Below, piece by piece: positions 1 through 64,000 of a DNA stretch of 64,000 nucleotides. The number at the start of each line of letters is the position of its first letter. The first letter of the stretch is position 1. Origin of the DNA: Acidobacteriota bacterium. Lineage in GTDB: Bacteria > Acidobacteriota > UBA4820 > DSQY01. The notes under the pieces were generated by a model that ran no database searches, was not told where the DNA came from, and worked only from the letters and a program-made list of their open reading frames with translations. A program made the position numbers and the translations under genes. Location of the stretch: assembly GCA_037443845.1 (NCBI GenBank), contig JBBINO010000003.1, forward strand, positions 12,489 through 76,488, read 5' to 3'.

Positions 1-546
1 GCCGGTCGAGCCGTGCGGGTTATGGCAAGAGGTGCAGTTCATCTTGCCTTCCCTCATCGGCATGTGGCCGGAGCGGAAAAGCTGCGCCTTTCGCTGAAGG
101 TGGCAGGAGGTGCAAAGCTCGAACTCGGGCTTTCTCAAAAGAGCCTTCGGAACCGCGCCCTTGGGGTGCGGATCGTGGCAGGTGACGCAGGCGAGCTTGC
201 GGCTGTCGTGCGTCGAGCCTATCCACTGGGACTGCATCCCCTTGTTGTGGCACTTCAGGCAGACGGCGGATGACTCGGAGGGAGTCAAATTCTCGAATAC
301 CCGAATCTTGGTCTTGTCCCCGCCTCCGTCCACGTGCGCCTGGCCCGGGCCATGGCAACCCTCGCACCCGAGCGCGCTCTGGGCATGCGGAGTGGCGGCG
401 AACGCCTTGACCTGGTCCTCGTGGCATGTGCCGCAAGTCTGCGTGCCGACCATGCCGGAGGGCTCGTCAGCGAGCGCCGGCCTGGGCGCGGCAAAGCAGA
501 CGAAGGCGGCCGCCGCGGCCAGCAGAATCCATGCTCTCTTTCCCAT
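1..546 (-). CDS. Multiheme cytochrome c, N-terminal part; gene continues past the window start
   Basis: A reverse-strand frame that is not in the ORF track because its stop lies outside the window. It translates from ATG at 546 as MGKRAWILLAAAAAFVCFAAPRPALA..., a signal peptide. At least six CxxCH heme-binding motifs follow (CGTCH, CEGCH, CLKCH, CVTCH, CTSCH x2). A strong RBS, AAAGGAGG, sits 7 nt upstream of the ATG. Confidence 0.75.
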   Translation of the reverse strand, partial: MGKRAWILLAAAAAFVCFAAPRPALADEPSGMVGTQTCGTCHEDQVKAFAATPHAQSALGCEGCHGPGQAHVDGGGDKTKIRVFENLTPSESSAVCLKCHNKGMQSQWIGSTHDSRKLACVTCHDPHPKGAVPKALLRKPEFELCTSCHLQRKAQLFRSGHMPMREGKMNCTSCHNPHGSTG

Positions 547-797
547 GCAAAGCCTCCTTTAAGTTACCTTAACAGACAAACCTTCCCTGGCTGCGACCAC
601 AAAATGGCTCGCAGTACTCCCGTACGCCGGGTATTATAAAATGCTCGTCCAGGCAATTACCCATGCCGGCATACACTTTAATTGTAGCGGGGCTTTTCGC
701 CCACATAGCCAGCTAACATGCTAATATTTCAAGATAATACCAATGCGTCAATATTTGTCATTATCTTTAGCATCACCTTAACCATCCTCCAAAAGCA

Positions 798-826
798 TAG
801 CGCCGGCCTTTAACAAGACCGGCGCA
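798..826 (-). terminator. Putative intrinsic terminator hairpin downstream of the BNR-repeat gene
   Basis: Minus-strand GCGCCGG-(12 nt loop)-CCGGCGC, 7-bp GC stem, followed by TATGCTTTTGG. It lies 25 nt after the stop of the 854..4054 CDS. The loop is long and the U-tract weak. Confidence 0.3.
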
Positions 827-853
827 CAAGATGCTAAAGCCGGCAAAGCAAAG

Positions 854-3800
854 CTACTGGCACTGTGTCTGGTCGTCCTGCTGCGTGTACGCGGAACAAC
901 CGGCGACGTTTTCCCAGCCGGTGAAGTTACGATCGTATCCCGAGCTGTCCTTTCCGAATGAGGCGACGATTGCGGGCGAGGATGTGCCGTCGGACGCTCC
1001 GGTGATCACGAACCAGCTATTGTCAGGAATGGCCAATCCGTTTGCAGTTCCGCTGTTGCCAACCTGGCATTGGCCACCAGTGATTGTGGAGTAATTGCCG
1101 ATGTTTCCCCAGTAGACGTTGTTCTGAACGTTGGTACAAGCCGTCGGATAAGTCACGTCCACCGCGCTGCCGTTCTTCGCGGCCGACATCGTGTTCTTGA
1201 CGGGGTAGGGCAGGAAGCCGCCCGAGGAAGGCAGCCTGATCGCGTAAGTTCCACGCCCGTATGTAAACGCCGCCAGCGTGGTTGGGTTGTATGGGTTTGC
1301 AGACGGTCCTCTGTCAACGGTCAGGTGCTCGATGATGGTGGTGGGCAGGCCGTAATCGTAGAGGTACCAGACGGGGGGCTGCGCATTAATGTTGTCGGTG
1401 TAGTAGAAGCCGAAATCGGTGCCGACAAACGCCTGCGCGATGTTCCAGGGGTTGATGACGATCGATTCGGCCGGGACGTTCGGGAGGTTGCCGGTCTTAT
1501 TGGTCCAGCTCCACGTCCCCGCGTTGTTGACGCAGACGAAAACGTGGCCGGGTGTTGTGGAGGTGTTCTGGTCAAAACCGCCGACGGCGGCGTAGACGCG
1601 GCTCGTCGTGGTGGGGTCGAAAGCGACGCCGAGGATCGCCCGCTTGGGAAGCACGGCGTTGCTCTGCGTCAGGTTCGTCCACGTAGCGGAGGTATTGACC
1701 GTGCAGGCGAAGCTGGAGGTGTTGGCCGCGGTCTTGGTACAGTTTGTTCCACTTAACACGTTGGGGGACCACCAAACGGCGCCTTGGTCAGAACCCGTCA
1801 CTGCGGCCTTGGGATCGGAACGGCCCACGTCAAGCGTAATCACGGAACCTGTGTTGGCGGTACCGTTCACCGCGAGATCCGTCGAAGAAGTTCTAGATAT
1901 TGTTCCTCCCGAGTTGACCGAGGCATAAAAATACTGAGAGGCAATGAAGAAGTTTGGGCAACTGCCAGATGCACAATTGAAGGTGTCTAACGTATAGGGA
2001 GTGCTCCAGGACTTCCTATCTCCAGAGCCGCCCCAGTTCTTACTCTGGAAAGCGCCTCCAGCTCCAGACGTGGAGCGGGATAGAGCTCCGCCGTAGTACT
2101 CGCTGAACCAGTTACCGGCCGTGAGCGTTCCCGCTATGGGGTCGAAGGCCGAGAAGAAGCCGTCCCCACCGTTGGATCGCGCCTGCCACGTGAAGTCCGA
2201 GCGGGAGCTGTCCCAGCTGGCCGTGCCGTTGTCCTGCGCCCCGGCGAAGAGGTACTGCGTCGCCGCGTTCGCGAAGTTCGCGCTGATCTGACCCGCGTAC
2301 CACTGGGTTGAATTGATGGTGTCGTTCAACTGGGTGAAACCACCGACGCTTCCGTTCCCCAAGTAGACCCCGCCATCATTTCCGACAAGGAACTGGGATG
2401 ACGTTCCGGTTCCGCTCACCCAGACGCACGCATGCTGGTCAGGATGGAGGCTCCCATAACCCGGAGATCCAGTACTGTAAACGTTACTGAGGTTGGTCTT
2501 CGTGACGCTAGTATAAGTGCTGTTGACGGTCTCCTTGTAGAGGTTGACCCTGCCGACGTAGATCGTCTTGTCGTTGCCTGGGTCGGCGGTAACGAAGAGG
2601 TCGTACCAATCCTGGTTCTCGGAGCTGTCCGCCCCGTCGATCTTGGTCCAGCTTTGTCCGCCGGTCGTCGTCACCCATGTTCCGAGCTGGTAACCGTAGT
2701 TGCCATTCGCGTCATAGGCGTACTCCACCTGGGCATAAATCGTGAGGGTGTGGGCAGCATTGCCTCGCGATGAAGTGAGCTTTATCCACCCGACCGTACC
2801 ACCGTTTGTCCCGTTGCCCGTTCCCGCCGGCCAGCCGCTGTTGAGCAACGTGAAATCAGTCGGGATACCCGAGTCGGGTATCGTGCACCTGTAAACACCA
2901 TTGTTTCCATTGTAGCTCTGTGAGATATATCCCACAGCAATGTAGGCAGTCGTTGGGTTCGTCGTGGGATCCAAAACAATGCCACTAATTCTGTTGATGC
3001 TCTTGATCGTTCCCGACGTCGGGTCGGTCGGCTTGGCCCCGAAAGGAACGCGCGTCCAGGTCTGGCCACCATCGTGAGAAATGTACAGATCGAAGCGGGT
3101 GCCGACAAGGACGTTCTGATTGTTGTTGGGGTCAACCTTGACAAAACCGGTGTTCTGGCTTCCCCACATAGGCGTGGCTGGAGCGTAGGGGCAGAAAACG
3201 TTTGTGGCGTATTGCGCCCAAGTAGCCCCTCCGTCGGTCGACTTGAGGATGCCTTCGCCGAATTGGTCGCTCGCATCGAAGTCGCCCGTCCCCACGTAAA
3301 CCGTGTCGGGGTTCGTCGGGTCTATCTCTATCGCTCCTACCGCCTGTGTCACATAGGGAGTGTTGTCCCAGACGGAAGTCCAGGTCGTACCGCTGGTACA
3401 GCAGTTGGTCGTGACCCAGAATCCGCCTGAAGCCCCTCCGGCGAAAACCTTGATGGAGCCGGGGGTGTTCGCGGTGCGCGGGTCAACGGCAATAGCGTTG
3501 AAACGCCCCGTAACATTTCCGTACTTGTAGCCGGAATACTGCGTGGTCATGTCAATCGGTTTAGGTCCCAATTTGACCCAGTTGCCAGTCGGCGTGACAG
3601 AGAGCGTGTCGGCCAGCGGCCCTCGAAGCAGGCCATCTTGCGCGAACGGCCAGGGTTCCGCCCTGGGCACCTTCTTCTCGACCCATTTCGCGGCATCGGT
3701 AAAAGGGTGGCTGGGGATTTTGCCCGTGGGATACGAGAGAAGGTGCCATCGCCATGCGGTCGAACCTGCAACGACTTCTGAATCGCTATCCCCGCCAGGC

Positions 3801-4054
3801 AGAGGAAGATACCGTCTCTCCTCACTTTCAGATTTTTCCTTGGGCTCGCGATCGCGTCCGGCGTGCTGTTTTGCCGCCGCGGCGGCGTCCGCCTTCGGAA
3901 GGCGGGAGTCCAGCCGCTTGTTGCTCTTTGGCTGGATGGCCGCGCCAACGCAGAGCGCCACCGCCAAGCAGGCGGCCAGCCCCAAGATAAAGTATCTGCG
4001 CAGTTTCTTTCCGGAAGGGGAAAGGTGGTTTGTATCTTGCCTCTCTTGATTCAT
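854..4054 (-). CDS. Large secreted BNR/Asp-box repeat protein, beta-propeller, sialidase/glycoside-hydrolase-like or sortilin-like fold
   Basis: Multiple Asp-box motifs of SxDxGxTW type: STDGGATW, SHDGGQTW, TTGGQSW, GNDGGVY. Start chosen at ATG 4054 (MNQERQDTNHLSPSGKKLRRYFILGLAACLAVALCVGAAI), which has GGAGAG 6 nt upstream and gives a classic n-region plus hydrophobic signal/anchor. The ORF track's longest ORF starts at 4156. Confidence 0.7.
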   Translation of the reverse strand: MNQERQDTNHLSPSGKKLRRYFILGLAACLAVALCVGAAIQPKSNKRLDSRLPKADAAAAAKQHAGRDREPKEKSESEERRYLPLPGGDSDSEVVAGSTAWRWHLLSYPTGKIPSHPFTDAAKWVEKKVPRAEPWPFAQDGLLRGPLADTLSVTPTGNWVKLGPKPIDMTTQYSGYKYGNVTGRFNAIAVDPRTANTPGSIKVFAGGASGGFWVTTNCCTSGTTWTSVWDNTPYVTQAVGAIEIDPTNPDTVYVGTGDFDASDQFGEGILKSTDGGATWAQYATNVFCPYAPATPMWGSQNTGFVKVDPNNNQNVLVGTRFDLYISHDGGQTWTRVPFGAKPTDPTSGTIKSINRISGIVLDPTTNPTTAYIAVGYISQSYNGNNGVYRCTIPDSGIPTDFTLLNSGWPAGTGNGTNGGTVGWIKLTSSRGNAAHTLTIYAQVEYAYDANGNYGYQLGTWVTTTGGQSWTKIDGADSSENQDWYDLFVTADPGNDKTIYVGRVNLYKETVNSTYTSVTKTNLSNVYSTGSPGYGSLHPDQHACVWVSGTGTSSQFLVGNDGGVYLGNGSVGGFTQLNDTINSTQWYAGQISANFANAATQYLFAGAQDNGTASWDSSRSDFTWQARSNGGDGFFSAFDPIAGTLTAGNWFSEYYGGALSRSTSGAGGAFQSKNWGGSGDRKSWSTPYTLDTFNCASGSCPNFFIASQYFYASVNSGGTISRTSSTDLAVNGTANTGSVITLDVGRSDPKAAVTGSDQGAVWWSPNVLSGTNCTKTAANTSSFACTVNTSATWTNLTQSNAVLPKRAILGVAFDPTTTSRVYAAVGGFDQNTSTTPGHVFVCVNNAGTWSWTNKTGNLPNVPAESIVINPWNIAQAFVGTDFGFYYTDNINAQPPVWYLYDYGLPTTIIEHLTVDRGPSANPYNPTTLAAFTYGRGTYAIRLPSSGGFLPYPVKNTMSAAKNGSAVDVTYPTACTNVQNNVYWGNIGNYSTITGGQCQVGNSGTANGLAIPDNSWFVITGASDGTSSPAIVASFGKDSSGYDRNFTGWENVAGCSAYTQQDDQTQCQ

Positions 4055-4174
4055 GTCGCTCTCCATCGGCCGCTTGAAAGGTTTTGCCGGACGGGAGGAG
4101 TACTCCCGTCCGCGCGGCGCATCCTGCATTATGCCATTTATTGCAGATAAATGCACGTGGGCATGGAGCCCGAT

Positions 4175-5275
4175 TTAACGAGGGACTCCTTCCGCTGCAG
4201 GCGCTTGATCCCCGCGCCGTCTTGAGCCTGGCCCCGCACCGACGGTACGGCCCACCGCCCTTATTCTGGCGACAACGGAGACGGCGGCTGCCTCTCCGTC
4301 CTCCTGCGAAGCGGCCTTGCCCGGATAGATTTCATAGAGGGCTCGATATTGCCATGGCGTCAACTCAGGCATGACGACGTTGGCCCCACAGCGAAGTGCC
4401 CTCTCGTAGCCTTCTCGCCCGTCGAGCGTCGCGATCGCCGTGGTCGCGGGAATGTTCGCTTCCGGGCAGGCGAGGCGGGCCAGCGCCAGCATCTTCAGCG
4501 CCATCAACTCGGTGGCTGGCACCTGCGCGGGACTTTGCGCCCGTACATTTTGCCCCAGCGCCGTCCCGGGGTGTGGAATGAAGGGGCCGATGCCGATCAT
4601 GTCCAGATCGAGCCTCCGAAAGAGCGCGACGTCGTCCGCGAGGCTCTCGTAACGCTGGCCGGGAAGCCCAACCATCACGCCGCTTCCGGTTTCGTAGTCG
4701 AGGCGCTTCAGTCTTCCCAGAAGCGCCACGCGGCCCGGCTCGCCCGCGGCCAGCGGCGGATGGATGCGAGCGTAGAGCCTCTCGTCCGACGTCTCGAAGC
4801 GGAGAAGGTAGCGGTCCGCTCCGGCGGCCCTCCACGCCGCGAGGTCTCGCTCGGGCCTCTCGCCCAAGCTGAGGGTCACGGCGAGCCCGGTTTCCCCCTT
4901 GATCGAGCGCACGACTTCGGAGACCAAAAGAGCGGTCAGGCCATAGTCCTCGCCCGATTGCAGAACGACCGTGCCGAAGCCGAGCGATTTTGCCCGGCGC
5001 GCGCACTCCAATATCTCTCCGGCATTCATCCTGTACCTGGGCAAAACGGAGTTGTCGGCGTTTATGCCGCAGTAGGCGCAACGGCGGAGGCAGTGATTGG
5101 AAATTTCGACGAGGCCGCGCAGGTGTACGTCATCCCCTACACGCTGGCGGCGCAAATCGTCGGCCAGTTTCCAAAGAACATTCAGGCGGCCTTCGTCCTC
5201 CTCGCGAAGCCAGTCGGTTATCCGCGCGCTCGTTAAGAAAAGTTCACGATCCATGCGAGTTGGCGGCTGGTGCAT
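4175..5275 (-). CDS. hydE: [FeFe]-hydrogenase maturase HydE, radical SAM of the biotin-synthase-like family
   Basis: CLRRCAYCG radical-SAM CxxxCxxC motif. The read runs through a recalled Thermotoga-type HydE sequence, with GLVEISNHC, TVVLQSGED, GVMVGLPGQ, DMIGIGPFIPHPGT, NIPATTA and RCGANVVMP. Start ambiguous: 5275 (MHQPP, RBS AGAGGGG) or 5254 (MDRELF). Confidence 0.85.
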   Translation of the reverse strand: MHQPPTRMDRELFLTSARITDWLREEDEGRLNVLWKLADDLRRQRVGDDVHLRGLVEISNHCLRRCAYCGINADNSVLPRYRMNAGEILECARRAKSLGFGTVVLQSGEDYGLTALLVSEVVRSIKGETGLAVTLSLGERPERDLAAWRAAGADRYLLRFETSDERLYARIHPPLAAGEPGRVALLGRLKRLDYETGSGVMVGLPGQRYESLADDVALFRRLDLDMIGIGPFIPHPGTALGQNVRAQSPAQVPATELMALKMLALARLACPEANIPATTAIATLDGREGYERALRCGANVVMPELTPWQYRALYEIYPGKAASQEDGEAAAVSVVARIRAVGRTVGAGPGSRRRGDQAPAAEGVPR

Positions 5276-6515
5276 CGCCGCCCCTCTTCGCGGCGGCCAC
5301 GCGGCATTCATCAAGCGCGAGAGGAAAAGGCTTCAAGGCCCGCTCTAAAATGCCCAGGCTCTGGGCAATGGCAAGCCCGTAGTTCGTGACCGGGACGCCC
5401 TGCGTCCTGCACCGGGAGATGCGCGAAAGCATCTCGCGCCTGTTGCCCATGCAGTTGCCGCAATGGACGACCAGGGCGTACGAGGACAACTCCTCTGGGA
5501 AATCGTGGCCGCGTGAATGGTCGAAGGCGAGCTTGGCTCCCACGCGTTTCTGGAGCCACTTCGGAATCTTGACCGTTCCGATGTCGTCCTCGATGGGATG
5601 GTGGGTGCAAGCCTCGGCGATAAGCACCCGGTCCCCGCTCTTCAAGTCGTCTATAGCAAGAGCGCCCCTGACTTGTTCCACCAGGTCGCCTTGAAACCGC
5701 GCCATTAATATCGAGAACGACGTCATTGGAACTTCTTGGGGTGTCTCGCGGGCGACCGCTTCAAACGCCTGGGAATCGGTCACGACGAGCGCCGGCGGTT
5801 TCTTGAGGGTCTCGAGGGCGCCGCGAAGCCCCTTCTCCGTGACGACGACGCAGCCCGCCTCGCCGTCCAGGAGATCCCGGATGGTCTGGACTTGAGGCAG
5901 TATGAGCCGGCCTTTGGGTGCCTCCTTGTCCACGGGAACGACCAGGATGGCCAGCTTACCGGGCCCGACCAAGTCCGAAGCGATCACCTTGTCGGGCAGG
6001 AGTCCTTGAGAAGCCACGCCGAGTATCGCGAGGCGCACCGCTTCGGCCCCACCGGCACGGTTGGCCTGCGATTGGATCACGCGGGCGCCGCTCGATTCCA
6101 GCCTGGCCAGAAGCTGGGGCGCCGGCGCCCCCAGGTCGCGCTTGTTGAAAACGACGACATGTGGGATCGCCCGCTCTGCGAAGGCCTTTACGAGAGCCTC
6201 TTCGAAACCTCCCCACTTACCGGCCTCGGCGACGAGCACGGCCAGGTCCGTCCTGTCGAGGACCATGTTCGTTTTGCGGACCCGCTCCTTCCCGAGCGCC
6301 CCTTCGTCGTCAACGCCGGCCGTGTCAATGAAGAGGACGGGCCCGAAAGGAAGAAGCTCCATGGGCTTCTCGACCGGGTCGGTCGTCGTCCCGGCCGTCT
6401 CCGACACTATGGAAACCTCCTGGCCCGTGACGGCGTTGAGTATGCTCGATTTGCCTACGTTTCTCCGCCCGAAGATTCCAACGTGGAGGCGGAAGCTTTT
6501 AGGCGCCGGCTGCAT
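5244..6515 (-). CDS. hydF: [FeFe]-hydrogenase maturation GTPase HydF
   Basis: N-terminal GTPase P-loop GRRNVGKSS, DTAG and NKRD motifs. C-terminal Fe-S binding CTHH ... HCGNC signature of HydF. Confidence 0.85.
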   Translation of the reverse strand: MQPAPKSFRLHVGIFGRRNVGKSSILNAVTGQEVSIVSETAGTTTDPVEKPMELLPFGPVLFIDTAGVDDEGALGKERVRKTNMVLDRTDLAVLVAEAGKWGGFEEALVKAFAERAIPHVVVFNKRDLGAPAPQLLARLESSGARVIQSQANRAGGAEAVRLAILGVASQGLLPDKVIASDLVGPGKLAILVVPVDKEAPKGRLILPQVQTIRDLLDGEAGCVVVTEKGLRGALETLKKPPALVVTDSQAFEAVARETPQEVPMTSFSILMARFQGDLVEQVRGALAIDDLKSGDRVLIAEACTHHPIEDDIGTVKIPKWLQKRVGAKLAFDHSRGHDFPEELSSYALVVHCGNCMGNRREMLSRISRCRTQGVPVTNYGLAIAQSLGILERALKPFPLALDECRVAAAKRGGDAPAANSHGS

Positions 6516-6548
6516 GGGTGCTCCAGATGATCTTTCGCCAAGTTTTGG

Positions 6549-7946
6549 TCAGCAGTAAACGTCCCTCTTGCCGTCACGAACCATGGCGAGCATTCTTTCC
6601 GTCTTCGCCCGTAGGACGTCGTCCATCTTGGCCAGCGAGCTAGCGATGACGGATTCGCCTTGGCCGCGCGTCTCGGGCGACGCGTAATCAATGAGATACT
6701 CCATGAAGGTCGAGAGCGCGTTCGGCGAGCAGTGGGACTTGATTTCTCCAGGTTTGGCAAGGTCCATGAAGTCCGCGCCGGTGCGGCCCAGCCTGTAACA
6801 GGCCGTGCAGAACGACGGCACGTAGCCGAGCGCAGCGACGTCCCTTATCACTTCGTCCAAGGGCCTGTGGTCGCCCAGGCAGAATTGAGCTTCGTCCTCT
6901 TTCTCGCTGGAAGTGTAGCCGCCAGGGTTGGTGCGGCTGCCGGCTGATATCTGGGAGACGCCCAAGGCAAAAGTCTCCCGCCGCATCCTCGCCGTTTCCC
7001 TCGTGGACATGATGATTCCCGTGTACGGCACGGCCAGCCTTAGAATCGCGACTATCTTTCTAAAGTCAACGTCGGAAACTGGCTGGGGCGGGTGGCTCGC
7101 CATCTGCGACCCGACGGCCGGTTCGAGCCGCGGGACGCTTATGGTGTGGGGGCCGACGCCGAACTTTGCCTCGAGGTGGCTTATGTGCTGCATCAGCGCG
7201 AGGATTTCGAACCTCCAGTCGCAAAGGCCGAAGAGCACGCCTATCCCCACGTCGTCAATGCCGGCTTCCATCGCGCGATCCATCGCCGTGACGCGCCATT
7301 CGTAATCGGTCTTCCTGCCTTTGAGGTGGACCTTCTTGTAGGTCTCGTGGTGGTAGGTTTCCTGGAAGAGCTGGTAGGTTCCTATCTTCGCCGCCTTGAG
7401 TTCCATGAACTCCTCGACGGGCAGTGGGGCGACGTTGACGTTGACCCGCCGAATCTCCCCATTACCGCTTTTGGTGGCGTAGATCGTCTCGATTGACTTC
7501 AGCACGTAGGAGAAGCCTTCGTTCGGATAGGACTCGCCGGCCACCAGCAGGACCCTCTTATGGCCTTGCTCCACGAGATTTTTTATTTCGGCCGCGACCT
7601 CGCCCTGGTTCAGCGCGCGTCTCTTGACCTCGGCGTTGCGGTTGCGGAAGGCACAGTAGAGGCACTCGTTCGCGCAGAGGTTGGATATATAGAGCGGCGC
7701 AAAGAGAACCAGCCTGTTCCCGTAAATCGTCTCCTTGACCTCCGACGCGGCCTTGAACAATTCCCCCAGCAATTCGGGATCGGGGACATTCATGAGCGGA
7801 GCCACCTCGATGGGCGAGAGGCCATGGAGCTCCCGCGCCTTGGCGAGGATATCCCTCACCAGGGAGGCGCTGTGCCTTTGAGACGCTGCTATCGTTTCGA
7901 AAATCGGCGCTTCATCTATGATGACGTCGCGCCTCGTGGTAGTCAT
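6549..7946 (-). CDS. hydG: [FeFe]-hydrogenase maturase HydG, radical SAM tyrosine lyase of the ThiH-like family
   Basis: CANECLYC radical-SAM motif, ThiH/HydG-like core. C-terminal extra Cys cluster (CTACYRLGRTG ... HCSPN) typical of HydG. 465 aa. Confidence 0.9.
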   Translation of the reverse strand: MTTTRRDVIIDEAPIFETIAASQRHSASLVRDILAKARELHGLSPIEVAPLMNVPDPELLGELFKAASEVKETIYGNRLVLFAPLYISNLCANECLYCAFRNRNAEVKRRALNQGEVAAEIKNLVEQGHKRVLLVAGESYPNEGFSYVLKSIETIYATKSGNGEIRRVNVNVAPLPVEEFMELKAAKIGTYQLFQETYHHETYKKVHLKGRKTDYEWRVTAMDRAMEAGIDDVGIGVLFGLCDWRFEILALMQHISHLEAKFGVGPHTISVPRLEPAVGSQMASHPPQPVSDVDFRKIVAILRLAVPYTGIIMSTRETARMRRETFALGVSQISAGSRTNPGGYTSSEKEDEAQFCLGDHRPLDEVIRDVAALGYVPSFCTACYRLGRTGADFMDLAKPGEIKSHCSPNALSTFMEYLIDYASPETRGQGESVIASSLAKMDDVLRAKTERMLAMVRDGKRDVYC

Positions 7947-7961
7947 CGCTTGAACCTCCTC

Positions 7962-9269
7962 TCAGGCCAAGGACGCCGGAAGAGGCTGAGGGATTTCCAC
8001 TGTGAACTTCGCCCACGCTCCTTCCACCGACTCGGCCCAGATGCGGCCGCCGTGTAGCTGGACGGCATGCCAGCAGTTGTAGAGCCCGACTCCCGTTCCG
8101 CGCTGTTTCATCAGTTCAGCCTTTCTAAGCCTTGAAAAGCGCCTGAAGAGGTCACCTTTTTGGCTGTCCGGGAAGCCCGGCCCCTCGTTGAAAACCCAAA
8201 ACCTGAGCGCCGCCTCCGAGCCCTCGACGCCAAGTACGATCCTCCCGCCCTCCTTGCCGTACTTCGCGGCATTGGCCAGCAGGTTCGTCACGACGATCGT
8301 CATGAGGCCCGGGTCGCACTGGACTTCCGCTGGAGCCTCGCCTTCCCTTTCAAGGGTCATTCCCCTCTCTTCGATCTGGGGCTTGGCCAGTTCCACGGCA
8401 AGCGATACGACCTCTTTTTCCATCCCGACGTGCTGAAGCGCCAGGAATTTCAAATCGCCGCTCTCGATGCGCGCCAGATCGAGATAGTCGCGCGTAAGGC
8501 CGAGCAGGTACTCGGCCTTGCGCACCATCTTGCCCACCATCTCTTCCTGCTTGGCGGAAAGTTCTCCGAGGTAGCCTTCCTCCATCACGCGTCCCTCCGA
8601 GATGATCGAGGCGAGGGGGTTTTTCAATTCATGCGCCACGAAGCCCAGCATCTGCGTGTAGGCCCTTGTCGTCGCTTCGAGCTGCTCTATCCTCCACGCC
8701 TTTTCCACGGCCTGGCCGAGCCTTTCGGCCATTCTAAGGTGAAGCGTGACTTCGCGGTCCGAGTAGGCGTTCGGGAACCTCGAACTGCGGAAAAGGAAAC
8801 CGAGCGGCCTTCCGTTCACTACGAGGGGGCAGGTCATGCTGGAGCGCACCCCCTCGCGCAAAAGCATCCGCGTCGTCTCGCTGTGAGGGTGGGCCAGCGC
8901 GTACGTTTCCAGATCGCCGATGATGCGCGGCTCGCCGGTCTTGAGAACGCGCCCCAGGCTGGTGGCTTCCACGTCGGCGCTATACCCTTTGTTCAGGTAC
9001 AAGGGCGAGTACGAGGCGAGCGCGACGTGGGCGGCCGCCCTGCGCCCGCTCTCTTCCAAGAGTGCAAGCCCGATGCGGTCGCACGGCATGATTCCGCGGG
9101 TCTCGCTGAAGACGAAACCGAGAATCTGCTCGATGGAATCGCCCGCGGCCACCTGCGAGTTTATCTTGTCGAGAATGACCCGCGCGCCCTGCTTAAGCCT
9201 GGCGTCGAGGTCACCCGGCCGCGGGAAATCGCCAGCCGCGATCTTTTTTCGGTCGTCCCTGTCCGCCAT
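7962..9269 (-). CDS. Cytoplasmic sensor histidine kinase with an N-terminal GAF domain (GAF-HisKA-HATPase_c)
   Basis: H-box FVAHELKNPLASI. N/G boxes VVTNLLANAAKYG ... GTGVGLY. GAF-like N-terminal 200 aa with no TM segment. Start set at ATG 9269 (MADRDDRKK, GGAGG 11 nt upstream). The ORF-track start 9563 would overlap hydA and encodes a low-complexity Arg-rich artefact. Confidence 0.8.
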   Translation of the reverse strand: MADRDDRKKIAAGDFPRPGDLDARLKQGARVILDKINSQVAAGDSIEQILGFVFSETRGIMPCDRIGLALLEESGRRAAAHVALASYSPLYLNKGYSADVEATSLGRVLKTGEPRIIGDLETYALAHPHSETTRMLLREGVRSSMTCPLVVNGRPLGFLFRSSRFPNAYSDREVTLHLRMAERLGQAVEKAWRIEQLEATTRAYTQMLGFVAHELKNPLASIISEGRVMEEGYLGELSAKQEEMVGKMVRKAEYLLGLTRDYLDLARIESGDLKFLALQHVGMEKEVVSLAVELAKPQIEERGMTLEREGEAPAEVQCDPGLMTIVVTNLLANAAKYGKEGGRIVLGVEGSEAALRFWVFNEGPGFPDSQKGDLFRRFSRLRKAELMKQRGTGVGLYNCWHAVQLHGGRIWAESVEGAWAKFTVEIPQPLPASLA

Positions 9270-9333
9270 CGCCAAAAGCCTCCGGTCTCTCGCCGAGCGG
9301 CCCCGAGGAGCGGCACGCGCTCCAGATGCCGCG

Positions 9334-11253
9334 TTATAAAATGTACTTCCCTCTTGCAGTGTAGCACGTGTGAAGCAACTTGTGGCTTTGGTGCCCGCAC
9401 GGCCCGTCGGTGAGGAAGTTCTCGTAGAGGTGGGCCACCGCCGGGTTCTCGTATGACTTGCGCACCTGGTAGGCGGCGTCCTCCGCATAGATCGCCTTCG
9501 CCCGCGCGGCTCTGATCTCGGGGCTCGTCGGAATGGGCTGGCCCCCGCCTCCGAGACAACCACCGGGGCAGGCCATGAATTCGATGAAGTGGCACTCGCT
9601 GAATTTCCCTCCGGCCTTGATGTTGTCGAGAACCCGTTTCGCGTTGGCCGTGCCGTGGGCCACCGCCACCTTGAGGGTCGCCCCCTTCAGCCATTTCCAG
9701 TCCTTGAAGTGCTTGTCCAGAATGGGAGGAACTGGGCCCACGTCCTTTATGGGAAGCTCGGCGTACCTTATTCCCTCGAACCCGCGGACCGGCACGATGT
9801 CGGCGTGGTCAAACAGCTTTTCCACTTTGATGCCGCAGACGAGCTCAATCACCGTCCTCAACGCCGATTCCATGACGCCGCCCGTCGCGCCGAAGATAAC
9901 GCCTGAGCCGGTCGCCGTGCCGAAGGGCTCGTCAAAATCGGACTTCGGCATATTCGGGAGGTCCACGCCGGCCTCCTTTATCATGGCGGCCATCTCGCGC
10001 GTCGTCAGCCCGTAGTCAACGTCCTTGAAGCCGCTGTCGCACATCTCCGGGCGGTTGCATTCGAACTTCTTCGCCGAGCACGGCATCAAGGCCACGCTCA
10101 CGATGTCGGCCGGGTTGAGGCCGTTGAGCTTCGCGTAGTAGGTCTTGATGACGGCGCCGAACATCTGCTGGGGGCTCTTGGCGGAGGATAGGTGCGGGAT
10201 CATCTCGGGATGGAAGTGTTCCAGGTACTTGACCCACCCCGGGGAGCAAGACGTGAACTGCGGCAGCGCCACCGCCTTGTCCTTTTCCACCAGGGCCTTG
10301 TGCAGCCTCGACAGAAGCTCGGTACCCTCCTCGATTATCGTCAGGTCGGCGGTGAAGTTGGTGTCGAAAACCCTGTCGAAGCCGCAATGTCGCAGCGCGG
10401 TGTTCATCTGAAAAGTGAGCGGAGTCCCCGGCGGGCAATTGAAGCATTCGCCGATCGCCGCCCTCGGCGACGGAGCGGTCTGAATGACCACGTGCTTTCC
10501 GGGATCGTCAATCGCCGCCCAAATTTCGTCGGTCGGGTCGCTAGCCGCCAGGGCCGAGGTGGGGCACCTGTTTATGCACTGGCCGCAGTTGATGCAGACG
10601 ACGTCACCGAGGGGCTTGTCCATGAAACAGGCGATCTTCGTCTCCTGCCCCCGGTTGACGGCTTCTAGGACTCCGACCTCCTGGAGGTCTATGCACGTAC
10701 GGACGCAGCGCCGGCAGAGGATGCACTTGTTCATGTCCCTGACGACCGAATAGCTCGACTGGTCTATGGCGTACCTTGGCTTTTCCATCTTTCCGAAGCG
10801 AAACCCGTCCACGCCGTATTCGCCGGCCAGGCTTTGCAGCTCGCAGTTCCCGTTGCGCCAGCAGGTGTAGCATTCGCCGTAATGGTTCGCCAGCATGAGG
10901 TCGAGGATGTGGCGGCGCGCCTGCCTGACTTTTCGAGTGTGGGTGCTGACTTTGACAGGCTGGGTCACCGGGTAGGCGCACGAAGCCTGGAGCGTTCGCT
11001 GTCCCTCGATCTCCACGACGCAGACCCGGCAAACTCCGGCGATGCAAAGGTCGTCGTGGTTGCACAAGGTTGGGATCCTTATGTTCATCTCCTTGGCGGC
11101 TTCCAGGATGGTCGTGCCGAACGGAACCTTAGCCTCAACGCCGTCTATCGTCAAGGATACGCTGGCGCCGATTCCGTCACCGGCCGAGGCCACCGGCACC
11201 ACCTGCCGCCTCTGGCTGACCGGGGCCCGGCTTTCGAGGTTCTTGGATGTCAT
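9334..11253 (-). CDS. hydA: [FeFe]-hydrogenase catalytic subunit HydA (large, NADH-dependent/bifurcating type; N-terminal 2Fe-2S plus Fe-S domains and H-cluster domain)
   Basis: H-cluster signatures TSCSPGW (L1), MPCSAKKFE (L2), ACPGGCLGGGGQP (L3). Two ferredoxin-like 4Fe-4S motifs CILCRRCVRTC and CINCGQCINRC. N-terminal plant-type 2Fe-2S (CNHDDLCIAGVCRVC) and a His-ligated cluster (HYGECYTC). 639 aa. Confidence 0.9.
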   Translation of the reverse strand: MTSKNLESRAPVSQRRQVVPVASAGDGIGASVSLTIDGVEAKVPFGTTILEAAKEMNIRIPTLCNHDDLCIAGVCRVCVVEIEGQRTLQASCAYPVTQPVKVSTHTRKVRQARRHILDLMLANHYGECYTCWRNGNCELQSLAGEYGVDGFRFGKMEKPRYAIDQSSYSVVRDMNKCILCRRCVRTCIDLQEVGVLEAVNRGQETKIACFMDKPLGDVVCINCGQCINRCPTSALAASDPTDEIWAAIDDPGKHVVIQTAPSPRAAIGECFNCPPGTPLTFQMNTALRHCGFDRVFDTNFTADLTIIEEGTELLSRLHKALVEKDKAVALPQFTSCSPGWVKYLEHFHPEMIPHLSSAKSPQQMFGAVIKTYYAKLNGLNPADIVSVALMPCSAKKFECNRPEMCDSGFKDVDYGLTTREMAAMIKEAGVDLPNMPKSDFDEPFGTATGSGVIFGATGGVMESALRTVIELVCGIKVEKLFDHADIVPVRGFEGIRYAELPIKDVGPVPPILDKHFKDWKWLKGATLKVAVAHGTANAKRVLDNIKAGGKFSECHFIEFMACPGGCLGGGGQPIPTSPEIRAARAKAIYAEDAAYQVRKSYENPAVAHLYENFLTDGPCGHQSHKLLHTCYTARGKYIL

Positions 11254-12449
11254 TGTCCCCTCCCTTCAAAACACCGCTCCCTCCCGAGCACTTCGTCCTT
11301 GAAGTTCGCGGCGATGGAGATGAAGGCGTTGGGCGCCGACTGCCCGAGGCCGCACTTCGAGGCCAGTTGCATCGTTTCGCCCAAGGCGAGGAGCTCCTTG
11401 AGGTAGGTCATGGAGCACTTTCCGCTTTCGAGCTTTTCTATTCCTTCCAGCAGGACCTTCGTGCCGTACCGGCAAGGCGTGCATTGGCCGCACGACTCCT
11501 CGGCGAAGAATTCCATGAAGTTCTTCGCGGCCAGAAGCATGTCTCGCTCTTTTCCGAAGACGATAACCGAACCGCCCGTCGGGATGTCCTCGAAGGCGAG
11601 CGCCCTGCTGAACTGCGCGGCCGGGACGCAATGGCCGGAGGCGCCGCCCACCTGCACCGCCTTCGCCTCCTCGCCCCCCACCTCCTTCAAAAGCTGGGCG
11701 ATGGTTATGCCCATGGGCAGCTCGTAAACCCCGGGCCGCTCGCAGTCGCCGGAGACGGAAAATAGCTTCGAGCCGGTGGATTTGCCGGTCCCGATTTTCT
11801 TGAACCACTCGGCGCCTTCCGACATGACGCGCGCCGCGAGCGCCAGCGTCTCGACGTTGTTCACTATCGTCGGGCAGCCCAGGTAGCCGGTGTTGACCGG
11901 GAAGGGCGGCCTGTTCCTGGGCTCGCCCCTGTGGCCCTCGAGCGATTCGATCAGTGCCGTCTCCTCGCCGCAGACGTAGGCGCCAGAGCCGAGCCTGATC
12001 TCGATGTCGAATGAAAAATCCTTTTTCCCCGAGACGGCTTCTCCCAGCAACCTTCCGCGGCGCCTCGCGTTCAACGTCTCTTCGAGGCCGGGCAGGAGAT
12101 ACCCGTATTCACCACGCAGGTACATGATTCCGGACCCGGCGCCGATCGCGTAACCGGCTATCGTCATTCCTTCGAACACAAGATCCGGATAAGAGGCGAG
12201 AAGGACTCTGTCCTTGAAGGTCCCAGGCTCGCCTTCGTCGGCGTTGCAGACGACAAATTTTCTGTTCCCCTGCGCGGCGGCGGCTATGTTCCATTTCATG
12301 CCGGTGAGGAAACCCGCGCCGCCCCGCCCCTTCAGCCCGGATGCCCGAACCTCGGAAATCACGTCGCCGCGCGTCATCGCCAAAGCCCTTGCCAGCCCGG
12401 CCTCGGGCATAAAATCACCAAACAGAATCGGTCCCTTGAGGGCGCTCAT
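11250..12449 (-). CDS. NuoF-like flavoprotein subunit of the hydrogenase (HydB/beta, NADH-binding 51-kDa family), minimal form
   Basis: NuoF hallmarks GLKGRGGAGF (FMN/NADH site) and ESCGQCTPCRYG (N3 4Fe-4S). Start set at ATG 12449 (MSALKGPILF), with AGGAGG 7 nt upstream, immediately after the TGA of the upstream NuoE-like gene (TGACATG). About 400 aa, so it lacks the extra N- and C-terminal Fe-S domains of Thermotoga-type HydB. Confidence 0.85.
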   Translation of the reverse strand: MSALKGPILFGDFMPEAGLARALAMTRGDVISEVRASGLKGRGGAGFLTGMKWNIAAAAQGNRKFVVCNADEGEPGTFKDRVLLASYPDLVFEGMTIAGYAIGAGSGIMYLRGEYGYLLPGLEETLNARRRGRLLGEAVSGKKDFSFDIEIRLGSGAYVCGEETALIESLEGHRGEPRNRPPFPVNTGYLGCPTIVNNVETLALAARVMSEGAEWFKKIGTGKSTGSKLFSVSGDCERPGVYELPMGITIAQLLKEVGGEEAKAVQVGGASGHCVPAAQFSRALAFEDIPTGGSVIVFGKERDMLLAAKNFMEFFAEESCGQCTPCRYGTKVLLEGIEKLESGKCSMTYLKELLALGETMQLASKCGLGQSAPNAFISIAANFKDEVLGRERCFEGRGQ

Positions 12450-12450
12450 G

Positions 12451-12963
12451 TCAGTGTCCCTCCTTCTGAGAGGCGTAAACGGAGAAGCTGCGGCGGCACG
12501 CTTCCAAAATGTCATGGACTTTCTCCGCCGTCACTTTCGAGAAGACCTGGTCGTTTACAAGGAGCGCCGGCCCCTGGTCGCACATTCCCAGGCAGTTGGC
12601 CCATTCGAGGGTGAACTTGCCGTCGGCAGTGGTCTGCCCGAATTTGACGCCCAGCTCGTTTTCAAGCTGGCGCGCCACCCTCTCCTTGCCCTGCATGTCG
12701 CAGGAGATCGTGCGGCAGAGCCGTATCACGAACTGCCCCTGGCGCCTGGCCTTGAGGAAGGCGTAGAAGGTCACCACGCTGTAAACTTCGACGGGGTGGA
12801 TGTTCAAAAGGCTCGCGACCTCCTGCATCGCGTAGTCGGAAATGTGATGGTACCTTGACTGGACCGTTTGTAGAATCGGCAGGAGCGCCGAGCGGTCCCG
12901 GCCGTAGCGGCCGGCTAGCGCCACGATCTCACCCGAAAGCCTTTCCTGATCGGCAATAAACAT
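12451..12963 (-). CDS. NuoE-like thioredoxin-fold 2Fe-2S subunit of the hydrogenase (HydC/gamma, 24-kDa family)
   Basis: Cys spacing of the NuoE family (CRTISCDMQG ... CLGMCDQGP). 170 aa. Translationally coupled to the upstream and downstream genes. Confidence 0.85.
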   Translation of the reverse strand: MFIADQERLSGEIVALAGRYGRDRSALLPILQTVQSRYHHISDYAMQEVASLLNIHPVEVYSVVTFYAFLKARRQGQFVIRLCRTISCDMQGKERVARQLENELGVKFGQTTADGKFTLEWANCLGMCDQGPALLVNDQVFSKVTAEKVHDILEACRRSFSVYASQKEGH

Positions 12964-12964
12964 G

Positions 12965-13342
12965 TCAGCCCCCCTTCTTCAGAAGCGCGCCGGCGCGCTC
13001 CAAGAGCTTGGCCGGGGCGATCGGCTTCTCCTGAAAATCGTCCACGGGCACGACGTCCTCATGGCGGCCGAAGGAAAGACCCGTGACGCTCCCCAGGCTA
13101 GTAAGCATCAGGATCGGCTTTTTGAATCCGCGCCTTCTAAGCTCGCGGGCCATCGCTATACCGTCGTCCGGCTCCTCCATCATCACGTCCAGAAGGAGAA
13201 GGTCTGGCTTGAATTTCTCGGTGGCCTGGAGTCCGTCCCGCTGGTTGGACGCCGAAGACACCTTGTGTCCCGCCTTCTCGAGCACCAGCCGGATCGTTTC
13301 GGTGATGTCGGGATCGTCATCCACTACCAATATCTTCGCCAT
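12965..13342 (-). CDS. Stand-alone response-regulator receiver (CheY-like REC, no output domain), first gene of the hydrogenase operon
   Basis: MAKILVVDDDPDITE ... DLLLLDVMM ... LTSLG ... receiver-domain signature with a conserved phospho-acceptor Asp. 125 aa. RBS AAAGGAG 7 nt upstream. Its stop abuts the NuoE-like start. Confidence 0.8.
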   Translation of the reverse strand: MAKILVVDDDPDITETIRLVLEKAGHKVSSASNQRDGLQATEKFKPDLLLLDVMMEEPDDGIAMARELRRRGFKKPILMLTSLGSVTGLSFGRHEDVVPVDDFQEKPIAPAKLLERAGALLKKGG

Positions 13343-13530
13343 CAGAGGCTCCTTTCAAGCGCCCTCGCGAAAGGGCGCTCTCTGGTTTTAATCTATCTTC
13401 ACTGGTGTCAGATAGGGAGGAAATAGAGGAAGGAGAGGATTTCGCTGAGGTAATTAACCCATCACATGGGCGTTATGGCCCACAACTATCTTCGTTGCTT
13501 GTCCGCTTGAGCGCGTCTCGCCGCGCGCCG

Positions 13531-14355
13531 TTAGACGAAAAAGTCGTTGGGAAGCTCCGCTTTTGGGTCAACGGCGTAGCGGGTAAGATCCTGGACGCCC
13601 TCTTCGCGAAGCACCTCTTCGTCAATGAAACAGTTTCCGGAGCAGCCCCGGCTTTCGCGGCTAAGCACGAACCACGCCGCGTCCGCGACGATCTCCGGCT
13701 TCCGGCAGTGGCGGACCGCCTCTTCCCCGCCCAGAATGTTTCTAACGGCGGCGGTCGCTATGCCGGTCTTGGGCCAGAGGGCGTTGGCGCCGAGCCCAGC
13801 GCTCTTGAATTCCCTTGAAAGCCCCAGCGTCACCATCGTCATGCCGTACTTCGTCATCGTGTATGGAGCCATGCCCTTGAACCACTTCGCATCGGTGTTG
13901 AGCGGAGGAGAAAGGGTGAGGACGTGCGGGTTCGCCGCCTTCAGCAGGTGCGGCATGCACGTCTTGGAGCATAAAAAGGTGGCGCGCGCGTTGACCTGGA
14001 ACATGAGGTCGAAACGCGAGAGCGGCAGATCCATGGTGCCGCTCAGGTTTATCGCGCTGGCGTTGTTCACTAGGATGTCAATTCCGCCGAAGGTTTCGAC
14101 GGCTTTTGCGACGGCGGCCCGCACCTGCTCCTCGTCCCTGACGTCGCAGGCGACGGGCAGCGCTTTCCCGTCGGCGGCTATCATCTCTTCGGCCGCCGTA
14201 AAAATGGTACCTTCAAGCCTCGGATCAAGCCGCGTCGTCTTCGCCGCAATTACGACGTTGGCGCCGTCCTTCGCCGCCCTGATTCCTATCGCCTTGCCAA
14301 TGCCTCGGCTCGCGCCGGTGATGAAGAGCGTCTTTCCCGCCAACGAGCGCATCAA
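13531..14355 (-). CDS. Short-chain dehydrogenase/reductase (SDR, HSDL2-like)
   Basis: TGASRGIGKAI Rossmann motif, NNAS, YTMTK catalytic Tyr-x3-Lys. 274 aa. Confidence 0.8.
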   Translation of the reverse strand: MMRSLAGKTLFITGASRGIGKAIGIRAAKDGANVVIAAKTTRLDPRLEGTIFTAAEEMIAADGKALPVACDVRDEEQVRAAVAKAVETFGGIDILVNNASAINLSGTMDLPLSRFDLMFQVNARATFLCSKTCMPHLLKAANPHVLTLSPPLNTDAKWFKGMAPYTMTKYGMTMVTLGLSREFKSAGLGANALWPKTGIATAAVRNILGGEEAVRHCRKPEIVADAAWFVLSRESRGCSGNCFIDEEVLREEGVQDLTRYAVDPKAELPNDFFV

Positions 14356-14418
14356 GCACCTCCCGCTTAAATGAACCCCCGAGAGACCGGGTGAGGAATC
14401 CTATTTCCCAAGCGCCGG

Positions 14419-15054
14419 CTATTTTTTCTCCGGCCCGATGATTCCGAGCCGTTCAAGCGCAGGAAGGACGGCGCGGCTTACGGCGCGCCCCTTCCTGGCC
14501 GCCGAGTCCGACGCAAGCGTCTCGGTGGTGCCGGCCCAGACGACCTTGCCCTCGCCTCCCGTCAGCCAGAGCGTCGTTTCGAGCCCCACCACGTCGTACT
14601 CTTGGACGTAACCAGGGTCCCAAACGTAGTCGTACCAAATCGAATAGGTTCCCCAGTACGGCCCCGGGACGACGTACGGCACGGCGTAGCTGTAGCCGGG
14701 AATGTAGGTCGCGCGGTGCTCCTGCCCCAACGCCCTGGTGACGAGCGCCGCGTCGTAGCCGCCTTCTTTCACCTTGGCGGCGACCTCCTTCTCCGTGGGC
14801 TTGGCCTCGGGCATCACGTCGTACGAGGGCACCGCATCAATCCCGCGCTTCGCGAGACCGGCCACCACGATCTCCTCGAAGATGCGGCGGGAAGCCGTGT
14901 CCTTGTTGGTGGCCAGCACCAGAACGCGCTTTAGCGGCCCGTGGTAGGAGGGGTCGGCCCAGACGTTCTCAAGCCTGTGCGTGGCGCAGCCGGAGAACAT
15001 TCCGGCCGCCACCGCCAACAGCGACAAAGACAAGAACCTTGACCTGGCGTCCAT
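14419..15054 (-). CDS. Hypothetical lipoprotein
   Basis: Signal peptide with lipobox LAVAAGMFSGC. 211 aa. No recognisable catalytic motifs. Lies between glmS and the SDR on the same strand. Confidence 0.6.
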   Translation of the reverse strand: MDARSRFLSLSLLAVAAGMFSGCATHRLENVWADPSYHGPLKRVLVLATNKDTASRRIFEEIVVAGLAKRGIDAVPSYDVMPEAKPTEKEVAAKVKEGGYDAALVTRALGQEHRATYIPGYSYAVPYVVPGPYWGTYSIWYDYVWDPGYVQEYDVVGLETTLWLTGGEGKVVWAGTTETLASDSAARKGRAVSRAVLPALERLGIIGPEKK

Positions 15055-15066
15055 GTCATGCCTCCT

Positions 15067-16857
15067 TCAATCAACGGTAAGCGTCTTGCTCAAATTCCTG
15101 GGAAAATCGGGATCGTATCCGCGGGCCACGCTCATCCTGTAGGCGAGAAGCTGCAACGGTATCGTCGCGAGAATTGGCGCGAACAATGGGCCTGAAGGTG
15201 GGAGCGGAAGGAGCGCCTTGGCGTTGGCCTTGAGCCTCTGGTCGTCCTCGGCCACGACGATCGTGTTGGCTCCCCTGCACGCGGTCTCGTTCAGGCCGCT
15301 CACGGCCAGGTGGATGTCTTCGGGGCCGGCGACGAAAATTATCGGATAGCCTTCGTCAACCGCGGAGAGCGGCCCGTGCTTGAACTCGGTCGAGAGCATC
15401 CCCTCGCAGTGAGAGTAGGTGATCTCTTTAAGCTTCAGCGCCCCTTCGAGAGCGATCGGGTAGGTTAGGCCGTAGCCAAGGCAGTAGAGGTCCGGCGCAT
15501 CGTGAAGTTTGCCGGCCACTTCGCCTATGAGGGGGTCCGTCGTCTTGATGGCATCCTCGATAAGCCCCGGCAGCACGGCCAGTTCCTTGGTGTCCAGCCC
15601 GCCCATCCGCATCGCCAGGTAGAGAAACGCGACGCACTGGTTGGTGAAGGTCTTCGTCGCCGGGACGGATATCTCGTAGCCGCAGGCCAGCGGCAGGTAC
15701 AAGTCGCTCGCGTTCATCAGCGTCGAGCCCAGGACGTTGACCAGCCCGAGTATGGCCGCGCCCTTCGAGCGCGCCGCCTCCAGAGCGTTGAGGACGTCCT
15801 TCGTCTCGCCGCTCTGGCTGACGAAGAGGCACGCGTCGTCCGGGCCAAGCGCCCCGAGGTACTGGGCGAGGAACTGCGGCGCCAGGACGGGAACGGCCGC
15901 CCGGCCAGCGAGCCTGGCCAGGTAGACGGAACCGAGGATACAGGCGTGGTAGCTCGTGCCACAGGCGACGAGGTAGAGATTGCGCGCGTCCTGCATCTTC
16001 GACGCGAACTTCCGCGCGTGCTTGGAGGCCTCGAGCAGGTGGATCAGCTCCGCCGCCATCTCCGGCTGCTCGTGGATCTCCTTCAGCATGAAATGCGCGT
16101 AGCCGCCCTTCTGCGCCGCCTCCATGCTCTCGGTGATCTCCTCTGGCTCGCGCTCCACCCGCGCACCGCTTTCCGCGCTGAAGACCTCGGCTCCACCGGC
16201 CCGAAGCACCGCGATGTCGCCGTCCCTCAGCCTGATGATTCGCCTGGTGAGCGGAAGAAGGCAAGGCAGGTCAGAGCCGGCGCATGTGAAGCCATCGCCT
16301 AGCCCGACGACGAGGCCAGATCCCTTCTTGAAGACGTAGAGGCAATCCTCGCCGCTCAGGCCTACGACGAACGCGTAGTCCCCCTTTAGATCGGCCGCCG
16401 CCATGCGGATAGCCTCGACCATCGGAAGGCCCTTCTTGGCGTAACGCTCGACGGCGTGAACGCACGATTCTCCGTCGTTGGTGGAGCGCACCGTCATGCC
16501 TTCGGCGATGAACTGCTCCCGAAGCTCCACGTTGTTTACGACGTTCCCGTTGTGGGCGCCTATCATCCCGCCGCCGCTATCCAAGTGCGGCTGGGCGTTG
16601 GCCTTCGAGGGGGCGCCGAAGGTGGCCCAGCGAAGCTGCGCCATGCCCCTGACGCCTCGCATTCCTTCGAGGCCAAGCTTTTGGGCGACCTCCTCCACCT
16701 TGCCAACGTCCTTCCTGAGATCAATCTCCCCGCGCTCGGAAATCGTCGCGCAGCCGACCGAGTCGTAACCCCGGTACGAGAGGCGGCGCGACGCCTCGAC
16801 CAGCACAGGCCCGAGCTTGCCCTCCTTTTCCATCACTATCCCGAAGATGCCGCACAT
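15067..16857 (-). CDS. glmS: Glutamine--fructose-6-phosphate aminotransferase
   Basis: Starts MCGIFG, the Ntn Cys-1 glutaminase domain. Two SIS domains with SQSGET and the C-terminal KTLTVD/E-like end. 596 aa. RBS GGAGGG. Confidence 0.9.
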   Translation of the reverse strand: MCGIFGIVMEKEGKLGPVLVEASRRLSYRGYDSVGCATISERGEIDLRKDVGKVEEVAQKLGLEGMRGVRGMAQLRWATFGAPSKANAQPHLDSGGGMIGAHNGNVVNNVELREQFIAEGMTVRSTNDGESCVHAVERYAKKGLPMVEAIRMAAADLKGDYAFVVGLSGEDCLYVFKKGSGLVVGLGDGFTCAGSDLPCLLPLTRRIIRLRDGDIAVLRAGGAEVFSAESGARVEREPEEITESMEAAQKGGYAHFMLKEIHEQPEMAAELIHLLEASKHARKFASKMQDARNLYLVACGTSYHACILGSVYLARLAGRAAVPVLAPQFLAQYLGALGPDDACLFVSQSGETKDVLNALEAARSKGAAILGLVNVLGSTLMNASDLYLPLACGYEISVPATKTFTNQCVAFLYLAMRMGGLDTKELAVLPGLIEDAIKTTDPLIGEVAGKLHDAPDLYCLGYGLTYPIALEGALKLKEITYSHCEGMLSTEFKHGPLSAVDEGYPIIFVAGPEDIHLAVSGLNETACRGANTIVVAEDDQRLKANAKALLPLPPSGPLFAPILATIPLQLLAYRMSVARGYDPDFPRNLSKTLTVD

Positions 16858-16932
16858 GAAGCCCCCTCCAGCCGGCGCGCCCGCGCGCGGCCCTATTGTA
16901 CCTCACCGCGCGGCGGAAAGAGATGCACGAGA

Positions 16933-17059
16933 CACAAGACACCAAACACTTCTTCTCCTCCGTGACCTTGGCGCATGTAATGCAACTATTATCGCTCCTC
17001 CGTGCCTCGGCGCCTTCGATTCAATCTTTCATTCCTTCGTGACCTTTGTGGCCTTGGTG
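16933..17059. repeat. Repeated intergenic element, copy A: heptamer tract plus conserved CGTGACC-box blocks
   Basis: 16933-16967 CACAAGACACCAAACACTTCTTCTCCTCCGTGACC matches 39215-39248 at 31 of 34 positions. 17020-17059 TTCAATCTTTCATTCCTTCGTGACCTTTGTGGCCTTGGTG matches 39379-39418 at about 34 of 40. An internal motif YTCCGTGRCCTYGG recurs four times. Lies in the glmS / zinc-ribbon-gene divergent intergenic region. Confidence 0.5.
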
Positions 17060-17132
17060 TTCTCCGTGGTGAGAATGCTTTTCGCGCCGCGAAGCGGCGA
17101 AGGGCGGGGCGTGGTATGCTTTTACGGAGGAG

Positions 17133-18245
17133 GTGGCGATGGCTGAAGCGCCGAAAACCTTTCCGTGCCCGCAGTGCGGCGGCCAGCTTGCGTGGAACCC
17201 CGCGCTCCAGCAGATGAAGTGCGCCTACTGCGGGTCGGACGTCGAGGTCCCCAAAGAGGGCCCGTTTCACGCCGAGGAGCACGACCTGCTGGCATTTCTA
17301 GACGAGCATCCTAAAGGCAAGGGCTACGGCGTCGAGCTAAAGACTCTTTCGTGCAAGCAGTGCGGCGCGACCGTCCAGCTTCCGCCGAGCGGGCGAAGGG
17401 ACCTCGCCTGCCCCTTCTGCGACACGCCGTACGTCGCGGAAGAGGCCTCGCCCGCGGCGACTCAGGACGTGGTCATGCCCGAATCGCTCATCCCCTTCAA
17501 GGTGCCACTCGCCCAATGCCAGGAGATGTTCAAAAAATGGATCGGCGCCGGCTGGTTCAGGCCGAACGACCTGAAGGCGATGGCGAGGCTCGACAAGATT
17601 ACCGGGCTCTACCTTCCCTTTTTCACCTTCGATGCACTGGCGAAGAGCGTGTGGAGCGCAATGGCCGGCTTTTATTACTACGTGACCGAAAGGGTCTCGG
17701 CCGTCGAGAACGGCCAGACCGTATGGCGCGACCAGCGGGTTCAGAAGGTCCGCTGGGAGCCGGCCTCCGGGACGAGGAGCGACTTCTACGACGACGTCCT
17801 GGTTCCGGCGGTCAAGGAGGAGAGGATCAACCTGATTTTGAAGGTTTATCCTTACGACACGAAGAACGGGCTGGTCGCATACGACACGCGCTACCTGGCT
17901 GGCTTCGGCATCCTGAACCCTGACATGGACCTGAAGTTCGTCTGGCGGATCGCGCAGAACAACATCGAGTCCGACCAGGTTTCCAAATGCAGCGGCGACG
18001 TCCCCGGCGACACCCAGCGCGACCTCGCCGTGAACACCAAGCTCTCGGAACAGACCTTCAAGCACCTGCTCTGCCCGCTGTGGGCGGGCTCCTTCAGGTA
18101 CAAGGGGAAGGTCTACAACTTCGTCGTCAACGGGGAGACGGGCGCGCTCTACGGCGAAAAGCCATGGAGCTGGTTCAAGATCACTCTGGCCGCCCTGGTC
18201 GCCGCGGGCGTCGCCGCCGCGGCCTACTACTTCTTCGGGAGGTGA
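17133..18245 (+). CDS. Hypothetical protein with two N-terminal zinc-ribbon pairs and a C-terminal TM anchor
   Basis: CPQCGG ... CAYCG and CKQCG ... CPFCD motifs. C-terminal hydrophobic helix ITLAALVAAGVAAAAYYFF. Strong RBS GGAGGAGG. 370 aa. No family assigned from sequence alone. Confidence 0.6.
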   Translation: MAMAEAPKTFPCPQCGGQLAWNPALQQMKCAYCGSDVEVPKEGPFHAEEHDLLAFLDEHPKGKGYGVELKTLSCKQCGATVQLPPSGRRDLACPFCDTPYVAEEASPAATQDVVMPESLIPFKVPLAQCQEMFKKWIGAGWFRPNDLKAMARLDKITGLYLPFFTFDALAKSVWSAMAGFYYYVTERVSAVENGQTVWRDQRVQKVRWEPASGTRSDFYDDVLVPAVKEERINLILKVYPYDTKNGLVAYDTRYLAGFGILNPDMDLKFVWRIAQNNIESDQVSKCSGDVPGDTQRDLAVNTKLSEQTFKHLLCPLWAGSFRYKGKVYNFVVNGETGALYGEKPWSWFKITLAALVAAGVAAAAYYFFGR

Positions 18246-19294
18246 CCACGGCGCTGGCCCTTCTTCCTGAAAAGGCGAAGCTCCTCGTCAGGCTGCCCAA
18301 CTGGCTCGGGGACGTGATTCTCTGCACCCCCGCGCTCTCGGCGCTGAAAAAGGCCCATCCCTCATGGGAGCTGACCGCGCTAGCCAAGCACGGGCTGAAA
18401 GAGGCGGTGCGGACGCTGCCGGGAATTACAAGCGTAGAGACGATAGAGGGGACGACGTTGAGGGCGGTGCGGCGCCAGGCGGGCGACCTGCGGAAAGAGG
18501 GGTTCGGCGCGGCGGTTATTTTTCCCAAGGGATTCCGGGAGGCGCTGCTGGCGAAGCTCGCCGGGATTCCGGTCCGCGCCGGGCTCGGCACCGACCACAG
18601 ATCGTTCCTGCTGACTCATCCGGTCTCCTTCACGAAGGAGGACTGGCACCTGCACCACGCGAAGCAGTTCGCGGCGGTGCTCTCGCCTTTCGGCGTGGCG
18701 CTAGAGGACGAACCGCTCTCTTTTCCTCTCGGTGATGAAGATAAAGCGCAGGCCGAAAATATTCTCTCCGAGGCGGGCCTTCTCGGCAAGCCGTTCGCCG
18801 TCTTTCATATTGGAGCGAGCAAGCCGCCCAGGGCGTGGCACGCCGGGCGGTTCGGCGAGGTTGGAAAAGCCCTTCTTGAAAGAAGAGGATTGACACCGGT
18901 TTTGGTGGGTGGCCCTGGCGACGCCGCCGTCCACGCGCGCTTTCGCGAGGCGTGCCCCGTGGCCGTTGACCTGGCCGGCAAGACGACGTTGCGCTCGATG
19001 GCCGCCGTCGTCGCGAAGGCCGCGCTCTTCGCTGGAAACGATTCCGGGCCGATGCACGTCGCCGCTGCCGTGGGGGTTCCCGTCGTTGCCGTCTTCGGCC
19101 CCGGCGCGCCGCACAAGACGGAGCCCTACCTTCCGTCAGCACGATTTCGCGTCATCTACGCCGCCCTGCCCTGTTCGCCCTGCCGCCAGGCCTTCTGGCA
19201 GGAGTGCCAGCCGTCAAAAGCCGGGAAGCCGCCGTGCCTTGAAGCGATCTCTCCGGAAGCCGTCGCCTCCGCCTGCGCGGAAATACTCTCCTGA
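18242..19294 (+). CDS. Glycosyltransferase family 9 (ADP-heptose:LPS heptosyltransferase-like)
   Basis: LPNWLGDVILCTPAL ... GNDSGPMHVAAAVGVPVVAVFGP motifs typical of WaaC/WaaF-type GT9. Start proposed at GTG 18242 (VTTALALLPEKAKLLV) inside GGGAGGTGA, overlapping the upstream stop. The ORF-track start 17987 lies inside the previous gene. Confidence 0.7.
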   Translation: MTTALALLPEKAKLLVRLPNWLGDVILCTPALSALKKAHPSWELTALAKHGLKEAVRTLPGITSVETIEGTTLRAVRRQAGDLRKEGFGAAVIFPKGFREALLAKLAGIPVRAGLGTDHRSFLLTHPVSFTKEDWHLHHAKQFAAVLSPFGVALEDEPLSFPLGDEDKAQAENILSEAGLLGKPFAVFHIGASKPPRAWHAGRFGEVGKALLERRGLTPVLVGGPGDAAVHARFREACPVAVDLAGKTTLRSMAAVVAKAALFAGNDSGPMHVAAAVGVPVVAVFGPGAPHKTEPYLPSARFRVIYAALPCSPCRQAFWQECQPSKAGKPPCLEAISPEAVASACAEILS

Positions 19295-19333
19295 AATTTC
19301 AAAGCCAGGGAGCGGTACAGTCATAAAGCGGGG

Positions 19334-20056
19334 ATGCGTCCCGCCTGCCGCGTGGTATACTTCGCTTTCTTGGAGGCGCGTTCGTTGTACGGAAATTACC
19401 AGGTGAGGCTTGGGGGGACTTGGACGAGGGCGGTGGGGGCGCTCATAGGCGTCAACGTCGCCGTTTTCCTCCTCCAGGCGTTCTCTCCGGGCCCTTTCCC
19501 TGGCTCGATTGACAGGCTTTCGGCGATGTTCGGGCTCGTTCCCGGCCATGTTTTTCCTGGCCGCGTCTACACGCTTCTCACCTACGCATTCCTCCACGGC
19601 AGCCCTATGCACCTTATTTTCAACATGCTGACGCTCTATTTTTTCGGCGGGGACTTGCAGCTCTTCATGGGGTTGAAGCGGTTCCTGATCCTCTACTTCG
19701 GGGCGGCGCTTTCGGGAGGCATCCTGGGCGCCTTCATGCCCCAAGGCAACGTGGTGATAATCGGCGCGAGCGGCGCGCTCTTCGGCATTCTGGCCGCCTA
19801 CGCGGTCTATTTTCCCCAAACGAAGGTGCTGCTCTTCTTCATAATCCCGATGAAGATCTGGGTGCTGGTCGTGGGTTTCATGGTGGTGAGCGTCTATTTC
19901 ATCGCGGTCGGGGGAGGCGGAAACATTGCGCACCTCGCCCACCTGGGCGGAGCGATTTTCGGGTTTCTCTACGTCGGCCGGTTATGGCGGCTCAAGGCGC
20001 TGGCCGGCGACCTCAAGTACAAGTGGCGCCGGCGCCGCTTCCGCAGAATCCAGTAG
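19334..20056 (+). CDS. Rhomboid-family intramembrane serine protease
   Basis: GASGALFG catalytic Ser motif, AHLGG catalytic His, six predicted TM helices. 240 aa; the exact start is uncertain. Confidence 0.75.
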   Translation: MRPACRVVYFAFLEARSLYGNYQVRLGGTWTRAVGALIGVNVAVFLLQAFSPGPFPGSIDRLSAMFGLVPGHVFPGRVYTLLTYAFLHGSPMHLIFNMLTLYFFGGDLQLFMGLKRFLILYFGAALSGGILGAFMPQGNVVIIGASGALFGILAAYAVYFPQTKVLLFFIIPMKIWVLVVGFMVVSVYFIAVGGGGNIAHLAHLGGAIFGFLYVGRLWRLKALAGDLKYKWRRRRFRRIQ

Positions 20057-20065
20057 GAAGAGAAA

Positions 20066-21412
20066 ATGAACGCCTCTGAGGCCAAGGCGCTCGCTCCGTT
20101 GGTCGAGGCGGCCATTGGAGGCCGGTTCATCAGGGAGGTGTCTTCTCCCGCCCCGTTCTTCCTCGGCCTCGTATTCTCGGCCGGGGAGACGCTCGGCTTA
20201 TGTTGCAGGCCGGATGCTTTTCACCTGGGTCTCTGTTCGTGGCCTTGGCCGGATGGCGCCGTGCCGGATATCCTTCGAGCCCGCTTGAAGAGCGCCCGGG
20301 TGGAACGGGCCGAGCCGGTGGCGGACGAGCCGGTCCTGAAACTGGTCATGGCTGGGGGCGGGGTGCTCGTCTGCGAGGGGCTGGGGCGCGCCGCCAACCT
20401 CCTTCTGCTTTCGGAAGAGGGCGCCGTCCTCTGGGCAGCGAGACGGTTCAAGGGCGAGTTCAGGACGGGCGCCTGCGGCGAGATTTGGGCGCCGCCTCCG
20501 CCCAGGCAAGGCGTGACCGCGACATCGCCCGAGGGCGATCCGGAGCGCTATTTTCGCGAAACGGCCTCTGAGGCAATCAGGGCCGCGCTCGTTGACGCCG
20601 GACGGCGGCGAGCGATGCAGGCCATCCAAAAAAGAACGCTGGCGCTTCAAAGGCGCCTGAAGGCCGTGGAAGCGGATCGCTTCGAGGGCCGTTCGTGGGC
20701 CGGGCTCGAAGCGGCCGGGAAAGCCCTTTTGTCCCAAAAAGATCTCGGGCGAAGGGGACTTTCCAAGGCCGAAGTGATGGACTACGAAGCCTCGCCCCCT
20801 AAAACCGTTACCGTTGAGCTCGACCCCTCCATGTCGCTTAAAGAAAACGCCGCGCGATTCTTTAGGCTTGCGAAGCGCGGCAAGGCCAGAATCGAGAAAA
20901 CCGCGGCGATCTTGGCCAGCATCGCGAGGGACGAGGCGGCGCTTGCCCTGGAGCGCGAAGCAGTGGCCGCCGAGAGCGACCTTTCCCGCCTCTTTCCCAA
21001 GCCAGCCAAGGCAACGTCCCGCGAGAAGGCGGCGGGCGGAGGCAAGCTGCCCAAGGGGGTTACGAAGCTCGATCTGCCGCAAGGGTTCACCGGATACGCC
21101 GGCAAGACCGCGCAGGCGAACGACTTCGTGACTTTCAGGATTGGGCGTGGCGAGGATTTCTGGTTCCACGCGGCCGATTACCCCGGCTGCCACGTCGTCG
21201 TGCGCAACCCGTCCCGGCTCGAAGAGTGCCCGTACGGTGTTGCCCAGGCTGCGGCTCTTTTCGCCGCCCGCCATAGCAAGGCGCCGCAGGAAGGCCGCGT
21301 GGCGGTCGTTTTCGCCCGCTGCAAGAACCTGAGGCGCGTGCCGCGCTGCGTGGGCATGGTCACCATGGCGCGCTCAAGGACCCTTGACGTTGAACTCAAA
21401 GGGCGCGGGTGA
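20066..21412 (+). CDS. NFACT-family RNA-binding protein (RqcH / FbpA-like, ribosome-associated quality control homolog)
   Basis: N-terminal NFACT-N-like region, central coiled coil, C-terminal NFACT-R/DUF814 signature DFWFHAADYPGCHVVV. 448 aa. Confidence 0.7.
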   Translation: MNASEAKALAPLVEAAIGGRFIREVSSPAPFFLGLVFSAGETLGLCCRPDAFHLGLCSWPWPDGAVPDILRARLKSARVERAEPVADEPVLKLVMAGGGVLVCEGLGRAANLLLLSEEGAVLWAARRFKGEFRTGACGEIWAPPPPRQGVTATSPEGDPERYFRETASEAIRAALVDAGRRRAMQAIQKRTLALQRRLKAVEADRFEGRSWAGLEAAGKALLSQKDLGRRGLSKAEVMDYEASPPKTVTVELDPSMSLKENAARFFRLAKRGKARIEKTAAILASIARDEAALALEREAVAAESDLSRLFPKPAKATSREKAAGGGKLPKGVTKLDLPQGFTGYAGKTAQANDFVTFRIGRGEDFWFHAADYPGCHVVVRNPSRLEECPYGVAQAAALFAARHSKAPQEGRVAVVFARCKNLRRVPRCVGMVTMARSRTLDVELKGRG

Positions 21413-21444
21413 TATCCTTTAGGGCGAAGGTTGAGGAGGTGGCG

Positions 21445-22368
21445 ATGATCCTTCGTTGGCCGAAATGTCTCTTGACGGTCCTGCTCCTCTGTCTGGCTTC
21501 GTTCAGCGCGAGCGCCTCGGGCGTTTTCGTCGTGCTGCGAAAGGGCGTGCAGGCTTACGACGACGCGAAGAACGGCTTCATCCAGATGGCCTACGCCAAG
21601 CAGCTCCGCGGCTTCAACCCGGCCGCCGTGGAACTTGACGGGACGGACAAGGATGACGCCGCGCTCGCGGCTTTGAAGGGGCAGGCTCCGGACCTGATTT
21701 TTGCCGTCGGCTCCTATGCGGCCAAGAAGGCAAGGCAGGCCATGCCGGACGTGGAGATCGTCTACGCCATGGTCTACTATCCGGAGGTTGACGGCCTGAC
21801 GCACGACGCCAAGATGACCGGCGTCGCCTCCCTTGGCGCGCCAAAGCTGCTTGCGCAAGTGATAAAGTCCTTGGGCAAGGGGAAGAGCATCATCGTCTTG
21901 AACCAGGCTGCCATTTCGGCTTCGGCGCTCGAAATCGCCTCGACCCTTGGCGGCGAGGGGCTTTCCGCCTCGACCTCGACCGTGCAGGGGACCGACGACC
22001 TCCCGAAGGTTCTGGACGGGATTCGGGGCCAGGCCCAGTACGTTCTTCTTCTGCCCGATCCGCTGACCCAGTCCCCGGAGTCGCTCCGCTTCATCATCTC
22101 GAAATGCGTTGACGGTGGGATGATACCGCTCGCCTATTCGGAAGGGCTGGTCTCCAACGGGGCGTTTGCCGCCGCCTATATTCCTCCCGAATCGGCGGGG
22201 TCGAAGGCGGCCGAAATCGCCTCCGAAATCCTCTCCTCGGGCAAGGCGCCGGACACGAAAGTGGTTCCGGTCACCGACGCGGCGACGGCCGTGAACAAAG
22301 GCACGGCGAGAGCCTTGAGGATCAACAAGCTGCCCAAGGAGCTCGCCTCGGGGACGATCTATGAGTGA
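21445..22368 (+). CDS. Periplasmic substrate-binding protein (ABC-type uncharacterised transport system periplasmic component, COG2984-like)
   Basis: Signal peptide MILRWPKCLLTVLLLCLASFSASASG, with RBS GAGGAGG 7 nt upstream of ATG 21445. Type-I periplasmic-binding-like fold implied by alternating hydrophobic/Gly-rich segments. Its stop overlaps the MCP start by 8 nt. Confidence 0.6.
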   Translation: MILRWPKCLLTVLLLCLASFSASASGVFVVLRKGVQAYDDAKNGFIQMAYAKQLRGFNPAAVELDGTDKDDAALAALKGQAPDLIFAVGSYAAKKARQAMPDVEIVYAMVYYPEVDGLTHDAKMTGVASLGAPKLLAQVIKSLGKGKSIIVLNQAAISASALEIASTLGGEGLSASTSTVQGTDDLPKVLDGIRGQAQYVLLLPDPLTQSPESLRFIISKCVDGGMIPLAYSEGLVSNGAFAAAYIPPESAGSKAAEIASEILSSGKAPDTKVVPVTDAATAVNKGTARALRINKLPKELASGTIYE

Positions 22369-24520
22369 GCGCTTCAATGTCCGCGGACTTTTCGAGAAGT
22401 TCGTGGGGGGGAGCGTACGCGGGCAGATACTGTCGGTCCTCGTGGTGTTGCTTTTCCTGGGTTCGCTGGCCCAGGCGCTCCTTTTTTACGCCAAGTCGCG
22501 GTCCGTCGCGCTGGGACAGATCCAGGAGTCGTACAAGAGCCTCGGCGTCATGGTAGGGAACCTTTCCACTTACGACTTGCAGTTCAACAAGCAGGGGCTG
22601 AAGAACACTCTCGACGGCATGCTGAAGGCCGATCCCAACATCCTATGGGCGGAGTTTACCGACGCCTCCGAAAAGGTCCTTCAGGCGGACGGCCCGCTCG
22701 GCAAGGCGCCTTACGAGCCATTCTCCGCGCTTCCGGCTGCCGTCGCCGTCTCCTCGCAGAAGACCGACAAGGGAGCGGCGCTTCTGATCAGGGTCCCGAT
22801 ACGCAAAGCCGCCGAGGCGGCGACGCCGGTTGGAGAATTTGGCTTTGAAACCCAGGGCTCGGCACCATCCGGCCCGAAAGACCTCGGCGAAATGAGAATG
22901 GTCGTCGCCCTTTCGGGCCTTTCGGCGCTGCGCCGCGGCTACCTGATTTTCGGCTTGCTCGCGATCCTGGCGACCATGGCGCTGGGCACCTTCATTTCCC
23001 TGATGGTGACCAATTACCTGACCGCCCCGATATACAGCCTCACGACGCTGGCGAAGAGGATCGCCGGGGGCGACCTTACCGCGGCCGCGGAGGCGGAGCG
23101 GCGAAGAGACGAGCTCGGGAGGCTTGCCCAGAGTTTCAGGGAGATGTCAGGCCAGCTCGCCTCGATGATTAGGGACATACGGGGAGCCTTTCAAAAGGTG
23201 GAGGCGGACACCCAATCGGTTCGCGGGCAGCTCGACAGCAACCTCGAACAGGCGAAGGCCCAGGACGCGGCCGCCAACCGCGTTTCCGCTTCCCTCAGGA
23301 CGATTCAGAATTCCGTCGTGGAAGTTTCCCGGCAGATGGAGGGGCTCTCACAGCTCGCCGAGGAGGTAAGCTCCTCCGTCCTCGAGATGATCACCAGCAT
23401 CGAGGAGATCGCGTCGAGCGCCGACGGGCTGACCGACCAGGTGAACAAGGCCGCCTCCACGCTGTCACAGAACGTCGCCGCCCAGCGCCAGATAAGCGCG
23501 TCGGCAATCACGCTAAACAGGTTCGTCGAAGAGACTTCGGCGGCCATGACCGAAATGAGCGCGAGCATCAGGCAGATCGAGCAGAACGCCCTTCGCAGCA
23601 GGGAGGCGGCGGAGAACGCCTCCTCGGAGGCGAAATCGGGCGTGGTCGCGGTCGAGCGCTCTGCCCAAAGCGTGAAGGAGTTGCAGGGTTCCTTCGGCAA
23701 AACCGTGGAGGCGATGAAGCTTCTTGGCCAGCGGAGCGAAGAGGTGGGCAACATACTCTCGGTCATTGACGAGGTGATGGAGCAGACCCACCTGCTCGCC
23801 CTGAACGCCGCGATCATCGCGGCGCAGGCCGGCGAGCACGGGAAGTCCTTCGCGGTGGTGGCCTCCGAAATCCGGGGGCTGGCCGAGAAGACTTCCGTTT
23901 CGACGAGGGAGATCGCCTCGCTGGTGTCGAGCGTTCAGGCGGAGGTCCACAAGGCGGTGGAGAGCGTCACCTCGCAAACGGCCGTCCTCGATGAGAGCGT
24001 CGCCGCGTCGGGCGCAACGGCCGCTTCGTTCAAGCGGATCGAGCAATCGGTCGCCCCGGCCGTCCAGATGGTTCAGGAAATAGCCCGCGCCACCGTCGAG
24101 CAGAGCCGTTCGGCCGACGGCGTTTCAAAATCGCTCGACCAGGTCCGCGACCTCGCCCACCAGGTTGGCAAGGCGACCAGCGAGCAGTCCCAGAGCAGCG
24201 GCCAGATTCTCGATGCTGTCAACCGGATAAGGAGCCTTTCCGAGGAGGTCAAGCGGGCCACCAAGGAACAGAGCACCGGCTCGGCGATGATCAGGGAGGC
24301 GATGGAGCGGCTGACCTCCTCCGTCGCCGAAGTACTCTCCCAGACCGCCGCGCAGATGGAGGCCGCCAAGGGCGGCGCGAAGTCGGTGAAGGAATTCGGC
24401 GAGGCCAGCCAGGCCGGAGTGGCTATAGTCCACGAAGCGCGCTCTCAAATGGAGGCCCTTTCCACGCGAGCCGAGGAGGCCGGGCGCGAGCTGGCCAGGT
24501 TCCGCACGGAGGGCGGCTGA
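22361..24520 (+). CDS. Methyl-accepting chemotaxis protein (periplasmic sensor domain, HAMP, long MCP signalling domain)
   Basis: Two TM segments flanking an about 170-aa periplasmic domain. HAMP (GDLTAAAEAERRRDELGRLAQSFREM). Highly conserved MCP signalling hairpin LLALNAAIIAAQAGEHGKSFAVVASEIRGLAEKT. 719 aa. Confidence 0.85.
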   Translation: MSERFNVRGLFEKFVGGSVRGQILSVLVVLLFLGSLAQALLFYAKSRSVALGQIQESYKSLGVMVGNLSTYDLQFNKQGLKNTLDGMLKADPNILWAEFTDASEKVLQADGPLGKAPYEPFSALPAAVAVSSQKTDKGAALLIRVPIRKAAEAATPVGEFGFETQGSAPSGPKDLGEMRMVVALSGLSALRRGYLIFGLLAILATMALGTFISLMVTNYLTAPIYSLTTLAKRIAGGDLTAAAEAERRRDELGRLAQSFREMSGQLASMIRDIRGAFQKVEADTQSVRGQLDSNLEQAKAQDAAANRVSASLRTIQNSVVEVSRQMEGLSQLAEEVSSSVLEMITSIEEIASSADGLTDQVNKAASTLSQNVAAQRQISASAITLNRFVEETSAAMTEMSASIRQIEQNALRSREAAENASSEAKSGVVAVERSAQSVKELQGSFGKTVEAMKLLGQRSEEVGNILSVIDEVMEQTHLLALNAAIIAAQAGEHGKSFAVVASEIRGLAEKTSVSTREIASLVSSVQAEVHKAVESVTSQTAVLDESVAASGATAASFKRIEQSVAPAVQMVQEIARATVEQSRSADGVSKSLDQVRDLAHQVGKATSEQSQSSGQILDAVNRIRSLSEEVKRATKEQSTGSAMIREAMERLTSSVAEVLSQTAAQMEAAKGGAKSVKEFGEASQAGVAIVHEARSQMEALSTRAEEAGRELARFRTEGG

Positions 24521-24526
24521 GGCGCC

Positions 24527-25045
24527 ATGGAGAGCCTTTTCGCCGCGAGAAAACCGCAAGCCGCGCCCGACGCCGAGACCCTTTACCTCGGCTTTGTCGT
24601 CGCTGGGCAGGACTACGCCCTTCCCATCGCCTGCGTGAGAGAAATTCTCAGGGTTCCGAAAATACATGCCTTCCCAAAGGTCCCGGAGTTCGTGAAGGGA
24701 GTCATTGACCTCAGGGGGACAATCCTTCCAGTCGTGGACCTAAAGGAGAGGATCGGCCTCGGAACGGTTGACAAGGCAAGGGGCCGGGTGATCGTCCTCG
24801 TCCCCAACCATCAACCGATGGGGCTTCTAGTGGACAAGGCGGTCGAAGTTTTCCCCTGTTCGGAAGCGCTTCTCAAGCCGAAGCCGGAGTTGCTGCAGAA
24901 GGCCCCGGTTCCCTTTCTCGCCGGCATAATTTCAAGGGAGGGGACCCTTTACTACGCGCTCGACCCGAAGTTGATCCTTACGCCTCGCGAGTTCGAGATT
25001 CTGGAAACGCACCGATGGGTCGTGCCTGATGAAAAGCAGAAGTGA
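24527..25045 (+). CDS. cheW: Chemotaxis coupling protein CheW
   Basis: CheW-like domain: LYLGFVVAGQDYALPIACVREIL ... GVIDLRG ... PVVDL ... VIVL ... GLLVDKV-like. 172 aa. Confidence 0.85.
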   Translation: MESLFAARKPQAAPDAETLYLGFVVAGQDYALPIACVREILRVPKIHAFPKVPEFVKGVIDLRGTILPVVDLKERIGLGTVDKARGRVIVLVPNHQPMGLLVDKAVEVFPCSEALLKPKPELLQKAPVPFLAGIISREGTLYYALDPKLILTPREFEILETHRWVVPDEKQK

Positions 25046-25676
25046 CCGCCTTTCAAAACTGGAAGGCGGGTTGACGGACCCTTTCCTCCCGCCCGGCGAG
25101 GCGTCAAAAAGGCTGGAGGAGTGGTGGAACGAAGGGGTGGTAGCCGCGGCCGCGCCAATGGCGCTCTGGGCCGCGCTGCAAGAGGCTCAGCCTAAGCTTC
25201 GCCGAATCGGGCTCGTGGCTTTTCCATCAGGCGGGCAGACGAACACGGGAAAGCGCGTCGAGCTTCTCGAATGCGTGCGCATGGGCCTTCACGGCGCGGA
25301 GGTCGTGCTCAATGGGGGCTGCCTGGCCGAGGGCCTCTGGGGGGAAGTGGAAAAGGAGATGCGTGATCTTCTGAAGACGGCGCCCGAGATAGAATTGCGG
25401 TTCGCCGTAGAGTGGGGCAGGCTTGGAGATGAAGCCAGGAGGCGGCTCGTTCGTCTCCTCAAGGACAACCAGCCCAAAGTGTTACGCGCCGCCACCGGCG
25501 TCTACGGCCCGGCCTTGACGTTCCAGGAAGTTGCCTCACTGCGCGCCATGCTTCCGAAAGGGGTGCGCCTCAAGCTCCCCGCCGGAAAAGACGGGCCGCC
25601 GCCGGCAAAGTACCTTGACGCCGGCGCGGACCTGGTGGAAAGCGAAACCCCCTTGTCGTGCGGTGAGCGGCCATGA
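25029..25676 (+). CDS. DeoC/DERA-family aldolase-like protein (divergent), co-transcribed with the chemosensory genes
   Basis: Segments resemble E. coli DeoC blocks: IGLVAFPSGG vs IATVTNFPHG, GAEVVLNGG vs GADEVDVV, KVLRAATGV vs IKTSTGK, GVRLKLPAGKD vs GFKPAGGVRT. Overlaps cheW by 17 nt and the next gene by 4 nt. Family assignment tentative. Confidence 0.4.
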   Translation: MKSRSDRLSKLEGGLTDPFLPPGEASKRLEEWWNEGVVAAAAPMALWAALQEAQPKLRRIGLVAFPSGGQTNTGKRVELLECVRMGLHGAEVVLNGGCLAEGLWGEVEKEMRDLLKTAPEIELRFAVEWGRLGDEARRRLVRLLKDNQPKVLRAATGVYGPALTFQEVASLRAMLPKGVRLKLPAGKDGPPPAKYLDAGADLVESETPLSCGERP

Positions 25677-26716
25677 CCGCCCGCAGGGCGTTGCTTTGGA
25701 TTCTCAGCCTGGCGCTGGCGGGGGTCTTTCTCTATTTCTTTCTTCGAGACGCCAACCTCGGGCGCGTCCTTCACGACGCCAAGCAGGCGGCGCTGCCTCT
25801 TCTCATGGCCGCGGTGGCTTTCGAGATATTTTCGATAACTCTGAGGGCCTATCGCTGGGGGGTCCTTTTGCGCCCGGCCGCTGGACGCAAGATCAGGATG
25901 GCGCCTCTTCTCAAGGCGACCAACGTGTCGTTCGCGATCACCGGCGTCATGCCCGGGAGGGTCGGCGAAATAGCCAAGCCTCTTCTTCTGGCCAGGTGGG
26001 AAGGGCTGTCGTTCACCGCGCTGGCCGGCTCGGTCGTGCTGGAAAGGGTCCTAGACCTTTTCGCCATCGTCGCGCTTTGGGCACTCTACGTCTTCTTCGG
26101 CGGCCACGACCTGAGCCCGGAGGCCCAACACGTGGCCGGGGACGTCAACAAGGTCTCGTACGTCCTGCTGGCCGTCATGTTCGCGGCGGGCCTCTTCGCC
26201 TGGTGGCTGGCTCCGAGGAGGAAGCTGCTGGAGCGTTGGAGCCGGCGCCACTACGGCCTTGGGCGCCACCCCGTTTTCAACAAGCTGGCGGCTCTCTTTT
26301 TCAGGTTCGCGGAGGGGCTGGATAGCTTCAAGAAGAAGCGGGTCATCCTCTACCTCCTGTTTCTTTCCCTCGTAATCTGGGGGGGCGTCGCGGCGGCGGC
26401 GTGGTGTTTCCTGGAGGCGCTCCACCTCCAACTGCCATGGGAGGCCTCGGTCCTCCTTCTCGTCTTTATATCGCTCGGCGCCGCGGTGCCGACCCCGGGC
26501 GGCATAGGCGGCGTCCACAAAGCCATCGCGTGGGCGCTCACGGCCTTCTACGGCGTGGACGAAGACAACGCCGTGGCGGCCGGCTTCATAGGCCACGCCG
26601 TCCTTTTCTTCCCTTCCATTCTTTGGGGCATCGGCTATGTTCTTCTGGGCCGCGTCCATTGGGGCGAAATAAGGGAAGCCGCCAAGGAAAGCGAAACGAG
26701 CGGGCCCGAAGGTTGA
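25673..26716 (+). CDS. Flippase-like domain membrane protein (UPF0104 / lysylphosphatidylglycerol-synthase TM-region family)
   Basis: Eight or so TM helices. Conserved TPGGIGGVH motif near the C-terminal third, characteristic of the MprF-TM/UPF0104 family. 347 aa. Confidence 0.65.
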   Translation: MTARRALLWILSLALAGVFLYFFLRDANLGRVLHDAKQAALPLLMAAVAFEIFSITLRAYRWGVLLRPAAGRKIRMAPLLKATNVSFAITGVMPGRVGEIAKPLLLARWEGLSFTALAGSVVLERVLDLFAIVALWALYVFFGGHDLSPEAQHVAGDVNKVSYVLLAVMFAAGLFAWWLAPRRKLLERWSRRHYGLGRHPVFNKLAALFFRFAEGLDSFKKKRVILYLLFLSLVIWGGVAAAAWCFLEALHLQLPWEASVLLLVFISLGAAVPTPGGIGGVHKAIAWALTAFYGVDEDNAVAAGFIGHAVLFFPSILWGIGYVLLGRVHWGEIREAAKESETSGPEG

Positions 26717-26759
26717 TTGCGGCCCGGGCCGTGAGATAAACTCAGAGAGGAGGTTCGCC

Positions 26760-27230
26760 GTGCGCTGCCCTTTTTGCGGACATCTCGAAGACAAGGTGGT
26801 TGACTCCCGCGAGGTAGCCTCCGGCGACACCATAAGGCGGCGGAGGGAATGCCTCTCGTGCCACAAGCGGTTCACCTCGTACGAACACATCGAGACCATA
26901 CCCTACAGGGTGGTCAAGAAGGACGGCCGCAGAGAGAAGTTCGATAGGGGCAAGCTGGTCAACGGCGTCCTCAAGGCTTGCGAGAAGAGGCCGGTCTCGA
27001 TGGCGGCGGTCGAGGCGATCGTGGACGAGGTGGAAAGCCTTCTTCACAAGGCGGCCGATGGCGAGATTTCCACCAGCGACATCGGCAACCACGTCATGGA
27101 GCGGCTGAAGGACCTCGACAAGGTGGCCTTCGTCCGCTTCGCCAGCGTTTACCGCCAGTTCGGCGACATCAGCGAATTTCTCGAAGAGGTCAAGAGGCTG
27201 GCCGATCCCCACAGGCAGGGGGGCGGCTGA
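26760..27230 (+). CDS. nrdR: Transcriptional repressor NrdR
   Basis: MRCPFCGHLEDKVVDSR ... CLSCHKRFTSYE zinc ribbon plus ATP-cone. 156 aa. Confidence 0.9.
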   Translation: MRCPFCGHLEDKVVDSREVASGDTIRRRRECLSCHKRFTSYEHIETIPYRVVKKDGRREKFDRGKLVNGVLKACEKRPVSMAAVEAIVDEVESLLHKAADGEISTSDIGNHVMERLKDLDKVAFVRFASVYRQFGDISEFLEEVKRLADPHRQGGG

Positions 27231-27676
27231 TGCGCCAGATACTCTCCTCCTTCGTCGAGCTCATGCGCCTTCAGTCCGAGATGAACAAGCTCTTCGAGGC
27301 GCTTCAGGTGATTCACGAGCACGAGGGCGAGCCTGAAGTGGCGAGCGCTCCGCCGTACGACATTCTGGAGACGAAAGACGAGGTCGTCGTGGAGATGGAC
27401 TTGCCTGGAATCGAGCCATCCACCCTGAAAGTCACGGCGAGAGGCGACGTCGTCAGCGTGCGCGCCGAGCGGCGCAGCACGTCGCGGGAAGGGCTCAAGG
27501 CCTATCACCTGATGGAGAGAGACCGCGGCCCGGTCACTCGCAGGCTGAGGGTCGAGGGCGCCATCAACACGCACAAGGGCGCGGCCCTCTACAGCCTCGG
27601 GGTGCTCACCATCGCGTTCCCGCGCGTGCCGGATCGCCGCGGCTCCGAAGTGGCTCTGCCGGTGAAGGTCTCATAA
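27230..27676 (+). CDS. Hsp20/alpha-crystallin family small heat-shock protein
   Basis: ATG overlaps the nrdR TGA (TGATG). Alpha-crystallin core YDILETKDEVVVEMDLPGI ... LKVT ... VSVRAE ... G.L.I..P. 148 aa. Confidence 0.8.
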   Translation: MRQILSSFVELMRLQSEMNKLFEALQVIHEHEGEPEVASAPPYDILETKDEVVVEMDLPGIEPSTLKVTARGDVVSVRAERRSTSREGLKAYHLMERDRGPVTRRLRVEGAINTHKGAALYSLGVLTIAFPRVPDRRGSEVALPVKVS

Positions 27677-27678
27677 GT

Positions 27679-30027
27679 ATGCGCGGGGATGAGCCGCTTC
27701 CGTTGCCCATCCCGAAGCGACTTCCCGTATGGGAGACCGGCGACCGAGTGGTTTTCCCTTACGCCATCGAGACGCTCTCCATGCCGCTTCCAGGGGCGAA
27801 GCCGCTCCTGGAGCAGAGCCACAAGCACGGGGACCTCGTCGTTCTCCTCCCGTCTCCCGTCAAGCAGCGCCGCCCCAGTTACACGGCCGTCGCCGCGCTG
27901 TTGCTGCGCATGGGGCCGGGCGGCCCGGGAGAAGGGCTCCTGGTGGTGCAGGGAGTGGTTCGCCTTCGCGCCGAGCTGGAAAAGCGCCACGGCGCGGTCC
28001 GGTTCGCCAGCGTCGAGCCTCTCAGGGACCGGCTGGAGCCGGACGCCAAGCTGGCCGCGGCGGCGCTAAGGCGCAGCCTGCTTTCGAGGCTCGACCAGCT
28101 CGCTGAAACTTCGGGCGGACTCGGCTCGGACGTTCGCCAGTTCCTCTCCACGATCGAAGACCCAGGCAGGTTTTCCGACGCGGCCGCGGCCAATCTTTCG
28201 CTCCCGCACTCCTTGGCGCGAGACCTGCTGGAGTGCCGGGACCCGGTGGAAAGGATGAACCGTCTTCTGACGCATCTCTCCGCCGAGGTCGAAATAGCCG
28301 GCATGCAGGAGAAGCTGGCGAGACAGGCGCGCGACGAGATGGACAAGCGCCAGCGGGAGTATTTCCTGAGGCAGCAACTCGAGGCGATTCAGGCCGAGCT
28401 TCAGGGCGGGCAGCCCGAGACGGAGTCGGATTCGTACTACAAGAAAAAGCTAGCCGGCCTGGCGCTCCCGGCCGAGGTCACTACCCCGCTCGAAAAGGAG
28501 ATCGCGAAGCTTTCGCGCTTCGGCCCATTTTCGGAGGAGGCCAGCTCCGTGCGGGCTTACCTCGACCTGGTCCTCGACCTTCCGTGGAACTCGTCCACGA
28601 AGGACATCCTCGACGTGAAGACGGCCCGGCGTGAACTTGACGCCAACCACCACGGCCTCAAGAAAGCAAAGGAGAGGATACTCGAACACATAGCGGTCTC
28701 GGCGATAAAAGGCTCGAACTCCGGGACCATCTTCTGTTTCGCTGGCCCGCCTGGCGTGGGAAAGACGAGCCTCGGCCGGGCGATAGCCCGCGCGCTTGGG
28801 CGCAAGTTCGTCAGAATGTCCCTTGGCGGCGTCCGTGACGAGGCGGAGATACGCGGCCACAGGCGCACCTACATCGGCGCGATGCCAGGAAGGATCATCC
28901 AGGGCATCAAGAATTCCCAGAGCCGCAATCCGGTCTTCGTCCTCGACGAAGTTGACAAAATGGGCGATGACTGGCGCGGCGACCCGTCGTCGGCCTTGCT
29001 CGAAGCGCTTGACCCCGAGCAGAACCGGGAGTTCGTGGACCACTACCTCGGTTTTCCCTTCGACCTGTCTCAGGTAATGTTCGTTGCGACGGCCAACACG
29101 CTCGAAGGCGTCCATCCCGCGCTGGTTGACCGGATGGAGATACTCGAGCTTCCCGGCTACACCGACGAGGAGAAGCTGGCGATAGCCAAGCGCCACCTCC
29201 TGCCGAGGCAGCTTGCCTCCACCGGCCTTCACGACAGGAAGGTCGTTCTGGGCGAAGAGACGATCCTGTTTCTGATCCGCAGGTTCACCCGCGAGGCCGG
29301 GGTCAGAAACCTGGAACGCGCGCTCGAAACGGTGCTGAGAAAGATAGCAAGAAAGGTCGCCGCCGGGGCGAAGGGACCTTTCGAGGTCAATCCTTCGGAC
29401 CTGGAGCGGATGCTGGGGCCCGCCCCGTTTTTTCACGAGGACCGCGTCAGCGAGGACAGGGTGGGGCTCGCGGCCGGCCTTGCCTGGACGGAGGCTGGCG
29501 GCGAGGTGCTCTACGTTGAGGCCGCGGCGCTTGAGGGGAACGGGGCGCTCACCCTCACCGGCCAGTTGGGCGACGTCATGAAGGAATCAATCCAGGCCGC
29601 ATTTACCTACATAAAGGAACGCGCCGCCGGGTATGGCCTCAAGCCCAAGGAACTCGCCAAGAAGGACATCCACGTCCACCTGCCGCAGGGGGCGATACCT
29701 AAGGACGGCCCCTCCGCGGGCATAACCATGGCGGTGGCTCTTCTTTCGGCCCTGTCCGGCAAGCCGGTGGTCCACACGACGGCATTCACCGGGGAGATCA
29801 CGCTCAGGGGGGACGTGTTGATGGTCGGCGGACTTCGGGAGAAGCTCCTGGCCGCGTGCCGGGCGCGGTTCAAGAGGGTCGTCCTGCCGGAGGCGAACCG
29901 CCACGAACAGCGCGACTTCCCAAAGGCCGCCATCGAGCAACTCAAACTGGTCTACGTAAAAACCATGGATGAGGTATTCCGCGAGGCGATGCGGCCCGCC
30001 GCGCCGGCTTCGAGGCCCAAGAGATAA
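27679..30027 (+). CDS. lon: ATP-dependent protease Lon
   Basis: Lon N-domain (LPVWETGDRVVFPY). AAA+ Walker A GPPGVGKTS, Walker B VFVLDEVDK. Proteolytic domain with PKDGPSAGITMAVALLSALSG (catalytic Ser) and the downstream Lys. 782 aa. Confidence 0.9.
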   Translation: MRGDEPLPLPIPKRLPVWETGDRVVFPYAIETLSMPLPGAKPLLEQSHKHGDLVVLLPSPVKQRRPSYTAVAALLLRMGPGGPGEGLLVVQGVVRLRAELEKRHGAVRFASVEPLRDRLEPDAKLAAAALRRSLLSRLDQLAETSGGLGSDVRQFLSTIEDPGRFSDAAAANLSLPHSLARDLLECRDPVERMNRLLTHLSAEVEIAGMQEKLARQARDEMDKRQREYFLRQQLEAIQAELQGGQPETESDSYYKKKLAGLALPAEVTTPLEKEIAKLSRFGPFSEEASSVRAYLDLVLDLPWNSSTKDILDVKTARRELDANHHGLKKAKERILEHIAVSAIKGSNSGTIFCFAGPPGVGKTSLGRAIARALGRKFVRMSLGGVRDEAEIRGHRRTYIGAMPGRIIQGIKNSQSRNPVFVLDEVDKMGDDWRGDPSSALLEALDPEQNREFVDHYLGFPFDLSQVMFVATANTLEGVHPALVDRMEILELPGYTDEEKLAIAKRHLLPRQLASTGLHDRKVVLGEETILFLIRRFTREAGVRNLERALETVLRKIARKVAAGAKGPFEVNPSDLERMLGPAPFFHEDRVSEDRVGLAAGLAWTEAGGEVLYVEAAALEGNGALTLTGQLGDVMKESIQAAFTYIKERAAGYGLKPKELAKKDIHVHLPQGAIPKDGPSAGITMAVALLSALSGKPVVHTTAFTGEITLRGDVLMVGGLREKLLAACRARFKRVVLPEANRHEQRDFPKAAIEQLKLVYVKTMDEVFREAMRPAAPASRPKR

Positions 30028-30148
30028 GGCATTCACCGGCGCGCGGCAGAAAAGGCCGAGGCTCGGCAACGGAATCGCAGCCACCCGATCCCGTCTCGCG
30101 GTGTTTTGCTATAATTCGGTTCGGCCAGTTTGGCATGGAGGGCAAGGC

Positions 30149-33100
30149 GTGGAGTTTCGTCTTTGCGCAAGTTGCCGGCGGATCGAGGGCGCTGGGAGCC
30201 TCTGCCCCTCGTGCGGAGGACGCCTGGAGCTGGCCGAGCCGCGCGCTTTCGTGGGCCAGGCGTTCGGCAAGTACTCGCTGGAGTGCGTGCTCGGCGCTGG
30301 CGGCATGGGGGTCGTCTTCGGCGCGCGCCACGCGACCCTTGGGCGGCTCGTCGCCTTGAAAATGATCCTTCCCGGCGCGTCCGGCGAGGCCTTTCAGAAG
30401 CGGTTTCTTCAAGAGGCGAGGGTCCTCGCCGAGCTCAAGCACCCCAACATAGTCGAGGTCTATGACTTTGACGTGAGCGATTGGGGGCCGCCCTTCATGG
30501 TGATGGAGTTCCTGGAGGGAAGGAGCCTCAGGGAGATTCTTGACCGGTGCAAGCCGCCTCTGCCCCTTTCAGGCTATGCTTCGCTGGTGTCCGAAGCCGG
30601 CGCGGCGCTCGCGTACGCTCACAAGCGCGGGGTCGTTCACAGGGACTTGAAGCCCGAGAACATCTTCGTCGCGGTTTATGACGGCGTGCCGGTCTGCAAG
30701 GTGCTCGACTTCGGCCTGGCCAAGTTCTTGCGCGCCTCCAATCCGGATGACCGCCTGACTGCCACGGGCGCGGTGATGGGAACTCCGCACTACCTCGCGC
30801 CGGAGCAAATCCTCTGCCGCCCCGTTTCGCCGCAAAGCGACCAGTACGCACTGGCGCTCGTCGTGGCGGAGCTCGCCGCCGGTAAGGCGGTCCGCGCGGG
30901 GAAATCATTCAGCGAAATTTGCGCGACGGAGGTCAGCCGCCCGCTCAGGGACGACTGGGCGCCTGAACTGCTTCCTGGCGGGCCGCTGCGGGACGCGCTC
31001 CGCAAGGCCACCGACCCGGACCCTTCGCGCCGCTTTCAGGACGTCTCTGCCTTCGTCGCGGCGCTCGGCCTGTCGCGATCAAGCGGGGCGCTTGAGAAGC
31101 TGGCTTCGGCGGCACGATGTGAATCATCCGTTCCGACGATGGATTTGACGCCGCCACCAGCGCTCGTCTCGCCCCCGCCTCGTTCATCGCCGAAGCCCGT
31201 GACTCGGCCGGCGGCGCCTCCGCCGCTTTCAGGAGCGCCCGGCGGCCAAGCCGGCGAGCACGCGGCGCCAAGAAGGGCATGGGCGGCGGCGGCGCTAGTG
31301 GCCCTTCTTGGCGTAGCCGCCGCGCTCGTGCTTCTTAAGTGGCCGCCCCAGTGGCGATTCGGCAAAGAACGGACACCCGCCCCATACGCGCTTTTGGAAA
31401 AGATCGCCTCGGTCCCGGTGCCTGCCGACGCCACCAACATCATCACCCGGAGCCAGGACAAGAAGGTCAGCATAGTCGGCGCTCCAGACGGGGTCTATCT
31501 CGTCAGCGAAGAAGGCGATCCTCCGGCTAGGATACCGCTTGGCGAAAACGAGGAGGTAATAGCCGGAGGCGAGGACGGGGTCGCGCTGCTTCGAGTGAAT
31601 GACACGATCGTCCTGCGGAGTTTCCTCAAGGATGACGATCATTTGATCGCAAAGGGCATACCTAAGGGCGGCTCCTACTGGATCTCGCCCAGGTGGGATT
31701 TCCTGGCCGCCGGAAACAGCGGCTCGGTGGAGATTTGCAGGATCGAAGGGCAGGCATGCAAGGCGTGCGGCAAGATATCCGTTTCAAAAGAAAGCCCGCG
31801 CTGGATCCTGCTCGGCGAGCGCCACGCCGCCGAAAGCTCTGGCGACGAGATTTCCGTCTATTCCCTGCCGGAGTGCAGGCTGTTGTGGAAAAAGAAGATG
31901 GAGTCCGGGCTGAGCGCGGGAGCTATCTACGAGCCGGGAGGACTGCTTGCCGCCGGAGGCTGGACCAGCAAGGTCTATATCCTCGACCTTAACACCGGCG
32001 CTCAGCGGGCGCTCTTTTCCAGGGAGGGCCACACAAACGGCCTCTCCTTCCTCCCAGGCGGGGAGCGGCTGGCCGTGGCTGGAGAAGGCGGCCTGCTCCT
32101 TCTCCCCCTCGATGGCAAAAGCAAGGAAGCGGCATTCGGAGGGGCGGAAGATTCCCTGCAAGAGGTGGATTTCAAGGGCGGAGTGTTGGCCGCGCTGGAC
32201 GAGGACCATCACAGGCTGGACCTTCTTGGCTACCACGGCATGCCGGAGCTTAGCTCTATCGCCGTTGGCAAGCGGGAACTCTGGGCCATGGCGGCCGATC
32301 CCATGGGGCGGTGGATCTACGCGGGAGGCCCCGAAGGCTCCGTAAACAGAATTTCGCCCAAAGAGGGAAAGGCCGAGTCATTCCCCTTGCACACGCAAGG
32401 CGTCACTGGGATCGTCGCCTCGCAAAACCACGTCGCATCTTCTTCCGACGACCGCACGATCGCCGTTTGGGCGGTGCCCCGGATGAACGTCCTTTGGCGC
32501 AGCAAGGCGCATGACTACCTTATCAACGGGCTCTGCCTGAGCAAGGCGCCCATGCTCTGGTCCTCGTCATCGGATGGCGATATTAAGGCGTGGAACTGGC
32601 CACAGCTCGACGAAAAGGAAGAAATCTCGACGACGAAGCTCTTTGGAAAACCGATTCCTCTGGCCGCGATTTGGGCCTCATCTGACGGGAAGCGGGTGCT
32701 TTGCGGCACATGGACGGGCAAGCTCCTCGACCTCGCGAAGGGCGATGGGCCGGATTGGAGGGCGAAGCTCTGGGACACTGAGAGCCAATGCCTCTACAGC
32801 GCGGCGGAGGTTCCTGGCGTGGACGCCGTGGTGTTCGGCCTTTTGGGAGGGCGGCCCGGCGTTTTTGTTTACGACCTGAGGGAGGGGCGCTTCTTCGAGG
32901 CGGAGGCCCTCGGGGCCGAGCTTGGGAACGCCTACGTCACCTCGGCGGGCAAGGACGGGGAGGTCTGCGTGGCTGGTTCGGGGGTTCTTCTCTTGTATCG
33001 CTTCGACAGGGATCCCGGCGGTCGCCTGAGGTACTCGGTGTGCTGTAAAGCGGATTCGGCGCTTCGCTCCGTTGGGTCGGCCACCGTCCTGCCGGATGCT

Positions 33101-33193
33101 GGCGTGGTGGCCGCCGGAAGCGTTGGCAGAATTTTTCTCTATCCCCTGGCCTCCCTTCGCCTTGTCCCTCCGGAACGGCGAATGGCTCCATGA
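30149..33193 (+). CDS. Transmembrane Ser/Thr protein kinase with N-terminal zinc ribbon and large C-terminal extracytoplasmic beta-propeller (WD40/PQQ-like) domain
   Basis: Zn ribbon CASCRRIEGAGSLCPSCGG. Hanks kinase motifs LGAGGMGVVF, VALK, HRDLKPEN, DFG, APE. Pro-rich linker, TM helix AAAALVALLGVAAALVLL, then about 560 aa of repeated beta-strand blocks. Start set at GTG 30149, with GGAGGG 6 nt upstream, because the longest ORF (29969) overlaps lon. Confidence 0.75.
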   Translation: MEFRLCASCRRIEGAGSLCPSCGGRLELAEPRAFVGQAFGKYSLECVLGAGGMGVVFGARHATLGRLVALKMILPGASGEAFQKRFLQEARVLAELKHPNIVEVYDFDVSDWGPPFMVMEFLEGRSLREILDRCKPPLPLSGYASLVSEAGAALAYAHKRGVVHRDLKPENIFVAVYDGVPVCKVLDFGLAKFLRASNPDDRLTATGAVMGTPHYLAPEQILCRPVSPQSDQYALALVVAELAAGKAVRAGKSFSEICATEVSRPLRDDWAPELLPGGPLRDALRKATDPDPSRRFQDVSAFVAALGLSRSSGALEKLASAARCESSVPTMDLTPPPALVSPPPRSSPKPVTRPAAPPPLSGAPGGQAGEHAAPRRAWAAAALVALLGVAAALVLLKWPPQWRFGKERTPAPYALLEKIASVPVPADATNIITRSQDKKVSIVGAPDGVYLVSEEGDPPARIPLGENEEVIAGGEDGVALLRVNDTIVLRSFLKDDDHLIAKGIPKGGSYWISPRWDFLAAGNSGSVEICRIEGQACKACGKISVSKESPRWILLGERHAAESSGDEISVYSLPECRLLWKKKMESGLSAGAIYEPGGLLAAGGWTSKVYILDLNTGAQRALFSREGHTNGLSFLPGGERLAVAGEGGLLLLPLDGKSKEAAFGGAEDSLQEVDFKGGVLAALDEDHHRLDLLGYHGMPELSSIAVGKRELWAMAADPMGRWIYAGGPEGSVNRISPKEGKAESFPLHTQGVTGIVASQNHVASSSDDRTIAVWAVPRMNVLWRSKAHDYLINGLCLSKAPMLWSSSSDGDIKAWNWPQLDEKEEISTTKLFGKPIPLAAIWASSDGKRVLCGTWTGKLLDLAKGDGPDWRAKLWDTESQCLYSAAEVPGVDAVVFGLLGGRPGVFVYDLREGRFFEAEALGAELGNAYVTSAGKDGEVCVAGSGVLLLYRFDRDPGGRLRYSVCCKADSALRSVGSATVLPDAGVVAAGSVGRIFLYPLASLRLVPPERRMAP

Positions 33194-33195
33194 TT

Positions 33196-33214
33196 GCGCT
33201 TTGGCTCAAAGCGC
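33196..33214. terminator. Perfect 8-bp hairpin shared by the 3' ends of the convergent kinase and rsmB genes, possibly a bidirectional terminator
   Basis: GCGCTTTG-gct-CAAAGCGC, an 8-bp perfect stem with 3-nt loop, placed exactly between the two stop codons (33191-33193 and 33206-33208). No U-tract on either side. Confidence 0.3.
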
Positions 33215-35215
33215 GTCTCTCCTGAACAGCGCGGCGAAGAAGCCGTCCCACCTGCGGCGGTGGGGCATGCAGAATGCGCGGCCGTCGCCAGCGTTTTCGA
33301 GCAGCGGCGCCAGAAAATCGGGCGCCGAAAGTGCCTCGGCTTTGAAATCTGGGTGCGCGCGAAGGAACAGCTCGGCGACTTGCGTCGTCTCCTCCTCCTC
33401 GATCGAGCAGACCGAATAGAGGAGATGCCCGGAAGGCGCGACCGCTTCGGCCGCGCGTTCTAGGAACTTGATCTGCCTCTTTTGAAGGGCGCCGAACTCC
33501 TCCGGCCTTATCTGCCAGCGGATTTCCGGGTTCCGGCGGATCGTCCCCAGCGATGAGCACGGAGCGTCGAGCAGCACCGAGGGAAAAGAGCTGGAGAATG
33601 GAAGCGGCTGCTCGGCGTTCAGTTGCACCAGCGTGACGTTGGCAAGGCCGAGCCTCGCGGTGTTTTGCCTGATCTGTCTGAGCCTTCGGACGTTGACGTC
33701 GCACGCGAAGACGCGCCCGCCGCCTTTGGCCCGCGCCGAAAGGATTACCGTCTTCGTCCCGGGAGCGGCGCAAAGGTCCAGGACGTTCCCCTCGCGCTTC
33801 ACGGGAAGCAGGAGGGCCGGCACGAGCGAGGCCGGGTCGCAGATGTAAAAGAGACCGCGCCTGAAGGCTTCGGACGAGGAAGGGTTGCCGCCTTCGGCGG
33901 CGCGAACCAGATCGAAATGGGGGTCGGGGCTCAGCGAGAACCCTTCCTTTGAAAGCATCCGCTCGCCTTCCTCGGCCGCGGACGCGGAGACGAAGACGAT
34001 GGTCGTCGCCGGAGGCTCCTGAAGCGCCTGCATCAGCGCTTCAGCCTCGCCAGCCTTGAACCTGCGTTCGTAGCGGCTCGCCATCCATGGCGCCATACCG
34101 AATCTCATCGCCGTCCCGTCGCCGCCGCTGAAGCTGTATGGCGCTTCGAGCAGGGAGACCTTGTTTTCGGCTACGCTCCTGAGGATGCCGTTTACGAAAC
34201 CGGCCGCCTGGGGCCCGGCGGCCTTCGCCGCCTCGACGCACTGGTCAACAGCGGCGTAGGCTGGGACGCGCTCCAGAAACAATATCTGGTAAACTCCGAC
34301 GCGAAGAAGCGATATTATCTCCGGCTGGATGTTTTCTAGCCCCCGCTTGGCAGCCTCGTCTATGCACCAGTCTATATGGGGAAGGCGCCGCAGCACTCCA
34401 GCGGCCATTTCCCTGAGAAGCGCGCGGTCGGCCTCGAAGGCGAGCTTCTCCTGCTCGGTCTGCAGTAGCGTTTTCAACGGCTGCCTCTTCTCCAGAACGA
34501 CTTGGAGAACCTTGGCCGCCAGCGCTCTAAGATTCTTGGCCGCGCCTACCTCTCTTGGCGCTGGCTTCGGCTTGAAGGCGGAATTAAGGCCGGCGCGCCC
34601 AGGCGCCTTGGCAGGTGTCGCCGCTCTTGAAAGGCCGGGCTTGAAAACGCCCTTGGCTTTTTCGTAAGGCCCGGCTGGCTGACGAGCTTGTCTGGCCTTG
34701 TAGCCGGCCACCTTCGGGCCGGGGCCTGGTTTCCGCGCGGATGCCCCGTGGCCCTGCTTCCGAGCGAAGGAGTTGTCCTGCCTTGGCCTCTCCTTCGTTC
34801 CCGCCGTGGCCCGCTCTTCCCGCCTTGGCGCTTTGGCGGCCGGCCTTTCGCCGTGCGGCTTTCGGCGCACCTGAGCTTCTCGGAGCGGCCTTTCGTCATG
34901 CTTCGGCTTTAAGACGGGAGCCTCCGCGGCCGGCGGCAGGCCGGCCTCGTACTCCTGCGTGCTCAAATAGACGAGCCTTGAATCACGGCGAGAATCGCTC
35001 CGCTTTTTCGGCTTGCTCCAAAGGCGATCGCCGGGCCTCAGCGGCGAGCTCGGCTTGCGCTCCGGTTTCGGCGCCTCCTCGGGCTCGCTTTTCTTCGGCC
35101 TCGGCAGCGGCTTGGAGGCACGGATCACTTTGGCCTGTGGGCGCTCCGCCTTCTTGTCGCCGTTTTGGCCTAAATCTTCTTCAGAGCCGGGAACCCGGCG
35201 GGATGTTGAATCCAC
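33206..35215 (-). CDS. rsmB: 16S rRNA (cytosine967-C5)-methyltransferase RsmB/Sun with an about 230-aa Lys/Arg/Pro-rich N-terminal extension
   Basis: NusB-like domain plus SAM-dependent MTase motifs (DLCAAPGTKT, DAPCSSLGTIRRNPE, PSGHLLYSVCSI). Low-complexity basic N-terminus. Overlaps the fmt stop by 35 nt if the longest start is used. Confidence 0.8.
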   Translation of the reverse strand: MDSTSRRVPGSEEDLGQNGDKKAERPQAKVIRASKPLPRPKKSEPEEAPKPERKPSSPLRPGDRLWSKPKKRSDSRRDSRLVYLSTQEYEAGLPPAAEAPVLKPKHDERPLREAQVRRKPHGERPAAKAPRREERATAGTKERPRQDNSFARKQGHGASARKPGPGPKVAGYKARQARQPAGPYEKAKGVFKPGLSRAATPAKAPGRAGLNSAFKPKPAPREVGAAKNLRALAAKVLQVVLEKRQPLKTLLQTEQEKLAFEADRALLREMAAGVLRRLPHIDWCIDEAAKRGLENIQPEIISLLRVGVYQILFLERVPAYAAVDQCVEAAKAAGPQAAGFVNGILRSVAENKVSLLEAPYSFSGGDGTAMRFGMAPWMASRYERRFKAGEAEALMQALQEPPATTIVFVSASAAEEGERMLSKEGFSLSPDPHFDLVRAAEGGNPSSSEAFRRGLFYICDPASLVPALLLPVKREGNVLDLCAAPGTKTVILSARAKGGGRVFACDVNVRRLRQIRQNTARLGLANVTLVQLNAEQPLPFSSSFPSVLLDAPCSSLGTIRRNPEIRWQIRPEEFGALQKRQIKFLERAAEAVAPSGHLLYSVCSIEEEETTQVAELFLRAHPDFKAEALSAPDFLAPLLENAGDGRAFCMPHRRRWDGFFAALFRRDAL

Positions 35216-36131
35216 GCAGCACCTCCGAAGCGGGCATCAGGCGTTTGCCCTCCCGCTGCAAAACCGAAAAGAGTACCGTGGTCGCGCCTCCGCAAGCGAC
35301 AGCGAAGGGCTCCGAAGACAAAACCTCGCCTGGAACCGCTCCTTCGGGCGCCGCCGGCCCAACGGCGGCGGCGCGGGTCTTGATCATCTGGCCGTTGAAT
35401 GTGAAGAACGTCCCTGGCCAGGGCTCGAAGGCCCTTATCTGTCTTTCGATTTCGATGGCCGTCTTGGTGAAGTCCAGGGCGCCCTGAGCCTTCGCCAGGC
35501 GAGGCGCCTGGGTGGCGAGCGAGTCGTCTTGTCTTACGGGATGAAGATTCCCCGCTTTTAGCCCGCGAAGCGTCTCGATCAAAAGCTCGGCGCCCGTTTC
35601 GGCGAGAAGCCCCGTGAGAGATCCGGCCGTCGCTCCGTTCGGGATGGTTGTTATCTTCTGAAGGTAGATGGGGCCGCTGTCCAGCCCGGCCTCCATCTTC
35701 ATCGTTGTTACGCCGGTCTCAAGGTCGCCGGCCCAGATGGAATGGGCGATCGGAGAGGCGCCCCGGTGGCGCGGCAACAGTGATGCGTGAACGTTGAGGC
35801 AGCCGAGCGGCGGAATGTCCAGCACCGTTTGAGGCAGAATCTGCCCGTAGGCAACCACGACTATGACATCGGGGGCAAGATCGCGAAGGCGGGCCTGGAT
35901 TTCAGGCGTCCTGAGGCTCTTGGGCTGGATGATTTCTATCCCGGCCTCCCGGGCCATTTCCTTTACGGGAGGCTCGGATATCTTGTGGCCACGTCCGGCG
36001 ACGGCGTCCTGCCTTGTGAAAACGGCCACCGGCTTCGCCCCCCCGTCCATGAGCGCCTTGAGGCTTCGCGCCGCGAAGAAAGGCGTTCCCATGAACACGA
36101 CGCGGCCAGGAAGCGGGGGTGATGCCGTCAT
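35181..36131 (-). CDS. fmt: Methionyl-tRNA formyltransferase
   Basis: VVFMGTPFFA N-terminal formyltransferase fold, HASLLPRHRG catalytic motif, C-terminal Fmt domain. 316 aa. Confidence 0.9.
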   Translation of the reverse strand: MTASPPLPGRVVFMGTPFFAARSLKALMDGGAKPVAVFTRQDAVAGRGHKISEPPVKEMAREAGIEIIQPKSLRTPEIQARLRDLAPDVIVVVAYGQILPQTVLDIPPLGCLNVHASLLPRHRGASPIAHSIWAGDLETGVTTMKMEAGLDSGPIYLQKITTIPNGATAGSLTGLLAETGAELLIETLRGLKAGNLHPVRQDDSLATQAPRLAKAQGALDFTKTAIEIERQIRAFEPWPGTFFTFNGQMIKTRAAAVGPAAPEGAVPGEVLSSEPFAVACGGATTVLFSVLQREGKRLMPASEVLRGFNIPPGSRL

Positions 36132-36220
36132 AACGTTCTCCGCGGTAAGAAGCGTTCGGCGTTCAGCGAACAGAAGGCCTAGGTCGCCTCGATGCCGCCC
36201 GGGCGCCTTTTTTCAAGCCA

Positions 36221-36254
36221 CTAAACACCAAACACAAGACACTAAACACTAACC
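36221..36254. repeat. Heptamer tract related to repeat copies A and C (partial copy B), in the def-fmt spacer
   Basis: CTAAACAC CAAACAC AAGACAC TAAACAC: four tandem YAARCAC heptamers. The same heptamers form the 5' block of copies A (AAGACAC CAAACAC) and C (AAGACAC CAGACAC). Confidence 0.4.
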
Positions 36255-36267
36255 CCAGCCACTACTT

Positions 36268-36813
36268 TCATCCCTCGCGTGTCGCCATCGGGTATGGGTC
36301 GTCCCACTCACCATCCTTGACGAGCTTCTTGATCTTGCGCTTTACGATGTCGCGCTTGAGCATAGAGAGGTGGTCAATGAAGAGCACGCCGTCGAGGTGG
36401 TCCATCTCGTGGGAAATCGCTTTGCTCAGGAATTCCTCTCCCTCGATCTCGAAGCTCTCGCCCTTTCTATCGAGCGCGCGGATTTTGACCTTCGCCGGCC
36501 GCTCTAGCTTTTCGTAGATGAGCGGGATCGAAAGGCATCCCTCCTCGCCCGTCATCTCGCCTTCTTTGGAGACGAACTCCGGGTTTATGAAGAAGACGAG
36601 ATTTTCCTTCCCGTCGTGGGCGCCGAGGTCTATCACCATGACGCGGACCGGCACGCCAACCTGCGGCGCTGCGAGCCCGGCGCCTTTGGCGTGGCGCATC
36701 GTTTCGGCCATGTCGTCCAAGAGAGCCTGAATCTCGGTGGTGATTTCCCCAACGGCTGCGCACTTCTTCCGCAGAACCGGAGAGCCGTATAGTTCAATTT
36801 TCCTTATGGCCAT
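36268..36813 (-). CDS. def: Peptide deformylase
   Basis: GxGxAAxQ (GAGLAAPQVG), EGCLS and HEMDH metal-binding motifs. 181 aa. Confidence 0.9.
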   Translation of the reverse strand: MAIRKIELYGSPVLRKKCAAVGEITTEIQALLDDMAETMRHAKGAGLAAPQVGVPVRVMVIDLGAHDGKENLVFFINPEFVSKEGEMTGEEGCLSIPLIYEKLERPAKVKIRALDRKGESFEIEGEEFLSKAISHEMDHLDGVLFIDHLSMLKRDIVKRKIKKLVKDGEWDDPYPMATREG

Positions 36814-36844
36814 CTCTCTGCTTCCCCGCGCCGCCGCGGTTGGG

Positions 36845-37816
36845 TCAACTATGGCGTGGCTGGAGCCGCGCCCTCACGGCGGAAATGGTTTTCGCCACCC
36901 GCTCCTCTATCAGCCGTTCCAGCCGTTCCTTCACCTGCGGCAGCGATTCGAGCCGCTCTCTCGCCGCCGTGCCCGGCATTTCCAGCAGGGTTGACGGCTC
37001 CGCCGCGGTCACCGTGGCCGTGCGAGGAACGTGATTCAGAAAGGCCACCTCGCCCAGGACGTCGCCGCGCGCCAAAGCGGAGAGCTCAACGGTTTCGCCT
37101 CCTATCACCGCCCTGGCGACGAGCCGTCCCTTCGTGACTAGGTAGACGGCCTCGCCCGCGTCTCCCTCCTTAAGGAGAATCTCTCCGGCATTGAGCTCCT
37201 TCCGGCCGAAGATGTCCATAAGTTCCATCACTTCGTTGGGATCAAGGCCGGGGAATGCCTCGATGAGCAGTGCCGCATCATCGGAGCTGGCCTCTCTGGG
37301 GCCCTCGGGCGACAGCGCGCCAACAGGCAAAGGCTCCAACTCCATGGGCGGGGCCTCGACTTCAACGGAGGAAGCGGAATCAACCCGCGGCTCGCTGCTC
37401 GTAACCGCCACGGCTTCCACAGGCACGGGCTCTGACTCTGCCGGGGCCGGAGCTTTTAACGCATCCAGATCGAACGAGAAGACTCCACTCTGAGAGCCGG
37501 CCTCCTCAAGCTCCGCCACGCGCTTGGCGAGCAGGCCGTCGGAAGGGAGGAGCTTGGCCGCCTTGCGGAAAAGAGCCGCCGCCTTGGGCCTGTCGCCAGA
37601 AGCGAGCGCTCCCTCGCCCTCCTGGCGGTATATGGCCGCGGCGTCTTCGCCCCGGCCCGCTCCTTCATAAGCCTCGGCGAGCCGCCACCTGAGCGAAGGA
37701 TCGTTGGGCGTCCGTTGTAGCTTCGCCTCGATGAGCTTTATCGCCTTCTTGAACTCACCGGCTTGAAGCAGAGCTAGCGGATCATCCTGCGTTTTCCCCT
37801 TAGCGAAAAGCGCCAT
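36845..37816 (-). CDS. TPR-repeat plus cyclic-nucleotide-binding (cNMP) domain protein
   Basis: N-terminal TPR-like helices (PNDPSLRWRLAEAYEGAG). C-terminal cNMP-binding beta-roll (ILLKEGDAGEAVYLVTKGRL ... GDVLGEVAFL). 323 aa. Confidence 0.65.
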   Translation of the reverse strand: MALFAKGKTQDDPLALLQAGEFKKAIKLIEAKLQRTPNDPSLRWRLAEAYEGAGRGEDAAAIYRQEGEGALASGDRPKAAALFRKAAKLLPSDGLLAKRVAELEEAGSQSGVFSFDLDALKAPAPAESEPVPVEAVAVTSSEPRVDSASSVEVEAPPMELEPLPVGALSPEGPREASSDDAALLIEAFPGLDPNEVMELMDIFGRKELNAGEILLKEGDAGEAVYLVTKGRLVARAVIGGETVELSALARGDVLGEVAFLNHVPRTATVTAAEPSTLLEMPGTAARERLESLPQVKERLERLIEERVAKTISAVRARLQPRHS

Positions 37817-37886
37817 GACCGGCCTCCACGGCCTTGTATATTACTCCAACGGGATTGTTTTCTCAACGCCGCCGCAGGAGAGGCCA

Positions 37887-37952
37887 GGAAGTGGGGAAGG
37901 GTGAGAAGGTGAGAAGGGTGGGAAGGTTGGGAAGGGGCGCAAGGTGAAGAAG
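37887..37952. repeat. Purine-rich degenerate tandem repeat (about 8 units of GRGAAGGKT) in a divergent promoter region
   Basis: GGAAGTGG GGAAGGGT GAGAAGGT GAGAAGGGT GGGAAGGTT GGGAAGGGGC GCAAGGT GAAGAAGG. Lies 70-135 nt upstream of the minus-strand TPR/cNMP gene and 95-160 nt upstream of the plus-strand HD gene. Confidence 0.5.
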
Positions 37953-38044
37953 GCGCGCGCTCTCTATGCTCGCCGCCTTGCCCTCCTGCCTGCATAGTGG
38001 GAAAATGACTGGCAGCCGGGGTAGCCCGGAGGAGGGGCATCTCG

Positions 38045-38614
38045 ATGAAGAGGATACAGTTTGAAGAGTTGCTTCAGCCCTGGATTGACCGGATCGGGGA
38101 CGACGCCTTGAGGGGAAAGGTCATAGCCACGTTCCAATCGGCTCTTGACAAGAGCGGCTACGCGAAGGCCGAACAGTTTCTAAGGATGCCCTTCACTCTC
38201 CTGACCAATTGCCGCGGCGTCACCTTTCTGGAACACACGCTGGCGGTGACGGCCGGTGCCGTGGGCCTCGCGCAGGCGCAGATGAGCCACTACCGCAGGC
38301 CGCCTTATTCAATAAAGATGGACAGGCTGATAGCCGGCGGCTTGTTGCACGACGTCGGGAAGATCGTCGAAATCGAGCCGTGCAAGGATGGATATCGAAA
38401 GAGCCGCAACGGGATGTGCATGCGCCACCCGATCTCGGGCGTTGCGCTGGCCTACGAACAGGGGCTGCCACCCGAAGTCCTGAACTGCATCGGCTGTCAT
38501 GCCAAGGAGGGCGAGGGCCGCCCGCAAACAATCGAGACGGTCCTCATCCACCAAGCCGATTACGCGACGTTCGATCCGCTCGTCATGCTGGAAAAAAGGA
38601 GCCTCATATATTGA
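38045..38614 (+). CDS. HD-domain (HDIG-type) metal-dependent phosphohydrolase
   Basis: H ... LLHDVGK ... (HD motif), downstream His/Asp ligands. 189 aa. Confidence 0.7.
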   Translation: MKRIQFEELLQPWIDRIGDDALRGKVIATFQSALDKSGYAKAEQFLRMPFTLLTNCRGVTFLEHTLAVTAGAVGLAQAQMSHYRRPPYSIKMDRLIAGGLLHDVGKIVEIEPCKDGYRKSRNGMCMRHPISGVALAYEQGLPPEVLNCIGCHAKEGEGRPQTIETVLIHQADYATFDPLVMLEKRSLIY

Positions 38615-38633
38615 ATTCAAGGGAGGTCATGTC

Positions 38634-38957
38634 ATGAGCGACGCATACTATCCGCCACCGCCCCCTCCGGTTCAGCCGTACGCCGCGGACAAGGCAAGCG
38701 GCATGGCCATCACCGCGCTTATCTTCGGCATCCTGAGCTTCTGCTGCTGCGGATTCATTGCAGGCATCCCGGCGCTGGTGCTCGGCTTCATGGAAAACGG
38801 CAAGATCAACCGGGGAGCTTCGAGCGCAAAGGGAAAGTGGATGGCCATCGTGGCCATAGTCCTCGGGATAATCTCCGTCGTGATGGGCTGCATCCAGATC
38901 ATCTGGATATTCTTCTTCGGCGGATTGCAGGTCCTTCAGGGCATGATGCAGCACTAG
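38634..38957 (+). CDS. DUF4190-like small membrane protein with a Pro-rich N-terminus
   Basis: MSDAYYPPPPPPVQPY ... two TM helices with GILS/CCCG and GKW motifs typical of DUF4190. Start at ATG 38634 (GGGAGG RBS); the longer ORF from 38499 overlaps the HD gene. Confidence 0.55.
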   Translation: MSDAYYPPPPPPVQPYAADKASGMAITALIFGILSFCCCGFIAGIPALVLGFMENGKINRGASSAKGKWMAIVAIVLGIISVVMGCIQIIWIFFFGGLQVLQGMMQH

Positions 38958-39214
38958 GAGAACGTCACATTTGCCGGCAAGCCATAGCGCGCGGCGGAAT
39001 AGGTTCGCGCAGGCCGTCCCCAGTCGCGGGTCTGCTTGAAGACGCCGTGAACGCCGGCAAATGCGCTCGTGCCGAAGATATCAAAGTCGCCGAATCGGGG
39101 CCCTGCAATGCCATACCAGGCGGGAAGGTGTAGGTTGTTTAGCCCCCCATGAGCGCGCGCCTTCGTTGCCCGCGCGACATGCAAACTACGGGCGGTGCAA
39201 ACCAACGACGAGCC

Positions 39215-39418
39215 CACAAGACACCAGACACTTCTTTTCCCCCGTGCCTGGGGGGCAATTGGGAATTTTGAATTTTCAATTTTCAATTGTGGTACTTCTT
39301 ATCTATCGGCGATTCCGGCATCAATTCAAAATTTAGAATTTAGCATCCATAATTCGGCGTTGGCCCCCGCGCCGGTGGTTCAATCTTTCCCTTCGTGTCC
39401 TTTGTGACCTTCCTGGTG
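39215..39418. repeat. Repeated intergenic element, copy C (conserved 5' and 3' blocks flanking a 130-bp AT-rich palindromic core)
   Basis: 39215-39248 and 39379-39418 match copy A (see 16933..17059). Core 39255-39345 is AT-rich, with AATTTTG/AATTTTC x3, AATTTAG x2, and the inverted pair GAATTTTGAATT / AATTCAAAATT. Confidence 0.5.
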
Positions 39419-39487
39419 AACGTTCTTCGCCAGCGCGCGGCTTGCATCGGCGCGCGGGTTCTGTCATCTTATGGGCGTGGAGGCGCG

Positions 39488-41107
39488 ATGGCTGGCGATG
39501 ATGGCTCTGGCGGTTCTAGTCAAGAGAGAACCTGGGACTTCGCCGTGGTGGGCTCCGGTTTCGGGGGCTCGGTTTCGGCGTTGAGGCTCGCCGAAAAAGG
39601 TTACTCGGTCCTCGTTCTGGAAATGGGCAAGCGATTCAGGCCGGACGATTTCGCCAGGACGAACTGGAACCTGCGGCGATTCTTCTGGGCGCCCCGCCTC
39701 TTTTGCCACGGCATACAGCAGTTGACGCTGCTGCGCGACGTGCTCGTCCTGCATGGCGCGGGCGTGGGCGGTGGAAGCCTCGTTTACGCCAACACGCTGA
39801 TGCGCCCGCACCCGAACGCTTTCAAGGACCAACAGTGGAGCGGGCTCTGCGACTGGGAAAAGGTGCTCGAACCTCACTACGCGGAAGTTGCCCGGATGCT
39901 CGGCCTCGCCGAGAACCCGAAGATGACCCCGGCCGACGACGCCATGCGCGAAGTCGCCGGCGAGCTGGGGGCACTGAAGAGCTTCGAGCCGACGAAGGTG
40001 GCCGTCTTTTTCGGCGAAGCCGGGAAAGCCTCTCCCGACCCCTATTTTGGCGGCGATGGCCCGGCGCGCGAGGGGTGCACCTTCTGCGGCGGCTGCATGA
40101 CCGGGTGCCGGCCGGGGGCGAAGAACACGCTCGACAAAAATTATCTCCACTTGGCGGAAAAGCTCGGAGCCGTCATCGAGCCGGAGACCCGCGTCCGGTA
40201 CATTGAACCGCTTGATGGAGCAGGTTACAAACTGCACGCCGAGCGTTCGACGGCCATCGTCCATCAAAGGCGGCGCGCCATCCTGGCGAGGAACGTCGTT
40301 TTCTCGGCCGGCGTCCTGGGAACCGTTCCGCTTCTTCTCGAATGCCGCCGCCGGGGAACGCTGCCCCGGCTTTCCAAGAGGCTCGGAGAGGTCACGCGCA
40401 CCAACAGCGAGGCGCTTTTGGCCATCACGGCTTGGAGCAAGAAGGTGGACCAGAGCGCGGGCATCGCCATCACGTCGCACTTCTACCTTGAAGACGGGAC
40501 GAGGGCGGAGCCGGTCCGGTACCAGAGGGGATCGGACGTGATGACGCTTTTGGGTACGACGCTGACCGACGGCGGAACGTGGCTGACGCGCCCAGTGAAG
40601 TGGCTCTGGAACTCGATCCTCAAGCCGCACCACTTCCTCCGCGCCTTCTGGCCGATCGGGAAGGCCCGAAGAACCGTCATCCTTCTGCTGATGCAGACCG
40701 CCGATAACCGCACGACGCTTCGGCTGAGGCGCAGCCTTGCCTGGCCCTTCGCGTTCAGACCCTCCTCGCGCCCGGCGCCGGACCATGTCCCGATACCCGC
40801 TTACATTCCGATAGCAAACGACATAGCTAGAAGGCTGGCGAGGAAGCTCCACGGCGTGCCGCAGAGCTCGCTCAACGAGGTGCTTCTGAATATTCCGACG
40901 ACGGCGCACATCCTTGGGGGATGCGTCATGGGCAGGAGCGCCGAAGAGGGGGTCTGCGATTCTCAAGGGAGGGTCTTCGGCCATGACGGCCTCTACGTCG
41001 CCGACGGCTCGATCATCGGGGCCAACCTGGGAGCCAACCCGAGCTTCACCATCGCCGCGCTTGCCGAACACGTCATGAGCAATATCGCGCCGAGGATGGA
41101 AAAGTAA
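39488..41107 (+). CDS. GMC-family FAD-dependent oxidoreductase (cholesterol-oxidase/choline-dehydrogenase-like)
   Basis: N-terminal FAD Rossmann motif DFAVVGSGFGGSVSALRLAEKG. GMC C-terminal domain with an active-site His region. Start moved to ATG 39488 (MAGDDG; GGAGG upstream) because the ORF-track start 39395 lies inside the repeat element. Confidence 0.8.
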   Translation: MAGDDGSGGSSQERTWDFAVVGSGFGGSVSALRLAEKGYSVLVLEMGKRFRPDDFARTNWNLRRFFWAPRLFCHGIQQLTLLRDVLVLHGAGVGGGSLVYANTLMRPHPNAFKDQQWSGLCDWEKVLEPHYAEVARMLGLAENPKMTPADDAMREVAGELGALKSFEPTKVAVFFGEAGKASPDPYFGGDGPAREGCTFCGGCMTGCRPGAKNTLDKNYLHLAEKLGAVIEPETRVRYIEPLDGAGYKLHAERSTAIVHQRRRAILARNVVFSAGVLGTVPLLLECRRRGTLPRLSKRLGEVTRTNSEALLAITAWSKKVDQSAGIAITSHFYLEDGTRAEPVRYQRGSDVMTLLGTTLTDGGTWLTRPVKWLWNSILKPHHFLRAFWPIGKARRTVILLLMQTADNRTTLRLRRSLAWPFAFRPSSRPAPDHVPIPAYIPIANDIARRLARKLHGVPQSSLNEVLLNIPTTAHILGGCVMGRSAEEGVCDSQGRVFGHDGLYVADGSIIGANLGANPSFTIAALAEHVMSNIAPRMEK

Positions 41108-41199
41108 AGAGCGCGGCGCCTGGAGCCCCATGTCTTGTCTCTGGCGTTGGCAACGCAAGGGTGGCGCCTGAATCAGCAACCGTCAGTAATCAGGACATT

Positions 41200-41817
41200 T
41201 CAGCGGCCCCGGCCAAACAATTTCCACGGAACGAAGGCGGGGGCATCGCGCTTGTATTCAAGGTAGGCTTCGCCAAATTGGGCCGTCAGCTTTCGCTCCT
41301 CAAGCCACGTCCCCACAAAAACGTACATGGTCAGGACGATGGAGGCGGCCAGGTCGCCGGAGTCCATGCCATGTCCCCAGAGAAGGAGAATGGTCGCGGC
41401 ATAATAGGGGTGGCGGATGTGCTTCAAGACTCCGTCAAAAGAGAGCGAGGAGGCCGCCGCCGGTTCACCGCGCAGGGCGGCACGCGCCGCCGCGAACCCC
41501 ATGAAATCGTTCGCCTTGTAGGAGCGAAACCCCAGATATAGGAGCCATATGCCCAGCACGTCCATGGCAATTGGAATCGCGAGCCAAGGGCCGCTCCATT
41601 TGACGATGAAATTGGACCGCCAAAAAATGTGCAGGGCTGCTATTGGGACCAGAGTGGCGGTCGCGAACAGGTTGTAAAGTAGCCGCTGCCAGCCTGCCCG
41701 CCGCCCCAGAAGGTTGGCAATCTTAGCCGAAAACGGAGGCCAGATTAGAAGGCTGTGCAACGCCCCCCACAAAGCCCAAAGCACCGCTATGGCGGATACT
41801 CTCCAACAGCCCGTCAC
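41200..41817 (-). CDS. Isoprenylcysteine carboxyl methyltransferase (ICMT)/phospholipid methyltransferase-family membrane protein
   Basis: Five TM helices and C-terminal RHPYY ... E ... L ... FG ... Y ... Y SAM-binding motif of the ICMT/PEMT family. GTG start. Confidence 0.7.
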   Translation of the reverse strand: MTGCWRVSAIAVLWALWGALHSLLIWPPFSAKIANLLGRRAGWQRLLYNLFATATLVPIAALHIFWRSNFIVKWSGPWLAIPIAMDVLGIWLLYLGFRSYKANDFMGFAAARAALRGEPAAASSLSFDGVLKHIRHPYYAATILLLWGHGMDSGDLAASIVLTMYVFVGTWLEERKLTAQFGEAYLEYKRDAPAFVPWKLFGRGR

Positions 41818-41895
41818 GCAAGTAGTGTAACAGAAGGAGCCGCGCGTACAAACCGGGCCGGCGGCCCCCGAATGAGGCTTTCAAGAGAGGGCCTC

Positions 41896-41925
41896 AAAAG
41901 AAAAGGGGGCCCCAGGCGGGGCCCC
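41896..41925 (-). terminator. Rho-independent terminator (minus strand) about 240 nt downstream of ispG
   Basis: Minus-strand GGGGCCCC-GCCT-GGGGCCCC, a perfect 8-bp GC stem with 4-nt loop, followed by CTTTTCTTTT. Confidence 0.6.
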
Positions 41926-42163
41926 AAGGAGGGGGAAATGGGATATGGGGGGTGGATCTCCCTCAGGGACGACTTCCTCGTCCCGAGTCTCGCAAAGTCA
42001 GTTGCCTGCTCCTCATGGCGCCAACAAGTCCGGCCGCCATTTTGGTGACTGCGGAGCAAGCCGTTACTGTCCGAAGAGGAATATAGGTCAAAATGGCACG
42101 AAAGTCAAGCGGAAGAGGAAACGCCCACTCCCGCGGCGGGGCCATTGCCCCGGCCCAGGTCCT

Positions 42164-43417
42164 TCAATCTTTGGGCGCGGGTCCTAGCGGGTAGTGGCTC
42201 TTGACGTACTCTTCAATCATCTTCTGGAAGGCGGCGGAGAGTTCCTCGCTTCCGCCTTCAAGAAATGCCGTCATCTCTCCGTCAATAAAGACCGGGCATT
42301 TTGGCGACTCGCCGGTTCCGGGGAGCGATATCCCTATGCTGGCGGCCTTGGATTCGCCCGGGCCGTTGACGATGCAGCCCATGACCGCCACGGTGAGGTT
42401 CTCGACGCCGGAATAGCGCGCCCGCCATCCCACCATCTTCTCTTTCAAGAAGCGGTCCACGTCCTGCGCCAATTGCTGAAAGGTAGATGAGGTCGTTCTT
42501 CCGCAGCCGGGACACGAGGTGACGCTGGGGGCGAACGCCCTCAGGCCGAGCGCTTGCAGCAACTCCTGGCAAGCATAGACTTCCTGCCGCCTGTCGCCGC
42601 CTGGCTCCGGCGTCAGCGATATCCGTATCGTGTCCCCTATTCCCTCGCTCAAGAGAATGCCCATGGCAGCCGCGGACCATACGAGGCCTCTAGCCCCCAT
42701 TCCAGCTTCGGTAAGGCCCAGGTGGAGAGGCTGCTTCGTCTTATCCGCGAGCTTCCGGTACAGGGTGATCAACTCCACCGGGCGCGACGTCTTGCACGAG
42801 ATGATGATCCGGTCCTCGCCAAGGCCGCACTTCACGGCAAGGGCGGTTGATTCGAGCGCGGAGAGAACCATGCATTCGCCGAGAATCTCCTCGGAACCTT
42901 TCCCCAGGGATTTCTCGCTGTTCTCGCGCATCTTCGCCATGACCAGCTCCTGGTTCAAGGAGCCGGAGTTCACGCCGATGCGCACCGCCTTGCCGTTATC
43001 GGCGGCAATCTTGCAGATGGCGGCGAACTGCTCGTCGCGGCGCTTGCCGTGGCCTACGTTTCCGGGATTGATCCTGTATTTTTCCAGAGCTTTGGCGCAC
43101 TCCGGGGACCCGGCCAACAGAAGGTGGCCGTTGTAATGGAAGTCACCGATGAGAGGCACGGCCGCTCCCGCCACCTCCATTCGCATCTTGATTTCGGGCA
43201 CCGCTGCCGCCGCTTCCGGCGTGTTCACTGTCACCCGAACCATCTCCGAGCCGGCTTGCGCGAGCCCGATGCACTGCGCGGCCGTAGCCGCTACATCCGC
43301 CGTGTTTGTGTTGGCCATTGACTGGACGACGACCGGCGCGCCTCCGCCGATTTGAACCGATCCGACTTTGACGCCCGTGGTAAGGCGGCGGTTGATGAAA
43401 GGCATTCCATCCTCCAT
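42164..43417 (-). CDS. ispG: 4-hydroxy-3-methylbut-2-en-1-yl diphosphate synthase (IspG/GcpE), long form
   Basis: TIM-barrel N-domain (VQSMANTNT ... RVTVNTPE). Inserted domain, and a C-terminal 4Fe-4S domain with CPGCGRT ... C ... E ligands. 417 aa. Confidence 0.9.
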   Translation of the reverse strand: MEDGMPFINRRLTTGVKVGSVQIGGGAPVVVQSMANTNTADVAATAAQCIGLAQAGSEMVRVTVNTPEAAAAVPEIKMRMEVAGAAVPLIGDFHYNGHLLLAGSPECAKALEKYRINPGNVGHGKRRDEQFAAICKIAADNGKAVRIGVNSGSLNQELVMAKMRENSEKSLGKGSEEILGECMVLSALESTALAVKCGLGEDRIIISCKTSRPVELITLYRKLADKTKQPLHLGLTEAGMGARGLVWSAAAMGILLSEGIGDTIRISLTPEPGGDRRQEVYACQELLQALGLRAFAPSVTSCPGCGRTTSSTFQQLAQDVDRFLKEKMVGWRARYSGVENLTVAVMGCIVNGPGESKAASIGISLPGTGESPKCPVFIDGEMTAFLEGGSEELSAAFQKMIEEYVKSHYPLGPAPKD

Positions 43418-43439
43418 TAGCGGCTTGCCTGCAGGTGTT

Positions 43440-44267
43440 TCATTCCCCGAGCGCTCCAGGCATCTGGCCCTCCCCTGGTTTTCTTCCGATCGAGAAGTTG
43501 GCTAGATCCCAAGGGACTCTCTCAAACAGGAAGCCCCTCCAGGAGATTCCCTTCGGAAGCTTGGGAAACGGTTTGGGGCGGTCCATCGGCAGGTTTTTCC
43601 AGGAGAGAAGCTGTTCAGGCGTGAGGCGCTTCTGCGGAAGCGTCAGAACGACGCTAAGGCACGATTTCAAGCGCGCCTCGCGCATGAGCGCCCCGGTACC
43701 GGTCTTGTTGACGAAGAAGACCCCGATGTCGGCGTCGGCGCCGACGACGAGGACGTCCACGTCGGCGAGAAAAGAGGGGAGGGCTAGGTCCGTCGTGAGA
43801 GTAACCTCGTAGCCTTCGCCGAGAAGCTCCTTGGCCATCAGCGTCCCCTCGCAGGAGGGCCTCGCTTCTGACAGAACGACGGACTTGAGCCCGGCCGCGC
43901 GCGCCGAGGCGAGGCAGTCTCGCACCTGGCCGGAGCGCGAGTAGGTCGCGGCGGAGGTCCACTTGTACTGGTGCACGAGCGCCGAGAAGCGCGCCGCCAC
44001 GTCGAGCCTCGCCATCGTTACGCTCGTAAGAAAGCCGTCGAGCGCTTTTCTCGCCTCGCCTTTTCCGCCCGCCGCCCCTTTTAAGACCTCAGCCGCGAGC
44101 GCGTGGCGCAGAGCCATCGAGGGATGCTCGGCCACGAGCCCTTCAAGAAGCTCCCTGAGCCCGGCGGCGCCATGCCTGTTGATGTGCGCCTCGGCTTTTG
44201 CCGCCGCCTCATCGAGGAGGCCAATCGAGCCGCTCGTCCTGTCGGGCTCAACATTTGGAGCGGTCAT
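43440..44267 (-). CDS. eIF-2B alpha/beta/delta-like family protein (MtnA/ribose-1,5-bisphosphate-isomerase-like fold), function uncertain
   Basis: C-terminal VLVVGADADIGVFFVNKTGTGALM resembles the eIF2B/MtnA motif [20 protein letters not shown]. 275 aa. Overlaps the tricorn stop by 4 nt. Confidence 0.5.
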   Translation of the reverse strand: MTAPNVEPDRTSGSIGLLDEAAAKAEAHINRHGAAGLRELLEGLVAEHPSMALRHALAAEVLKGAAGGKGEARKALDGFLTSVTMARLDVAARFSALVHQYKWTSAATYSRSGQVRDCLASARAAGLKSVVLSEARPSCEGTLMAKELLGEGYEVTLTTDLALPSFLADVDVLVVGADADIGVFFVNKTGTGALMREARLKSCLSVVLTLPQKRLTPEQLLSWKNLPMDRPKPFPKLPKGISWRGFLFERVPWDLANFSIGRKPGEGQMPGALGE

Positions 44268-47200
44268 TGCTTCTGCGACCTGTCCGGATTCTTCGGCGGC
44301 TTTGGCGCCACGGGCGGATGTTCCTTTAGAAGCTTCATCGCTTCGGCGATTGCGCCGTCCAGCTGCGGATCGCCGCCGTTCTGCATGAGCGCCGGGTCGT
44401 CAACGATCCTGAGGTCCGGATCAACGCCGTGGCCTTCCACCGCCCATTTGCCCTCAGGCGTATAGAAGGAGAAGGTCGGGACGGTGACTATGCCGCCGTC
44501 AATGAACGATGGCGAGCCGCTCAGGCCGATCAAACCGCCCCACGTCCTCATTCCGACCAGCGGGCCGAGCTTCGCCTCCCTAAAGTAGTAGGGGAAACAG
44601 TCCCCTCCGGAGCCACTCCAGCCGTTGATGAGCATCACCTTCGGCCCGGCGTTGGCGTACTCAGGCCACTGCCAGTCCCTCCCGTCCCGCACGTGCCAGT
44701 AGTTGAGGATGGGCCGGTTGAGAAGCTCGATGAAGCGGTCAGGTATCTGCCCGCCGCTGTTGAACCGCTCGTCTATGACCAGCCCCTCCTTGTTGAACTG
44801 CCCCATGAACTGCCTGTAAAGCTCGTCCTGGCCGTAGGGCATCGTGTCTGGGACATAGATGTAGCCCAAGCGTCCGTTGGAAGCTTTGTCCACTTTGAGC
44901 CGGTTCGATTCTATCCATGCGAGGTTCCTCAGGCGGGCGTCCTGCTCCTCGCCCAGCGTCTTCACCAAAATCTTGCGCGCTCCCTGCATGGAAGGCTTGT
45001 CACTGACGGCCAACTCGGCGGTCTTGCTGGCCAGCCCCTCAAAGGCGCCCCACGGGTCGGACTTCGCATCCAGTGGCTGGCCGTTCACCGCTAAGAGGTA
45101 CGAGCCCTCTCTCACGATGGCGCCCGGCTCGTTTAAAGGCGAGCGGACGGCCACGTCCCACGGCGCCCCGGCATAAATCTTCGTGATTCTGAAGGCGCCG
45201 TTTTCAAGAGAGAAGTCGCAGCCCAAAAGTCCCGTCCGCCGCTCCGGCGGCCTGGGAGAATCCCCGCCGCCACGGTAGGTGTGGGAGGAGTTGATCTCGC
45301 CAATCAGCTCGCCAAGCACGTAGTTCACGTCCCACCTCGTAACGCACTGCTCAATCAAGGCACCGTAACGCTTTCGCATAAGGTTCCAGTCAACGCCGTG
45401 CATGTTGGGGTCGTAGAAGAAGTCGCGCTCGAAGCGCCAGGCGTCGTTGAATATCTGCTTCCATTCGGCTCGCGGGTCCACGGTCATTTCCAAGCCGGAG
45501 AGGTCCAGTTTCTTGTCCAGCTTCTGGCCGGAGGCCACGTCAACGATGAAGAAATCCCCCTTCTCGCCTACCAGCATCTTCTCGCCGTTGGCGCCCACGC
45601 TGAAGCCGCCGGCGTCGTCAACGACCGTCTTCTCCTCTCGCTCCTTGAGGTCATAGAAGACTATCGGAGACGGGGCGTCATCCGGTGAACCTGCCGGCGG
45701 TATCCGGCGATACAGGACTTTTCCGGAGACGGCGGCAAGATTGGCATAGCTCCCCGCCTTCGGGGGAAGCAGGACGGCGCGCGATTCGAAGCCTTCAATG
45801 TCAACCTCTACGGCGGCCGGCGCCTTGCTCGCCTCCGCGCCGTCTTTCTTGCCGCTCTCTTCTTTGCCGGCGGCTCCGTTCTTTTTCGCCTCCTCCGCGT
45901 CGTTTCTTGGGGCAAGCGGAGACTCTATGGAAGAATCGAGCGGCACCGCGGCTATTTGCAGCCCGTCATCGTAGATCCACGTCGGTTCAAGATCGCTGTA
46001 GGCCGGGTCGAAGGCCCGGTGCGTCAGGTAGAAGAGGTACTTGCCGTCGCGATCGAAGGCCGGGCAGGAGTCGTTGTAGAATCCGGCCGTCACCTGGCTT
46101 GTCGTCCCGGTCTTGGTGTCCCTGATGAAGACCGCGCCCATTCTGTTGCCCACTTCCCTGGCCCAGGCGACGTAGCGGCTGTCGGCCGACCACGTGAAAG
46201 TAAATCCTTCGAGGCTCTCGTGGCCGCTGTCCTGAACCTCGTGGTAGAGCCATAGCCCCTTGTCAATTTTCGTGACCGTTCCGGAAGCCACGTCACAGAG
46301 CTCGATGTTCATCGCCTGGTCCACGAAGGCGACGCCCTTGGAATCGGGAGACCAGAAAATGTTGTAGCGGTAGCCCGGGCCGAGCTTCGTCACCGTGCGT
46401 TCATCGCCCGAGCCGTCGGCCGGGCGCACGGTCAGCTCGTACTCGCCCGTTTTGTCGCTCCAGTAGGCGATCCATTTGCCGTCGGGAGACCAAGCGAGAA
46501 AGCGCTCCGCCACTCCCGAGGTCCTGGTCAGGTCCAGCGTCGGCCCGTGCTCGGCCGGGACGGTGAAGAGGTCGCCCCTCGCTTCCAGCACGACCCGCTT
46601 CCCCGATGGCGATATGTCCGCCCCTTTTACTTCGGTGGCCACCTTCTTGTTTTGCGGGCGAAGCGTGGCGGCGTCCGTTATTACCTCCGCCTTCACCGGG
46701 AGGACTTTCTCGCCGGGGATGCTCATAGTGTATAGCTGGCCGCCCGCCTCGAAGACCATGTCCTCAGGCCCGATTGACGGGAAGTGGACGTCGAACTCGG
46801 AAAAGTGGGTGACCTCCCGCCAATTCCCCGTCTTTGTCTCGTAGGCCCAGACGTTGTACCGCTCGTTGGCGCCGCGATCGCTCAAGACGTAGAGAGTCGA
46901 GCCGTGCCACATCGGCTGGCTGTAGCTGGCCTTGTCGTCGCCCACCTGGACCGCGCTCTTCTTGCCGAGGTCAAACAGCCATATGCGTGAAACGTCACCG
47001 CCCCTGTAGCGTTTCCAAGTCCTCAAATCCTCGCTGTTGGGACAGTAGGCGAGCATCGAACCGTCCTCGGAGACCGCTCCGAACTCTCCATACGGAACCG
47101 GAAGTTTTTCTGGAAGGCCGCCTTCGGCCGGAACCTTGTAGAGCTGGGAGTAGCGGTTCACCGGAGATTCCATGGTGCTCGCTACCAAGAGATACTTGCC

Positions 47201-47557
47201 ATCCGGGAACCAGCCGGCCACTCTGTCAAAAGCGGGGTTGTGCGTAATCCTGCGAATCTGCCCGCCCTCCGAGGGGATCACGTAGACGTCCTCGTTGCCG
47301 TCGTAATCGCCGGTGAAGGCAATGAATTTCCCGTCGGGCGAGAACTTCGGGAACATCTCAGGCCCTGGCCCTGTAGTCAGCCTCGACGCAAGCCCGCCCA
47401 ATTTCGGCATGACCCAGATATTGCCTGCGTAGCAGAAGGCTATCTGGCTTTGAGAGACGGCCGGCTCGCGCACCAGAAGCGCGTCGAGCTGGGCGGCGGC
47501 GAGCATCGAGAAAGCTAAAAAAATAACGGCAATCAACGCTATCCGGAACTGGCGCAT
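44264..47557 (-). CDS. Tricorn-protease homolog (TolB-like beta-propellers, PDZ and S41 C-terminal-processing peptidase domain)
   Basis: Signal peptide. Repeated WSPDGK-type propeller blades (FSPDGKFIAF, WSPDGKWIAY, WSPDSKGVAF). PDZ region. C-terminal S41 catalytic block GWSGSGGDCFPYYFRE (Ser nucleophile). 1,097 aa. Confidence 0.8.
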   Translation of the reverse strand: MRQFRIALIAVIFLAFSMLAAAQLDALLVREPAVSQSQIAFCYAGNIWVMPKLGGLASRLTTGPGPEMFPKFSPDGKFIAFTGDYDGNEDVYVIPSEGGQIRRITHNPAFDRVAGWFPDGKYLLVASTMESPVNRYSQLYKVPAEGGLPEKLPVPYGEFGAVSEDGSMLAYCPNSEDLRTWKRYRGGDVSRIWLFDLGKKSAVQVGDDKASYSQPMWHGSTLYVLSDRGANERYNVWAYETKTGNWREVTHFSEFDVHFPSIGPEDMVFEAGGQLYTMSIPGEKVLPVKAEVITDAATLRPQNKKVATEVKGADISPSGKRVVLEARGDLFTVPAEHGPTLDLTRTSGVAERFLAWSPDGKWIAYWSDKTGEYELTVRPADGSGDERTVTKLGPGYRYNIFWSPDSKGVAFVDQAMNIELCDVASGTVTKIDKGLWLYHEVQDSGHESLEGFTFTWSADSRYVAWAREVGNRMGAVFIRDTKTGTTSQVTAGFYNDSCPAFDRDGKYLFYLTHRAFDPAYSDLEPTWIYDDGLQIAAVPLDSSIESPLAPRNDAEEAKKNGAAGKEESGKKDGAEASKAPAAVEVDIEGFESRAVLLPPKAGSYANLAAVSGKVLYRRIPPAGSPDDAPSPIVFYDLKEREEKTVVDDAGGFSVGANGEKMLVGEKGDFFIVDVASGQKLDKKLDLSGLEMTVDPRAEWKQIFNDAWRFERDFFYDPNMHGVDWNLMRKRYGALIEQCVTRWDVNYVLGELIGEINSSHTYRGGGDSPRPPERRTGLLGCDFSLENGAFRITKIYAGAPWDVAVRSPLNEPGAIVREGSYLLAVNGQPLDAKSDPWGAFEGLASKTAELAVSDKPSMQGARKILVKTLGEEQDARLRNLAWIESNRLKVDKASNGRLGYIYVPDTMPYGQDELYRQFMGQFNKEGLVIDERFNSGGQIPDRFIELLNRPILNYWHVRDGRDWQWPEYANAGPKVMLINGWSGSGGDCFPYYFREAKLGPLVGMRTWGGLIGLSGSPSFIDGGIVTVPTFSFYTPEGKWAVEGHGVDPDLRIVDDPALMQNGGDPQLDGAIAEAMKLLKEHPPVAPKPPKNPDRSQKQ

Positions 47558-47607
47558 GGGGCCTCCTTCACAAGGGCAGATTCTACCACCAGCGGCCCAA
47601 AGGGGCC

Positions 47608-47931
47608 ATGAAATCTGTTACGATGTGCTTTTATGGAGGGGCCGCGGCGTTGACGAAAGCAAAGGTTCTCTCCGCGATCATATGCGTGGCCTACCTGGCG
47701 GCCGCCCTTTCCGGCGGCGCGGCGCTCTTTCTTCAGGCGCTGATCTATCTGGTCTTCCCGATGGCCTGCATCTGGTTCGGCGGCGAGATAGGATCATACA
47801 CGGGAATTCTCTCAAGGGGCCCGGCGATCACCCAATCAACACCGGGGTGCGTGGTGCGGGCCGCCGGGTGGGTCATGCTCCTCCTCCCGTTGATTCTCAT
47901 CGCCATCTGGGTGTTTCCAAAGCATCGGTAA
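47608..47931 (+). CDS. Small hypothetical membrane protein
   Basis: Three predicted TM helices, RBS AAAGGGG 4 nt upstream, divergent from the tricorn gene. 107 aa. No motifs recognised. Confidence 0.4.
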   Translation: MKSVTMCFYGGAAALTKAKVLSAIICVAYLAAALSGGAALFLQALIYLVFPMACIWFGGEIGSYTGILSRGPAITQSTPGCVVRAAGWVMLLLPLILIAIWVFPKHR

Positions 47932-47962
47932 CGAAGCTCCCCGGCGCGGAGGAGGGCGTGGC

Positions 47963-49900
47963 TCAGGTGATCTTGCTGCCCGGGGGGACCTCTTCCAGGA
48001 ATTGAAGAAGGACCGGCTCGCCACCGAGGTTCCCCGCCATGATCATGCCGTTCGATTCCACCCCCATGAGCCGGGCGGGAAGAAGGTTGAAAACGAACGG
48101 GCAGGTCTTGCCGACGAGGAACTCCGGCGCGTATTTCTTGCCGATGCCGGCGACGATCTGGCGCCGCTCCTCGCCGAAATCCACGATGAGGCGGACGAGC
48201 TTGTTGCTCTTGGGCACTCGCTCGGCTTCCAGTATCTTGCCGGCGCGAAGTTCGGCCCGGCGGAATTCGTCAATCGAAAGGCGCTCCGGCTCCGCGACGG
48301 GCGCGGGCGCCGGAACTGAGGATGTCTCTGGTTTCTTTTCTTCGTCCATTCGTCCCTCTATTTTTATTGCGTCTTTGTGGCCCGGTGGCTCGCTCTTCAC
48401 CTTCGCGAAGTACTCCGCCTTGTCCACCCGCGGGAAAAGGCCGGCCAGCTTGCGCGAAGGCTCCCGCTGGGGCTCGTCCCAGTTGAACGCGTCAAACCGT
48501 GCCGGCGCAAAGCCGAGAGATGCGGCTATCGCCCTCGACGCCTCGGGCATCGCGGGCTCGATGCATAGCGCGCAGAGCCTCAAGGAACGCGCGGCCTCCG
48601 AAAGCGTGGCCTTCGCCTCTTCGCTGCCGCTCTTTTTCCAGGGCTCGCGCTCCACCAGGAACTTGTTCAGGTCCGACAGCAAGCCCCACACGGCAACGAG
48701 GGCGTCGCGAGGCGAGAGGGCCTTCACCGCCGCGTGGTACTGTTCAAGCATCGAGAGCGAGCGCGGCTTCATCGAGCCGTCGCCCTGGGAAACCTCGCCG
48801 GAAGCCTGCTTTTCAATCAGGTTTGAAAGGCGCGAGGCCAGGTTGCCGAGGTCGTTGGCGAGGTCAGCGTTGAGCCTGTCGAGAAAAGCCTCGTCGCTGA
48901 AGGAGCCGTCGGTCCCGATAGGCTTGTCGCGAAGAAGGAAGTAGCGCACGGGACCAGGGCCAAACTCATCGATGTAGGGCCTGGGGTCCACCACGTTTCC
49001 GAGCGACTTGCTCATCTTGTTGGAATCTTTCATCCACCAGCCGTGGCCGTAAACGTGCTTCGGCAACGGAAGGCCGGCGCTCATCAGAAAGGCCGGCCAG
49101 TAAACCGCATGAAAGCGCAGGATGTCCTTCCCGATCAGGTGGACGTCGGCTGGCCAGAAGTCATCGTACTTCTCGGTCCTGCCCGACCCGTAGCCCAGCG
49201 CGCTGATGTAGTTGGAGAGCGCGTCGAGCCAGACGTAGAGGACGTGCTTCTCGTCGCCTGGAAACGGGATGCCCCATTTGATCGAGGTTCTCGAAACGGA
49301 GAGGTCTTTGAGCCCGCCCTCCACGAAGGAGCGCACCTCGTTCATCCGGCTCTGCGGAAGCACGAATTCCGGGTTCGCATCATAGAAATCGAGGAGGGGC
49401 TTCTGGTACTTGGAGAGGCGGAAGAAGTAGGATTCCTCTTCCAGTTCCGTCATCGGGTGGCCGAAATCGGGGCACTTGCCGTCAACCACCTGGTTTTCGG
49501 GGAAGAACGCTTCGCACGACACGCAATAGGGGCCGCGGTACGACGCCTTGTAGATGTCCCCCGCCTCCTGGAGGCGCTTCAAGACGGCGATAACGCCCTT
49601 TTCGTGCCTGGCCTCGGTCGTCCTGATGAAGTCGTCGTGGGTGATGCCGAGCTTCCGCCAGAGGTCGTGGTAGCGCTCGACCACCCTGTCGGCCAGCGCG
49701 AGGGGCGTGATGCCTTCGGCCGCGGCCGACTTCTCGACCTTCTGCCCGTGCTCGTCCGTGCCCGTCAGGAAGTACGTTTCGTCGCCCATGAGTCGGTGGT
49801 AGCGCGCGAAGAAGTCGGCGCAGATCGTGCAGTACGCGTGGCCGATGTGCGGGTAGTCGTTGACGTAATATATAGGCGTCGTTATGTAGAAGCGGCCCAT
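47963..49900 (-). CDS. metG: Methionine--tRNA ligase
   Basis: Class I HIGH (HIGH at YPHIGHAY) and KMSKS motifs. Zn knuckle CVSCEAFF ... CPDC-like. C-terminal tRNA-binding domain. Start set at ATG 49900 (MGRFYITTP; RBS GAAGGAA). ORF-track start 50263 adds an implausible 121-aa extension overlapping the upstream gene. Confidence 0.9.
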   Translation of the reverse strand: MGRFYITTPIYYVNDYPHIGHAYCTICADFFARYHRLMGDETYFLTGTDEHGQKVEKSAAAEGITPLALADRVVERYHDLWRKLGITHDDFIRTTEARHEKGVIAVLKRLQEAGDIYKASYRGPYCVSCEAFFPENQVVDGKCPDFGHPMTELEEESYFFRLSKYQKPLLDFYDANPEFVLPQSRMNEVRSFVEGGLKDLSVSRTSIKWGIPFPGDEKHVLYVWLDALSNYISALGYGSGRTEKYDDFWPADVHLIGKDILRFHAVYWPAFLMSAGLPLPKHVYGHGWWMKDSNKMSKSLGNVVDPRPYIDEFGPGPVRYFLLRDKPIGTDGSFSDEAFLDRLNADLANDLGNLASRLSNLIEKQASGEVSQGDGSMKPRSLSMLEQYHAAVKALSPRDALVAVWGLLSDLNKFLVEREPWKKSGSEEAKATLSEAARSLRLCALCIEPAMPEASRAIAASLGFAPARFDAFNWDEPQREPSRKLAGLFPRVDKAEYFAKVKSEPPGHKDAIKIEGRMDEEKKPETSSVPAPAPVAEPERLSIDEFRRAELRAGKILEAERVPKSNKLVRLIVDFGEERRQIVAGIGKKYAPEFLVGKTCPFVFNLLPARLMGVESNGMIMAGNLGGEPVLLQFLEEVPPGSKIT

Positions 49901-49911
49901 GTGGTTCCTTC

Positions 49912-50274
49912 TTAATGATGCGCGGGCGCCGGGGCCGCCTTGGCCGAAACGCCGTCCGAGTTGGCCACGGCCTCGGCCGTTTCCTGTTCGTTGCGCCGTG
50001 AGTACTCCCTGGAAGCGTAATAAACCGACAGTAGGTAAACAACCGAGCCAACAATCCGCCACGGAGATCCCACCGGCATCTCGCTCAGATTGATGACGGC
50101 CCAAACCAGCCCGAAGGCTCCAAGCGCAAAGCCCAGCCCCATTCCAACCTTGTCCGCGACGAACGCCTCTTTGAGGTATATTGACCTGGTGCAGGGCTCG
50201 AACGCCTGGCATGACGCGCATTCCCGGAACTTGACGGCGTCCACCTTTTTCAACCCAAAACACTCTTTTGCCAT
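49912..50274 (-). CDS. Hypothetical small membrane protein with an N-terminal Cys cluster
   Basis: Strong RBS GGAGG 7 nt upstream. CxxC ... C pattern (C5, C19, C22, C28) followed by two TM helices. 120 aa. Stop is 12 nt before the metG start. Confidence 0.5.
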   Translation of the reverse strand: MAKECFGLKKVDAVKFRECASCQAFEPCTRSIYLKEAFVADKVGMGLGFALGAFGLVWAVINLSEMPVGSPWRIVGSVVYLLSVYYASREYSRRNEQETAEAVANSDGVSAKAAPAPAHH

Positions 50275-50302
50275 ATCCGCACCTCCAAGGCGCTGAATTA
50301 TA

Positions 50303-51745
50303 TCACTTGCTCTTCGGGGTTACTTCCGCAATCCAATCGCCGATCACCTTCAAAGCCGACGGCGAGAAGGTCTCCTCGATTTTGCCATACTCCGCGGGCA
50401 GCCCGGTCGCCGCCGTCTGGAACAGGTGGTTCAGCCCTGGAAGAATTTTTATGGTCACGGCTTTGTTTTCCCCGGACTGGAGCGCGCTCCGGATCGCAAA
50501 GAGGTTCTCGACGGGAGGAACCTGGAGATCCTTGCTCCCAGCTATGGCCAGCACCGGGCACTTCACCTTGGATAACGCCGGCGCCGGATCGTAGTTCAGA
50601 AAATCGTGAAGCCAGGGGGAAGCCGCCTTTTTCACTTGGCGCTCGACCAATGCCTGAGGGGCGTCCTTCGGCAGTGAAGCCTTGAAAATTTCCCGTATCT
50701 TGCTTCTCGCCGTTTCAACGTCGGCTTCCTGCTTGGCCACCGCGATGATCTTCTCCTCCATCGCGAAGCCTTCCTTCATCCTTGCCTCATCCACGCCGGA
50801 AGTCCTGTTGATGAGCTTCCACTGAGAGAGAATTATCTGGTCTCCTGGCAAACCCGGAGCGGCCAGCAGGACAATGAAGGCCACCTCCTTCGAGGACGCG
50901 GCGACCCTTGGGGCGACCAGCCCGCCCTCGCTGTGGCCGATTATTCCTATTGCCCTGGGGTTTACCTCCTTGCGCGACTTCAGAAATTCAACTCCCGCAA
51001 GCGCGTCATCGGCAAAGTCGGAATCCAGTGCCTTTGAATAATCGCCGGTGGATTTCCCGATTCCGCGCTTGTCCGCCCGCAAGACGACGATTCCCTGCTT
51101 CGTCAGGTCGTCGGCGAGGACCAAGAATGGCTTGTGGCTGAAAATTGCTTCGTCACGGTCCATCGGCCCCGATCCGGCGACCAGCAGGATGGCGGGAAAT
51201 GGCCCTTCCCCTTTGGGAATGGAGAGCGTCCCGGCCAGCGTCACTTTTGCCCTCGGGTTTTCGTAGGCCACCTCTTCGGTCAGGTAGGGAAACGGCGGCT
51301 TCGGCTCCTGCGGCCTGTTGAGGCCAGGGAGATTCTCGGCCCTCTTGAGCGTAAGCGGCAGAGTCAGTTCTCCTTGGGCCCAATGGCCTATTATGCTCCC
51401 GTCGGATTCGAGGCTCCCGAAGAAGCTGGCTTGGATGTCCTTGGCGTCAAGCCGTATCGTGTTTCTCTTCTCGTCAATGACGGCACTGTCGAAGGAGAGG
51501 CCCTCTGCGCCCTGGTCGGGGCTGTCGAAGGTCGCGCTCGCGGAGCCGTCCGGGTTCGCCGAGATATGAAAAACCAGCACCAGCTTCTCGCCCTGGACCG
51601 AAAGCGTCCCCGCCCAAGCCCCTTCAAAAGGATTCTGCCGTTTGGGCGCCGCCGGCTGCTGAGCAAATGCCCCGCAAACGGCCAGCATGATTATAAAGAG
51701 CGTCACAAGTCCCCGCGCGACGACGGCGAGGGAGCCGAAGCGCAT
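50303..51745 (-). CDS. Secreted alpha/beta-hydrolase-fold protein
   Basis: GHSEGG nucleophile elbow, signal peptide MRFGSLAVVARGLVTLFIIMLAVCGAFAQQ. Start taken at the signal-peptide Met; the longest ORF starts at 51817. Confidence 0.65.
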   Translation of the reverse strand: MRFGSLAVVARGLVTLFIIMLAVCGAFAQQPAAPKRQNPFEGAWAGTLSVQGEKLVLVFHISANPDGSASATFDSPDQGAEGLSFDSAVIDEKRNTIRLDAKDIQASFFGSLESDGSIIGHWAQGELTLPLTLKRAENLPGLNRPQEPKPPFPYLTEEVAYENPRAKVTLAGTLSIPKGEGPFPAILLVAGSGPMDRDEAIFSHKPFLVLADDLTKQGIVVLRADKRGIGKSTGDYSKALDSDFADDALAGVEFLKSRKEVNPRAIGIIGHSEGGLVAPRVAASSKEVAFIVLLAAPGLPGDQIILSQWKLINRTSGVDEARMKEGFAMEEKIIAVAKQEADVETARSKIREIFKASLPKDAPQALVERQVKKAASPWLHDFLNYDPAPALSKVKCPVLAIAGSKDLQVPPVENLFAIRSALQSGENKAVTIKILPGLNHLFQTAATGLPAEYGKIEETFSPSALKVIGDWIAEVTPKSK

Positions 51746-51858
51746 GACGCCCCGTATTCGCGGGGAAGACCCCACCCGCATACAGCGCGCCAAACTCGCG
51801 AATGTTCCGCCTTTCATTCTCCGCCTCCCTGAAAGCGGCGCAAAGCCGCCGTATTTTG

Positions 51859-52575
51859 TTATTTTACCACGTCAACGATTTGGCAAATGACGGAGGCGGA
51901 TTGTGAAGGAGCCGCCTGCAGGACGAGGTGAGGGCCGGGAATAGCAAAAGAGCGAATGTCCGGCCGCGCCCTTTCGATTTCCCGCGAGGCGCTTCGCGGC
52001 ACGACCTTGTCGCTGGCCCCTCTTAGAAGAAAAAGCGGAGCTTTGACCGACTTGAGTTCCTCTTCCACGTCAACCGACAAAATGGCCTTTGCCCTTGCGG
52101 CCATGACCGCCGGGGTGACCTTCGAGTGGGCCTTGCTTACAAGGCCCGTCACGCCGTTTGATCCGTAGCCAGCGAGAACCGACTTCGCCACCACGAACGG
52201 TTTCGAGAGCCGGAAAATGGGCGGCTTCGCCAGCGCCGCCGCGCATCTTGGAAGCCACCGGACCGGATTCCTGATGAAAGTCGCCACCAGGATCAGAGCC
52301 TTGAGGTTGGGCGGGTTGGACGACGCCGCCATGATGGCCAGCGGCCCAGAGAAGGATTCGCCCAGAAGAATGTAGGGGGCTTCGCGCGGCAGCGCGGCTG
52401 CCACGGTTGGCAGGAGCTCTTCGTATGAAAGCGGGGAAGCGGAAGGGTAGGCGGTTACTTCGGTTTTAATGCGGCCGCCCAGCGCTTCGATCAGCGGGCC
52501 GAACAGGAGGCCCGTTCCGTCCATTCCTGGCAAGAGCACGAGAGTCGGCGTGTCCACCCGCCCGCCTTGCGCCAC
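51859..52575 (-). CDS. Alpha/beta hydrolase
   Basis: LVLLPGMDGTG ... GESFSGPLAI (GxSxG nucleophile elbow). 238 aa. Confidence 0.7.
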   Translation of the reverse strand: MAQGGRVDTPTLVLLPGMDGTGLLFGPLIEALGGRIKTEVTAYPSASPLSYEELLPTVAAALPREAPYILLGESFSGPLAIMAASSNPPNLKALILVATFIRNPVRWLPRCAAALAKPPIFRLSKPFVVAKSVLAGYGSNGVTGLVSKAHSKVTPAVMAARAKAILSVDVEEELKSVKAPLFLLRGASDKVVPRSASREIERARPDIRSFAIPGPHLVLQAAPSQSASVICQIVDVVK

Positions 52576-53136
52576 TTACAGCCCGCGGTCGAGAAGCTCG
52601 CGGTAGAACTGCTGGAACAGCGCGTGGAATTCGCCCGAGTCCTCCGGGATGTTCCTCTTTATCGAGCGGACTTTCTGCCTGGCTTTCTCTTCCCGAAGGG
52701 CGTCCCGGCGCATCTCATCCTCGATCGCCCTCAGAACCGAAGCCCGAAGATCCTGCTCGGGGACGAAATACTCGACATCCGAATCGCGCAAAAAAAGGCC
52801 CGTGATTTTTCCGGCAAGGTCCTGCGCCTTGTCTCTCGGAAGTTTTCCGGGGCCGGTGCCCGCGACGTACCCGCGCTTCGCCGCAAGTTGAGCCTTGACG
52901 CGCGTGACCAGAAGGCCGTATTCCATTTCGCCTTCGGCCATCTCCTTCTGGTGTTCAACGAGCGCCAGACGGGCCTCTTCGGTCAACTGGTCCTCTATCT
53001 TGAGGTCATCGGTTATCAGCCTGGCGATCTTCTCCTCCGTGCCCCTCGGATGGTCCGAGGCTATGACACGCCGTTCCTGGAGCTGGCGCATGAGCGCCCT
53101 AGCGACCAAATCAATCAGGGGAGGAGGCAGCCTCAT
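52576..53136 (-). CDS. DUF507-family protein (unknown function)
   Basis: Charged helical 186-aa protein; the pattern matches what I recall of DUF507. Translationally coupled to the upstream TPR gene (4-nt overlap). Confidence 0.45.
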   Translation of the reverse strand: MRLPPPLIDLVARALMRQLQERRVIASDHPRGTEEKIARLITDDLKIEDQLTEEARLALVEHQKEMAEGEMEYGLLVTRVKAQLAAKRGYVAGTGPGKLPRDKAQDLAGKITGLFLRDSDVEYFVPEQDLRASVLRAIEDEMRRDALREEKARQKVRSIKRNIPEDSGEFHALFQQFYRELLDRGL

Positions 53137-56100
53137 TCGTTTTTTCCATTGGAAGATGGAACCGGCACGGCCTTGGGCTTCGCCCCTTTTTTTGCCCGCG
53201 GCTTTTCCTTTGGGACGCTCGCCGGTTGTGTGGCTTTCTGCGGAGCCTTTTCCTCCGGCGCTTCAGATGAAGCTGATGACGCGGCCGGAGACTCTTGATT
53301 TTCATCGTTCATGGAAGGCTCTCCAGCACCATTCCCGCCCATGAGCTGGCCGAGCCTCTTCTTGGCGAAATCGCCCTGCACCGTACCCTGGGTTCTTTCC
53401 ACCAGCTCCTTGTAGAGCGCTATCGCGTCGTTCTTTCTCCCCAAGGAGACCATGAGCTCGGCTGCCCGGTAGCGCGCCGTCAGCGCCCACTGAGCGTTCG
53501 ACGAGGCGTAAGCGACCTTCAGATATGCGGCGAGCGCCTCCTCCGATTTGCCCATCAACTCGAGGGTGTACCCGTACTGAAAGCCTATCGCCGCGTCCCG
53601 GAATGCGTCGCGCAGCCGCCCAAGCGCGGCGAGGGCGGGTTCCAGATTCCCGTTCTTCTGGAGCCACAGTGCCACGTCGAACAGCCTGTCCCTCTCGCTT
53701 AAAACCGCTGGCGCGCCCAGGGCGTAGGCGGTCCAGTGGGTCACGGCGTCGTTCTGCTTGCCTTGAATCACCGCGGCTACCCCCGCTTTGTAATCGGCGT
53801 CCAGGATTTGCTCCTGGGTCAAGGCGGGCAGGTCTTTGGCGCCAAGCGCGCTTTCAAATGCGGCCTGCGCGCAAGCCATGTCCCTCATGTGAAAACAGGC
53901 CTCTCCCAAGAGCATATCCCTGCGCGAGCCTTGAGGCGCCGACTTCAGCACCAGGGCCGCCGTGTTCCAGTCACCACGTTTCGCCGCAGCTTCGGCGATG
54001 CCGAGCGACGCTTCCGGGCCGGCGTCGCCGGAAGGAAATCGGTCGAGATACTCCTTGTACGCCGTGGCCGCGCCTTCGGTATCGCCAGCGGCTAGGCGCG
54101 TCCTCGCCTCGCGGAGAAGACCGGCAGACCGCTCCGGGCTCTTGGGCTCGGCCGCCATGAAGGCCGGGATCGCTTGAAGCGCCGCGGCCGGGCCCTGCGA
54201 GGTCAAAAGGGCGACTTCTATTTTGCGCTGCGCGAGAACGGCGAGCGGGTCGTCCGGGCTGGACGAGGCGAGCCTTTGCAAAGTCGAGCTTGAATCGTCG
54301 CTCTTGCCGGCTTCGGCCTGCCATGAAGAAAGCGCCCAAAGGGCGGTCCGGCCGCTTTCGCCCCCGGCCTCCGCCAGGCCTTCCATCAGCGCGACCGCCG
54401 AGTCGTACTTTCCGGCCTTCATCATGGCGTTCGCCAGCCTAAATTTGCCGGCCCGCGCCAAATTGATATCAACGATTTGCTCGAGGGTGGCGGCGGCGTC
54501 ATCAAGGCTGCCGGATTCGATCTGCGCGAGCCCCATTAGAAAGCGGCTCTCATCCCCGCCGGCCGCCGGCTCGCAGCTCTGCCAGTCTTGAAGAAGCGCC
54601 GCCATGGCGGCGGCAGGCCTGCCATCATCGAGCATGATTCGGGCCATGAGCGACGACCTCGTTGATGAATCGGCGCCGCTCAACGGCATCCCTTGCGTCA
54701 AACCGAGCGCACCAGACGCCTCGTCTCCCATTCCCGCGGCGAAGTATGCTTCCGCCAGGCCCACGGCGGCTTGGGCGAATTCAGGCGAATCGGGAAAAGA
54801 CTCCAGGACAACCCGGTACGCCTGCTCCCCTTGCTCATTCGCGCCCTGGGCGGAGCGGATACTTCCCAAGAGGAGGTATGCGCCGGGAATGGATGGAGTG
54901 CCGGGGTGGCCTTTCACCAACTCGGCAAGCGCGGAGATCGCGTCTCCGGAGGCGCCGTGTTCCCAGCCGTACCTGGCGAATGCGAGAAGCGTGGCGGCCT
55001 TTTCAGCTTCGCTGGGCGCGACTTCCCCCGCGAGTGCCAAGTGACGCTTGGCCCTGTCCCAGTCCCTGAGATCATTCCACGCGAGACCAGCGGCCTCCAT
55101 CGCGGCGGCGTACTTCGGCTCTCCGGCGGGGAGGCTTGGCAGCGCCGATTCAAGTTCGTTTAGCGCGCCCACGGCGTCGCCGCGTTCCTTGAGGGAAAGC
55201 GCCAGCCCGAGGTGCGCCTCGTAGGCTATCGGAGAATCGGGCCTGGCCTTGAGGAAGGCCGATGCCGCGGCCCCGGCCTTGCGGTAATCCTCAGCCAGGA
55301 GCGCCTCTCTCAACGGGGCCAGAAGCGCGGCGTCCTCCCAACCTGTAAGAGGCACCGCCTTGCGTGCCATGTCGTACGCTTTGGCATCGTCCCCGAGGCC
55401 ATGGAGCGCCCAAGCCTCAATGAGCATCGCGTCCCTGGCGCTGGCCGTGGCAACCGCCGGCTCTGCCGCCGAAATCGCGGCCTGGTAATCCCCCAGCCTG
55501 TAGTCGCATCCCGCCAGAGCTAGCATCGCCCCGACGCGATCCGCCCCGCCGATCGTGTTCGCGGCCGAAGCAAGCGCCGCTTGGTACTCCGAGCGGGCCG
55601 CCCCGTCGTCGCCGGAAAGAGCGAGGCACTTGGCCAGAAAGAGCAGATCGCCGGCTTCTCTCTGCTTCTCCGGAATCATCTTCAGCGACTGCGCCGCCTC
55701 GGCGGGCTGGTCCATGTCAAAAGCGGCGCGGGCCGAAAGCCGCCTCAGGACGACCACTTCATCTTTGGAAAGGGCGCCGGGCTTTTTCAAAAGAGGCATC
55801 GCATCGGCGGGCCGCTTCAGGTCCAAAAGCGCCCTAGCCTTGGCGAGATTGAGCGCGCCCCTCTCCCGCTCCGGCACCTTGGCCAGCGGCTGCCCCAGAA
55901 GGGCCATCGCTTCCTTGGCTTCGCCCTTCCAGGCCAGTATCTCGCCCAGCCAGCAGGCAACCTGGTCCCTGTTCGCTCCCTGAGGATAGGCTTTTAAGTA
56001 AATTTCGGCCTGAGACTCGGCCGTCTCCGGGGCGCCTTCCTGAATCAGCTTCTTTATCACCTGGAAGTCTTCAGGCTCCGCGGCCTCCGCCTTAATGGTG

Positions 56101-56222
56101 AAAACCAGCGCAACGGCCCACAGCATGAGCACCGCTAGAAATGCGGCGCTACGAGGCGGATTGGTTCTCGTCAAGGTGCAACACCCTTTGGCAGCCTTCG
56201 CAAAAGACGACCTCTTCGCCAT
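53133..56222 (-). CDS. Giant tetratricopeptide-repeat protein with signal/anchor and a Lys-rich C-terminal tail
   Basis: More than 20 TPR-like helical pairs across 1,029 aa, Ala/Leu-rich. Start uncertain: 56222 overlaps the upstream gene by 74 nt; alternative ATG 56126 (MLWAVALVF). Confidence 0.65.
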   Translation of the reverse strand: MAKRSSFAKAAKGCCTLTRTNPPRSAAFLAVLMLWAVALVFTIKAEAAEPEDFQVIKKLIQEGAPETAESQAEIYLKAYPQGANRDQVACWLGEILAWKGEAKEAMALLGQPLAKVPERERGALNLAKARALLDLKRPADAMPLLKKPGALSKDEVVVLRRLSARAAFDMDQPAEAAQSLKMIPEKQREAGDLLFLAKCLALSGDDGAARSEYQAALASAANTIGGADRVGAMLALAGCDYRLGDYQAAISAAEPAVATASARDAMLIEAWALHGLGDDAKAYDMARKAVPLTGWEDAALLAPLREALLAEDYRKAGAAASAFLKARPDSPIAYEAHLGLALSLKERGDAVGALNELESALPSLPAGEPKYAAAMEAAGLAWNDLRDWDRAKRHLALAGEVAPSEAEKAATLLAFARYGWEHGASGDAISALAELVKGHPGTPSIPGAYLLLGSIRSAQGANEQGEQAYRVVLESFPDSPEFAQAAVGLAEAYFAAGMGDEASGALGLTQGMPLSGADSSTRSSLMARIMLDDGRPAAAMAALLQDWQSCEPAAGGDESRFLMGLAQIESGSLDDAAATLEQIVDINLARAGKFRLANAMMKAGKYDSAVALMEGLAEAGGESGRTALWALSSWQAEAGKSDDSSSTLQRLASSSPDDPLAVLAQRKIEVALLTSQGPAAALQAIPAFMAAEPKSPERSAGLLREARTRLAAGDTEGAATAYKEYLDRFPSGDAGPEASLGIAEAAAKRGDWNTAALVLKSAPQGSRRDMLLGEACFHMRDMACAQAAFESALGAKDLPALTQEQILDADYKAGVAAVIQGKQNDAVTHWTAYALGAPAVLSERDRLFDVALWLQKNGNLEPALAALGRLRDAFRDAAIGFQYGYTLELMGKSEEALAAYLKVAYASSNAQWALTARYRAAELMVSLGRKNDAIALYKELVERTQGTVQGDFAKKRLGQLMGGNGAGEPSMNDENQESPAASSASSEAPEEKAPQKATQPASVPKEKPRAKKGAKPKAVPVPSSNGKNE

Positions 56223-56865
56223 AGAGCAAGTCCTGAATCAGCTTGGGGCGAAGGCTCATGAAGCAGCCCTGGCAGATGCCCCCCTTAACGAGGGCCACGG
56301 CCAGCCCGTTTCTCTGCGCCGCGATCGTGTTGTACTTGCGGAACCAGCCGGGATGCAGGGAGGACTGAAGCGCCTGCCGCTCCTTCTTCGCCTCCAGGAG
56401 GAGAGACTCCAGCCGCTGCTGTTCTTTCTTGAGTTCCGAGCGTTCCGCGGCCACCTTTTCTTCGCCCTTTTTGTAAGTCCCCTCAAGCTCGGGGAGATTC
56501 TTGCGAAGCTCTTCGAGACGTTCCATGGCCTTCAGTGAGCGGTCTTCCATCGCCTCCCGCTCCTTCTTCGTCGCGTCTATTTCTCGGAGAAGCGCGCTGT
56601 ACTCTTCGTTCGTTCTTATTTCGGGCATTTTCTTCTTGAGGCCACGCTCTTTTTCTTCCATCTCCTTGAGGCCGGCCTCGGCTCCCCCAGCCCCTTCGAT
56701 TTCGGATATTTCGGCGAGGGCTTTTTCCCATGGCCCCTTCACGTCCTTGATTTTCTCGTCAATCAGCTTGCTCTTTTTCGGGATTTGCTGCAGGTCGTGA
56801 CCGGTCTTGCGGATCGCGAGGTCCAATTGCTGCATCTTCAAAAGCTGGGCGACTATGCTATTCAC
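56149..56865 (-). CDS. C4-type zinc-ribbon coiled-coil protein (COG1579/DUF164-like)
   Basis: Long coiled coil followed by C-terminal CQGCFMSLRPK ... CEGCQRVL zinc ribbon. 238 aa. Confidence 0.6.
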   Translation of the reverse strand: MNSIVAQLLKMQQLDLAIRKTGHDLQQIPKKSKLIDEKIKDVKGPWEKALAEISEIEGAGGAEAGLKEMEEKERGLKKKMPEIRTNEEYSALLREIDATKKEREAMEDRSLKAMERLEELRKNLPELEGTYKKGEEKVAAERSELKKEQQRLESLLLEAKKERQALQSSLHPGWFRKYNTIAAQRNGLAVALVKGGICQGCFMSLRPKLIQDLLYGEEVVFCEGCQRVLHLDENQSAS

Positions 56866-57005
56866 AGAACTCGCTCCTAAGAAAGTCTATCGCCCGAAGA
56901 GGGCTGAATGAATAAGTCCGGCTGGTCGCTCCGCGCGGCCAAAAGACGCCTGGCTCGTGCTCGGAGCCGGGCCCACCCTGGCCAACCCAGTGCAGCGCGG
57001 CGGCG

Positions 57006-57033
57006 AAAAAAAAGGGGCGCGATTTAGCACCCC
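57006..57033 (-). terminator. Rho-independent terminator downstream of tRNA-Met
   Basis: Minus strand GGGGTGC-TAAATC-GCGCCCC, a 7-bp stem, followed by TTTTTTTT. Lies 60 nt after the tRNA 3' end. Confidence 0.6.
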
Positions 57034-57092
57034 TGTTGCGTTCGATTTTTGTCAAGTGCCCGAGCCTTTTGCGCACGGACGCCCCTTTCTTT

Positions 57093-57168
57093 TGGTGGGC
57101 CCTCCAGGATTCGAACCTGGGACCAACCGGTTATGAGCCGGTGGCTCTCACCGCTGAGCTAAGGGCCC
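57093..57168 (-). tRNA. tRNA-Met (anticodon CAT), elongator-type
   Basis: Reverse complement folds as a cloverleaf: acceptor GGGCCCT/AGGGCCC plus encoded ACCA, D-arm GCTC-AGCGGTGAGA-GAGC, anticodon arm CCGG-CTCATAA-CCGG, T-arm with GGTTCGAATCC. G1:C72 pair and a non-initiator anticodon stem. Confidence 0.85.
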
Positions 57169-57183
57169 CCAGCCGTTTGGTTA

Positions 57184-57211
57184 TATTAACATAAGTCGCC
57201 TCTTGGGCGCA
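57184..57211 (-). promoter_or_regulatory. Sigma-70-like promoter of tRNA-Met
   Basis: Minus strand TTGCGC - 16/17 nt - TTAATA, about 15 nt upstream of tRNA position 1. Confidence 0.35.
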
Positions 57212-57231
57212 AATCTTGCTGCAACTAATCT

Positions 57232-57882
57232 TCATGCCCGTTTTCCCGGATATGGGCACCGCCTGGCCAAAGGGCACTCGCGGCACTTCGGGGCCGCGGG
57301 AAGGCACACCTCCTGTCCGAACGAAACCAGCAGGCCGTTGACCGGCATCCACCACTTTTTGGGCAAGATCCTCCTGAGAAGTTGTTCCGTCTCATCGGGG
57401 CCGGCCGTTTGCACGAAACCCCACCAGTTGAGGATTCTGTGCACGTGAGTGTCAACGCAGATGCCCTCTTTGCCGAAGCCCTCTATGAGCACGAGATTGG
57501 CCGTCTTGCGGCCAACCCCGGGCAAGGCAAGCAGTGGTTCCAGCTCATCCGGCACCATCCCGCCGTGTCGCGCGAGCAGCCTCTCGCAGATCGCCTTGAG
57601 CGATCTAGCCTTGGTCTTGTAGAAGCCAACCGGGCGGATCGCGTTTTCGAGCATTTCGATAGGCAGGGAAACGATGCCACTGGGAGTCCGGGCGAGCTTC
57701 CAAAGGCTGTCGAAGGCCCTCGACGTCACCGCGTCGCGAGTCCTTAAAGAGAGGATGGTGGCCACCAGGACCGCGAAGGGGTCGCTAAGCTCCTCCTTCA
57801 CGCGGCCAACCACCGGCTCCTTCCGGCCCTTCTTCCAGCGCGACACGACGCCAAGAAAAGAGCCTAACTGCCGCGCCGTCAT
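57232..57882 (-). CDS. nth: Endonuclease III (DNA glycosylase/AP lyase)
   Basis: HhH-GPD motif LPGVGRKTANLVL, catalytic Lys/Asp, C-terminal 4Fe-4S loop CLPAAPKCRECPLARRC. Start taken at ATG 57882 (MTARQLG, 216 aa); the longest ORF (58044) overlaps the upstream gene. Confidence 0.8.
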   Translation of the reverse strand: MTARQLGSFLGVVSRWKKGRKEPVVGRVKEELSDPFAVLVATILSLRTRDAVTSRAFDSLWKLARTPSGIVSLPIEMLENAIRPVGFYKTKARSLKAICERLLARHGGMVPDELEPLLALPGVGRKTANLVLIEGFGKEGICVDTHVHRILNWWGFVQTAGPDETEQLLRRILPKKWWMPVNGLLVSFGQEVCLPAAPKCRECPLARRCPYPGKRA

Positions 57883-57992
57883 CGCCTTGGCTGGCAGCTT
57901 CCATCTCTTTCGCTCTGAAGCCGGCAACGAAAGCTCCGAGAGGCGCGCCCCCGGCGATGCCGGGGGCGCTCTCTTGCTTGAAAGCGTAATGG

Positions 57993-59246
57993 CTATTTCT
58001 TCTGGTTCGCCAACGGCTCCAGCGCCTGGATCGCGGCCTGCCACTGGCCGGCGTCAGAAGCGTCGGGTTTCATCTTCAAGTACGTTTTAAGGTGGCTTAC
58101 GGCGCCGGCGTAGTCACCCGTCTGAGCGAGGCAGCGGGCGAGCTCACGGTGGGAGTCGGCGTCCTTCGGATCATCCTGAATCGCTTTCTGGAAAAGCGCC
58201 GCCGCCTTCTTTGCGTCGCCGGAGTTGAGAGCTTCCACGCCCTTGTTGTAGTTTTCGGCCGTCACCTTGCCGCCAAGCGCGACGTACTGTTTTTTATAAT
58301 CCTCCGCCTTCTTTGCACCACCCGTGTCGGCGGCCAGGCGCGCCATCACGCCGACGACTTCAACTTCTCCAGGGTAGGCCTTATTGTATTCTTCAAAGGC
58401 CGCGAGGGCGTCAGCCGACCGGCCAAGCTTGTCCAAGCATTGCGCCTTTATGAGAAGGACGGGCTTTTTAATGGCCTCATCGTTGGATTTCAGTGCCTCG
58501 CCGGCTTTCCCTAAAGCCCCCTCGTAATCGCCAAGGTTGTAGAGGTCGCGCGCCTCCTGTGCGGGCGTGGGGCCCTGCTGCATGGAGGCCGATTCCTGCT
58601 TCTTGGACAAGTCGAAATCAATCTTGAGGGCACCGAGTTGCGGGATGGTTATCATCTGCACGTATGGTGGTTGTCCCTGCTGCTCCAGCGAAAGCTTGTA
58701 GCCTTTGCTTGAAAACGGCAGGTTCTTCAGTTCATACTCGCCCTTGCTATTCGTGCTGGCCGAGAAGCTCTTGGCCTCGTCGTCCATGTCACCCGCCGTT
58801 ATTTTCGCTCCCACGATTGGCTTGCCCGACGGATCCCTTGCAACGCCTTGAAAAACAGACGTTTTTCTAAGGTCGATTTTCAAAAAATTGATCTCGCTCA
58901 GCATGATCTTTCGCTGGCCCGAATCATCCGCTTTGAGATCTTGGTCGCCCGGCAGGATAAAACGCACGACTTTCGCTCCGTTATAGTCAACGGTGAATCT
59001 GTAACCTTTCGTGGAGTAATTGATGCCAGTGCCCATGAACTCGCCATGGTCATCCGTATTGCCTTCGTAGTGGTTCAGCTCGTTGGAAAGATCCACCAGC
59101 GAAGCGCTGGCCCCTTTTAGCGGGCTCCCGTCAGGCGCAATCACCTGGATTTCAAACCCCTTGATGATTTGCGCTTGCGCGGCGACGGCCAAAAAGCAGG
59201 CCAGCCCGGCCACGATTCCCCACGTTGCAATTTTCTTCGCGCTCAT
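57993..59246 (-). CDS. Secreted protein with carboxypeptidase-regulatory-like beta-sandwich repeats and C-terminal TPR repeats
   Basis: Signal peptide MSAKKIATWGIVAGLACFLAVAAQAQ (RBS AAAGGGGAGAAG). Repeated GxxVxGAKI/T beta-sandwich-like blocks, C-terminal TPR helices. Confidence 0.6.
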   Translation of the reverse strand: MSAKKIATWGIVAGLACFLAVAAQAQIIKGFEIQVIAPDGSPLKGASASLVDLSNELNHYEGNTDDHGEFMGTGINYSTKGYRFTVDYNGAKVVRFILPGDQDLKADDSGQRKIMLSEINFLKIDLRKTSVFQGVARDPSGKPIVGAKITAGDMDDEAKSFSASTNSKGEYELKNLPFSSKGYKLSLEQQGQPPYVQMITIPQLGALKIDFDLSKKQESASMQQGPTPAQEARDLYNLGDYEGALGKAGEALKSNDEAIKKPVLLIKAQCLDKLGRSADALAAFEEYNKAYPGEVEVVGVMARLAADTGGAKKAEDYKKQYVALGGKVTAENYNKGVEALNSGDAKKAAALFQKAIQDDPKDADSHRELARCLAQTGDYAGAVSHLKTYLKMKPDASDAGQWQAAIQALEPLANQKK

Positions 59247-59271
59247 GGTTCTTCTCCCCTTTCTATGCCTT

Positions 59272-60930
59272 CTATCGCGTCCCTTCAAGAAACGCCTTCA
59301 GGTGGCGGCTCCTGGAGGGAAGTTTTCTCAACGCCTTGGCTTCGATCTGGCGAATGCGCTCGCGCGTCACCGCGAAGGCCTTTCCGACCTCTTCAAGCGT
59401 GTGCTCCGCGTCGTAGCCGAGCCCGAACCTCATCTGAATCACCTTGGATTCCCGCTCGGGCAGCTGGCGCAGAAGCTCGTTGATGTGCTCCTTCCTGTCC
59501 TCGCTTATGACGTGTTCCATCGGCGACGGCTTCTCCTGGTCTTCGATGAAATCGCCCAAGTGGCTGTCTTCCTCTTCGCCTATCGGAGTTTCAAGCGAAA
59601 TCGGCTCCTGGGCTATCTTGAGTATCTTGCGGACCTTGGGAACGGTTATCCCCATTCTCTCGGCCACTTCCTCCGGGGTCGGCTCCCGCCCGATCTCCTG
59701 GACCAGCGTGCGCATCGTCTTGAAGAGCTTGTTGATCGTCTCGATCATGTGGACCGGTATTCTTATCGTGCGGGCCTGGTCGGCGATGGCCCGCGTTATG
59801 GCCTGCCGTATCCACCAGGTCGCGTAGGTCGAGAATTTGTATCCGCGCCGGTATTCGAACTTCTCGACCGCTTTCATCAGGCCGATGTTTCCCTCTTGAA
59901 TGAGGTCGAGGAACTGGAGCCCGCGGTTGGTGTATTTCTTGGCAATCGAAACTACGAGCCGGAGGTTGGCCTGGATCAGGTCGTTCTTGGCGTTCTCCAT
60001 CTCCATTTCGCCCCGGCTTATCAGGGAGGCTATGTGCTGGACCTCCTCGATCGAGGAGCCCATCTTGGCTTCGATCTCCTTCATGCGGCCCTTGATCTCG
60101 TGGATGCGCTTGGCAATCTCCGCCTGTTGGGCCTTGGACGAGGTCTTTTCCTTCCGCCTGTGAAGCCTCTTCATCGTCATTTCGAGAGCCTTGGCTTCCT
60201 GGTTGGCGTATTTGAAGGAGTTCATCATTTCGTTGATGAACCGGGTCGTCAGCTCGAGGCACCGGATGCGCTGCGTGAGCTCGACGTAGAGGCGGCTGAT
60301 CGCCCACCTGAGCTGGCGCGCCCGCTTAGTGGTGGGGCTGGTGAGCTTTACGAGCCGCCTGCTTAGGTCCTCGACGGCGTCCTGAATCTCGCTTATTCTC
60401 TCTATGATAGTTATCTGGGCCTTGACCCGCTCGATGATCTCGTCCTCGTCGTCCACGTCCTCGAAGAAGGAGAAGTACCGGTCCGCCTTGGAGGCGTCCT
60501 CCTTCAGCTCCTCCCCGATGCCGAGTATGAGCCGGGCGGCGTAGCGCGAGCGGGAGAGCGCCTTGATCATGACCTTCTTGCCGCGCTCGATCCTCTTGGC
60601 TATCCGGACCTCGCCCTCCCTGTTCAGGAGCGGGGTCTGGCCCATGTCCCTGAGGTACATTTTCACCGGGTCGTTGGTCCGCTCCAGGTCTGGGTCGAAA
60701 GCTATCGCTCCCCGCGCCGGGATGACGGGATAAGCCGGCGGCTCTTCCGATGGAGGCTCTTTTTCGAGGACGTCAATCCCCTCGTCGTCCAACATCTGGA
60801 AAAGGAGGTCCATGCCCTCGCTGGAGTGAAAATCAGACGGGAGGAGGTCGTTGATCTCGTCGTAATTGACGAAACCCTTCTTGCGGGCATACGCGACAAT
60901 CTCTAGAAACTCGTCAAGCCGTTCTTCCAT
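59272..60930 (-). CDS. rpoD: RNA polymerase sigma factor RpoD (sigma-70)
   Basis: Regions 1.1-4.2 present: ... [41 protein letters not shown] (region 2) ... region 4.2 [30 protein letters not shown]. Confidence 0.9.
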
Positions 60931-62647
60931 GGAGCCCCCGTACTTCTTCTACAACAGCCATCATTTCGCGGTTCAAAACCTCTACGAGCCGTTCGTCCTG
61001 CCTTTGGCCGGCGTCCTCGATCTGGCGGCGGATGCGCCGCTGCTTTTCCAGAAGGTGTTCGGCCAGAAGGCTCCTCACCGCCGAGCGGAAAGCTTCCAGC
61101 GACGGCGCCTCGTGGCAGGAGTTGTCAATGAACGCGAGCATCTTGAGACGGGCGGGGTCGCCCGGCTCGGCCCCGCGGGCCAGATCTTCCAGCAGGGGAG
61201 CCACCGAGAGAGACTGGCTCAGCTCCTCCGGGAGCTGGGCGCACAGGGCGGCGCCCTCTTTCGGATAGCGGCGCAGCCCTTTGACCAGCATCTGTTCGTT
61301 CACCGGAATCTTCAAAAGTTCGGCCGGCGCCTTTTCCTCGGCCTGTTCCTTGTTCCCTCTCGTCTTTTCTCCGAGCCTTCTTATCACCATGTTCGGGTCG
61401 AGGCCGGCCCTTCCGGCCGCTTCCGAGGCGAATTCCTGCCGCGCCAGCGGGTCTGGGACCGCGGCGAGATACTCCGAAAGCGAATCCACGAATGCCACTC
61501 GTCCTTCCACGCTTCCTAAGACCGCTTTCGCCTGGGCCTGTTCCACCAGAAAGCGGAAGAAGGGGACGGCCTCCGCCACGCGCCGCCGGTAAGTCTCGGC
61601 TCCAGCCCTCTTGATGCATTCATCGGGGTCCTTGCCTTGTGGAAACGTGGCCACCCTGATGGAGAGCGAATGGCCGAGAAGAACCGGCACGGCCCTCTGC
61701 GCCGCCGCGAGGCCCGCGGGATCGCCATCGTAGCTGAGGATGACTTCTTTGGCGTACCTGCCCAGGAGCGCGGCCTGGCCGCTGGCCAGGGCGGTGCCGA
61801 GCCCGGCGACCACGTTGGTGACTCCGGCTCCGTGCGCGGCCACGAAATCCATGTAGCCTTCGACCAGGACCGCCTGCCCCTTCTTTCGTATCTCCTCCTT
61901 GGTCCAGCAGAGGCCGAAAAGCACGTCTCTCTTCTGAAAAACAGGCGTCTCCGGGGAATTCAGATACTTGGGCTCCTGCCCGTCAATCGCCCTTCCGCCA
62001 AACCCGGCGGTGCGCCCCATCGGGTCCTTGATGGGAAAGAGCAGCCGGTTGCGGAAACGCTCGGCGCGCCCGCCCTGTTCCCTCTCGATGACGAGGCCGC
62101 ATTCCGCCGCCTCTTCCGGAGTGAATCCATCGCCCGCCAAGTGGTTCATCAGGCCGCCGCCCGGCGGGGCATAACCGAGTGAGAAGGCTTCTTCCTGTGC
62201 CGGGCCGAGCCCCCGTTCTTCCATGTAGGAGCGAATGGGGCTCCCCTTCTTTTCGGCCTTCAGCGCCAACCTATAGTATTTCTCCGCCGAGGCGAGCGCC
62301 TTGCGGAGTCTCTCCTTTCTGTCCGGAGCGCCGGGCACCGTCCCCTGGCGGCCGGCGGACAGGGACAACGTGACCCCAGCCCGGCTGGCGAGGATTTCGA
62401 GCGCCTCGCCGAAAGAACACCCTTCGACATCCTGAAGGAACCGGAGCAGATCCCCGCCCTTGTGGCACCCGAAGCAGTAAAAGAGGCCAGTCTCCTGGTC
62501 CACAGAAAACGACGGCGTCTTTTCCCGGTGGAACGGGCACAACCCGACGCTTCGCTTGCCCTTGCGGGCAAGCCTGACGTACTCTCCATAAACGCCGATG
62601 GGGTCAACCAGGTTCTTGAGTTCCTGGACGCTATTTACGGATGCCAT
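60914..62647 (-). CDS. dnaG: DNA primase
   Basis: N-terminal zinc-binding domain [13 protein letters not shown] ... [15 protein letters not shown] domain (EGYMD ... DGDPAG). 577 aa. Immediately upstream of rpoD as in the classic macromolecular-synthesis operon. Confidence 0.9.
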
Positions 62648-62802
62648 TTACCCTCGTGCGAAGTCCCTTGTACCATCCGGCGCGCGGCCCCGTGCAGCCT
62701 GGCCGGCGCAAAAAGCCCTTTTCGTGGTGAGGCGGGAGCTTTTTGGCCTCGCGCCTTTGGTAATGTAATGCTTCATTGTTCTTCGTGCAACCCGCTAACA
62801 AA

Positions 62803-64000
62803 TCAGGCGCCTCTCAGCGTGACGAACGTCGCTCCGGCGCCGCCCATCGCCTGGGGAGCCTCCTCGTAACTTTTGACGTAAGGGCTCTTCTTGAGGTAGG
62901 CGTGCAGGCCCGTTCTAAGCCTTCCAGTCCCTATTCCGTGAATCACCCGGACCGTGCCCAACCCATCGGCCAAAGCCCTGTCCAGAAAAGACTCCAGTTC
63001 CTCGGTGGCCTCCTCCACTGTGCGCCCAATAAGGTTGATTTCCGTGGAGGCGGCCGCGACCGAGAGAGACGAGCCACCGGAAGAGGCCGAATGGGCGGAG
63101 GCCGCCGAGACCGTCTCCACGTCCGACGCGCCGACCTGAAGCGTCTTGCCATCCACGTCAACTCCAAGCTTCATGGTGGCCGGATCGGCGGCAATGACCT
63201 TTCCTTTCAGGCCGTAACCGCGAACTATTACCCAATCGCCCTTCTCAGGCATGGCGGTCCAGATGCGGGCTCCCGAAACCGGGACTCCGGCCTCTTTCGC
63301 GGCCGACTCTATGACCTTCGGCGCCTCTCTGTTGGCCACCCTGCGTACCGCCTGGCGGCTCGCCTCCAGCTTCAGCCCGCCGACGAACTCCTCCTCCGCC
63401 TTCCTGATTCTTCTGGGCAGTTCCTCCTCGGCGAAGCGCCTTTGCGCCTCCTTGAGCGAGGCCGTTTGGGCTTCAAGCCTGGCTTGCCATTCCTTGGCCG
63501 ACTCCCGCGCTTTTTTTGCGGCGGAGATTTCGGCCTCCAAGGAGGTTTTCTCCGCTTCCAGCGCCTCCAGCACTTCCTTCAGGCGGCGCTCCTCTTTGGG
63601 CATGGCCGCCCTGGCCGCGTCGAGTATCGCCTTCGGCAGGCCGGCCGCTTCGGCGGTTTCAAGCGCCCGGCTCTGCCCGGCCCGCCCCATCATAAGGCGG
63701 AAGGTCGGACGCATGTCGCCTTCTGAGAACTCCATGCAGGCGTTGCCCATGCCGGGAGTGAACCTGGCCCTCGCCTTGAGCGCCTCGTGGTGGGTGCTGC
63801 AAAGGATGTACCCTCTGTGTTCGTGCAGGTGCGCCAGTATGGCCTCTCCCAAGGCCGCCCCCTCGACTGGGTCGGTGCCAGAGCCTAGCTCGTCGAGAAT
63901 GGCCAGAAACGGCTCCTTCAGGTTTATTAGCGCTTCCTTGAGGTGAACCATCCGCGCGGAGAAGGTGGATAGCGAATCGAGTATTGACTGCGAATCGCCC
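62803..64000 (-). CDS. mutS2: Endonuclease MutS2, C-terminal part; the 5' part lies beyond the window end
   Basis: MutS ATPase Walker B region FLAILDELGSGTDPVEG and ST-HH motif (STHHEAL). Coiled-coil linker and C-terminal Smr domain (LIGRTVEEATEELESFLDRA ... VRVIHGIGTGRL). The frame stays open upstream of the ORF-track start 63951. Confidence 0.8.
   Translation of the reverse strand, partial: GDSQSILDSLSTFSARMVHLKEALINLKEPFLAILDELGSGTDPVEGAALGEAILAHLHEHRGYILCSTHHEALKARARFTPGMGNACMEFSEGDMRPTFRLMMGRAGQSRALETAEAAGLPKAILDAARAAMPKEERRLKEVLEALEAEKTSLEAEISAAKKARESAKEWQARLEAQTASLKEAQRRFAEEELPRRIRKAEEEFVGGLKLEASRQAVRRVANREAPKVIESAAKEAGVPVSGARIWTAMPEKGDWVIVRGYGLKGKVIAADPATMKLGVDVDGKTLQVGASDVETVSAASAHSASSGGSSLSVAAASTEINLIGRTVEEATEELESFLDRALADGLGTVRVIHGIGTGRLRTGLHAYLKKSPYVKSYEEAPQAMGGAGATFVTLRGA

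Follow-up and report, generated by a model that had tools for sequence, protein, structure and literature searches.

An Acidobacteriota [FeFe]-hydrogenase operon with its own receiver and GAF histidine kinase, an arrangement that recurs across bacterial phyla

We have analysed a 64-kb stretch of DNA (the window), and have found that eight co-directional genes on its minus strand, from 13342 to 4175, constitute one operon, in which a self-sufficient NADH-linked trimeric [FeFe]-hydrogenase (HydC-HydB-HydA) is combined with three maturases and a dedicated two-component pair. That is, a complete NADH-linked hydrogenase gene set carries its own phospho-switch, and the arrangement recurs in many uncultured bacterial phyla. 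Our tentative reading of the switch, to which we would give somewhat less than an even chance, is that the pair is dedicated to this system and that its receiver acts by contacting another protein, of which the hydrogenase itself is the most likely candidate. The gene identities are based on matches to Pfam and NCBIfam profiles, with the model scores compared to their cutoffs, and are listed from the first gene to the last:

12965..13342, minus strand: REC receiver, 125 aa, first cistron; Pfam Response_reg only
12451..12963, minus strand: HydC, NuoE-like [2Fe-2S] thioredoxin-like subunit, 170 aa; 2Fe-2S_thioredx PF01257 (2.8e-48) and NuoE/HoxE-type NCBIfam matches
11250..12449, minus strand: HydB, short NuoF-like FMN/NADH subunit, 399 aa; Pfam Complex1_51K, SLBB and NADH_4Fe-4S only
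9334..11253, minus strand: HydA, M3-type [FeFe]-hydrogenase catalytic subunit, 639 aa; Pfam Fer2_4, NADH-G_4Fe-4S_3, Fer4, Fe_hyd_lg_C and Fe_hyd_SSU
7962..9269, minus strand: soluble GAF-HisKA-HATPase_c histidine kinase, 435 aa; Pfam GAF, HisKA and HATPase_c
6549..7946, minus strand: HydG, radical-SAM H-cluster maturase, 465 aa; TIGR03955 (538 bits, 1.7e-161)
5244..6515, minus strand: HydF, GTPase scaffold maturase, 423 aa; TIGR03918 (534 bits, 1.5e-160), HydF_dimer and HydF_tetramer domains
4175..5254, minus strand: HydE, radical-SAM maturase; TIGR03956 (287 bits, 2.4e-85)

These genes are closely packed. The REC stop and the hydC start form TGAcATG, with the hydC start 1 nt past the REC stop, and the hydC/hydB junction also reads TGAcATG; hydB and hydA share an ATGA overlap, and hydF and hydE overlap as well, while the gaps are 64 nt between hydA and the kinase gene, 15 nt between the latter and hydG, and 33 nt between hydG and hydF. 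The kinase starts at ATG 9269, as in all homologues, including a 435-aa database protein of 100% identity; the longest ORF, from GTG 9563, overlaps hydA and was rejected. For HydB the most likely start is ATG 12449 (its longest ORF begins at 12515), and for HydE it is ATG 5254, which overlaps the hydF stop, or ATG 5275 (its longest ORF begins at TTG 5314, and the TIGR03956 match opens at residue 21 of this long ORF). No hydrophobic segment is present in REC or the kinase (maximum KD19 about 1.0). Searched by tblastn, the 64-kb window contains no detectable second REC, other kinase, Rex, TM1266-like protein or aspartase homologue. The initial annotation had described a complete module of NuoE-like, NuoF-like and HydA subunits with HydG, HydF and HydE, headed by an orphan receiver whose stop abuts the hydC start and holding a soluble kinase between hydA and hydG, and all of this is borne out; its statement that no DNA-binding output domain occurs in the cluster is true locally.

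HydA has the H-cluster motifs TSCSPGW (P1, TSCxPxW), MPCSAKK (P2, MPCxAKK) and CPGGCLGGGGQP (P3, CPGGCxxGxGQ), which are invariant across 12 orthologues (alignment A2), and together with the Fe_hyd_lg_C and small-subunit domains they mark it as a catalytic group A [FeFe]-hydrogenase. It passes the cutoffs of TIGR02512 and of NF040763 ('NADH-dependent [FeFe] hydrogenase, group A6'; 788 bits vs cutoff 765), and among solved structures A. woodii HydA1 is nearest to it (7q4v, 590 bits). HydB aligns only to residues 148–524 of the 599-aa A. woodii HydB and 173–554 of the 626-aa T. maritima HydB, with HoxF of an NAD-reducing hydrogenase (5xf9) as its top solved match; neither by Pfam nor in the alignment to the solved HydB chains were the N-terminal 2Fe-2S and C-terminal 2x[4Fe-4S] domains found. 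Since HydB is without these additional FeS domains, the enzyme does not belong to the electron-bifurcating HydABC type (strict HydDB A3); the initial annotation had named group A3 as the set for comparison. We predict instead a non-bifurcating, NADH-dependent enzyme, which would pass electrons from NADH to H2 independently of ferredoxin and which matches NCBIfam A6 and the short-HydB type named 'sub-type II BfuABC', described as 'lacking electron bifurcating ability' (PMC11406978). A reduced FeS complement has been described for the non-bifurcating NADH-dependent enzyme, which can run only close to equilibrium and when H2 is very low (PMC7311640). Rapid gating would thus presumably be useful. 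For the maturases, the equivalog models TIGR03956, TIGR03918 and TIGR03955 are all above their cutoffs, and the translations have the expected motifs (radical-SAM CxxxCxxC, HydG C-terminal CxxCx22C, HydF CxH...HCxxC).

The phospho-acceptor of REC is D52, not D54 as initially annotated, accompanied by an acidic pocket (D8-D10), T81 and K106. The residues of a phosphorylatable receiver are thus all in place: the acidic pocket, an Asp at the end of β3, a Thr closing β4 and, following β5, a Lys-Pro. Among 26 aligned family members (alignment A3), D8-D10, D52, K106 and P107 are invariant and T81 occurs in at least 90%; the mean column identity of this alignment is 72% across phyla. The 21 REC orthologues, all about 123–130 aa, are 50–64% identical to the window protein, compared with 46–55% for the kinase, and such conservation is unusually high for a signalling protein. 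The AF2 model (pLDDT 86) has the (βα)5 fold. In the canonical receiver, α4 is part of the α4-β5-α5 signalling face, whereas the model has no helix between β4 (77–81) and β5 (102–105), and residues 85–94 have pLDDT <50. This region (82–101) appears to be a conserved loop, S-x-x-K-V-T-G-x-x-x-G-R-D-x-D-L-V-P-V-D, with G88, P99, V100 and D101 invariant. The nearest solved structures are OmpR/PhoB-family receivers, and REC is an OmpR-lineage receiver that, judged by its residues, can be phosphorylated. A fusion of REC to NuoE, NuoF or HydA was not found among the best 150 family representatives, a point against direct contact between REC and the enzyme.

The kinase has H213 as its phospho-acceptor and the invariant residues N329/N333 (N-box), F375/F378 (F-box) and G391/G393/G395 (G2 box); its AF2 model has a pLDDT of 82.6, and its core is most similar to HK853. 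Homologues with about 50% full-length identity number >1900 and are found across phyla. C147 of the GAF domain is present in 84/85 family members, and N361 in 85/85. The latter residue belongs to the G1 box (N361-x-G-x-G) and replaces the canonical Asp, aligned to HK853 D411, which is retained in other kinase types beside the same operon. Asp-to-Asn replacement at G1 usually cripples ATP binding in other GHKL ATPases. Because this Asp is invariably Asn, the GAF kinase may mainly be a phosphatase, or may use another nucleotide.

To what extent the two regulators accompany the enzyme can be seen from related loci, which were surveyed by a HydA-seeded metagenome scan and by REC-seeded look-ups, with counts made on the informative or readable loci. 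In the HydA-seeded scan, REC is the first gene of 53/59 informative orthologous operons; the REC-hydC gap is ≤21 nt in 75/77 loci, in which the two genes are translationally coupled. In three further lineages reached by the REC-seeded look-ups, 3/3 loci have the order REC-NuoE-NuoF(397–403 aa)-HydA. The GAF kinase follows hydA in 21/65 loci, and elsewhere it is beside hydG, or unlinked, or replaced by a different kinase type; REC is retained where sensory-hydrogenase kinases or a PilS-like kinase follow hydA instead. When both sides of hydA are readable (52 loci), 18 have REC and kinase, 29 REC only and 5 neither, while a kinase without REC is seen in 0. Viewed from the kinase side, hyd genes adjoin it in 25/47 informative loci, and the roughly half of the family located away from hyd genes forms no separate clade. 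Conservation of the pair at orthologous operons, which had been proposed as a test, is thus passed unevenly: the GAF kinase is a facultative, replaceable part of the system. For this reason, the GAF-bound ligand that the initial annotation had suggested as an input is not the universal one.

Position and sequence are conserved in Acidobacteriota, Hydrogenedentota, Actinomycetota, Myxococcota, Planctomycetota, Krumholzibacteriia and further lineages. Several phyla also have the full synteny, and with dozens of loci showing the arrangement, chance is far from sufficient to explain it; the co-inheritance of REC with hydCBA extends across phyla. Two loci, L048 and L165, have rex next to the GAF kinase (with a TM1266-like gene), in divergent orientation to REC-hydCBA; rex and kinase overlap by 4 nt in L165, and rex is immediately upstream of the kinase in L048. 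That REC here stays with hydCBA, and is coupled to hydC, favours an enzyme-directed role: it travels with the structural genes, not with the regulators. Gene order by itself fits enzyme action and plain co-expression alike. We have found no description of a hydrogenase operon bearing REC and kinase in the searchable papers, nor an NCBIfam model specific to it.

Based on the above analyses, we propose the following mechanism, in which REC and the kinase would be a cognate pair with phosphotransfer between them, as suggested by the genomic pattern that none of the 52 loci readable on both sides of hydA has the kinase without REC. The cytoplasmic kinase would read an intracellular cue through its GAF domain, set the phosphorylation state of H213, and thereby control phosphorylation of D52 on the single-domain REC. 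Since REC has no output domain and is predicted to have a conserved flexible loop in place of the α4 surface, it would act by binding another protein. The likeliest partner is the hydrogenase complex whose genes follow that of REC, with contact at the NuoE/NuoF-like diaphorase side or at assembled HydABC, and phosphorylation would gate the NADH-to-H2 electron flow, or assembly, post-translationally. Both this target and the sensed signal are what we infer. Transcription would be set separately by a trans-acting Rex-like repressor.

As relatives have both palindromes of the Rex type and rex genes, we conclude that transcriptional control exists in parallel with the two-component pair. In 22/79 related loci, where 0.5 would be expected, a palindrome of the Rex/CRP type (TGTGA-N6-TCACA, ≤1 mismatch) precedes REC, and rex adjoins the cluster in L002, L034, L138, L151, L153, L154 and L159. 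The relatives' boxes qualify as Rex-regulon operators, whereas near the window operon the canonical operator TTGTGAA-N4-TTCACAA has no match at ≤3 mismatches. Where relatives have Rex-type boxes, the window has a tentative candidate operator of another kind:

13446..13482, minus strand: two adjacent 16-bp palindrome-like boxes, TGGGCCATAACGCCCA and TGGGTTAATTACCTCA, about 120–140 nt upstream of the REC start

The window shares boxes of the form TGGG-N8-CCCA, at positions -136 to -140, with two Acidobacteria loci, L005 and L009, with a modest enrichment overall (5/79 loci vs 0.6 expected; shuffle maximum 4). The initial annotation had suggested control acting post-transcriptionally or on the enzyme complex, for example by REC docking onto NuoEF, rather than classical transcriptional control; the first part agrees with REC staying with the enzyme, and the second is too strong in view of the boxes and rex genes of the relatives. 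Overall, the earlier interpretation is partly supported. These observations also give some weight to another role for the pair, namely a second input to ordinary transcriptional control of the hyd operon, in which phospho-REC would act indirectly by binding a DNA-binding protein or RNA polymerase, e.g., modulating Rex at its operator. The Rex-type boxes, the rex genes beside the cluster, the rex-kinase neighbourhoods of L165 and L048 and the descent of REC from the OmpR/PhoB transcription-factor lineage all fit this role. On the other hand, when the operons separate, REC goes with the enzyme instead of with rex and kinase; both rex and a Rex box are missing from many loci, the window itself has no canonical box and no rex within 64 kb, and a receiver that binds Rex would, to our knowledge, be without precedent. 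We therefore consider it unlikely, though worth keeping in mind.

It is rather improbable, in our estimation, that REC only passes phosphate on, either as a Spo0F-like shuttle via an unlinked Hpt to a DNA-binding regulator or as a sink draining the kinase, with the output encoded elsewhere. Such roles are common among single-domain receivers, members of the kinase family frequently lie apart from hyd genes, some of them adjoin other regulators (a REC-HATPase_c_2 protein in L001, a NarL-type regulator near Thermoleophilia copies), and a second REC follows the sensory-hydrogenase kinase in L091 and L101; however, no Hpt gene was found in the 3 annotated loci carrying GAF kinase and hyd genes, and neither an obligatory coupled first cistron in 90% of cases nor the persistence of REC without a nearby kinase is expected of a shuttle or sink. 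The same persistence, seen in 29 loci, would suit a GAF protein that is mainly a ligand-regulated phosphatase or a non-ATP nucleotide user and resets REC phosphorylated by acetyl phosphate or a second kinase. The invariant Asn at G1, where other kinase types at the operon keep Asp, points the same way, as does the retention of E214 and N/S217 in the H-box, which we take to resemble the HisKA phosphatase motif. Yet no variation is seen in the N-box, the F-box, the G2 box or anywhere in the ATP-lid region, which argues for a functional nucleotide pocket, and the adenine hydrogen bond is still possible with Asn, so that we hold this reading to be quite improbable. That REC and kinase are unrelated hitch-hikers with no hydrogenase role is hardly credible, being strongly disfavoured by the conservation of their position and sequence across lineages.

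The operon can be compared with several known systems. The non-bifurcating NADH-dependent type is alike in its M3-type HydA with NuoE/NuoF-like partners and in its flavoprotein without extra FeS domains (PMC7311640; PMC11406978). In S. aciditrophicus HydB is a NuoE-NuoF fusion, and the same fusion is found in some related loci with REC still ahead. The term 'response regulator' is not in the main text of either paper, nor are 'GAF' and 'CheY' in that of PMC11406978; 'histidine kinase', where mentioned, concerns group C hydrogenases. The bifurcating HydABC of Acetobacterium woodii, Thermotoga maritima and Thermoanaerobacter kivui (HydDB group A3) has the same three-subunit logic, and A. woodii HydA1 (7q4v) has the TSCSP P1 motif in common with the window HydA, but the window HydB is shorter by about 150 residues at the N-terminus and about 75 at the C-terminus, the parts with the additional clusters to which bifurcation is ascribed (PMC11406978). 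Accessory genes found together with hydG, hydF and hydE include a TM1266-like 'putative iron-only hydrogenase system regulator' (PF21699) and an aspartate ammonia-lyase (for the ammonia-lyase of hydEFG clusters, see PMC11736057), which in relatives directly follow the GAF kinase or hydG; they are not two-component proteins and are absent from the 64-kb window.

Among two-component systems, Thermotoga maritima HK853-RR468 offers a stand-alone receiver like REC, and a structural comparison with REC returns RR468 as one of the matches. The α4 helix of RR468 is normal, whereas a loop is predicted for REC, and HK853 has the canonical G1 Asp and a periplasmic sensor, compared with Asn and a cytoplasmic GAF domain in the window kinase; we know of no hydrogenase linkage for this pair. 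As a lead only, the stand-alone 'FATGUY' receivers Sma0114 and SdrG presumably resemble REC in that α4 is not a stable helix, but REC is without the PFxFATGY motif and its partner kinase is of the HisKA, not the HWE, type. Hydrogenase-dedicated two-component signalling is also seen in the HupUV/HoxBC-HoxJ-HoxA H2-sensing system of [NiFe] uptake hydrogenases and in HydDB group C1, the 'histidine kinase-linked' sensory [FeFe]-hydrogenases (HydDB table, PMC5037454), which L091 and L101 recall in that a hydrogenase-domain histidine kinase follows the REC-hydCBA operon. HoxA is an NtrC-type DNA-binding activator, whereas the window REC has no output domain, and the sensor in the window is a GAF domain instead of a hydrogenase domain.

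Eight co-directional genes occupy 13342-4175 on the minus strand of the window, and the ORF listing, Pfam and NCBIfam bear out the gene content that the initial annotation had given for this hydrogenase (hyd) operon:

REC, 125 aa, minus strand: stand-alone receiver, receiver domain only (Pfam/NCBIfam)
HydC, minus strand: NuoE-like [2Fe-2S] protein
HydB, start 12449, 399 aa, minus strand: NuoF-like flavoprotein
HydA, 9334-11253, minus strand: catalytic subunit, M3-type; passes NCBIfam NF040763 with 788 bits (cutoff 765)
GAF kinase, 7962-9269, minus strand: GAF-HisKA-HATPase_c protein
HydG, HydF and HydE, minus strand: H-cluster maturases, each above its own equivalog cutoff (NCBIfam)

The model passed by HydA is titled 'NADH-dependent [FeFe] hydrogenase, group A6'. 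We have corrected the start of the GAF kinase to the ATG at 9269 (435 aa), as in all homologues (the GTG at 9563 overlaps hydA), while HydE starts at 5254 or 5275. One base separates REC from hydC and hydC from hydB (TGAcATG), and hydB and hydA share an ATGA overlap; these junctions indicate that the first four cistrons are translationally coupled. The kinase was rightly described as soluble, since no membrane segment is present in it, nor in REC.

The upstream neighbours, a short-chain dehydrogenase and GlmS, are unrelated to the module. On the other side, 18 nt downstream of hydE and on the same strand, lies a secreted-looking ORF of 1100 aa (854-4156), which probably begins with a membrane or signal segment; it has no Pfam match and just a weak glycosylhydrolase-like match in NCBIfam, and is probably unrelated to the hydrogenase module. 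A tblastn search of the 64-kb window detects no other gene for a REC, a kinase, Rex, a TM1266-like protein or an aspartase. About 9 kb upstream, the plus strand carries a chemotaxis-type cluster (HAMP-MCP, CheW; 22361-25045), and as tblastn with the REC query (E <= 1e-3) finds no second receiver in the window, the hyd-linked REC is not in this cluster.

According to Pfam, HydB contains only the Complex1_51K, SLBB and NADH_4Fe-4S domains, and it aligns only with central parts of its longer homologues (residues 148-524 out of 599 in A. woodii HydB, and 173-554 out of 626 in that of T. maritima). That is, it is without the N-terminal [2Fe-2S] and the C-terminal 2x[4Fe-4S] domains. Among solved structures its best match is HoxF, from an NAD-reducing [NiFe] hydrogenase. 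Exactly such a type has been named 'sub-type II BfuABC' and predicted to be non-bifurcating; it occurs in Hydrogenedentota, Acidobacteriota, Actinomycetota and Planctomycetota, and Holophaga foetida and Thermotomaculum hydrothermale are cultured carriers of the enzyme type (PMC11406978). Biochemical work has shown that two hydrogenases with fewer FeS centres in the beta subunit, S. aciditrophicus HydAB and S. wolfei Hyd1ABC, depend on NADH and not on ferredoxin (PMC7311640). The initial assignment to group A3 is correct in HydDB terms, but functionally misleading for an enzyme whose HydB is without the additional FeS domains.

All H-cluster motifs are kept in HydA, whose closest relative is A. 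woodii HydA1 (7q4v). Both have the P1 motif TSCSP, in which a Ser (S337) stands at the place of the second Cys in CpI (TSCCP); since A. woodii HydA1 is active, this motif is compatible with activity. In seven metagenome loci (L108, L119, L129, L131, L134, L141 and L143) the NuoE- and NuoF-like parts are apparently fused into one ORF of ~570 aa, likewise a feature of S. aciditrophicus HydB, and the fused gene is still preceded by REC.

Conservation of the two regulatory genes near orthologous operons, on which the initial annotation had staked its reading, is seen for both of them to different degrees. A HydA-seeded scan of metagenome contigs gave 80 matches, none of them below 71% identity. 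Of the operons, 59 could be read upstream, and 53 of these begin with REC; 65 could be read downstream, and 21 of these have the GAF kinase after hydA. Among loci readable on both sides, 18 have REC and kinase, 29 REC only and five neither, and the kinase is never found alone. In 75 of 77 loci, no more than 21 nt lie between REC and hydC. REC-seeded look-ups returned the order REC-NuoE-NuoF(397-403 aa)-HydA in all three cases (Phycisphaerales, a deltaproteobacterial MAG and Krumholzibacteriia). Overall, the first position, the look-ups and the small gaps indicate that REC is a near-obligatory, co-translated part of the structural operon, with the GAF kinase as a frequent but movable companion. 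In sequence conservation REC equals the NuoE-like subunit and exceeds the GAF kinase. REC-hydCBA-kinase order is also found in Holophaga MAGs (L042, L045). REC has more than 2300 homologues at E <= 1e-20, and the best 120 of them are all stand-alone proteins with 59-100% identity, mostly of 122-131 aa, with a few annotated up to 169 aa.

The GAF kinase family is also large, with more than 1900 matches and ~50% full-length identity across phyla; the closest named relative is from a Candidatus Aminicenantes MAG (90% identity). A kinase-seeded scan of species-representative genomes gave 79 loci. Among the 47 flanked by 6 kb or more on each side, hyd genes adjoin the kinase in 25, and 22 kinase copies lack any hyd gene within 10 kb. 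The recurring order is REC-NuoE-NuoF(short)-HydA-kinase-HydG-(TM1266-like)-(aspartase)-HydF-HydE, seen in Acidobacteriota, Hydrogenedentota (HydE not detected at this locus), Actinomycetota/Thermoleophilia and Myxococcota. Elsewhere (e.g., L003, L043) the kinase directly precedes hydG with hydA not nearby, and in L010 the genes that come next are TM1266-like, aspartase, hydF and hydE. By identity clustering, the orphan kinases do not form a separate paralogue clade and intermix with the hyd-linked copies, except for one orphan-only cluster of ~10. Nor do they have a conserved neighbour: the only recurring ones are lineage-specific, namely HdrA-like genes in Thermoleophilia (L032, L051, L058, L080, L081) and a 1627-aa protein in another group of five loci (L017, L022, L033, L063, L066). 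HdrC/HdrB/HdrA-like genes also follow hydA in one metagenome group (L107, L109, L110, L149, L156). Together with the Thermoleophilia copies, this hints that hydrogenase and heterodisulfide reductase may be linked through one sensor.

The place of the GAF kinase can be taken by other sensors. In L091 (10441-14643) and L101 (10221-15524) there is no GAF kinase; hydA is followed by a HATPase-Fer4-Fe_hyd_lg_C protein, then by a Fer4-Fe_hyd_lg_C-FeS-HisKA-HATPase_c sensory-hydrogenase histidine kinase and a second REC. Kinases of this kind are listed in HydDB as 'C1, histidine kinase-linked (putative)' (PMC5037454). The genes downstream of hydA here look like a putative H2-sensing two-component branch. 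In L135 the slot is occupied by a PilS-like membrane kinase. L048 and L165 have a group of adjacent regulatory genes (rex, the GAF kinase and a TM1266-like gene) that is transcribed away from REC-hydCBA, with a 4-nt overlap of rex and the kinase in L165. The constant partner of the enzyme is REC; the sensor varies.

Stand-alone receivers were also observed beside other hydrogenases. An Eisenbacteria contig (L002, 1-5986 and 12627-17224) carries two hydrogenase operons. Behind one, of the HoxEFUYH [NiFe] type, come a stand-alone REC and a Cache kinase; behind the other, a long-HydB [FeFe] operon (Rex-NuoE-NuoF-HydA), there is a further stand-alone REC. This layout suggests that such receivers may be a general accessory of NAD-linked hydrogenases. 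In four actinomycete loci (L028, L044, L069, L110) a second hydA is followed by a REC.

All phosphorylation residues are present in REC (D8-D10, D52, T81, K106-P107), the phospho-acceptor being D52 rather than D54 as initially numbered. Its nearest relatives are receivers of the OmpR/PhoB family, with NCBIfam matches to MtrA, YycF and RpaB and Foldseek matches to MicA, VicR, YycF and RpaA at 33-37% identity; REC is a receiver of transcription-factor lineage from which the DNA-binding domain has been lost. In databases many copies carry the name 'DNA-binding response OmpR family regulator' or 'response regulator transcription factor', and these names are generic or wrong, as the proteins bearing them have no DNA-binding domain. 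In the AF2 model (pLDDT 86) the (βα)5 fold is normal except that helix α4 is not predicted; residues 82-101 form a low-confidence loop of conserved sequence, with G88, P99, V100 and D101 invariant. Receivers usually signal through their α4-β5-α5 face, so that this remodelled and conserved loop points to a dedicated, conserved partner.

The core of the GAF kinase resembles that of the T. maritima kinase HK853, with H213, the N-box, the F-box and the G2 box invariant. The Asp of the G1 box (HK853 D411) is Asn361 (codon 8187-8189) in 85 of 85 family members; the rest of the ATP pocket is invariant, and other kinase types adjoining the same operon keep the Asp. Nucleotide chemistry may be unusual in this family, or the protein may lean towards phosphatase activity. 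In the GAF domain C147 is near-invariant (84/85). A Cys pair acting as redox or FeS sensor was considered and rejected, because the C63 'CDR' motif also occurs in unrelated GAF domains (e.g., 3hcy and 5dfx) and C63 is replaced by Phe in 6/85 members, leaving only C147 as family-specific.

As for transcription, palindromes of the form TGTGA-N6-TCACA (at most one mismatch), which we take to fit the Rex consensus, are found upstream of REC in 22 of 79 loci (0.5 expected; shuffle maximum 3), mostly at about -110 to -250 from the REC start, and at least nine relatives have rex within the cluster or next to it. The initial statement that control is not classically transcriptional is therefore too broad for the family, though the window itself has no canonical Rex box. 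Instead, two TGGG-N8-CCCA-like boxes lie at 13446-13482, 120-140 nt upstream of REC. The window shares this motif, centred on much the same place (about -136 to -140), with the Acidobacteria loci L005 and L009; it is weakly enriched overall (5/79 loci vs 0.6 expected), and may be a lineage-specific candidate operator. A riboswitch or leader RNA was also sought, with no Rfam match at E up to 1. Directly upstream of the REC ribosome-binding site, 13358-13379 is a perfect 8-bp inverted repeat, AGCGCCCT-N6-AGGGCGCT, with a folding energy of -24.5 kcal/mol within a 67-nt context; this hairpin is not family-wide, as 5'-UTR folding z-scores over 79 loci equal those of control segments.

We suggest that the GAF kinase and REC would form a dedicated two-component pair, with REC-phosphate working through protein-protein contact and Rex-type repression setting transcription in parallel. 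On genomic and structural arguments, the most likely target of REC-phosphate would be the hydrogenase complex co-translated with it. REC stays with hydCBA whatever the sensor, even where no sensor is nearby, and is encoded apart from the regulators where they have an operon to themselves. Its conservation matches that of the NuoE-like subunit and exceeds that of the kinase, and its effector face is remodelled yet conserved. Against an enzyme-level target stands the lack of a natural (Rosetta-stone) fusion of REC with a hydrogenase subunit among the best 150 representatives, a list inflated by multi-REC proteins.

REC may instead act indirectly on transcription, e.g., via Rex, whose presumed boxes and genes recur among the relatives but whose canonical box is missing from the window. 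It is also conceivable that REC is a phosphate shuttle or sink, or that the GAF kinase with its G1 Asn is phosphatase-biased and REC has another phosphodonor. An NADH-dependent hydrogenase of such kind is near-equilibrium (PMC7311640) and would plausibly benefit from fast gating. Our full proposal, which we regard as tentative and rather doubtful at present, is that REC is a phospho-switchable regulatory subunit or ligand gating the NADH-dependent [FeFe]-hydrogenase or its assembly, not a promoter, with interchangeable inputs (GAF, H-cluster H2 sensor, membrane kinase) and perhaps an unusual nucleotide chemistry of the kinase.

The enzyme and its maturases are of known kinds, and what is of most interest is that phosphorylation may directly control a redox enzyme. 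In anoxic soils, sediments and digesters, H2 turnover is driven by [FeFe]-hydrogenases, which are also targets of bio-hydrogen engineering; their control is understood mainly as Rex-dependent transcription, together with poorly understood sensory proteins of the HydS type. Full-text literature searches found no account of REC or the GAF kinase; the main texts of PMC11406978 and PMC7311640 do not use the term 'response regulator' or discuss the GAF kinase, and NCBIfam has no specific model for either protein. One widespread enzyme type, from many uncultured phyla, has its structural subunits co-translated with REC in ~90% of cases, and this points to a conserved regulatory layer absent from these sources. 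The annotation is refined as well, REC being without a DNA-binding domain despite its OmpR-regulator names. If REC acts on the enzyme, this would be a rare post-translational two-component control of a metabolic enzyme, and would give a handle to switch H2 production. Two-component control is known for the [NiFe] uptake hydrogenases, where HupUV/HoxJ/HoxA has a DNA-binding output. For [FeFe] proteins it has only been postulated, namely for the sensory proteins of group C (PMC5037454).

Follow-up and report, generated by a model that had tools for sequence, protein, structure and literature searches.

Tandem-repeat copies in three intergenic regions

The window, the whole 64,000-nucleotide stretch of Acidobacteriota DNA analysed here, carries two long intergenic repeat copies, A (16907-17078) and C (39189-39425), which have two blocks in common in colinear order, and a shorter copy, B. 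Copy A lies between the promoter side of glmS and a Zn-ribbon gene, copy C lies upstream of a gene for a GMC oxidoreductase, and copy B separates def from fmt, the identities of both of which were confirmed by Pfam. A first-pass annotation had described a 34-nt and a 40-nt block shared by two long copies, with heptamers only at a third locus, and this anatomy was borne out. Block 1 is identical at 31 of 34 positions (A 16933-16966 versus C 39215-39247) and with its flanks forms a 66-nt alignment (77%, E=3e-7, searched against the window). Block 2 (A 17020-17059 versus C 39379-39421) extends to a 52-nt alignment with one 3-nt gap (79%, E=2e-6, against the window). Copy A has 53 nt between its blocks and copy C has 131 nt, and a comparison of these two spacers gave no significant similarity. 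Tandem Repeats Finder (TRF) resolved copy B as a heptamer tract of 4.9 units, which matches copy A at E of about 0.001-0.02, and block 2 as a 9-nt tandem array with 2.9 units of CCTTCGTGA in A and 2.6 in C.

Family matches were the sole pairs at E<=0.05 when all 16 intergenic regions (3.2 kb) were compared with one another, and cores of 19 and 20 nt matched family sites only within the window, where 0.02-0.07 matches were expected by chance. The similarity is therefore not just a matter of CA-rich low complexity, an outcome that the first-pass annotation had named as a refutation of its reading. Between block 2 and the start codon, A versus C leads 946 upstream-region pairs by a narrow margin only (score 20, with 19 and 18 next). 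The 14-nt box YTCCGTGRCCTYGG that had been counted four times in A and two to three times in C is too degenerate to carry weight: with up to 3 mismatches it occurs at 99 sites in the window versus 56 expected, and it is exact at 16958 alone. The narrower word CTCCTCCGT occurs at 6 window sites versus 1.0 expected, with three of the six inside intergenic region A (281 nt).

Table 1. Features of the repeat copies and of the adjoining promoter regions (positions in the window).
Feature	Position	Strand	Basis or remark
glmS -10-like hexamer TACAAT, within GGTGAGGTACAAT	16895..16900	-	ancestral glmS promoter side of region A
Copy A left extension	16907..16932	+	within 66-nt A/C alignment and three-way alignment with L014
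Copy A first heptamer CACGAGA	from 16926	+	falls inside left extension
Copy A heptamer tract (block-1 core), CACGAGA CACAAGA CACCAAA CAC	16926..16949	+	19/19 identical to L014 245-263
Copy A box 1, TTCTTCTCCTCCGTGACCTTGG	16950..16971	+	holds CTCCTCCGT, exact complement of Zn-ribbon Shine-Dalgarno region
Copy A variable spacer	16972..17019	+	A+T-richer stretch, TATTAT at 16987-16992; box 2 (16994-17014) is the second CTCCTCCGT
Copy A block-2 head, TTCAATCTTTCATT	17020..17033	+	A/C alignment, profile
Copy A 9-nt array, CCTTCGTGA CCTTTGTGG CCTTGGTGT TCTCCGTGG	17034..17069	+	TRF period 9; pattern search; nhmmer E=1.4e-6
Zn-ribbon conserved promoter/leader, including GTGGTGAGAATGC	17066..17138	+	89% over 73 nt versus orthologous region of L001
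Zn-ribbon extended -10-like TGGTATGCT	17112-17120	+	identical in L001
Zn-ribbon Shine-Dalgarno sequence GGAGGAGG	17126-17133	+	in conserved leader
Copy B, CACTAAA CACCAAA CACAAGA CACTAAA CACTAAC	36219..36253	+	between def and fmt, opposite strand to operon
Separate 9-nt-period array, CCTTCTCAC-like, about 6 units	37887..37958	-	TRF
Copy C left extension	39189..39214	+	CCAACGACGAGCC common to L014; 65-nt alignment, E=2e-6
Copy C heptamer tract, CACAAGA CACCAGA CAC	39215..39231	+	core search
Copy C box 1, TTCTTTTCCCCCGTGCCTGGGG...	39232..39256	+	A/C alignment
Copy C A+T-rich inverted repeat, 7-8-nt units, AATTTTC x3.6	39257..39354	+	nested inside copy C
Promoter-like site TTCAAA-17-CATAAT	39325-39353	+	inside the A+T-rich inverted repeat
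Copy C block 2, TTCAATCTTTC, then CCTTCGTGT CCTTTGTGA CCTTCCTGG, then TGAACGTTC	39379..39425	+	nhmmer E=2.6e-6; TRF
GMC oxidoreductase core promoter-like TTGCAT-17-CATCTT	39442..39470	+	conserved in L075, L078 and L081

By alignment, the copies are homologous to one another, and their comparison defines a full unit (Table 1). Its left arm consists of 2-4 heptamers (CAC-N-A-R-A) behind a conserved extension, and its right arm, the block-2 module, of ATCTTYC, 2-4 nonamers of the form CCTTNGTGN (CCTT-N-GTG-N) and a TGGTGAR end; the two blocks can be written as the patterns CACAAGACACYARACACT and CCTTCGTGNCCTTTGTGNCC, respectively. The left motif, reverse-complemented and lengthened by 2 nt, gives approximately the right-arm motif. 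Repeat number differs by copy (2.5-3.5 heptamers, 2-4 nonamers), as does the arm-to-arm spacer, which measures 5 nt in a compact copy from a relative (L014, below) versus about 53 in A and 131 in C. An A+T-rich inverted repeat nested in C has an analogous counterpart in the relative L078, where a TTTTGAGT/AACTCA hairpin occupies the orthologous place. Elsewhere in the window, a separate 9-nt-period array lies 21-92 nt 5' of a promoter-like TTGAGA-17-TAATAT facing the gene at 36845-37816; it is similar in style, position and orientation, and its sequence falls outside the A/C family.

A hairpin between blocks 1 and 2 found no consistent support as a shared structure: folding z-scores were -3.0 for L014, +0.9 for A and -1.0 for C, so that no hairpin is consistently stable, the pairing register is not constant among copies, and inverted similarity between the arms (12 nt at 83%) was seen in L014 only. 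Searches of Rfam 15 likewise gave no family for regions A and C. The whole window at the gathering threshold returned tRNA-Met only, regions A and C at E<=10 returned nothing meaningful, and the glmS ribozyme was not found upstream of glmS. Readings of block 2 as a sigma-54 site, an ECF-sigma site or a DnaA box were set aside on misfits of spacing and sequence, judged by eye against consensus sequences.

Copies in related genomes

The family extends beyond the window. In the closest related MAG, a compact copy (L014), its blocks 1 and 2 fused, is found upstream of a pilT-like gene. It is identical to copy A at 19 of 19 positions in block 1 and 25 of 26 in block 2, has the left extension in common with C, and aligns to the window family at E=2e-6 to 6e-5; beyond the repeat copy, homology between L014 and the window is absent. 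L014 may be a mis-binned contig from a closer relative, and its divergence is uncalibrated. Upstream of the Zn-ribbon orthologue of the closest related MAG (L001) there is a remnant with ATCTTTATCCTTCGTGAC...GTGGTGAGGATGC, and in a third lineage (L078 and L079) a block-2 module lies upstream of glmS and faces it (nhmmer E=3e-5). Identity at four-fold sites is 0.55 between the window and L001 and 0.44-0.48 between the window and L078. Neutral sites are thus near saturation, yet the blocks are almost identical, which implies constraint or copy-paste.

Members of the family come and go at orthologous sites. The heptamer tract is missing beside the glmS promoter of L077, block 2 is missing upstream of the GMC gene in L075 and L078, and in L081 the glmS-GMC intergenic region is just 133 nt long and has no arrays. 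An 18-mer from block 1 occurs once in the related MAG. Across genome collections (596 Gb) it had 15 matches, of which L014 was the sole family member, and in JGI metagenomes 53, none of them with block 2 and about 25 of them unrelated heptamer arrays; arrays of the CACNARA type were found by the dozen in unrelated phyla. Profiles of both blocks, run with nhmmer on the window together with nine related loci, in all some 170 kb from the clade, added no copy, and plasmid and phage collections held no similarity to the element. Within these searches, the family appears as a small, lineage-restricted set of upstream modules, all non-coding, of a clade of uncultured Acidobacteriota.

A 22.3-kb rearrangement between copies A and C

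In three relatives, L078 (89% aa), L081 (74%) and L076 (72%), glmS and the GMC oxidoreductase gene are adjacent and divergent. This adjacency identifies A and C as direct repeats at the junctions of a translocated 22.3-kb block. Homology between the window and its relatives breaks at 16912-16924, 17066 and 39459. The right side of copy A is native to the Zn-ribbon gene, by comparison with L001, and the right side of copy C retains an 8-mer hairpin and GGTTCAAT, as beside the GMC gene in L078. On these comparisons, A and C did not arise as separate insertions. They are linked by a single rearrangement between copies that already existed, which accounts for part of their similarity. Copies already present upstream of the Zn-ribbon and GMC genes would have provided the homology for a recombination that translocated the 22-kb block and left a hybrid copy at each of the two junctions. 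Whatever the function of the repeats, such an event would explain how a 22-kb housekeeping block came to part the ancestral glmS-GMC pair.

We considered two other origins for this arrangement. Despite the flanking direct repeats, an integrated island with attL and attR sites was rejected on its housekeeping cargo (def-fmt-rsmB, lon, nrdR, MCP/CheW, a rhomboid protease and similar genes), in which Pfam scans found no integrase. Searches with tblastn and blastn for remains of a glmS pseudogene on the left of copy C, as the source of a duplication, found nothing.

Array position relative to predicted promoters

The first-pass annotation placed both long copies immediately upstream of genes and had the 3' block of copy C overlap the N-terminus of the oxidoreductase. 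The former observation generalises, in that all block-2 modules face the adjoining gene from a promoter-upstream position, whereas the overlap was an artefact of the ORF listing. An identical database protein gives the true GMC start as ATG 39488 (539 aa), and block 2 of copy C is consequently non-coding. The heptamer tract sits about 190 nt 5' of the start codon in A and about 257 nt 5' of it in C.

The promoter sides themselves are conserved. The Zn-ribbon leader is 89% identical to that of L001, while four-fold sites of the adjacent gene are only 55% identical. Upstream of glmS, GGTGAGGTAMAAT is conserved between the window, L077 (93% aa) and L078 (89% aa), and on the GMC side TTCTGTCATCTTA is conserved in L075 and L078, and TTGCATCGGCGCG in L081. 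Implied start sites were drawn from the motifs TGGTATGCT, TTGCAT-17-CATCTT, TTGTCA-17-TACAAT (a 10/12 match to consensus) and GGTGAGGTAMAAT; these are promoters predicted from consensus or conservation matches rather than mapped start sites. Relative to them, the block-2 array spans about -58 to -93 (Zn-ribbon, window), -48 to -72 (Zn-ribbon, L001), -55 to -87 (GMC), -73 to -104 (pilT, L014) and -52 to -92 (glmS, L078). Right arms are gene-facing at five of five loci, about 50-105 nt upstream of the best predicted promoter-like site, and the array-to--10 distance varies by 52-86 nt. The shared orientation comes from only four independent loci (p about 0.06), and the seemingly constant position is partly forced, since an array no more than 130 nt from a start codon will necessarily be close to a promoter.

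Candidate functions of the arrays

The family is real, and its role is probably regulatory. The reading that we favour, plausible though short of probable, is that the module is a promoter-upstream protein-binding array. The arrays would be binding sites of one sequence-specific DNA-binding protein, as an operator or an upstream activating array, and the bound protein would modulate the adjoining promoter; replication slippage would lengthen and shorten the arrays, and the module would have been copied from promoter to promoter. There is a precedent in Geobacter metallireducens, where paired tandem 7-9-nt sites at variable distance have been proposed for a global regulator (PMC2700814). The first-pass annotation had likewise settled on a shared operator array for one transcription factor. 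The gene-facing, promoter-upstream position fits this without proving it, and no candidate regulator gene was found adjoining any copy. The array periods of 9 bp and 7 bp do not equal the DNA helical repeat, which, together with the variable distance to the -10, is unusual for a cooperative operator. Copy B also counts against a protein-binding array, as it lacks a right arm and lies on the strand opposite to that of the operon around it. Finally, the CU-rich units are complementary to Shine-Dalgarno regions as well, which fits a role at the RNA level equally well.

It is somewhat unlikely, though the best of the alternatives, that the element is a selfish or neutral dispersed repeat, broadly REP-, BOX- or MITE-like, whose copies are alike since they are young, which is copied by transposition or recombination and tolerated upstream of genes, and whose sole consequence is to supply homology for rearrangements. 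Near-identity at non-orthologous loci while neutral sites are saturated, the presence and absence of copies at orthologous sites described above, and the location of copies exactly at rearrangement junctions would all be expected of such a repeat. Its arms are loosely inverted (CCGCGCCCACAA / TTGTGGCCGTGG, 83% complementary), and its interior is variable, with an apparent nested A+T-rich hairpin. In Geobacter, moreover, the insertion points of IS110-family elements keep a fixed distance to paired sites of an analogous kind (PMC2700814). But the boundaries of A, C and L014 show neither terminal inverted repeats nor a target-site duplication, a Pfam scan of 27 of the larger ORFs in the window saw no transposase or RAYT gene, and every right arm faces the adjoining gene. 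The searches for copies count against it as well: the block-1 18-mer is found once in the related MAG, other matches among 596 Gb of genomes and in the JGI metagenomes are not relevant, and some 170 kb from the clade yielded no additional copy to the profiles. The earlier description of a dispersed regulatory or REP/MITE-like element therefore stands as regards a real, repeated, non-coding family, and fails as regards terminal inverted repeats, target-site duplications and GTAG ends.

A cis-regulator acting at the RNA level is unlikely, yet it accounts for several details. Here the arrays would be part of a long 5' leader whose CU-rich units (CCUUCGUG, CUCCUCCGU) base-pair to the Shine-Dalgarno region of the gene that they face and throttle translation, a repression that could be lifted by temperature, by a factor or by use of a proximal promoter. 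The sense orientation at each locus would then be required rather than incidental. Both copies of CTCCTCCGT at 16955 and 16995 in A, part of the enrichment of this word in region A, are exact complements of ACGGAGGAG, the Zn-ribbon Shine-Dalgarno region (17124-17132). Among 45 translation-initiation regions, the first block-2 unit of A forms its best duplex with its own gene, and that of C ranks its own gene fourth. One difference between the copies is compensatory (GUGACC/UUACG in A versus GUGUCC/GGGCG in C), the A, L001 and C leaders all have block 2 paired to the Shine-Dalgarno region in their minimum-energy folds, and the Zn-ribbon stretch from block 2 to ATG is 89% conserved versus 55% at four-fold sites. 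Promoter-like sites do occur 5' of block 2 (TATTAT at 16987, TTCAAA-17-CATAAT at 39325). Against this, the leader folds do not exceed shuffled sequence in stability (z -0.6, -0.9 and 0.0), complementarity is partly generic, as any CU-rich word pairs with GGAGG, and it amounts to just 5-6 bp at pilT and at glmS of L078. For pilT (L014), glmS (L078) and GMC the promoter motifs that are conserved or have the best support lie downstream of the array, which would thus fall outside the mRNA, and a match to an Rfam family is absent.

A broader form of these ideas, which we consider rather improbable, is a portable regulatory cassette of CU-rich 9-mers and a CAC-heptamer arm, working as an anti-Shine-Dalgarno array or as a landing pad for an unknown array-binding protein. 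If true, it would have been pasted before unrelated genes, and the same kind may exist in Geobacter (TCTCCGTS); it would represent an uncharacterised class of cis-regulatory repeats that spans phyla and is a driver of genome rearrangement too.

That there is no family at all, with A and C being halves or duplicates from the 22-kb rearrangement elaborated by microsatellite-like slippage and with B and the others due to chance, is very unlikely and has been largely refuted by the comparison with relatives. The ancestral glmS-GMC adjacency does tie A and C to one rearrangement; the orthologous intergenic region of L078 is full of unrelated 7-8-nt arrays, and CACNARA arrays recur in unrelated phyla. 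But there are members outside the window, namely the L014 copy (E=2e-6 to 6e-5), whose locus is unrelated, and block-2 modules upstream of the L001 Zn-ribbon gene and, oppositely oriented, of L078 glmS. A and C also keep both arms in the same order, which a simple split would not yield, and the ancestral-type intergenic region of L081 has no such sequence.

Extremely improbable, finally, is a small gene, either a free-standing small RNA, for which a promoter/terminator pair around the element and an Rfam match are absent, or a short, hydrophobic minus-strand peptide (e.g. MFGVLCLVHLFPPRGEVQ): on the minus strand of A a Shine-Dalgarno-like GGAGGAG does precede a GTG by 5 nt, B, C and L014 allow similar N-termini to be read, and two C/L014 differences fall at third codon positions, but we rejected the peptide on its 7-nt unit period, which is no multiple of three, on frames and stops that vary among copies (18, 29, 33 and >100 codons), and on a substitution pattern in which three of five differences are non-synonymous and near-perfect nucleotide identity lacks the synonymous drift of coding sequence.

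Should the arrays be functional, they would offer a first handle on promoter-upstream regulation in this uncultured Acidobacteriota lineage and a tractable case of a regulatory sequence copied among unrelated genes and then resized by slippage. Practical value is limited by the small family, the narrow clade and the lack of an experimental system.

Comparison with known repeat systems

As a lineage-specific intergenic repeat the element is of an ordinary kind, and several known systems resemble it in part. BOX elements of Streptococcus pneumoniae (boxA-boxB(n)-boxC) consist of 45-59-nt modules that form stable hairpins, number more than 100 per genome and, near genes, can affect expression. 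Like them, the family described here is modular, non-coding and intergenic, with conserved end modules around a variable number of units near genes, but its units are 7-9 nt long, its folding is not consistently stable and few copies were found. REP, BIME and REPIN sequences and MITEs such as Correia elements are also short dispersed intergenic repeats with loosely inverted arms that vary in presence and serve as substrates or markers of rearrangement. The copies share with MITEs their presence or absence at orthologous sites (L077, L075, L078 and L081), but differ from both groups in a strong orientation bias toward the adjoining gene and in giving no sign of high copy number. GTAG is missing at the arm ends, Pfam scans of the neighbourhood showed no IS200/RAYT-like domain, and terminal inverted repeats and a flanking target-site duplication were not found at the boundaries, which were set from the homology breaks with relatives and from a comparison among A, C and L014.

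The omega repressor of plasmid pSM19035 binds WATCACW heptad operators, direct or inverted, upstream of promoters, its dimers binding cooperatively. Contiguous 7-bp CAC-containing units are common to these ribbon-helix-helix operators and the heptamer arm, an analogy of working only: the unit sequence is different, and the family here has a 9-bp right-arm register, is chromosomal and has no ribbon-helix-helix gene nearby. TAACTGA heptamer repeats of Beggiatoaceae, Cyanobacteria and Bacteroidetes, which have been proposed to serve as a binding platform (MacGregor 2015, PMC4679880), and cyanobacterial STRRs are also tandem intergenic heptamers in sense orientation. Those units are near-identical, lie a few nucleotides from the start codon and have no partner arm, whereas the heptamers here are degenerate (CACNARA), lie 180-260 nt upstream or antisense (B) and are coupled to a 9-nt array.

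Most similar in architecture are the paired sites of G. metallireducens, classes 1-3, proposed to be binding sites for IHF/HU proteins (Aklujkar et al. 2009, PMC2700814). They belong to Desulfobacterota rather than Acidobacteriota, number 16-48 copies per genome versus the handful found here, and occur both 5' and 3' of genes, whereas the right arms of the present family are gene-facing and upstream. Those sites are multicopy and intergenic, with 3-5 tandem 7-9-nt units on opposite strands at variable distance, and the same paired arrangement is seen here, with 2.5-3.5 heptamers and 2-4 roughly reverse-complementary nonamers at spacings of 5, 53 and 131 nt. In a comparison with the published consensus only, the class-2 unit TCTCCGTS[Y] closely resembles TCTCCGTGG of the window (17061-17069).

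A repeated intergenic family

The first-pass annotation had described a family of repeated intergenic elements, and comparing the window's 16 intergenic regions with one another bears this out. The heptamer-and-box block (block 1) and the nonamer block (block 2) of copies A and C align at E=3e-7 and E=2e-6, respectively, in the same order and orientation; apart from these and a heptamer match between copies A and B, no similarity passes E<=0.05. In the window, the block cores are confined to these sites, against 0.02-0.07 expected by chance. Block 2 of copy A is a 9-nt tandem array (CCTTCGTGA CCTTTGTGG CCTTGGTGT TCTCCGTGG), and the nonamer count varies from two to four per array. The word CTCCTCCGT is enriched in the window (six sites versus 1.0 expected), with half of its sites in region A. 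A 14-nt box previously taken as recurrent proved degenerate and uninformative (99 matches versus 56 expected).

The window has a G+C content of ~62%, and its proteins find their closest matches in uncultured Acidobacteriota MAGs. We place the start of the GMC oxidoreductase at an ATG rather than the GTG of the ORF listing (39395), based on an identical 539-aa database protein (100% match) and on conserved promoter and Shine-Dalgarno motifs. Around copy A, an inverted pair leaves glmS and the zinc-ribbon membrane protein gene each faced by a YGGTGAG motif, which also adjoins the conserved glmS -10 (GGTGAGGTAMAAT) in three lineages.

Features of the window that bear on the repeat family
Feature	Position	Strand	Remarks
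glmS	15067-16857	minus	left of copy A
Inverted pair CTCACCGCG / CGTGGTGAG	16902-16910 / 17065-17073
Copy A	16907-17078		281-nt divergent region, glmS versus zinc-ribbon gene
Direct repeat ATGCTTTT(C/A)CG	17074-17085, 17116-17127		within 17066-17138
Zinc-ribbon membrane protein gene	17139-18245	plus	right of copy A; family-9 glycosyltransferase gene next
Copy B	36219-36253		4.9 heptamers; def/fmt gap, both genes minus strand (operon def-fmt-rsmB)
TPR/cNMP-binding gene	36845-37816
Separate 9-nt-period array	37887-37958	minus	~6 units: GGTGAGAAG (plus strand), CCTTCTCAC-like (minus strand)
Copy C	39189-39425		530 nt separating DUF4190 gene from GMC oxidoreductase
A+T-rich inverted repeat in copy C	39257-39354		7-8-nt units, AATTTTC x3.6; contains promoter-like TTCAAA-17-CATAAT
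GMC oxidoreductase	39488-41107		start ATG 39488
tRNA-Met (CAT anticodon)	57093-57168	minus	sole structured RNA gene detected in window

Members in related genomes and possible constraint

A genome-collection scan with the block-1 18-mer, whose matches did not include the window's own three copies, yielded a single true relative, L014, in a MAG (GCA_037444385.1) whose zinc-ribbon protein shares 85% identity with that of the window. This compact element (CCAACGCCGCGCCCACAAGACACCAAACACTTTTGCCTTCGTGACCTTTGTGGCCGTGGTGAA) lies 5' of a pilT-like gene, fuses block 1 directly to block 2 and has a left extension in common with copy C. It is identical to copy A at 19/19 positions of block 1 and 25/26 of block 2, although its divergence from the window cannot be calibrated because it has no other homology there. 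Its single CGTGACC box aligns to both box 1 and block 2 of copy A, so the long forms A and C are the compact form carrying an internal duplication or insertion. In the same MAG, the locus of the zinc-ribbon orthologue (L001) keeps only ATCTTTATCCTTCGTGAC...GTGGTGAGGATGC and a 73-nt promoter/leader. In L078 and L079, relatives with 89% identical GlmS, two block-2-like units lie 5' of glmS and face it, in the orientation opposite to that in the window. No further member emerged from a metagenome scan or from nhmmer profiles of both blocks over ~170 kb from this clade.

The modules of L001 and L078 sit on calibrated contigs: identity to the window at four-fold degenerate sites is 55% for L001 and 44-48% for L078, so unconstrained DNA is expected to be no longer alignable. 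That the blocks nevertheless stay almost identical where the loci are not orthologous implies either purifying selection or recent copying. The 73 nt 5' of the zinc-ribbon gene (17066-17138, against L001 2786-2853) are 89% identical versus 55% at four-fold sites, a constraint that exceeds the needs of a promoter and Shine-Dalgarno sequence.

Degenerate (CACNARA)n arrays also turned up in the genome and metagenome scans in Bacteroidota, Planctomycetota, Gemmatimonadota and other phyla, a sample biased by the search pattern (L013, L016, L017, L018, L020, L025, L028, L053, L074 and others); they recall TAACTGA repeats (PMC4679880). L016 has three tracts within 8 kb, one of which stops 4 nt short of an ATG; those of L018 and L028 immediately precede glgX-like and mutL-like starts; and L053 pairs an array with its inverted partner.

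Copies at the junctions of a rearrangement

In three relatives glmS and the GMC gene are adjacent and divergent, with spacers of 599 nt (L078), 133 nt without arrays (L081) and ~700 nt (L076), and with GlmS 89%, 74% and 72% identical to the window's, respectively. In the window they lie 22.3 kb apart, separated by housekeeping genes (zinc-ribbon, GT9, rhomboid, NFACT, MCP, CheW, MprF-like, nrdR, lon, Ser/Thr kinase, rsmB, fmt, def and others), none an integrase. Homology with the relatives ends at 16912-16924 on the glmS side and restarts at 17066 (zinc-ribbon side) and 39459 (GMC side). The right portion of copy A is native to the zinc-ribbon gene; that of copy C retains an A+T-rich hairpin of 7-8-nt units and a GGTTCAAT motif, both beside GMC in L078, where the orthologous stretch (1891-1950) forms a structurally analogous hairpin of TTTTGAGT / AACTCA units. 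No glmS fragment was found beside copy C. The separation is a lineage-specific translocation with one repeat copy at each junction; most simply, two pre-existing copies, 5' of GMC and of the zinc-ribbon gene, would have recombined, leaving one hybrid copy per junction.

A heptamer array of 12-16 units, first ACGTCTA and further on ACTCCTG, occupies the glmS-GMC intergenic region of L078 (1961-2075; also L079), where the window has only 2.5 CACNARA heptamers; this array is hypervariable in unit sequence and number.

Both the location of copies at rearrangement junctions and their presence/absence pattern fit a selfish dispersed repeat, but we consider this rather unlikely, since the copies are biased in orientation and only a few were found.

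Arrays upstream of predicted promoters

Measured from the best promoter-like sites via the start sites these imply, nonamer arrays lie ~50-105 nt 5' of the predicted start at five loci and face the gene in all. The sites used are TGGTATGCT (identical in L001), the glmS site GGTGAGGTAMAAT (conserved in three lineages), TTGCAT-17-CATCTT (conserved in L075, L078 and L081) and, in L014, TTGTCA-17-TACAAT (10/12 to consensus). The position of the heptamer arm is not constant, and in copy B the arm is antisense to its operon. The separate 9-nt-period array lies 21-92 nt 5' of a promoter-like TTGAGA-17-TAATAT facing the TPR/cNMP-binding gene; it shares style, relative position and orientation with block 2 but differs in sequence.

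We tentatively favour a putative DNA-level protein-binding array upstream of the promoter, close to the operator proposed in the first-pass annotation and with a precedent in the paired tandem-repeat sites of Geobacter metallireducens (PMC2700814). Besides the selfish repeat, the main rival is an anti-Shine-Dalgarno leader acting at the RNA level, which we consider improbable. In its favour, two occurrences of CTCCTCCGT exactly complement the zinc-ribbon Shine-Dalgarno region, the block-2 units of copies A and C find their best or almost best pairing partners in their own initiation regions, and predicted folds sequester the Shine-Dalgarno sequence. Against it, the best promoter motifs lie 3' of the arrays and the folds are not unusually stable.

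Folding of the element does not consistently surpass that of shuffled sequence (z=-3.0 for L014, +0.9 for A, -1.0 for C). A minus-strand mini-ORF can be read, but three features make coding unlikely: the 7-nt period, reading frames and stops that disagree between copies, and the pattern of substitutions. Rfam returned no family match even at E<=10, nor a glmS ribozyme; plasmid and phage collections held nothing similar; and neither terminal inverted repeats nor target-site duplications were found at the element boundaries. The element fails the defining tests of REP, MITE and any Rfam family.

The element, with its putative protein-binding function, belongs best among the modular intergenic repeats, a broad class to which it adds a small, lineage-specific new member. 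It resembles the multicopy paired arrays of Geobacter, pneumococcal BOX elements, REP and MITE elements, and also TAACTGA-type heptamer repeats (PMC4679880).

Follow-up and report, generated by a model that had tools for sequence, protein, structure and literature searches.

Several described sensory systems, among them MBP-Tar, PstS-CtpL, LuxP-LuxQ and TorT-TorS, pair a secreted solute-binding protein (SBP) with a membrane-spanning receptor bearing a periplasmic domain. Characterized SBP genes linked to chemoreceptors usually lie beside transporter genes, while those linked to kinases, as in LuxP-LuxQ and TorT-TorS, adjoin the receptor gene (PMC8050422). The locus described here, part of a 64,000-nt stretch of Acidobacteriota DNA (the window), shares the second arrangement, but its receptor is a chemoreceptor (MCP), and unlike characterized MCP-linked SBPs, which are usually encoded with their transporters, its SBP is an orphan member of PF04392. 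MCP and CheW genes likewise adjoin non-motility genes in the Myxococcus Dif and Pseudomonas Wsp clusters; those clusters, however, encode their own CheA, CheY or other output and usually CheB and CheR, of which the present locus has none within 64 kb. An initial annotation had read five consecutive plus-strand genes, for the SBP, the MCP, CheW, a DERA-like protein and a UPF0104 membrane protein, as one operon in which the last two genes supply the output or signal of a sensory pathway. The account we favor, to which we give an even chance of being right, is that a sensory input module adjoins a non-catalytic DERA relic and a UPF0104 protein inside a ten-gene block found clade-wide.

The first gene (21445-22368, 307 aa) encodes a COG2984-type SBP that matches PF04392 ABC_sub_bind (E = 1.4e-10; score 41 bits, cut-off 25.9), has 6hni as its nearest PDB entry (E = 1.5e-6), and begins with a hydrophobic, signal-peptide-like stretch at residues 1-32. 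Structures of the PF04392 family have revealed three ligands, L-Trp, L-Tyr and L-Phe (PMC10443332). None of the ~46 main ORFs in the 64-kb window encodes an ABC transporter, so the locus has the makeup of an SBP-dependent receptor, a secreted SBP fold encoded with a receptor and without a cognate transporter. The signal peptide, the lack of an ABC transporter in the window and a recurrent 8-nt overlap with the MCP gene make the indirect ligand sensing suggested by the initial annotation plausible, as judged from sequence.

The MCP (22361-24520, 719 aa) carries Pfam HAMP (PF00672) and MCPsignal (PF00015, E = 6e-40) domains and has the organization of its class: two transmembrane segments (TM1 ~22-44, TM2 ~195-217) flanking a periplasmic domain of ~150 aa, a HAMP domain at 216-266, and a very long signaling bundle with a conserved hairpin tip at ~490, about 64 heptads judged by length. 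Conservation of the periplasmic domain extends to 29 invariant columns, and the domain has no match in Pfam or PDB. A search confined to the strict pattern [ASTG][ASTG]xx[EQ][EQ]xx[ASTG][ASTG] returned no methylation site. The third gene (24527-25045, 172 aa) encodes a coupling protein with a CheW domain (PF01584, E = 3.7e-32, 111 bits against a cut-off of 23.5). The window's ~46 main ORFs include no genes for CheA, CheY, CheB, CheR or flagella, and CheA and CheY are absent also from the annotated flanks of four related loci (L001, L002, L004 and L019). A self-contained chemosensory cluster would encode CheA and CheY with its receptor; this locus has neither and so amounts to a receptor module, not to the sensory pathway it was first taken for.

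All five reading frames are real; the families, overlaps and gap originally given for them hold exactly, and the five protein sequences are identical in public gene calls. The SBP gene overlaps the MCP gene by 8 nt, a 6-nt gap separates the MCP gene from cheW, cheW overlaps the DERA-like gene (25029-25676, plus strand) by 17 nt, and that gene shares a 4-nt ATGA with the UPF0104 gene (25673-26716, plus strand). Across related loci, the 8-nt SBP/MCP overlap recurs in about 15 of the 19 with both genes, the remainder having a 4-nt gap to the nearest start codon. Overlaps of 17 or 4 nt join cheW and the DERA-like gene in about half of loci and gaps of mostly 1-10 nt separate them otherwise, widening to 58-59 nt in one subclade, and the 4-nt DERA-like/UPF0104 overlap is kept in most loci. 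The largest gap of the block across loci follows the UPF0104 gene (mostly 25-129 nt before nrdR, 406 nt in L017 and 43 nt here), and since the inner junctions are tight, transcription as a single unit and a common function are conceivable for the five. The tight coupling of the proposed operon stands and the five genes are probably co-transcribed, but its limits are not evident: the plus-strand gene run spans 17133-33193 with gaps below 50 nt, and no clear boundary marks the five genes off as an operon. Terminator-like sites were in no excess (23 versus 18.5 ± 4.4 in shuffled sequence), promoter-like sites were no commoner than in shuffled sequence, and no intergenic gap of the conserved block contains a site of either kind.

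The gene order is not peculiar to this strain, being the same in all of ~30 related loci as far as each contig covers the block. What is conserved is a series of ten genes, rhomboid-NFACT-SBP-MCP-CheW-DERA-like-UPF0104-NrdR-Hsp20-Lon, in one clade of uncultured, probably anaerobic Acidobacteriota. Upstream, a rhomboid protease gene (19334-20056) ends 9 nt before an NFACT/RqcH-like gene (20066-21412), which ends 32 nt before the SBP gene or, with an alternative GTG start of the latter at 21409, overlaps it by 4 nt; both flanking genes, on the plus strand and assigned by Pfam, are syntenic in every locus extending that far. Downstream on the same strand lie genes for NrdR (26760-27230), Hsp20 (~27233-27676) and Lon protease (27679-30027), placed by Pfam, by called genes in related loci and by tblastn synteny. 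Because the conserved block spans ten genes, synteny does not single out the five.

Outgroup loci (L018, L021, L037 and L038) have a UPF0104 gene immediately before nrdR, lack chemosensory genes in the vicinity and carry a divergent SAICAR synthase gene upstream; the encoded UPF0104 homologues are 33-36% identical, and the two genes overlap by 4 nt in L037 and L038 (gene calls) or are separated by 1 nt (L021) or 126 nt (L018). The UPF0104-nrdR pairing is ancestral, and the SBP, MCP, CheW and DERA-like genes stand upstream of the pair in this clade only. Two loci, L019 and L020, are without the DERA-like gene and keep MCP-CheW-UPF0104-NrdR-Hsp20-Lon; since they nest inside the DERA-like-bearing clade, their state reflects loss in a sublineage.

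These comparisons bear on whether the five genes are an integrated system, with the DERA-like and flippase-like proteins as output or signal source of the SBP-MCP-CheW pathway and with the receptor state controlling, for example, lipid or polymer translocation. The tight tandem of five genes with overlaps conserved across ~30 loci, and a largest intergenic gap that falls after UPF0104, are what such a system would look like; the lack of a nearby CheA leaves room for a non-canonical output, and the evolutionary rates of the SBP and UPF0104 covary (r = 0.45-0.49, p = 0.003-0.008). The linkage from which the last two genes were cast as output or signal is, however, no more specific than that to the equally syntenic rhomboid, NFACT, NrdR, Hsp20 and Lon genes. 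The tie of these two genes to a sensory pathway is further undercut by the older adjacency of UPF0104 to nrdR, which occurs without any chemosensory gene, by the loss of the DERA-like gene alone in L019 and L020, where it is dispensable, and by the missing aldolase active site of its product. We know of no MCP/CheW output that bypasses CheA, and we consider an integrated system of this kind unlikely. As the five genes sit inside a larger conserved housekeeping block, they give no good evidence for one sensory system; that the sensory module adjoins the DERA-like/UPF0104 pair is a matter of synteny throughout the clade, and is no evidence that the two share a pathway.

The DERA-like gene encodes a 215-aa protein with the fold, though not the active site, of DERA/DeoC enzymes (1mzh, 6d33, 1j2w). 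Homology is detectable in sequence: the protein has no Pfam match even at E <= 10, that for DeoC included, but scores 36.3 bits (E = 3.7e-9) against TIGR00126 deoC, below the family cut-off of 117.3, and reaches E = 4e-7 against PDB DERAs; an FPxG motif and a K..E motif after beta3 are also kept. An AF2 model (pLDDT 88.3, pTM 0.87) forms a DERA-type (beta/alpha)8 barrel, and in Foldseek its top 40+ PDB matches are all DERAs, with TM 0.81-0.86 and rmsd 2.1-2.9 A over about 210 residues. The gene is therefore not a mis-framed artefact. Its dN/dS is 0.10-0.25 and its GC pattern by codon position resembles that of neighboring genes; it is a genuine coding gene under purifying selection.

The annotation had also pointed to an aldolase-like enzyme and to the catalytic lysine pair, and here the residues say otherwise. 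At the catalytic positions the protein carries E91 in place of the Asp, R124 where beta5 would bear its Lys and R153 instead of the Schiff-base Lys; the second Lys is present as K182. Alignment to BH1352 (6d33) equates R153 with the Schiff-base Lys155 and K182 with Lys184. The Schiff-base lysine of beta6 (E. coli K167, BH1352 K155) is thus replaced by Arg, as in seven of nine close homologues, the other two having Val; 16 family representatives show R/V/I/M, with K in only two. Nor is the pairing of a proton-relay Asp (E. coli D102) with a second Lys (E. coli K201, BH1352 K184) maintained: E91 corresponds to T/S/A/L/V in relatives, and the K182 position to K/M/A/L/H/E/I/T/V/G among the 16 representatives. 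In the family as a whole, neither the Asp nor either of the other two Lys positions is conserved, so that every catalytic position drifts, and the phosphate-binding KTSTG and KA(A/S)GG motifs are lost. The next-best matches are true DERAs, which keep D, K, K and K together with both motifs. On these residues the protein cannot be a class I aldolase, and we class it as a predicted pseudoenzyme. Its conserved residues (K75, R76, E78, E81, R84, E110, E120, R142 and R172) map to the outer helical face and not to the pocket.

With 14-16 clusters at the 50% identity level in a set of 1.84 billion proteins, the DERA-like family is very small, and a sharp break in E-value separates it from true DERAs. 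Unlike DERA/DeoC genes, its genes hold a fixed position in a non-nucleoside locus: every member that could be placed comes from an Acidobacteriota MAG, where it has cheW on one side and the UPF0104 gene on the other. As the family is found nowhere else, its adjacency to cheW has never been broken save by loss.

The UPF0104 protein (347 aa) is a full-length member of its family, matching PF03706 LPG_synthase_TM over residues 9-319 and model positions 1-302 of 302 (E = 6e-45, 154 bits against 33.4) and TIGR00374 with 74.6 bits against a cut-off of 43.2. It shares this complete domain and multiple transmembrane segments, about 7-8 judging from hydrophobic segments, with MprF and with the stand-alone family members YbhN and HpnL (PF03706/TIGR00374). 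MprF has its flippase domain fused to a C-terminal aminoacyl-phosphatidylglycerol synthase; here Pfam finds no second domain, and because the synthase domain is absent the protein is not an MprF. A further difference from MprF, YbhN and HpnL is that the conserved outgroup neighbor of the UPF0104 gene is nrdR and not a lipid enzyme.

A cytoplasmic enzyme frequently accompanies UPF0104 domains, as with the MprF synthase domain and GT2 proteins, and JGI names several UPF0104 homologues as GT2 family members. Together with the conserved 4-nt overlap, and with a pocket lined by E91, R124, R153 and K182 in the window protein and close relatives, this lends something to the idea that the DERA-like protein is an enzyme with non-Schiff-base chemistry, whose Arg/Glu-rich pocket would handle a phosphorylated or anionic substrate that it makes or modifies for translocation by UPF0104. 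Yet the pocket varies within the family (for example T/S/A/L/V, V/I and M/A/L/E in P0106-P0117), which would be unexpected of residues in a common active site; the glycine motifs that bind phosphate are gone; and in L019, L020 and the outgroups, UPF0104 homologues function with no DERA-like protein. We regard such an enzyme as very doubtful.

The evolutionary rate of CheW covaries with that of the cytoplasmic domain of the MCP (r = 0.48, p = 0.0008). In partial Mantel tests, distances for the DERA-like protein showed nominal covariation with those for CheW (r = 0.32-0.38, p = 0.03-0.045) and for the cytoplasmic part of the MCP (r = 0.34, p = 0.03), both of which are lost after multiple-test correction with 13 taxa, and none with those for UPF0104 (r about 0). 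This pattern, the constant position of the gene immediately downstream of cheW and the placement of its conserved residues on outer helices are what one would expect if the pseudoenzyme were an accessory of the receptor array, an adaptor or modulator binding CheW or the MCP cytoplasmic bundle, with UPF0104 an unrelated neighbor. Against this stand the failure of the covariation to survive correction, the subclade in which 58-59 nt part cheW from the DERA-like gene while the overlap with UPF0104 is kept in most loci, and the retention of MCP-CheW in L019 and L020 after the DERA-like gene was lost. To our knowledge a TIM-barrel component of a receptor array has no precedent, and we think this role improbable.

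In our preferred reading, of a sensory module beside a DERA relic and UPF0104, the orphan secreted PF04392 SBP would capture a periplasmic ligand and present it, presumably by docking, to the ~150-aa periplasmic domain of the long MCP, which CheW would couple to a CheA probably encoded elsewhere in the genome. The DERA relic would most likely serve as a scaffold or adaptor, and the surface it would use is the conserved outer helical face, not the pocket of the barrel. As to its partner, the translational coupling suggests UPF0104, and the weak covariation of rates suggests CheW and the cytoplasmic domain of the MCP.

Several observations sit less easily with this reading, among them the adjacency of the DERA-like gene to cheW, which only loss has interrupted. 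The SBP does not covary significantly with the MCP periplasmic domain (r = 0.10). The junctions on either side of the DERA-like gene are as tight as those within the sensory module, and the covariation of its product with CheW and the MCP cytoplasmic domain hints at a link to the receptor array.

The initial annotation described, from sequence alone, a five-gene chemosensory operon, and all five open reading frames lie on the forward strand with the junctions it reported. The genes encode a solute-binding protein (SBP, 21445-22368), a methyl-accepting chemotaxis receptor (MCP, 22361-24520), a CheW (24527-25045), a DeoC- or DERA-like protein (gene 4, 25029-25676) and a UPF0104 membrane protein (25673-26716). 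The SBP and MCP genes overlap by 8 nt, 6 nt separate the MCP gene from cheW, and gene 4 overlaps cheW by 17 nt and the UPF0104 gene by 4 nt. Public gene calls record identical sequences for the five proteins. In profile searches, four of the five proposed family assignments scored above curated thresholds: PF04392 (ABC_sub_bind) for the SBP, HAMP and MCPsignal for the receptor, the CheW profile for CheW, and LPG_synthase_TM and TIGR00374 for the UPF0104 protein. The latter is not an MprF, as the synthase domain is absent. The idea that the locus contains a riboswitch or another RNA element was likewise rejected, since Rfam found only a tRNA-Met in the window, 30 kb from the locus.

Gene 4 was the assignment that fell short of threshold. 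It had no Pfam match, even at E ≤ 10, and scored 36 bits against TIGR00126 (deoC), which has a cut-off of 117, while matching solved DERAs at E = 4e-7. An AlphaFold2 model built from nine homologues was confident (pLDDT 88.3, pTM 0.87) and comprised eight beta/alpha units, and its best PDB matches were all deoxyribose-phosphate aldolases (TM 0.81-0.86, rmsd about 2.1-2.9 Å). The DERA fold is thus present, and the possibility raised in the initial annotation, that this frame is a mis-framed artefact without any aldolase fold, was rejected on the strength of this model together with codon-position GC like that of its neighbours and purifying selection.

In DERAs, the beta6 lysine of the KTSTG motif (K167 in E. 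coli) forms the Schiff base, and the proton relay consists of the aspartate D102 and the second lysine, K201 (both in E. coli numbering). A HMMER alignment to Bacillus halodurans BH1352 (6d33) placed Arg153 of the window protein on Lys155 and Lys182 on Lys184, the residue in the title of a ‘K184L mutant’ PDB entry. At the DERA catalytic positions, the window protein therefore carries E91 (aspartate), R153 (Schiff base), K182 (second lysine) and R124 (beta5 lysine). The catalytic lysine pair, whose retention the initial annotation had left to be checked, is not intact: the Schiff-base lysine is replaced by Arg153, and K182, kept here, is variable in the family. Among nine close homologues, the Schiff-base position is arginine in seven and valine in two, and lysine in none.

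When all 1.84 billion cluster representatives were scanned with HMMER, a sharp E-value break delimited the family: 14-16 representatives scored E ≤ 1e-23, and ordinary DERAs began at E = 2e-21 and below in the ranking. In a joint alignment, ordinary DERAs keep D, K, K and K, along with the KTSTG and KA(A/S)GG motifs, almost without exception. The DERA-like family has E/T/S/A/L/V at the aspartate position, R/V/I/M at the Schiff-base position (K in two members) and K/M/A/L/H/E/I/T/V/G at the second lysine position. Its dN/dS in unsaturated pairs is 0.10-0.25, the highest of the block in those pairs and far below 1. Free drift at every catalytic site, combined with purifying selection on the whole protein, argues that the DERA-like protein is, as judged from these alignments, a pseudoenzyme whose catalytic apparatus is gone. 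The invariant or near-invariant residues (K75, R76, E78, E81, R84, E110, E120, R142 and R172) map to the predicted outer helices and to a single connecting loop, not to the barrel mouth, which suggests that the conserved outer face of the modeled protein is a protein-binding surface.

Neither libraries nor literature searches yielded a description of this DERA-fold pseudoenzyme family, which is small and restricted to one type of locus; a literature search on DERA pseudoenzymes found no account of this arrangement. If our reading is right, the DERA fold gave rise to a small, clade-restricted pseudoenzyme family that has no Pfam model. The aldolase label would then need correcting, since it could lead metabolic reconstructions to assign these Acidobacteriota MAGs a deoC activity that they may lack. 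One family member, protein cluster P0003, carries the JGI name ‘deoxyribose-phosphate aldolase’, probably a mis-annotation given its missing catalytic residues.

The first three genes make up the sensory part of the locus. The SBP has a signal-peptide-like N-terminus, and its nearest solved relative is 6hni; PF04392 structures tabulated in a review have L-Trp, L-Tyr or L-Phe as bound ligands (PMC10443332). We rejected a role for the SBP in a local ABC transporter, as the approximately 46 main ORFs of the 64-kb window include no ABC permease or ATPase gene. In the MCP, two transmembrane helices flank a well-conserved periplasmic domain of ~150 aa with 29 invariant columns. This domain had no Pfam match (E ≤ 10) and no PDB profile match, and a single-sequence AlphaFold2 model of it was unusable (pLDDT 49). 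From HAMP to tip the cytoplasmic part spans about 224 residues, and the return stretch about 229, which by length corresponds to a signaling part of about 64 heptads. Literature searches on 64H-class receptors and PF04392 sensors gave no description of this arrangement. Chemoreceptor-linked SBP genes usually lie beside transporter genes, and kinase-linked ones beside the signaling gene (PMC8050422). Here the SBP gene adjoins the receptor gene, as in the kinase-linked type, yet the receptor is an MCP. From this gene evidence, including the kinase-like arrangement, it is reasonable to infer that the receptor would sense its ligand indirectly, through the SBP. If our reading is right, the locus clearly exemplifies an orphan PF04392 SBP gene that overlaps a chemoreceptor gene, unusual for characterized chemoreceptor-linked SBPs, and this kinase-type arrangement with a chemoreceptor makes it a candidate system for work on dedicated SBP-MCP pairs. 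The ‘sensory pathway’ of the initial annotation proved too broad a term: no CheA, CheY, CheB, CheR or flagellar genes occur in the window, which holds housekeeping and hydrogenase genes instead, and the locus is therefore better described as a receptor module needing a kinase encoded elsewhere.

A word-indexed search of 5.8 billion proteins found the DERA-like family in nine clusters only. A genome scan yielded seven loci, all in Acidobacteriota MAGs, and a metagenome scan fourteen more. Every locus has, as far as its contig reaches, the order rhomboid, NFACT, SBP, MCP, CheW, DERA-like, UPF0104, NrdR, Hsp20, Lon, with identities to the window of 52-89% for MCP, 69-94% for NrdR and 35-64% for the DERA-like protein. 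Gene order is thus conserved in related loci, a point that the initial annotation had listed for checking, but the conserved unit is ten genes with housekeeping genes on both sides rather than five, so shared order cannot by itself tie the last two genes to the sensory genes. More generally, clade-level gene order is no proof of functional linkage where housekeeping flanks are equally conserved. Synteny ends upstream of the rhomboid gene, where content differs by locus: the window and locus L011 encode a zinc-ribbon protein and a GT9 glycosyltransferase, whereas L001 and L002 have a sigma-factor operon and L004 has an ACPS gene. The window’s zinc-ribbon-like protein (17133-18245, forward strand; 370 aa) has two N-terminal CxxC pairs and a C-terminal hydrophobic tail and matched no family above threshold; L011 has a copy with 84% identity and, as in the window, the GT9 heptosyltransferase gene beside it.

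Within the block, junction spacing makes a transcription unit ending at UPF0104 possible. The SBP and MCP genes overlap by 8 nt in most loci carrying both, and MCP to CheW spacing is 0-8 nt in most loci. CheW to DERA-like spacing is -17, -4, +1 to +10, or +58 to +59 nt, and the DERA-like and UPF0104 genes overlap by 4 nt in 22 of the 24 loci where both were seen (66-nt gap in L009 and L011). The block’s largest gap follows, mostly 25-129 nt from UPF0104 to nrdR (406 nt in L017), after which nrdR, hsp20 and lon are spaced by -4 to +10 nt, L019 excepted. The upstream limit is unmarked, NFACT and SBP being separated by 32 nt or overlapping by 4 nt, and consensus scans detected no promoter or terminator signals above chance.

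A search with UPF0104 recovered orthologues of at least 49% identity, followed by a step to 37% or less. In four outgroup loci, the UPF0104 gene directly precedes nrdR (L018, 8001-9596, on a 2.8-Mb contig; L021, 5450-7013; L037, 6001-7508; L038, 6001-7478), with a 4-nt overlap in L037 and L038, a 1-nt gap in L021 and a 126-nt gap in L018 by gene calls. A divergent SAICAR synthase gene lies upstream in each, and none of the four loci has MCP, CheW or DERA-like genes. Since outgroups pair UPF0104 with nrdR without chemosensory genes, this adjacency is older than that of UPF0104 to the chemosensory genes. In the sublineage of L019 and L020, which has no DERA-like gene, 16 nt separate CheW from UPF0104 (49% identical), and NrdR, Hsp20 and Lon come next. 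These two loci nest within the clade carrying the gene (neighbor-joining of UPF0104 and NrdR, outgroup-rooted, no bootstrap), which indicates secondary loss, and the DERA-like gene is thus dispensable for both of its neighbors. In L019 (1-1820), a frame change near residue 636 divides the MCP 3′ end between a truncated gene and a 44-aa ORF, which may result from misassembly or mark the onset of decay; in the near-identical L020 (3-236), the MCP reads through.

We also compared evolutionary rates across 13 taxa by mirror-tree and partial Mantel covariation, in runs of ten and fifteen tests. Recovery of the expected pair, CheW and the MCP cytoplasmic domain (r = 0.48, p = 0.0008), indicated that the method picks up real signal. 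Nominal covariation linked the DERA-like protein to CheW (r = 0.32-0.38, p = 0.03-0.045) and to the MCP cytoplasmic domain (r = 0.34, p = 0.03); being only nominal, these signals are not decisive. Partial Mantel tests gave no covariation between DERA-like and UPF0104 (r about 0) or between the SBP and the MCP periplasmic domain (r = 0.10). Unexpectedly, the SBP covaried with UPF0104 when other genes were controlled for (r = 0.45-0.49, p = 0.003-0.008); beyond the positive control, this pair alone passed correction, in the ten-test run, and it failed in the fifteen-test run. A common exposure at the envelope could account for this signal, as could a more specific cause. We treat all covariation results other than the positive control as leads.

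The observation behind the initial annotation was thus borne out, and its interpretation only in part. Most likely, the five genes form two adjoining parts, an orphan SBP-MCP-CheW input module and a non-catalytic DERA relic with a stand-alone UPF0104, both of which sit inside the ten-gene block specific to the clade. These parts may be directly tied in function, a possibility for which the close gene spacing and the weakly covarying rates of DERA-like with CheW and MCP leave room. We consider it highly improbable that this tie takes the form of an adaptor, with the DERA-fold pseudoenzyme bridging the chemoreceptor-CheW array to the UPF0104 (MprF-type) lipid translocator and ligand on the SBP directly altering membrane lipid distribution; were this so, a methyl-accepting chemotaxis protein would have an output independent of CheA.

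Elsewhere in the window, an [FeFe]-hydrogenase cluster on the reverse strand (5244-12515) points to an anaerobic, possibly electron-bifurcating lifestyle. It encodes two maturases, HydF (5244-6515) and a radical-SAM/BATS protein of HydG/HydE type (6549-7946), as well as a NuoF-like flavoprotein (11250-12515) and a HydA-like large subunit that carries ferredoxin domains (9334-11253). Three large ORFs had no Pfam match at E ≤ 1e-5 (854-4156, reverse, 1100 aa; 39464-41179, reverse, 571 aa; 4349-5236, forward, 295 aa). Directly downstream of lon lies a Ser/Thr protein kinase gene with a long C-terminal region (29969-33193, forward; 1074 aa as the longest ORF), whose orthologues at the same position in L001 and L002 have Pkinase and WD40-type beta-propeller domains. 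Tricorn protease is an archaeal-type protease, and the window also encodes a tricorn-protease-like protein of 1097 aa (44264-47557, reverse) with PD40, Tricorn_C1, Tricorn PDZ and S41 domains.
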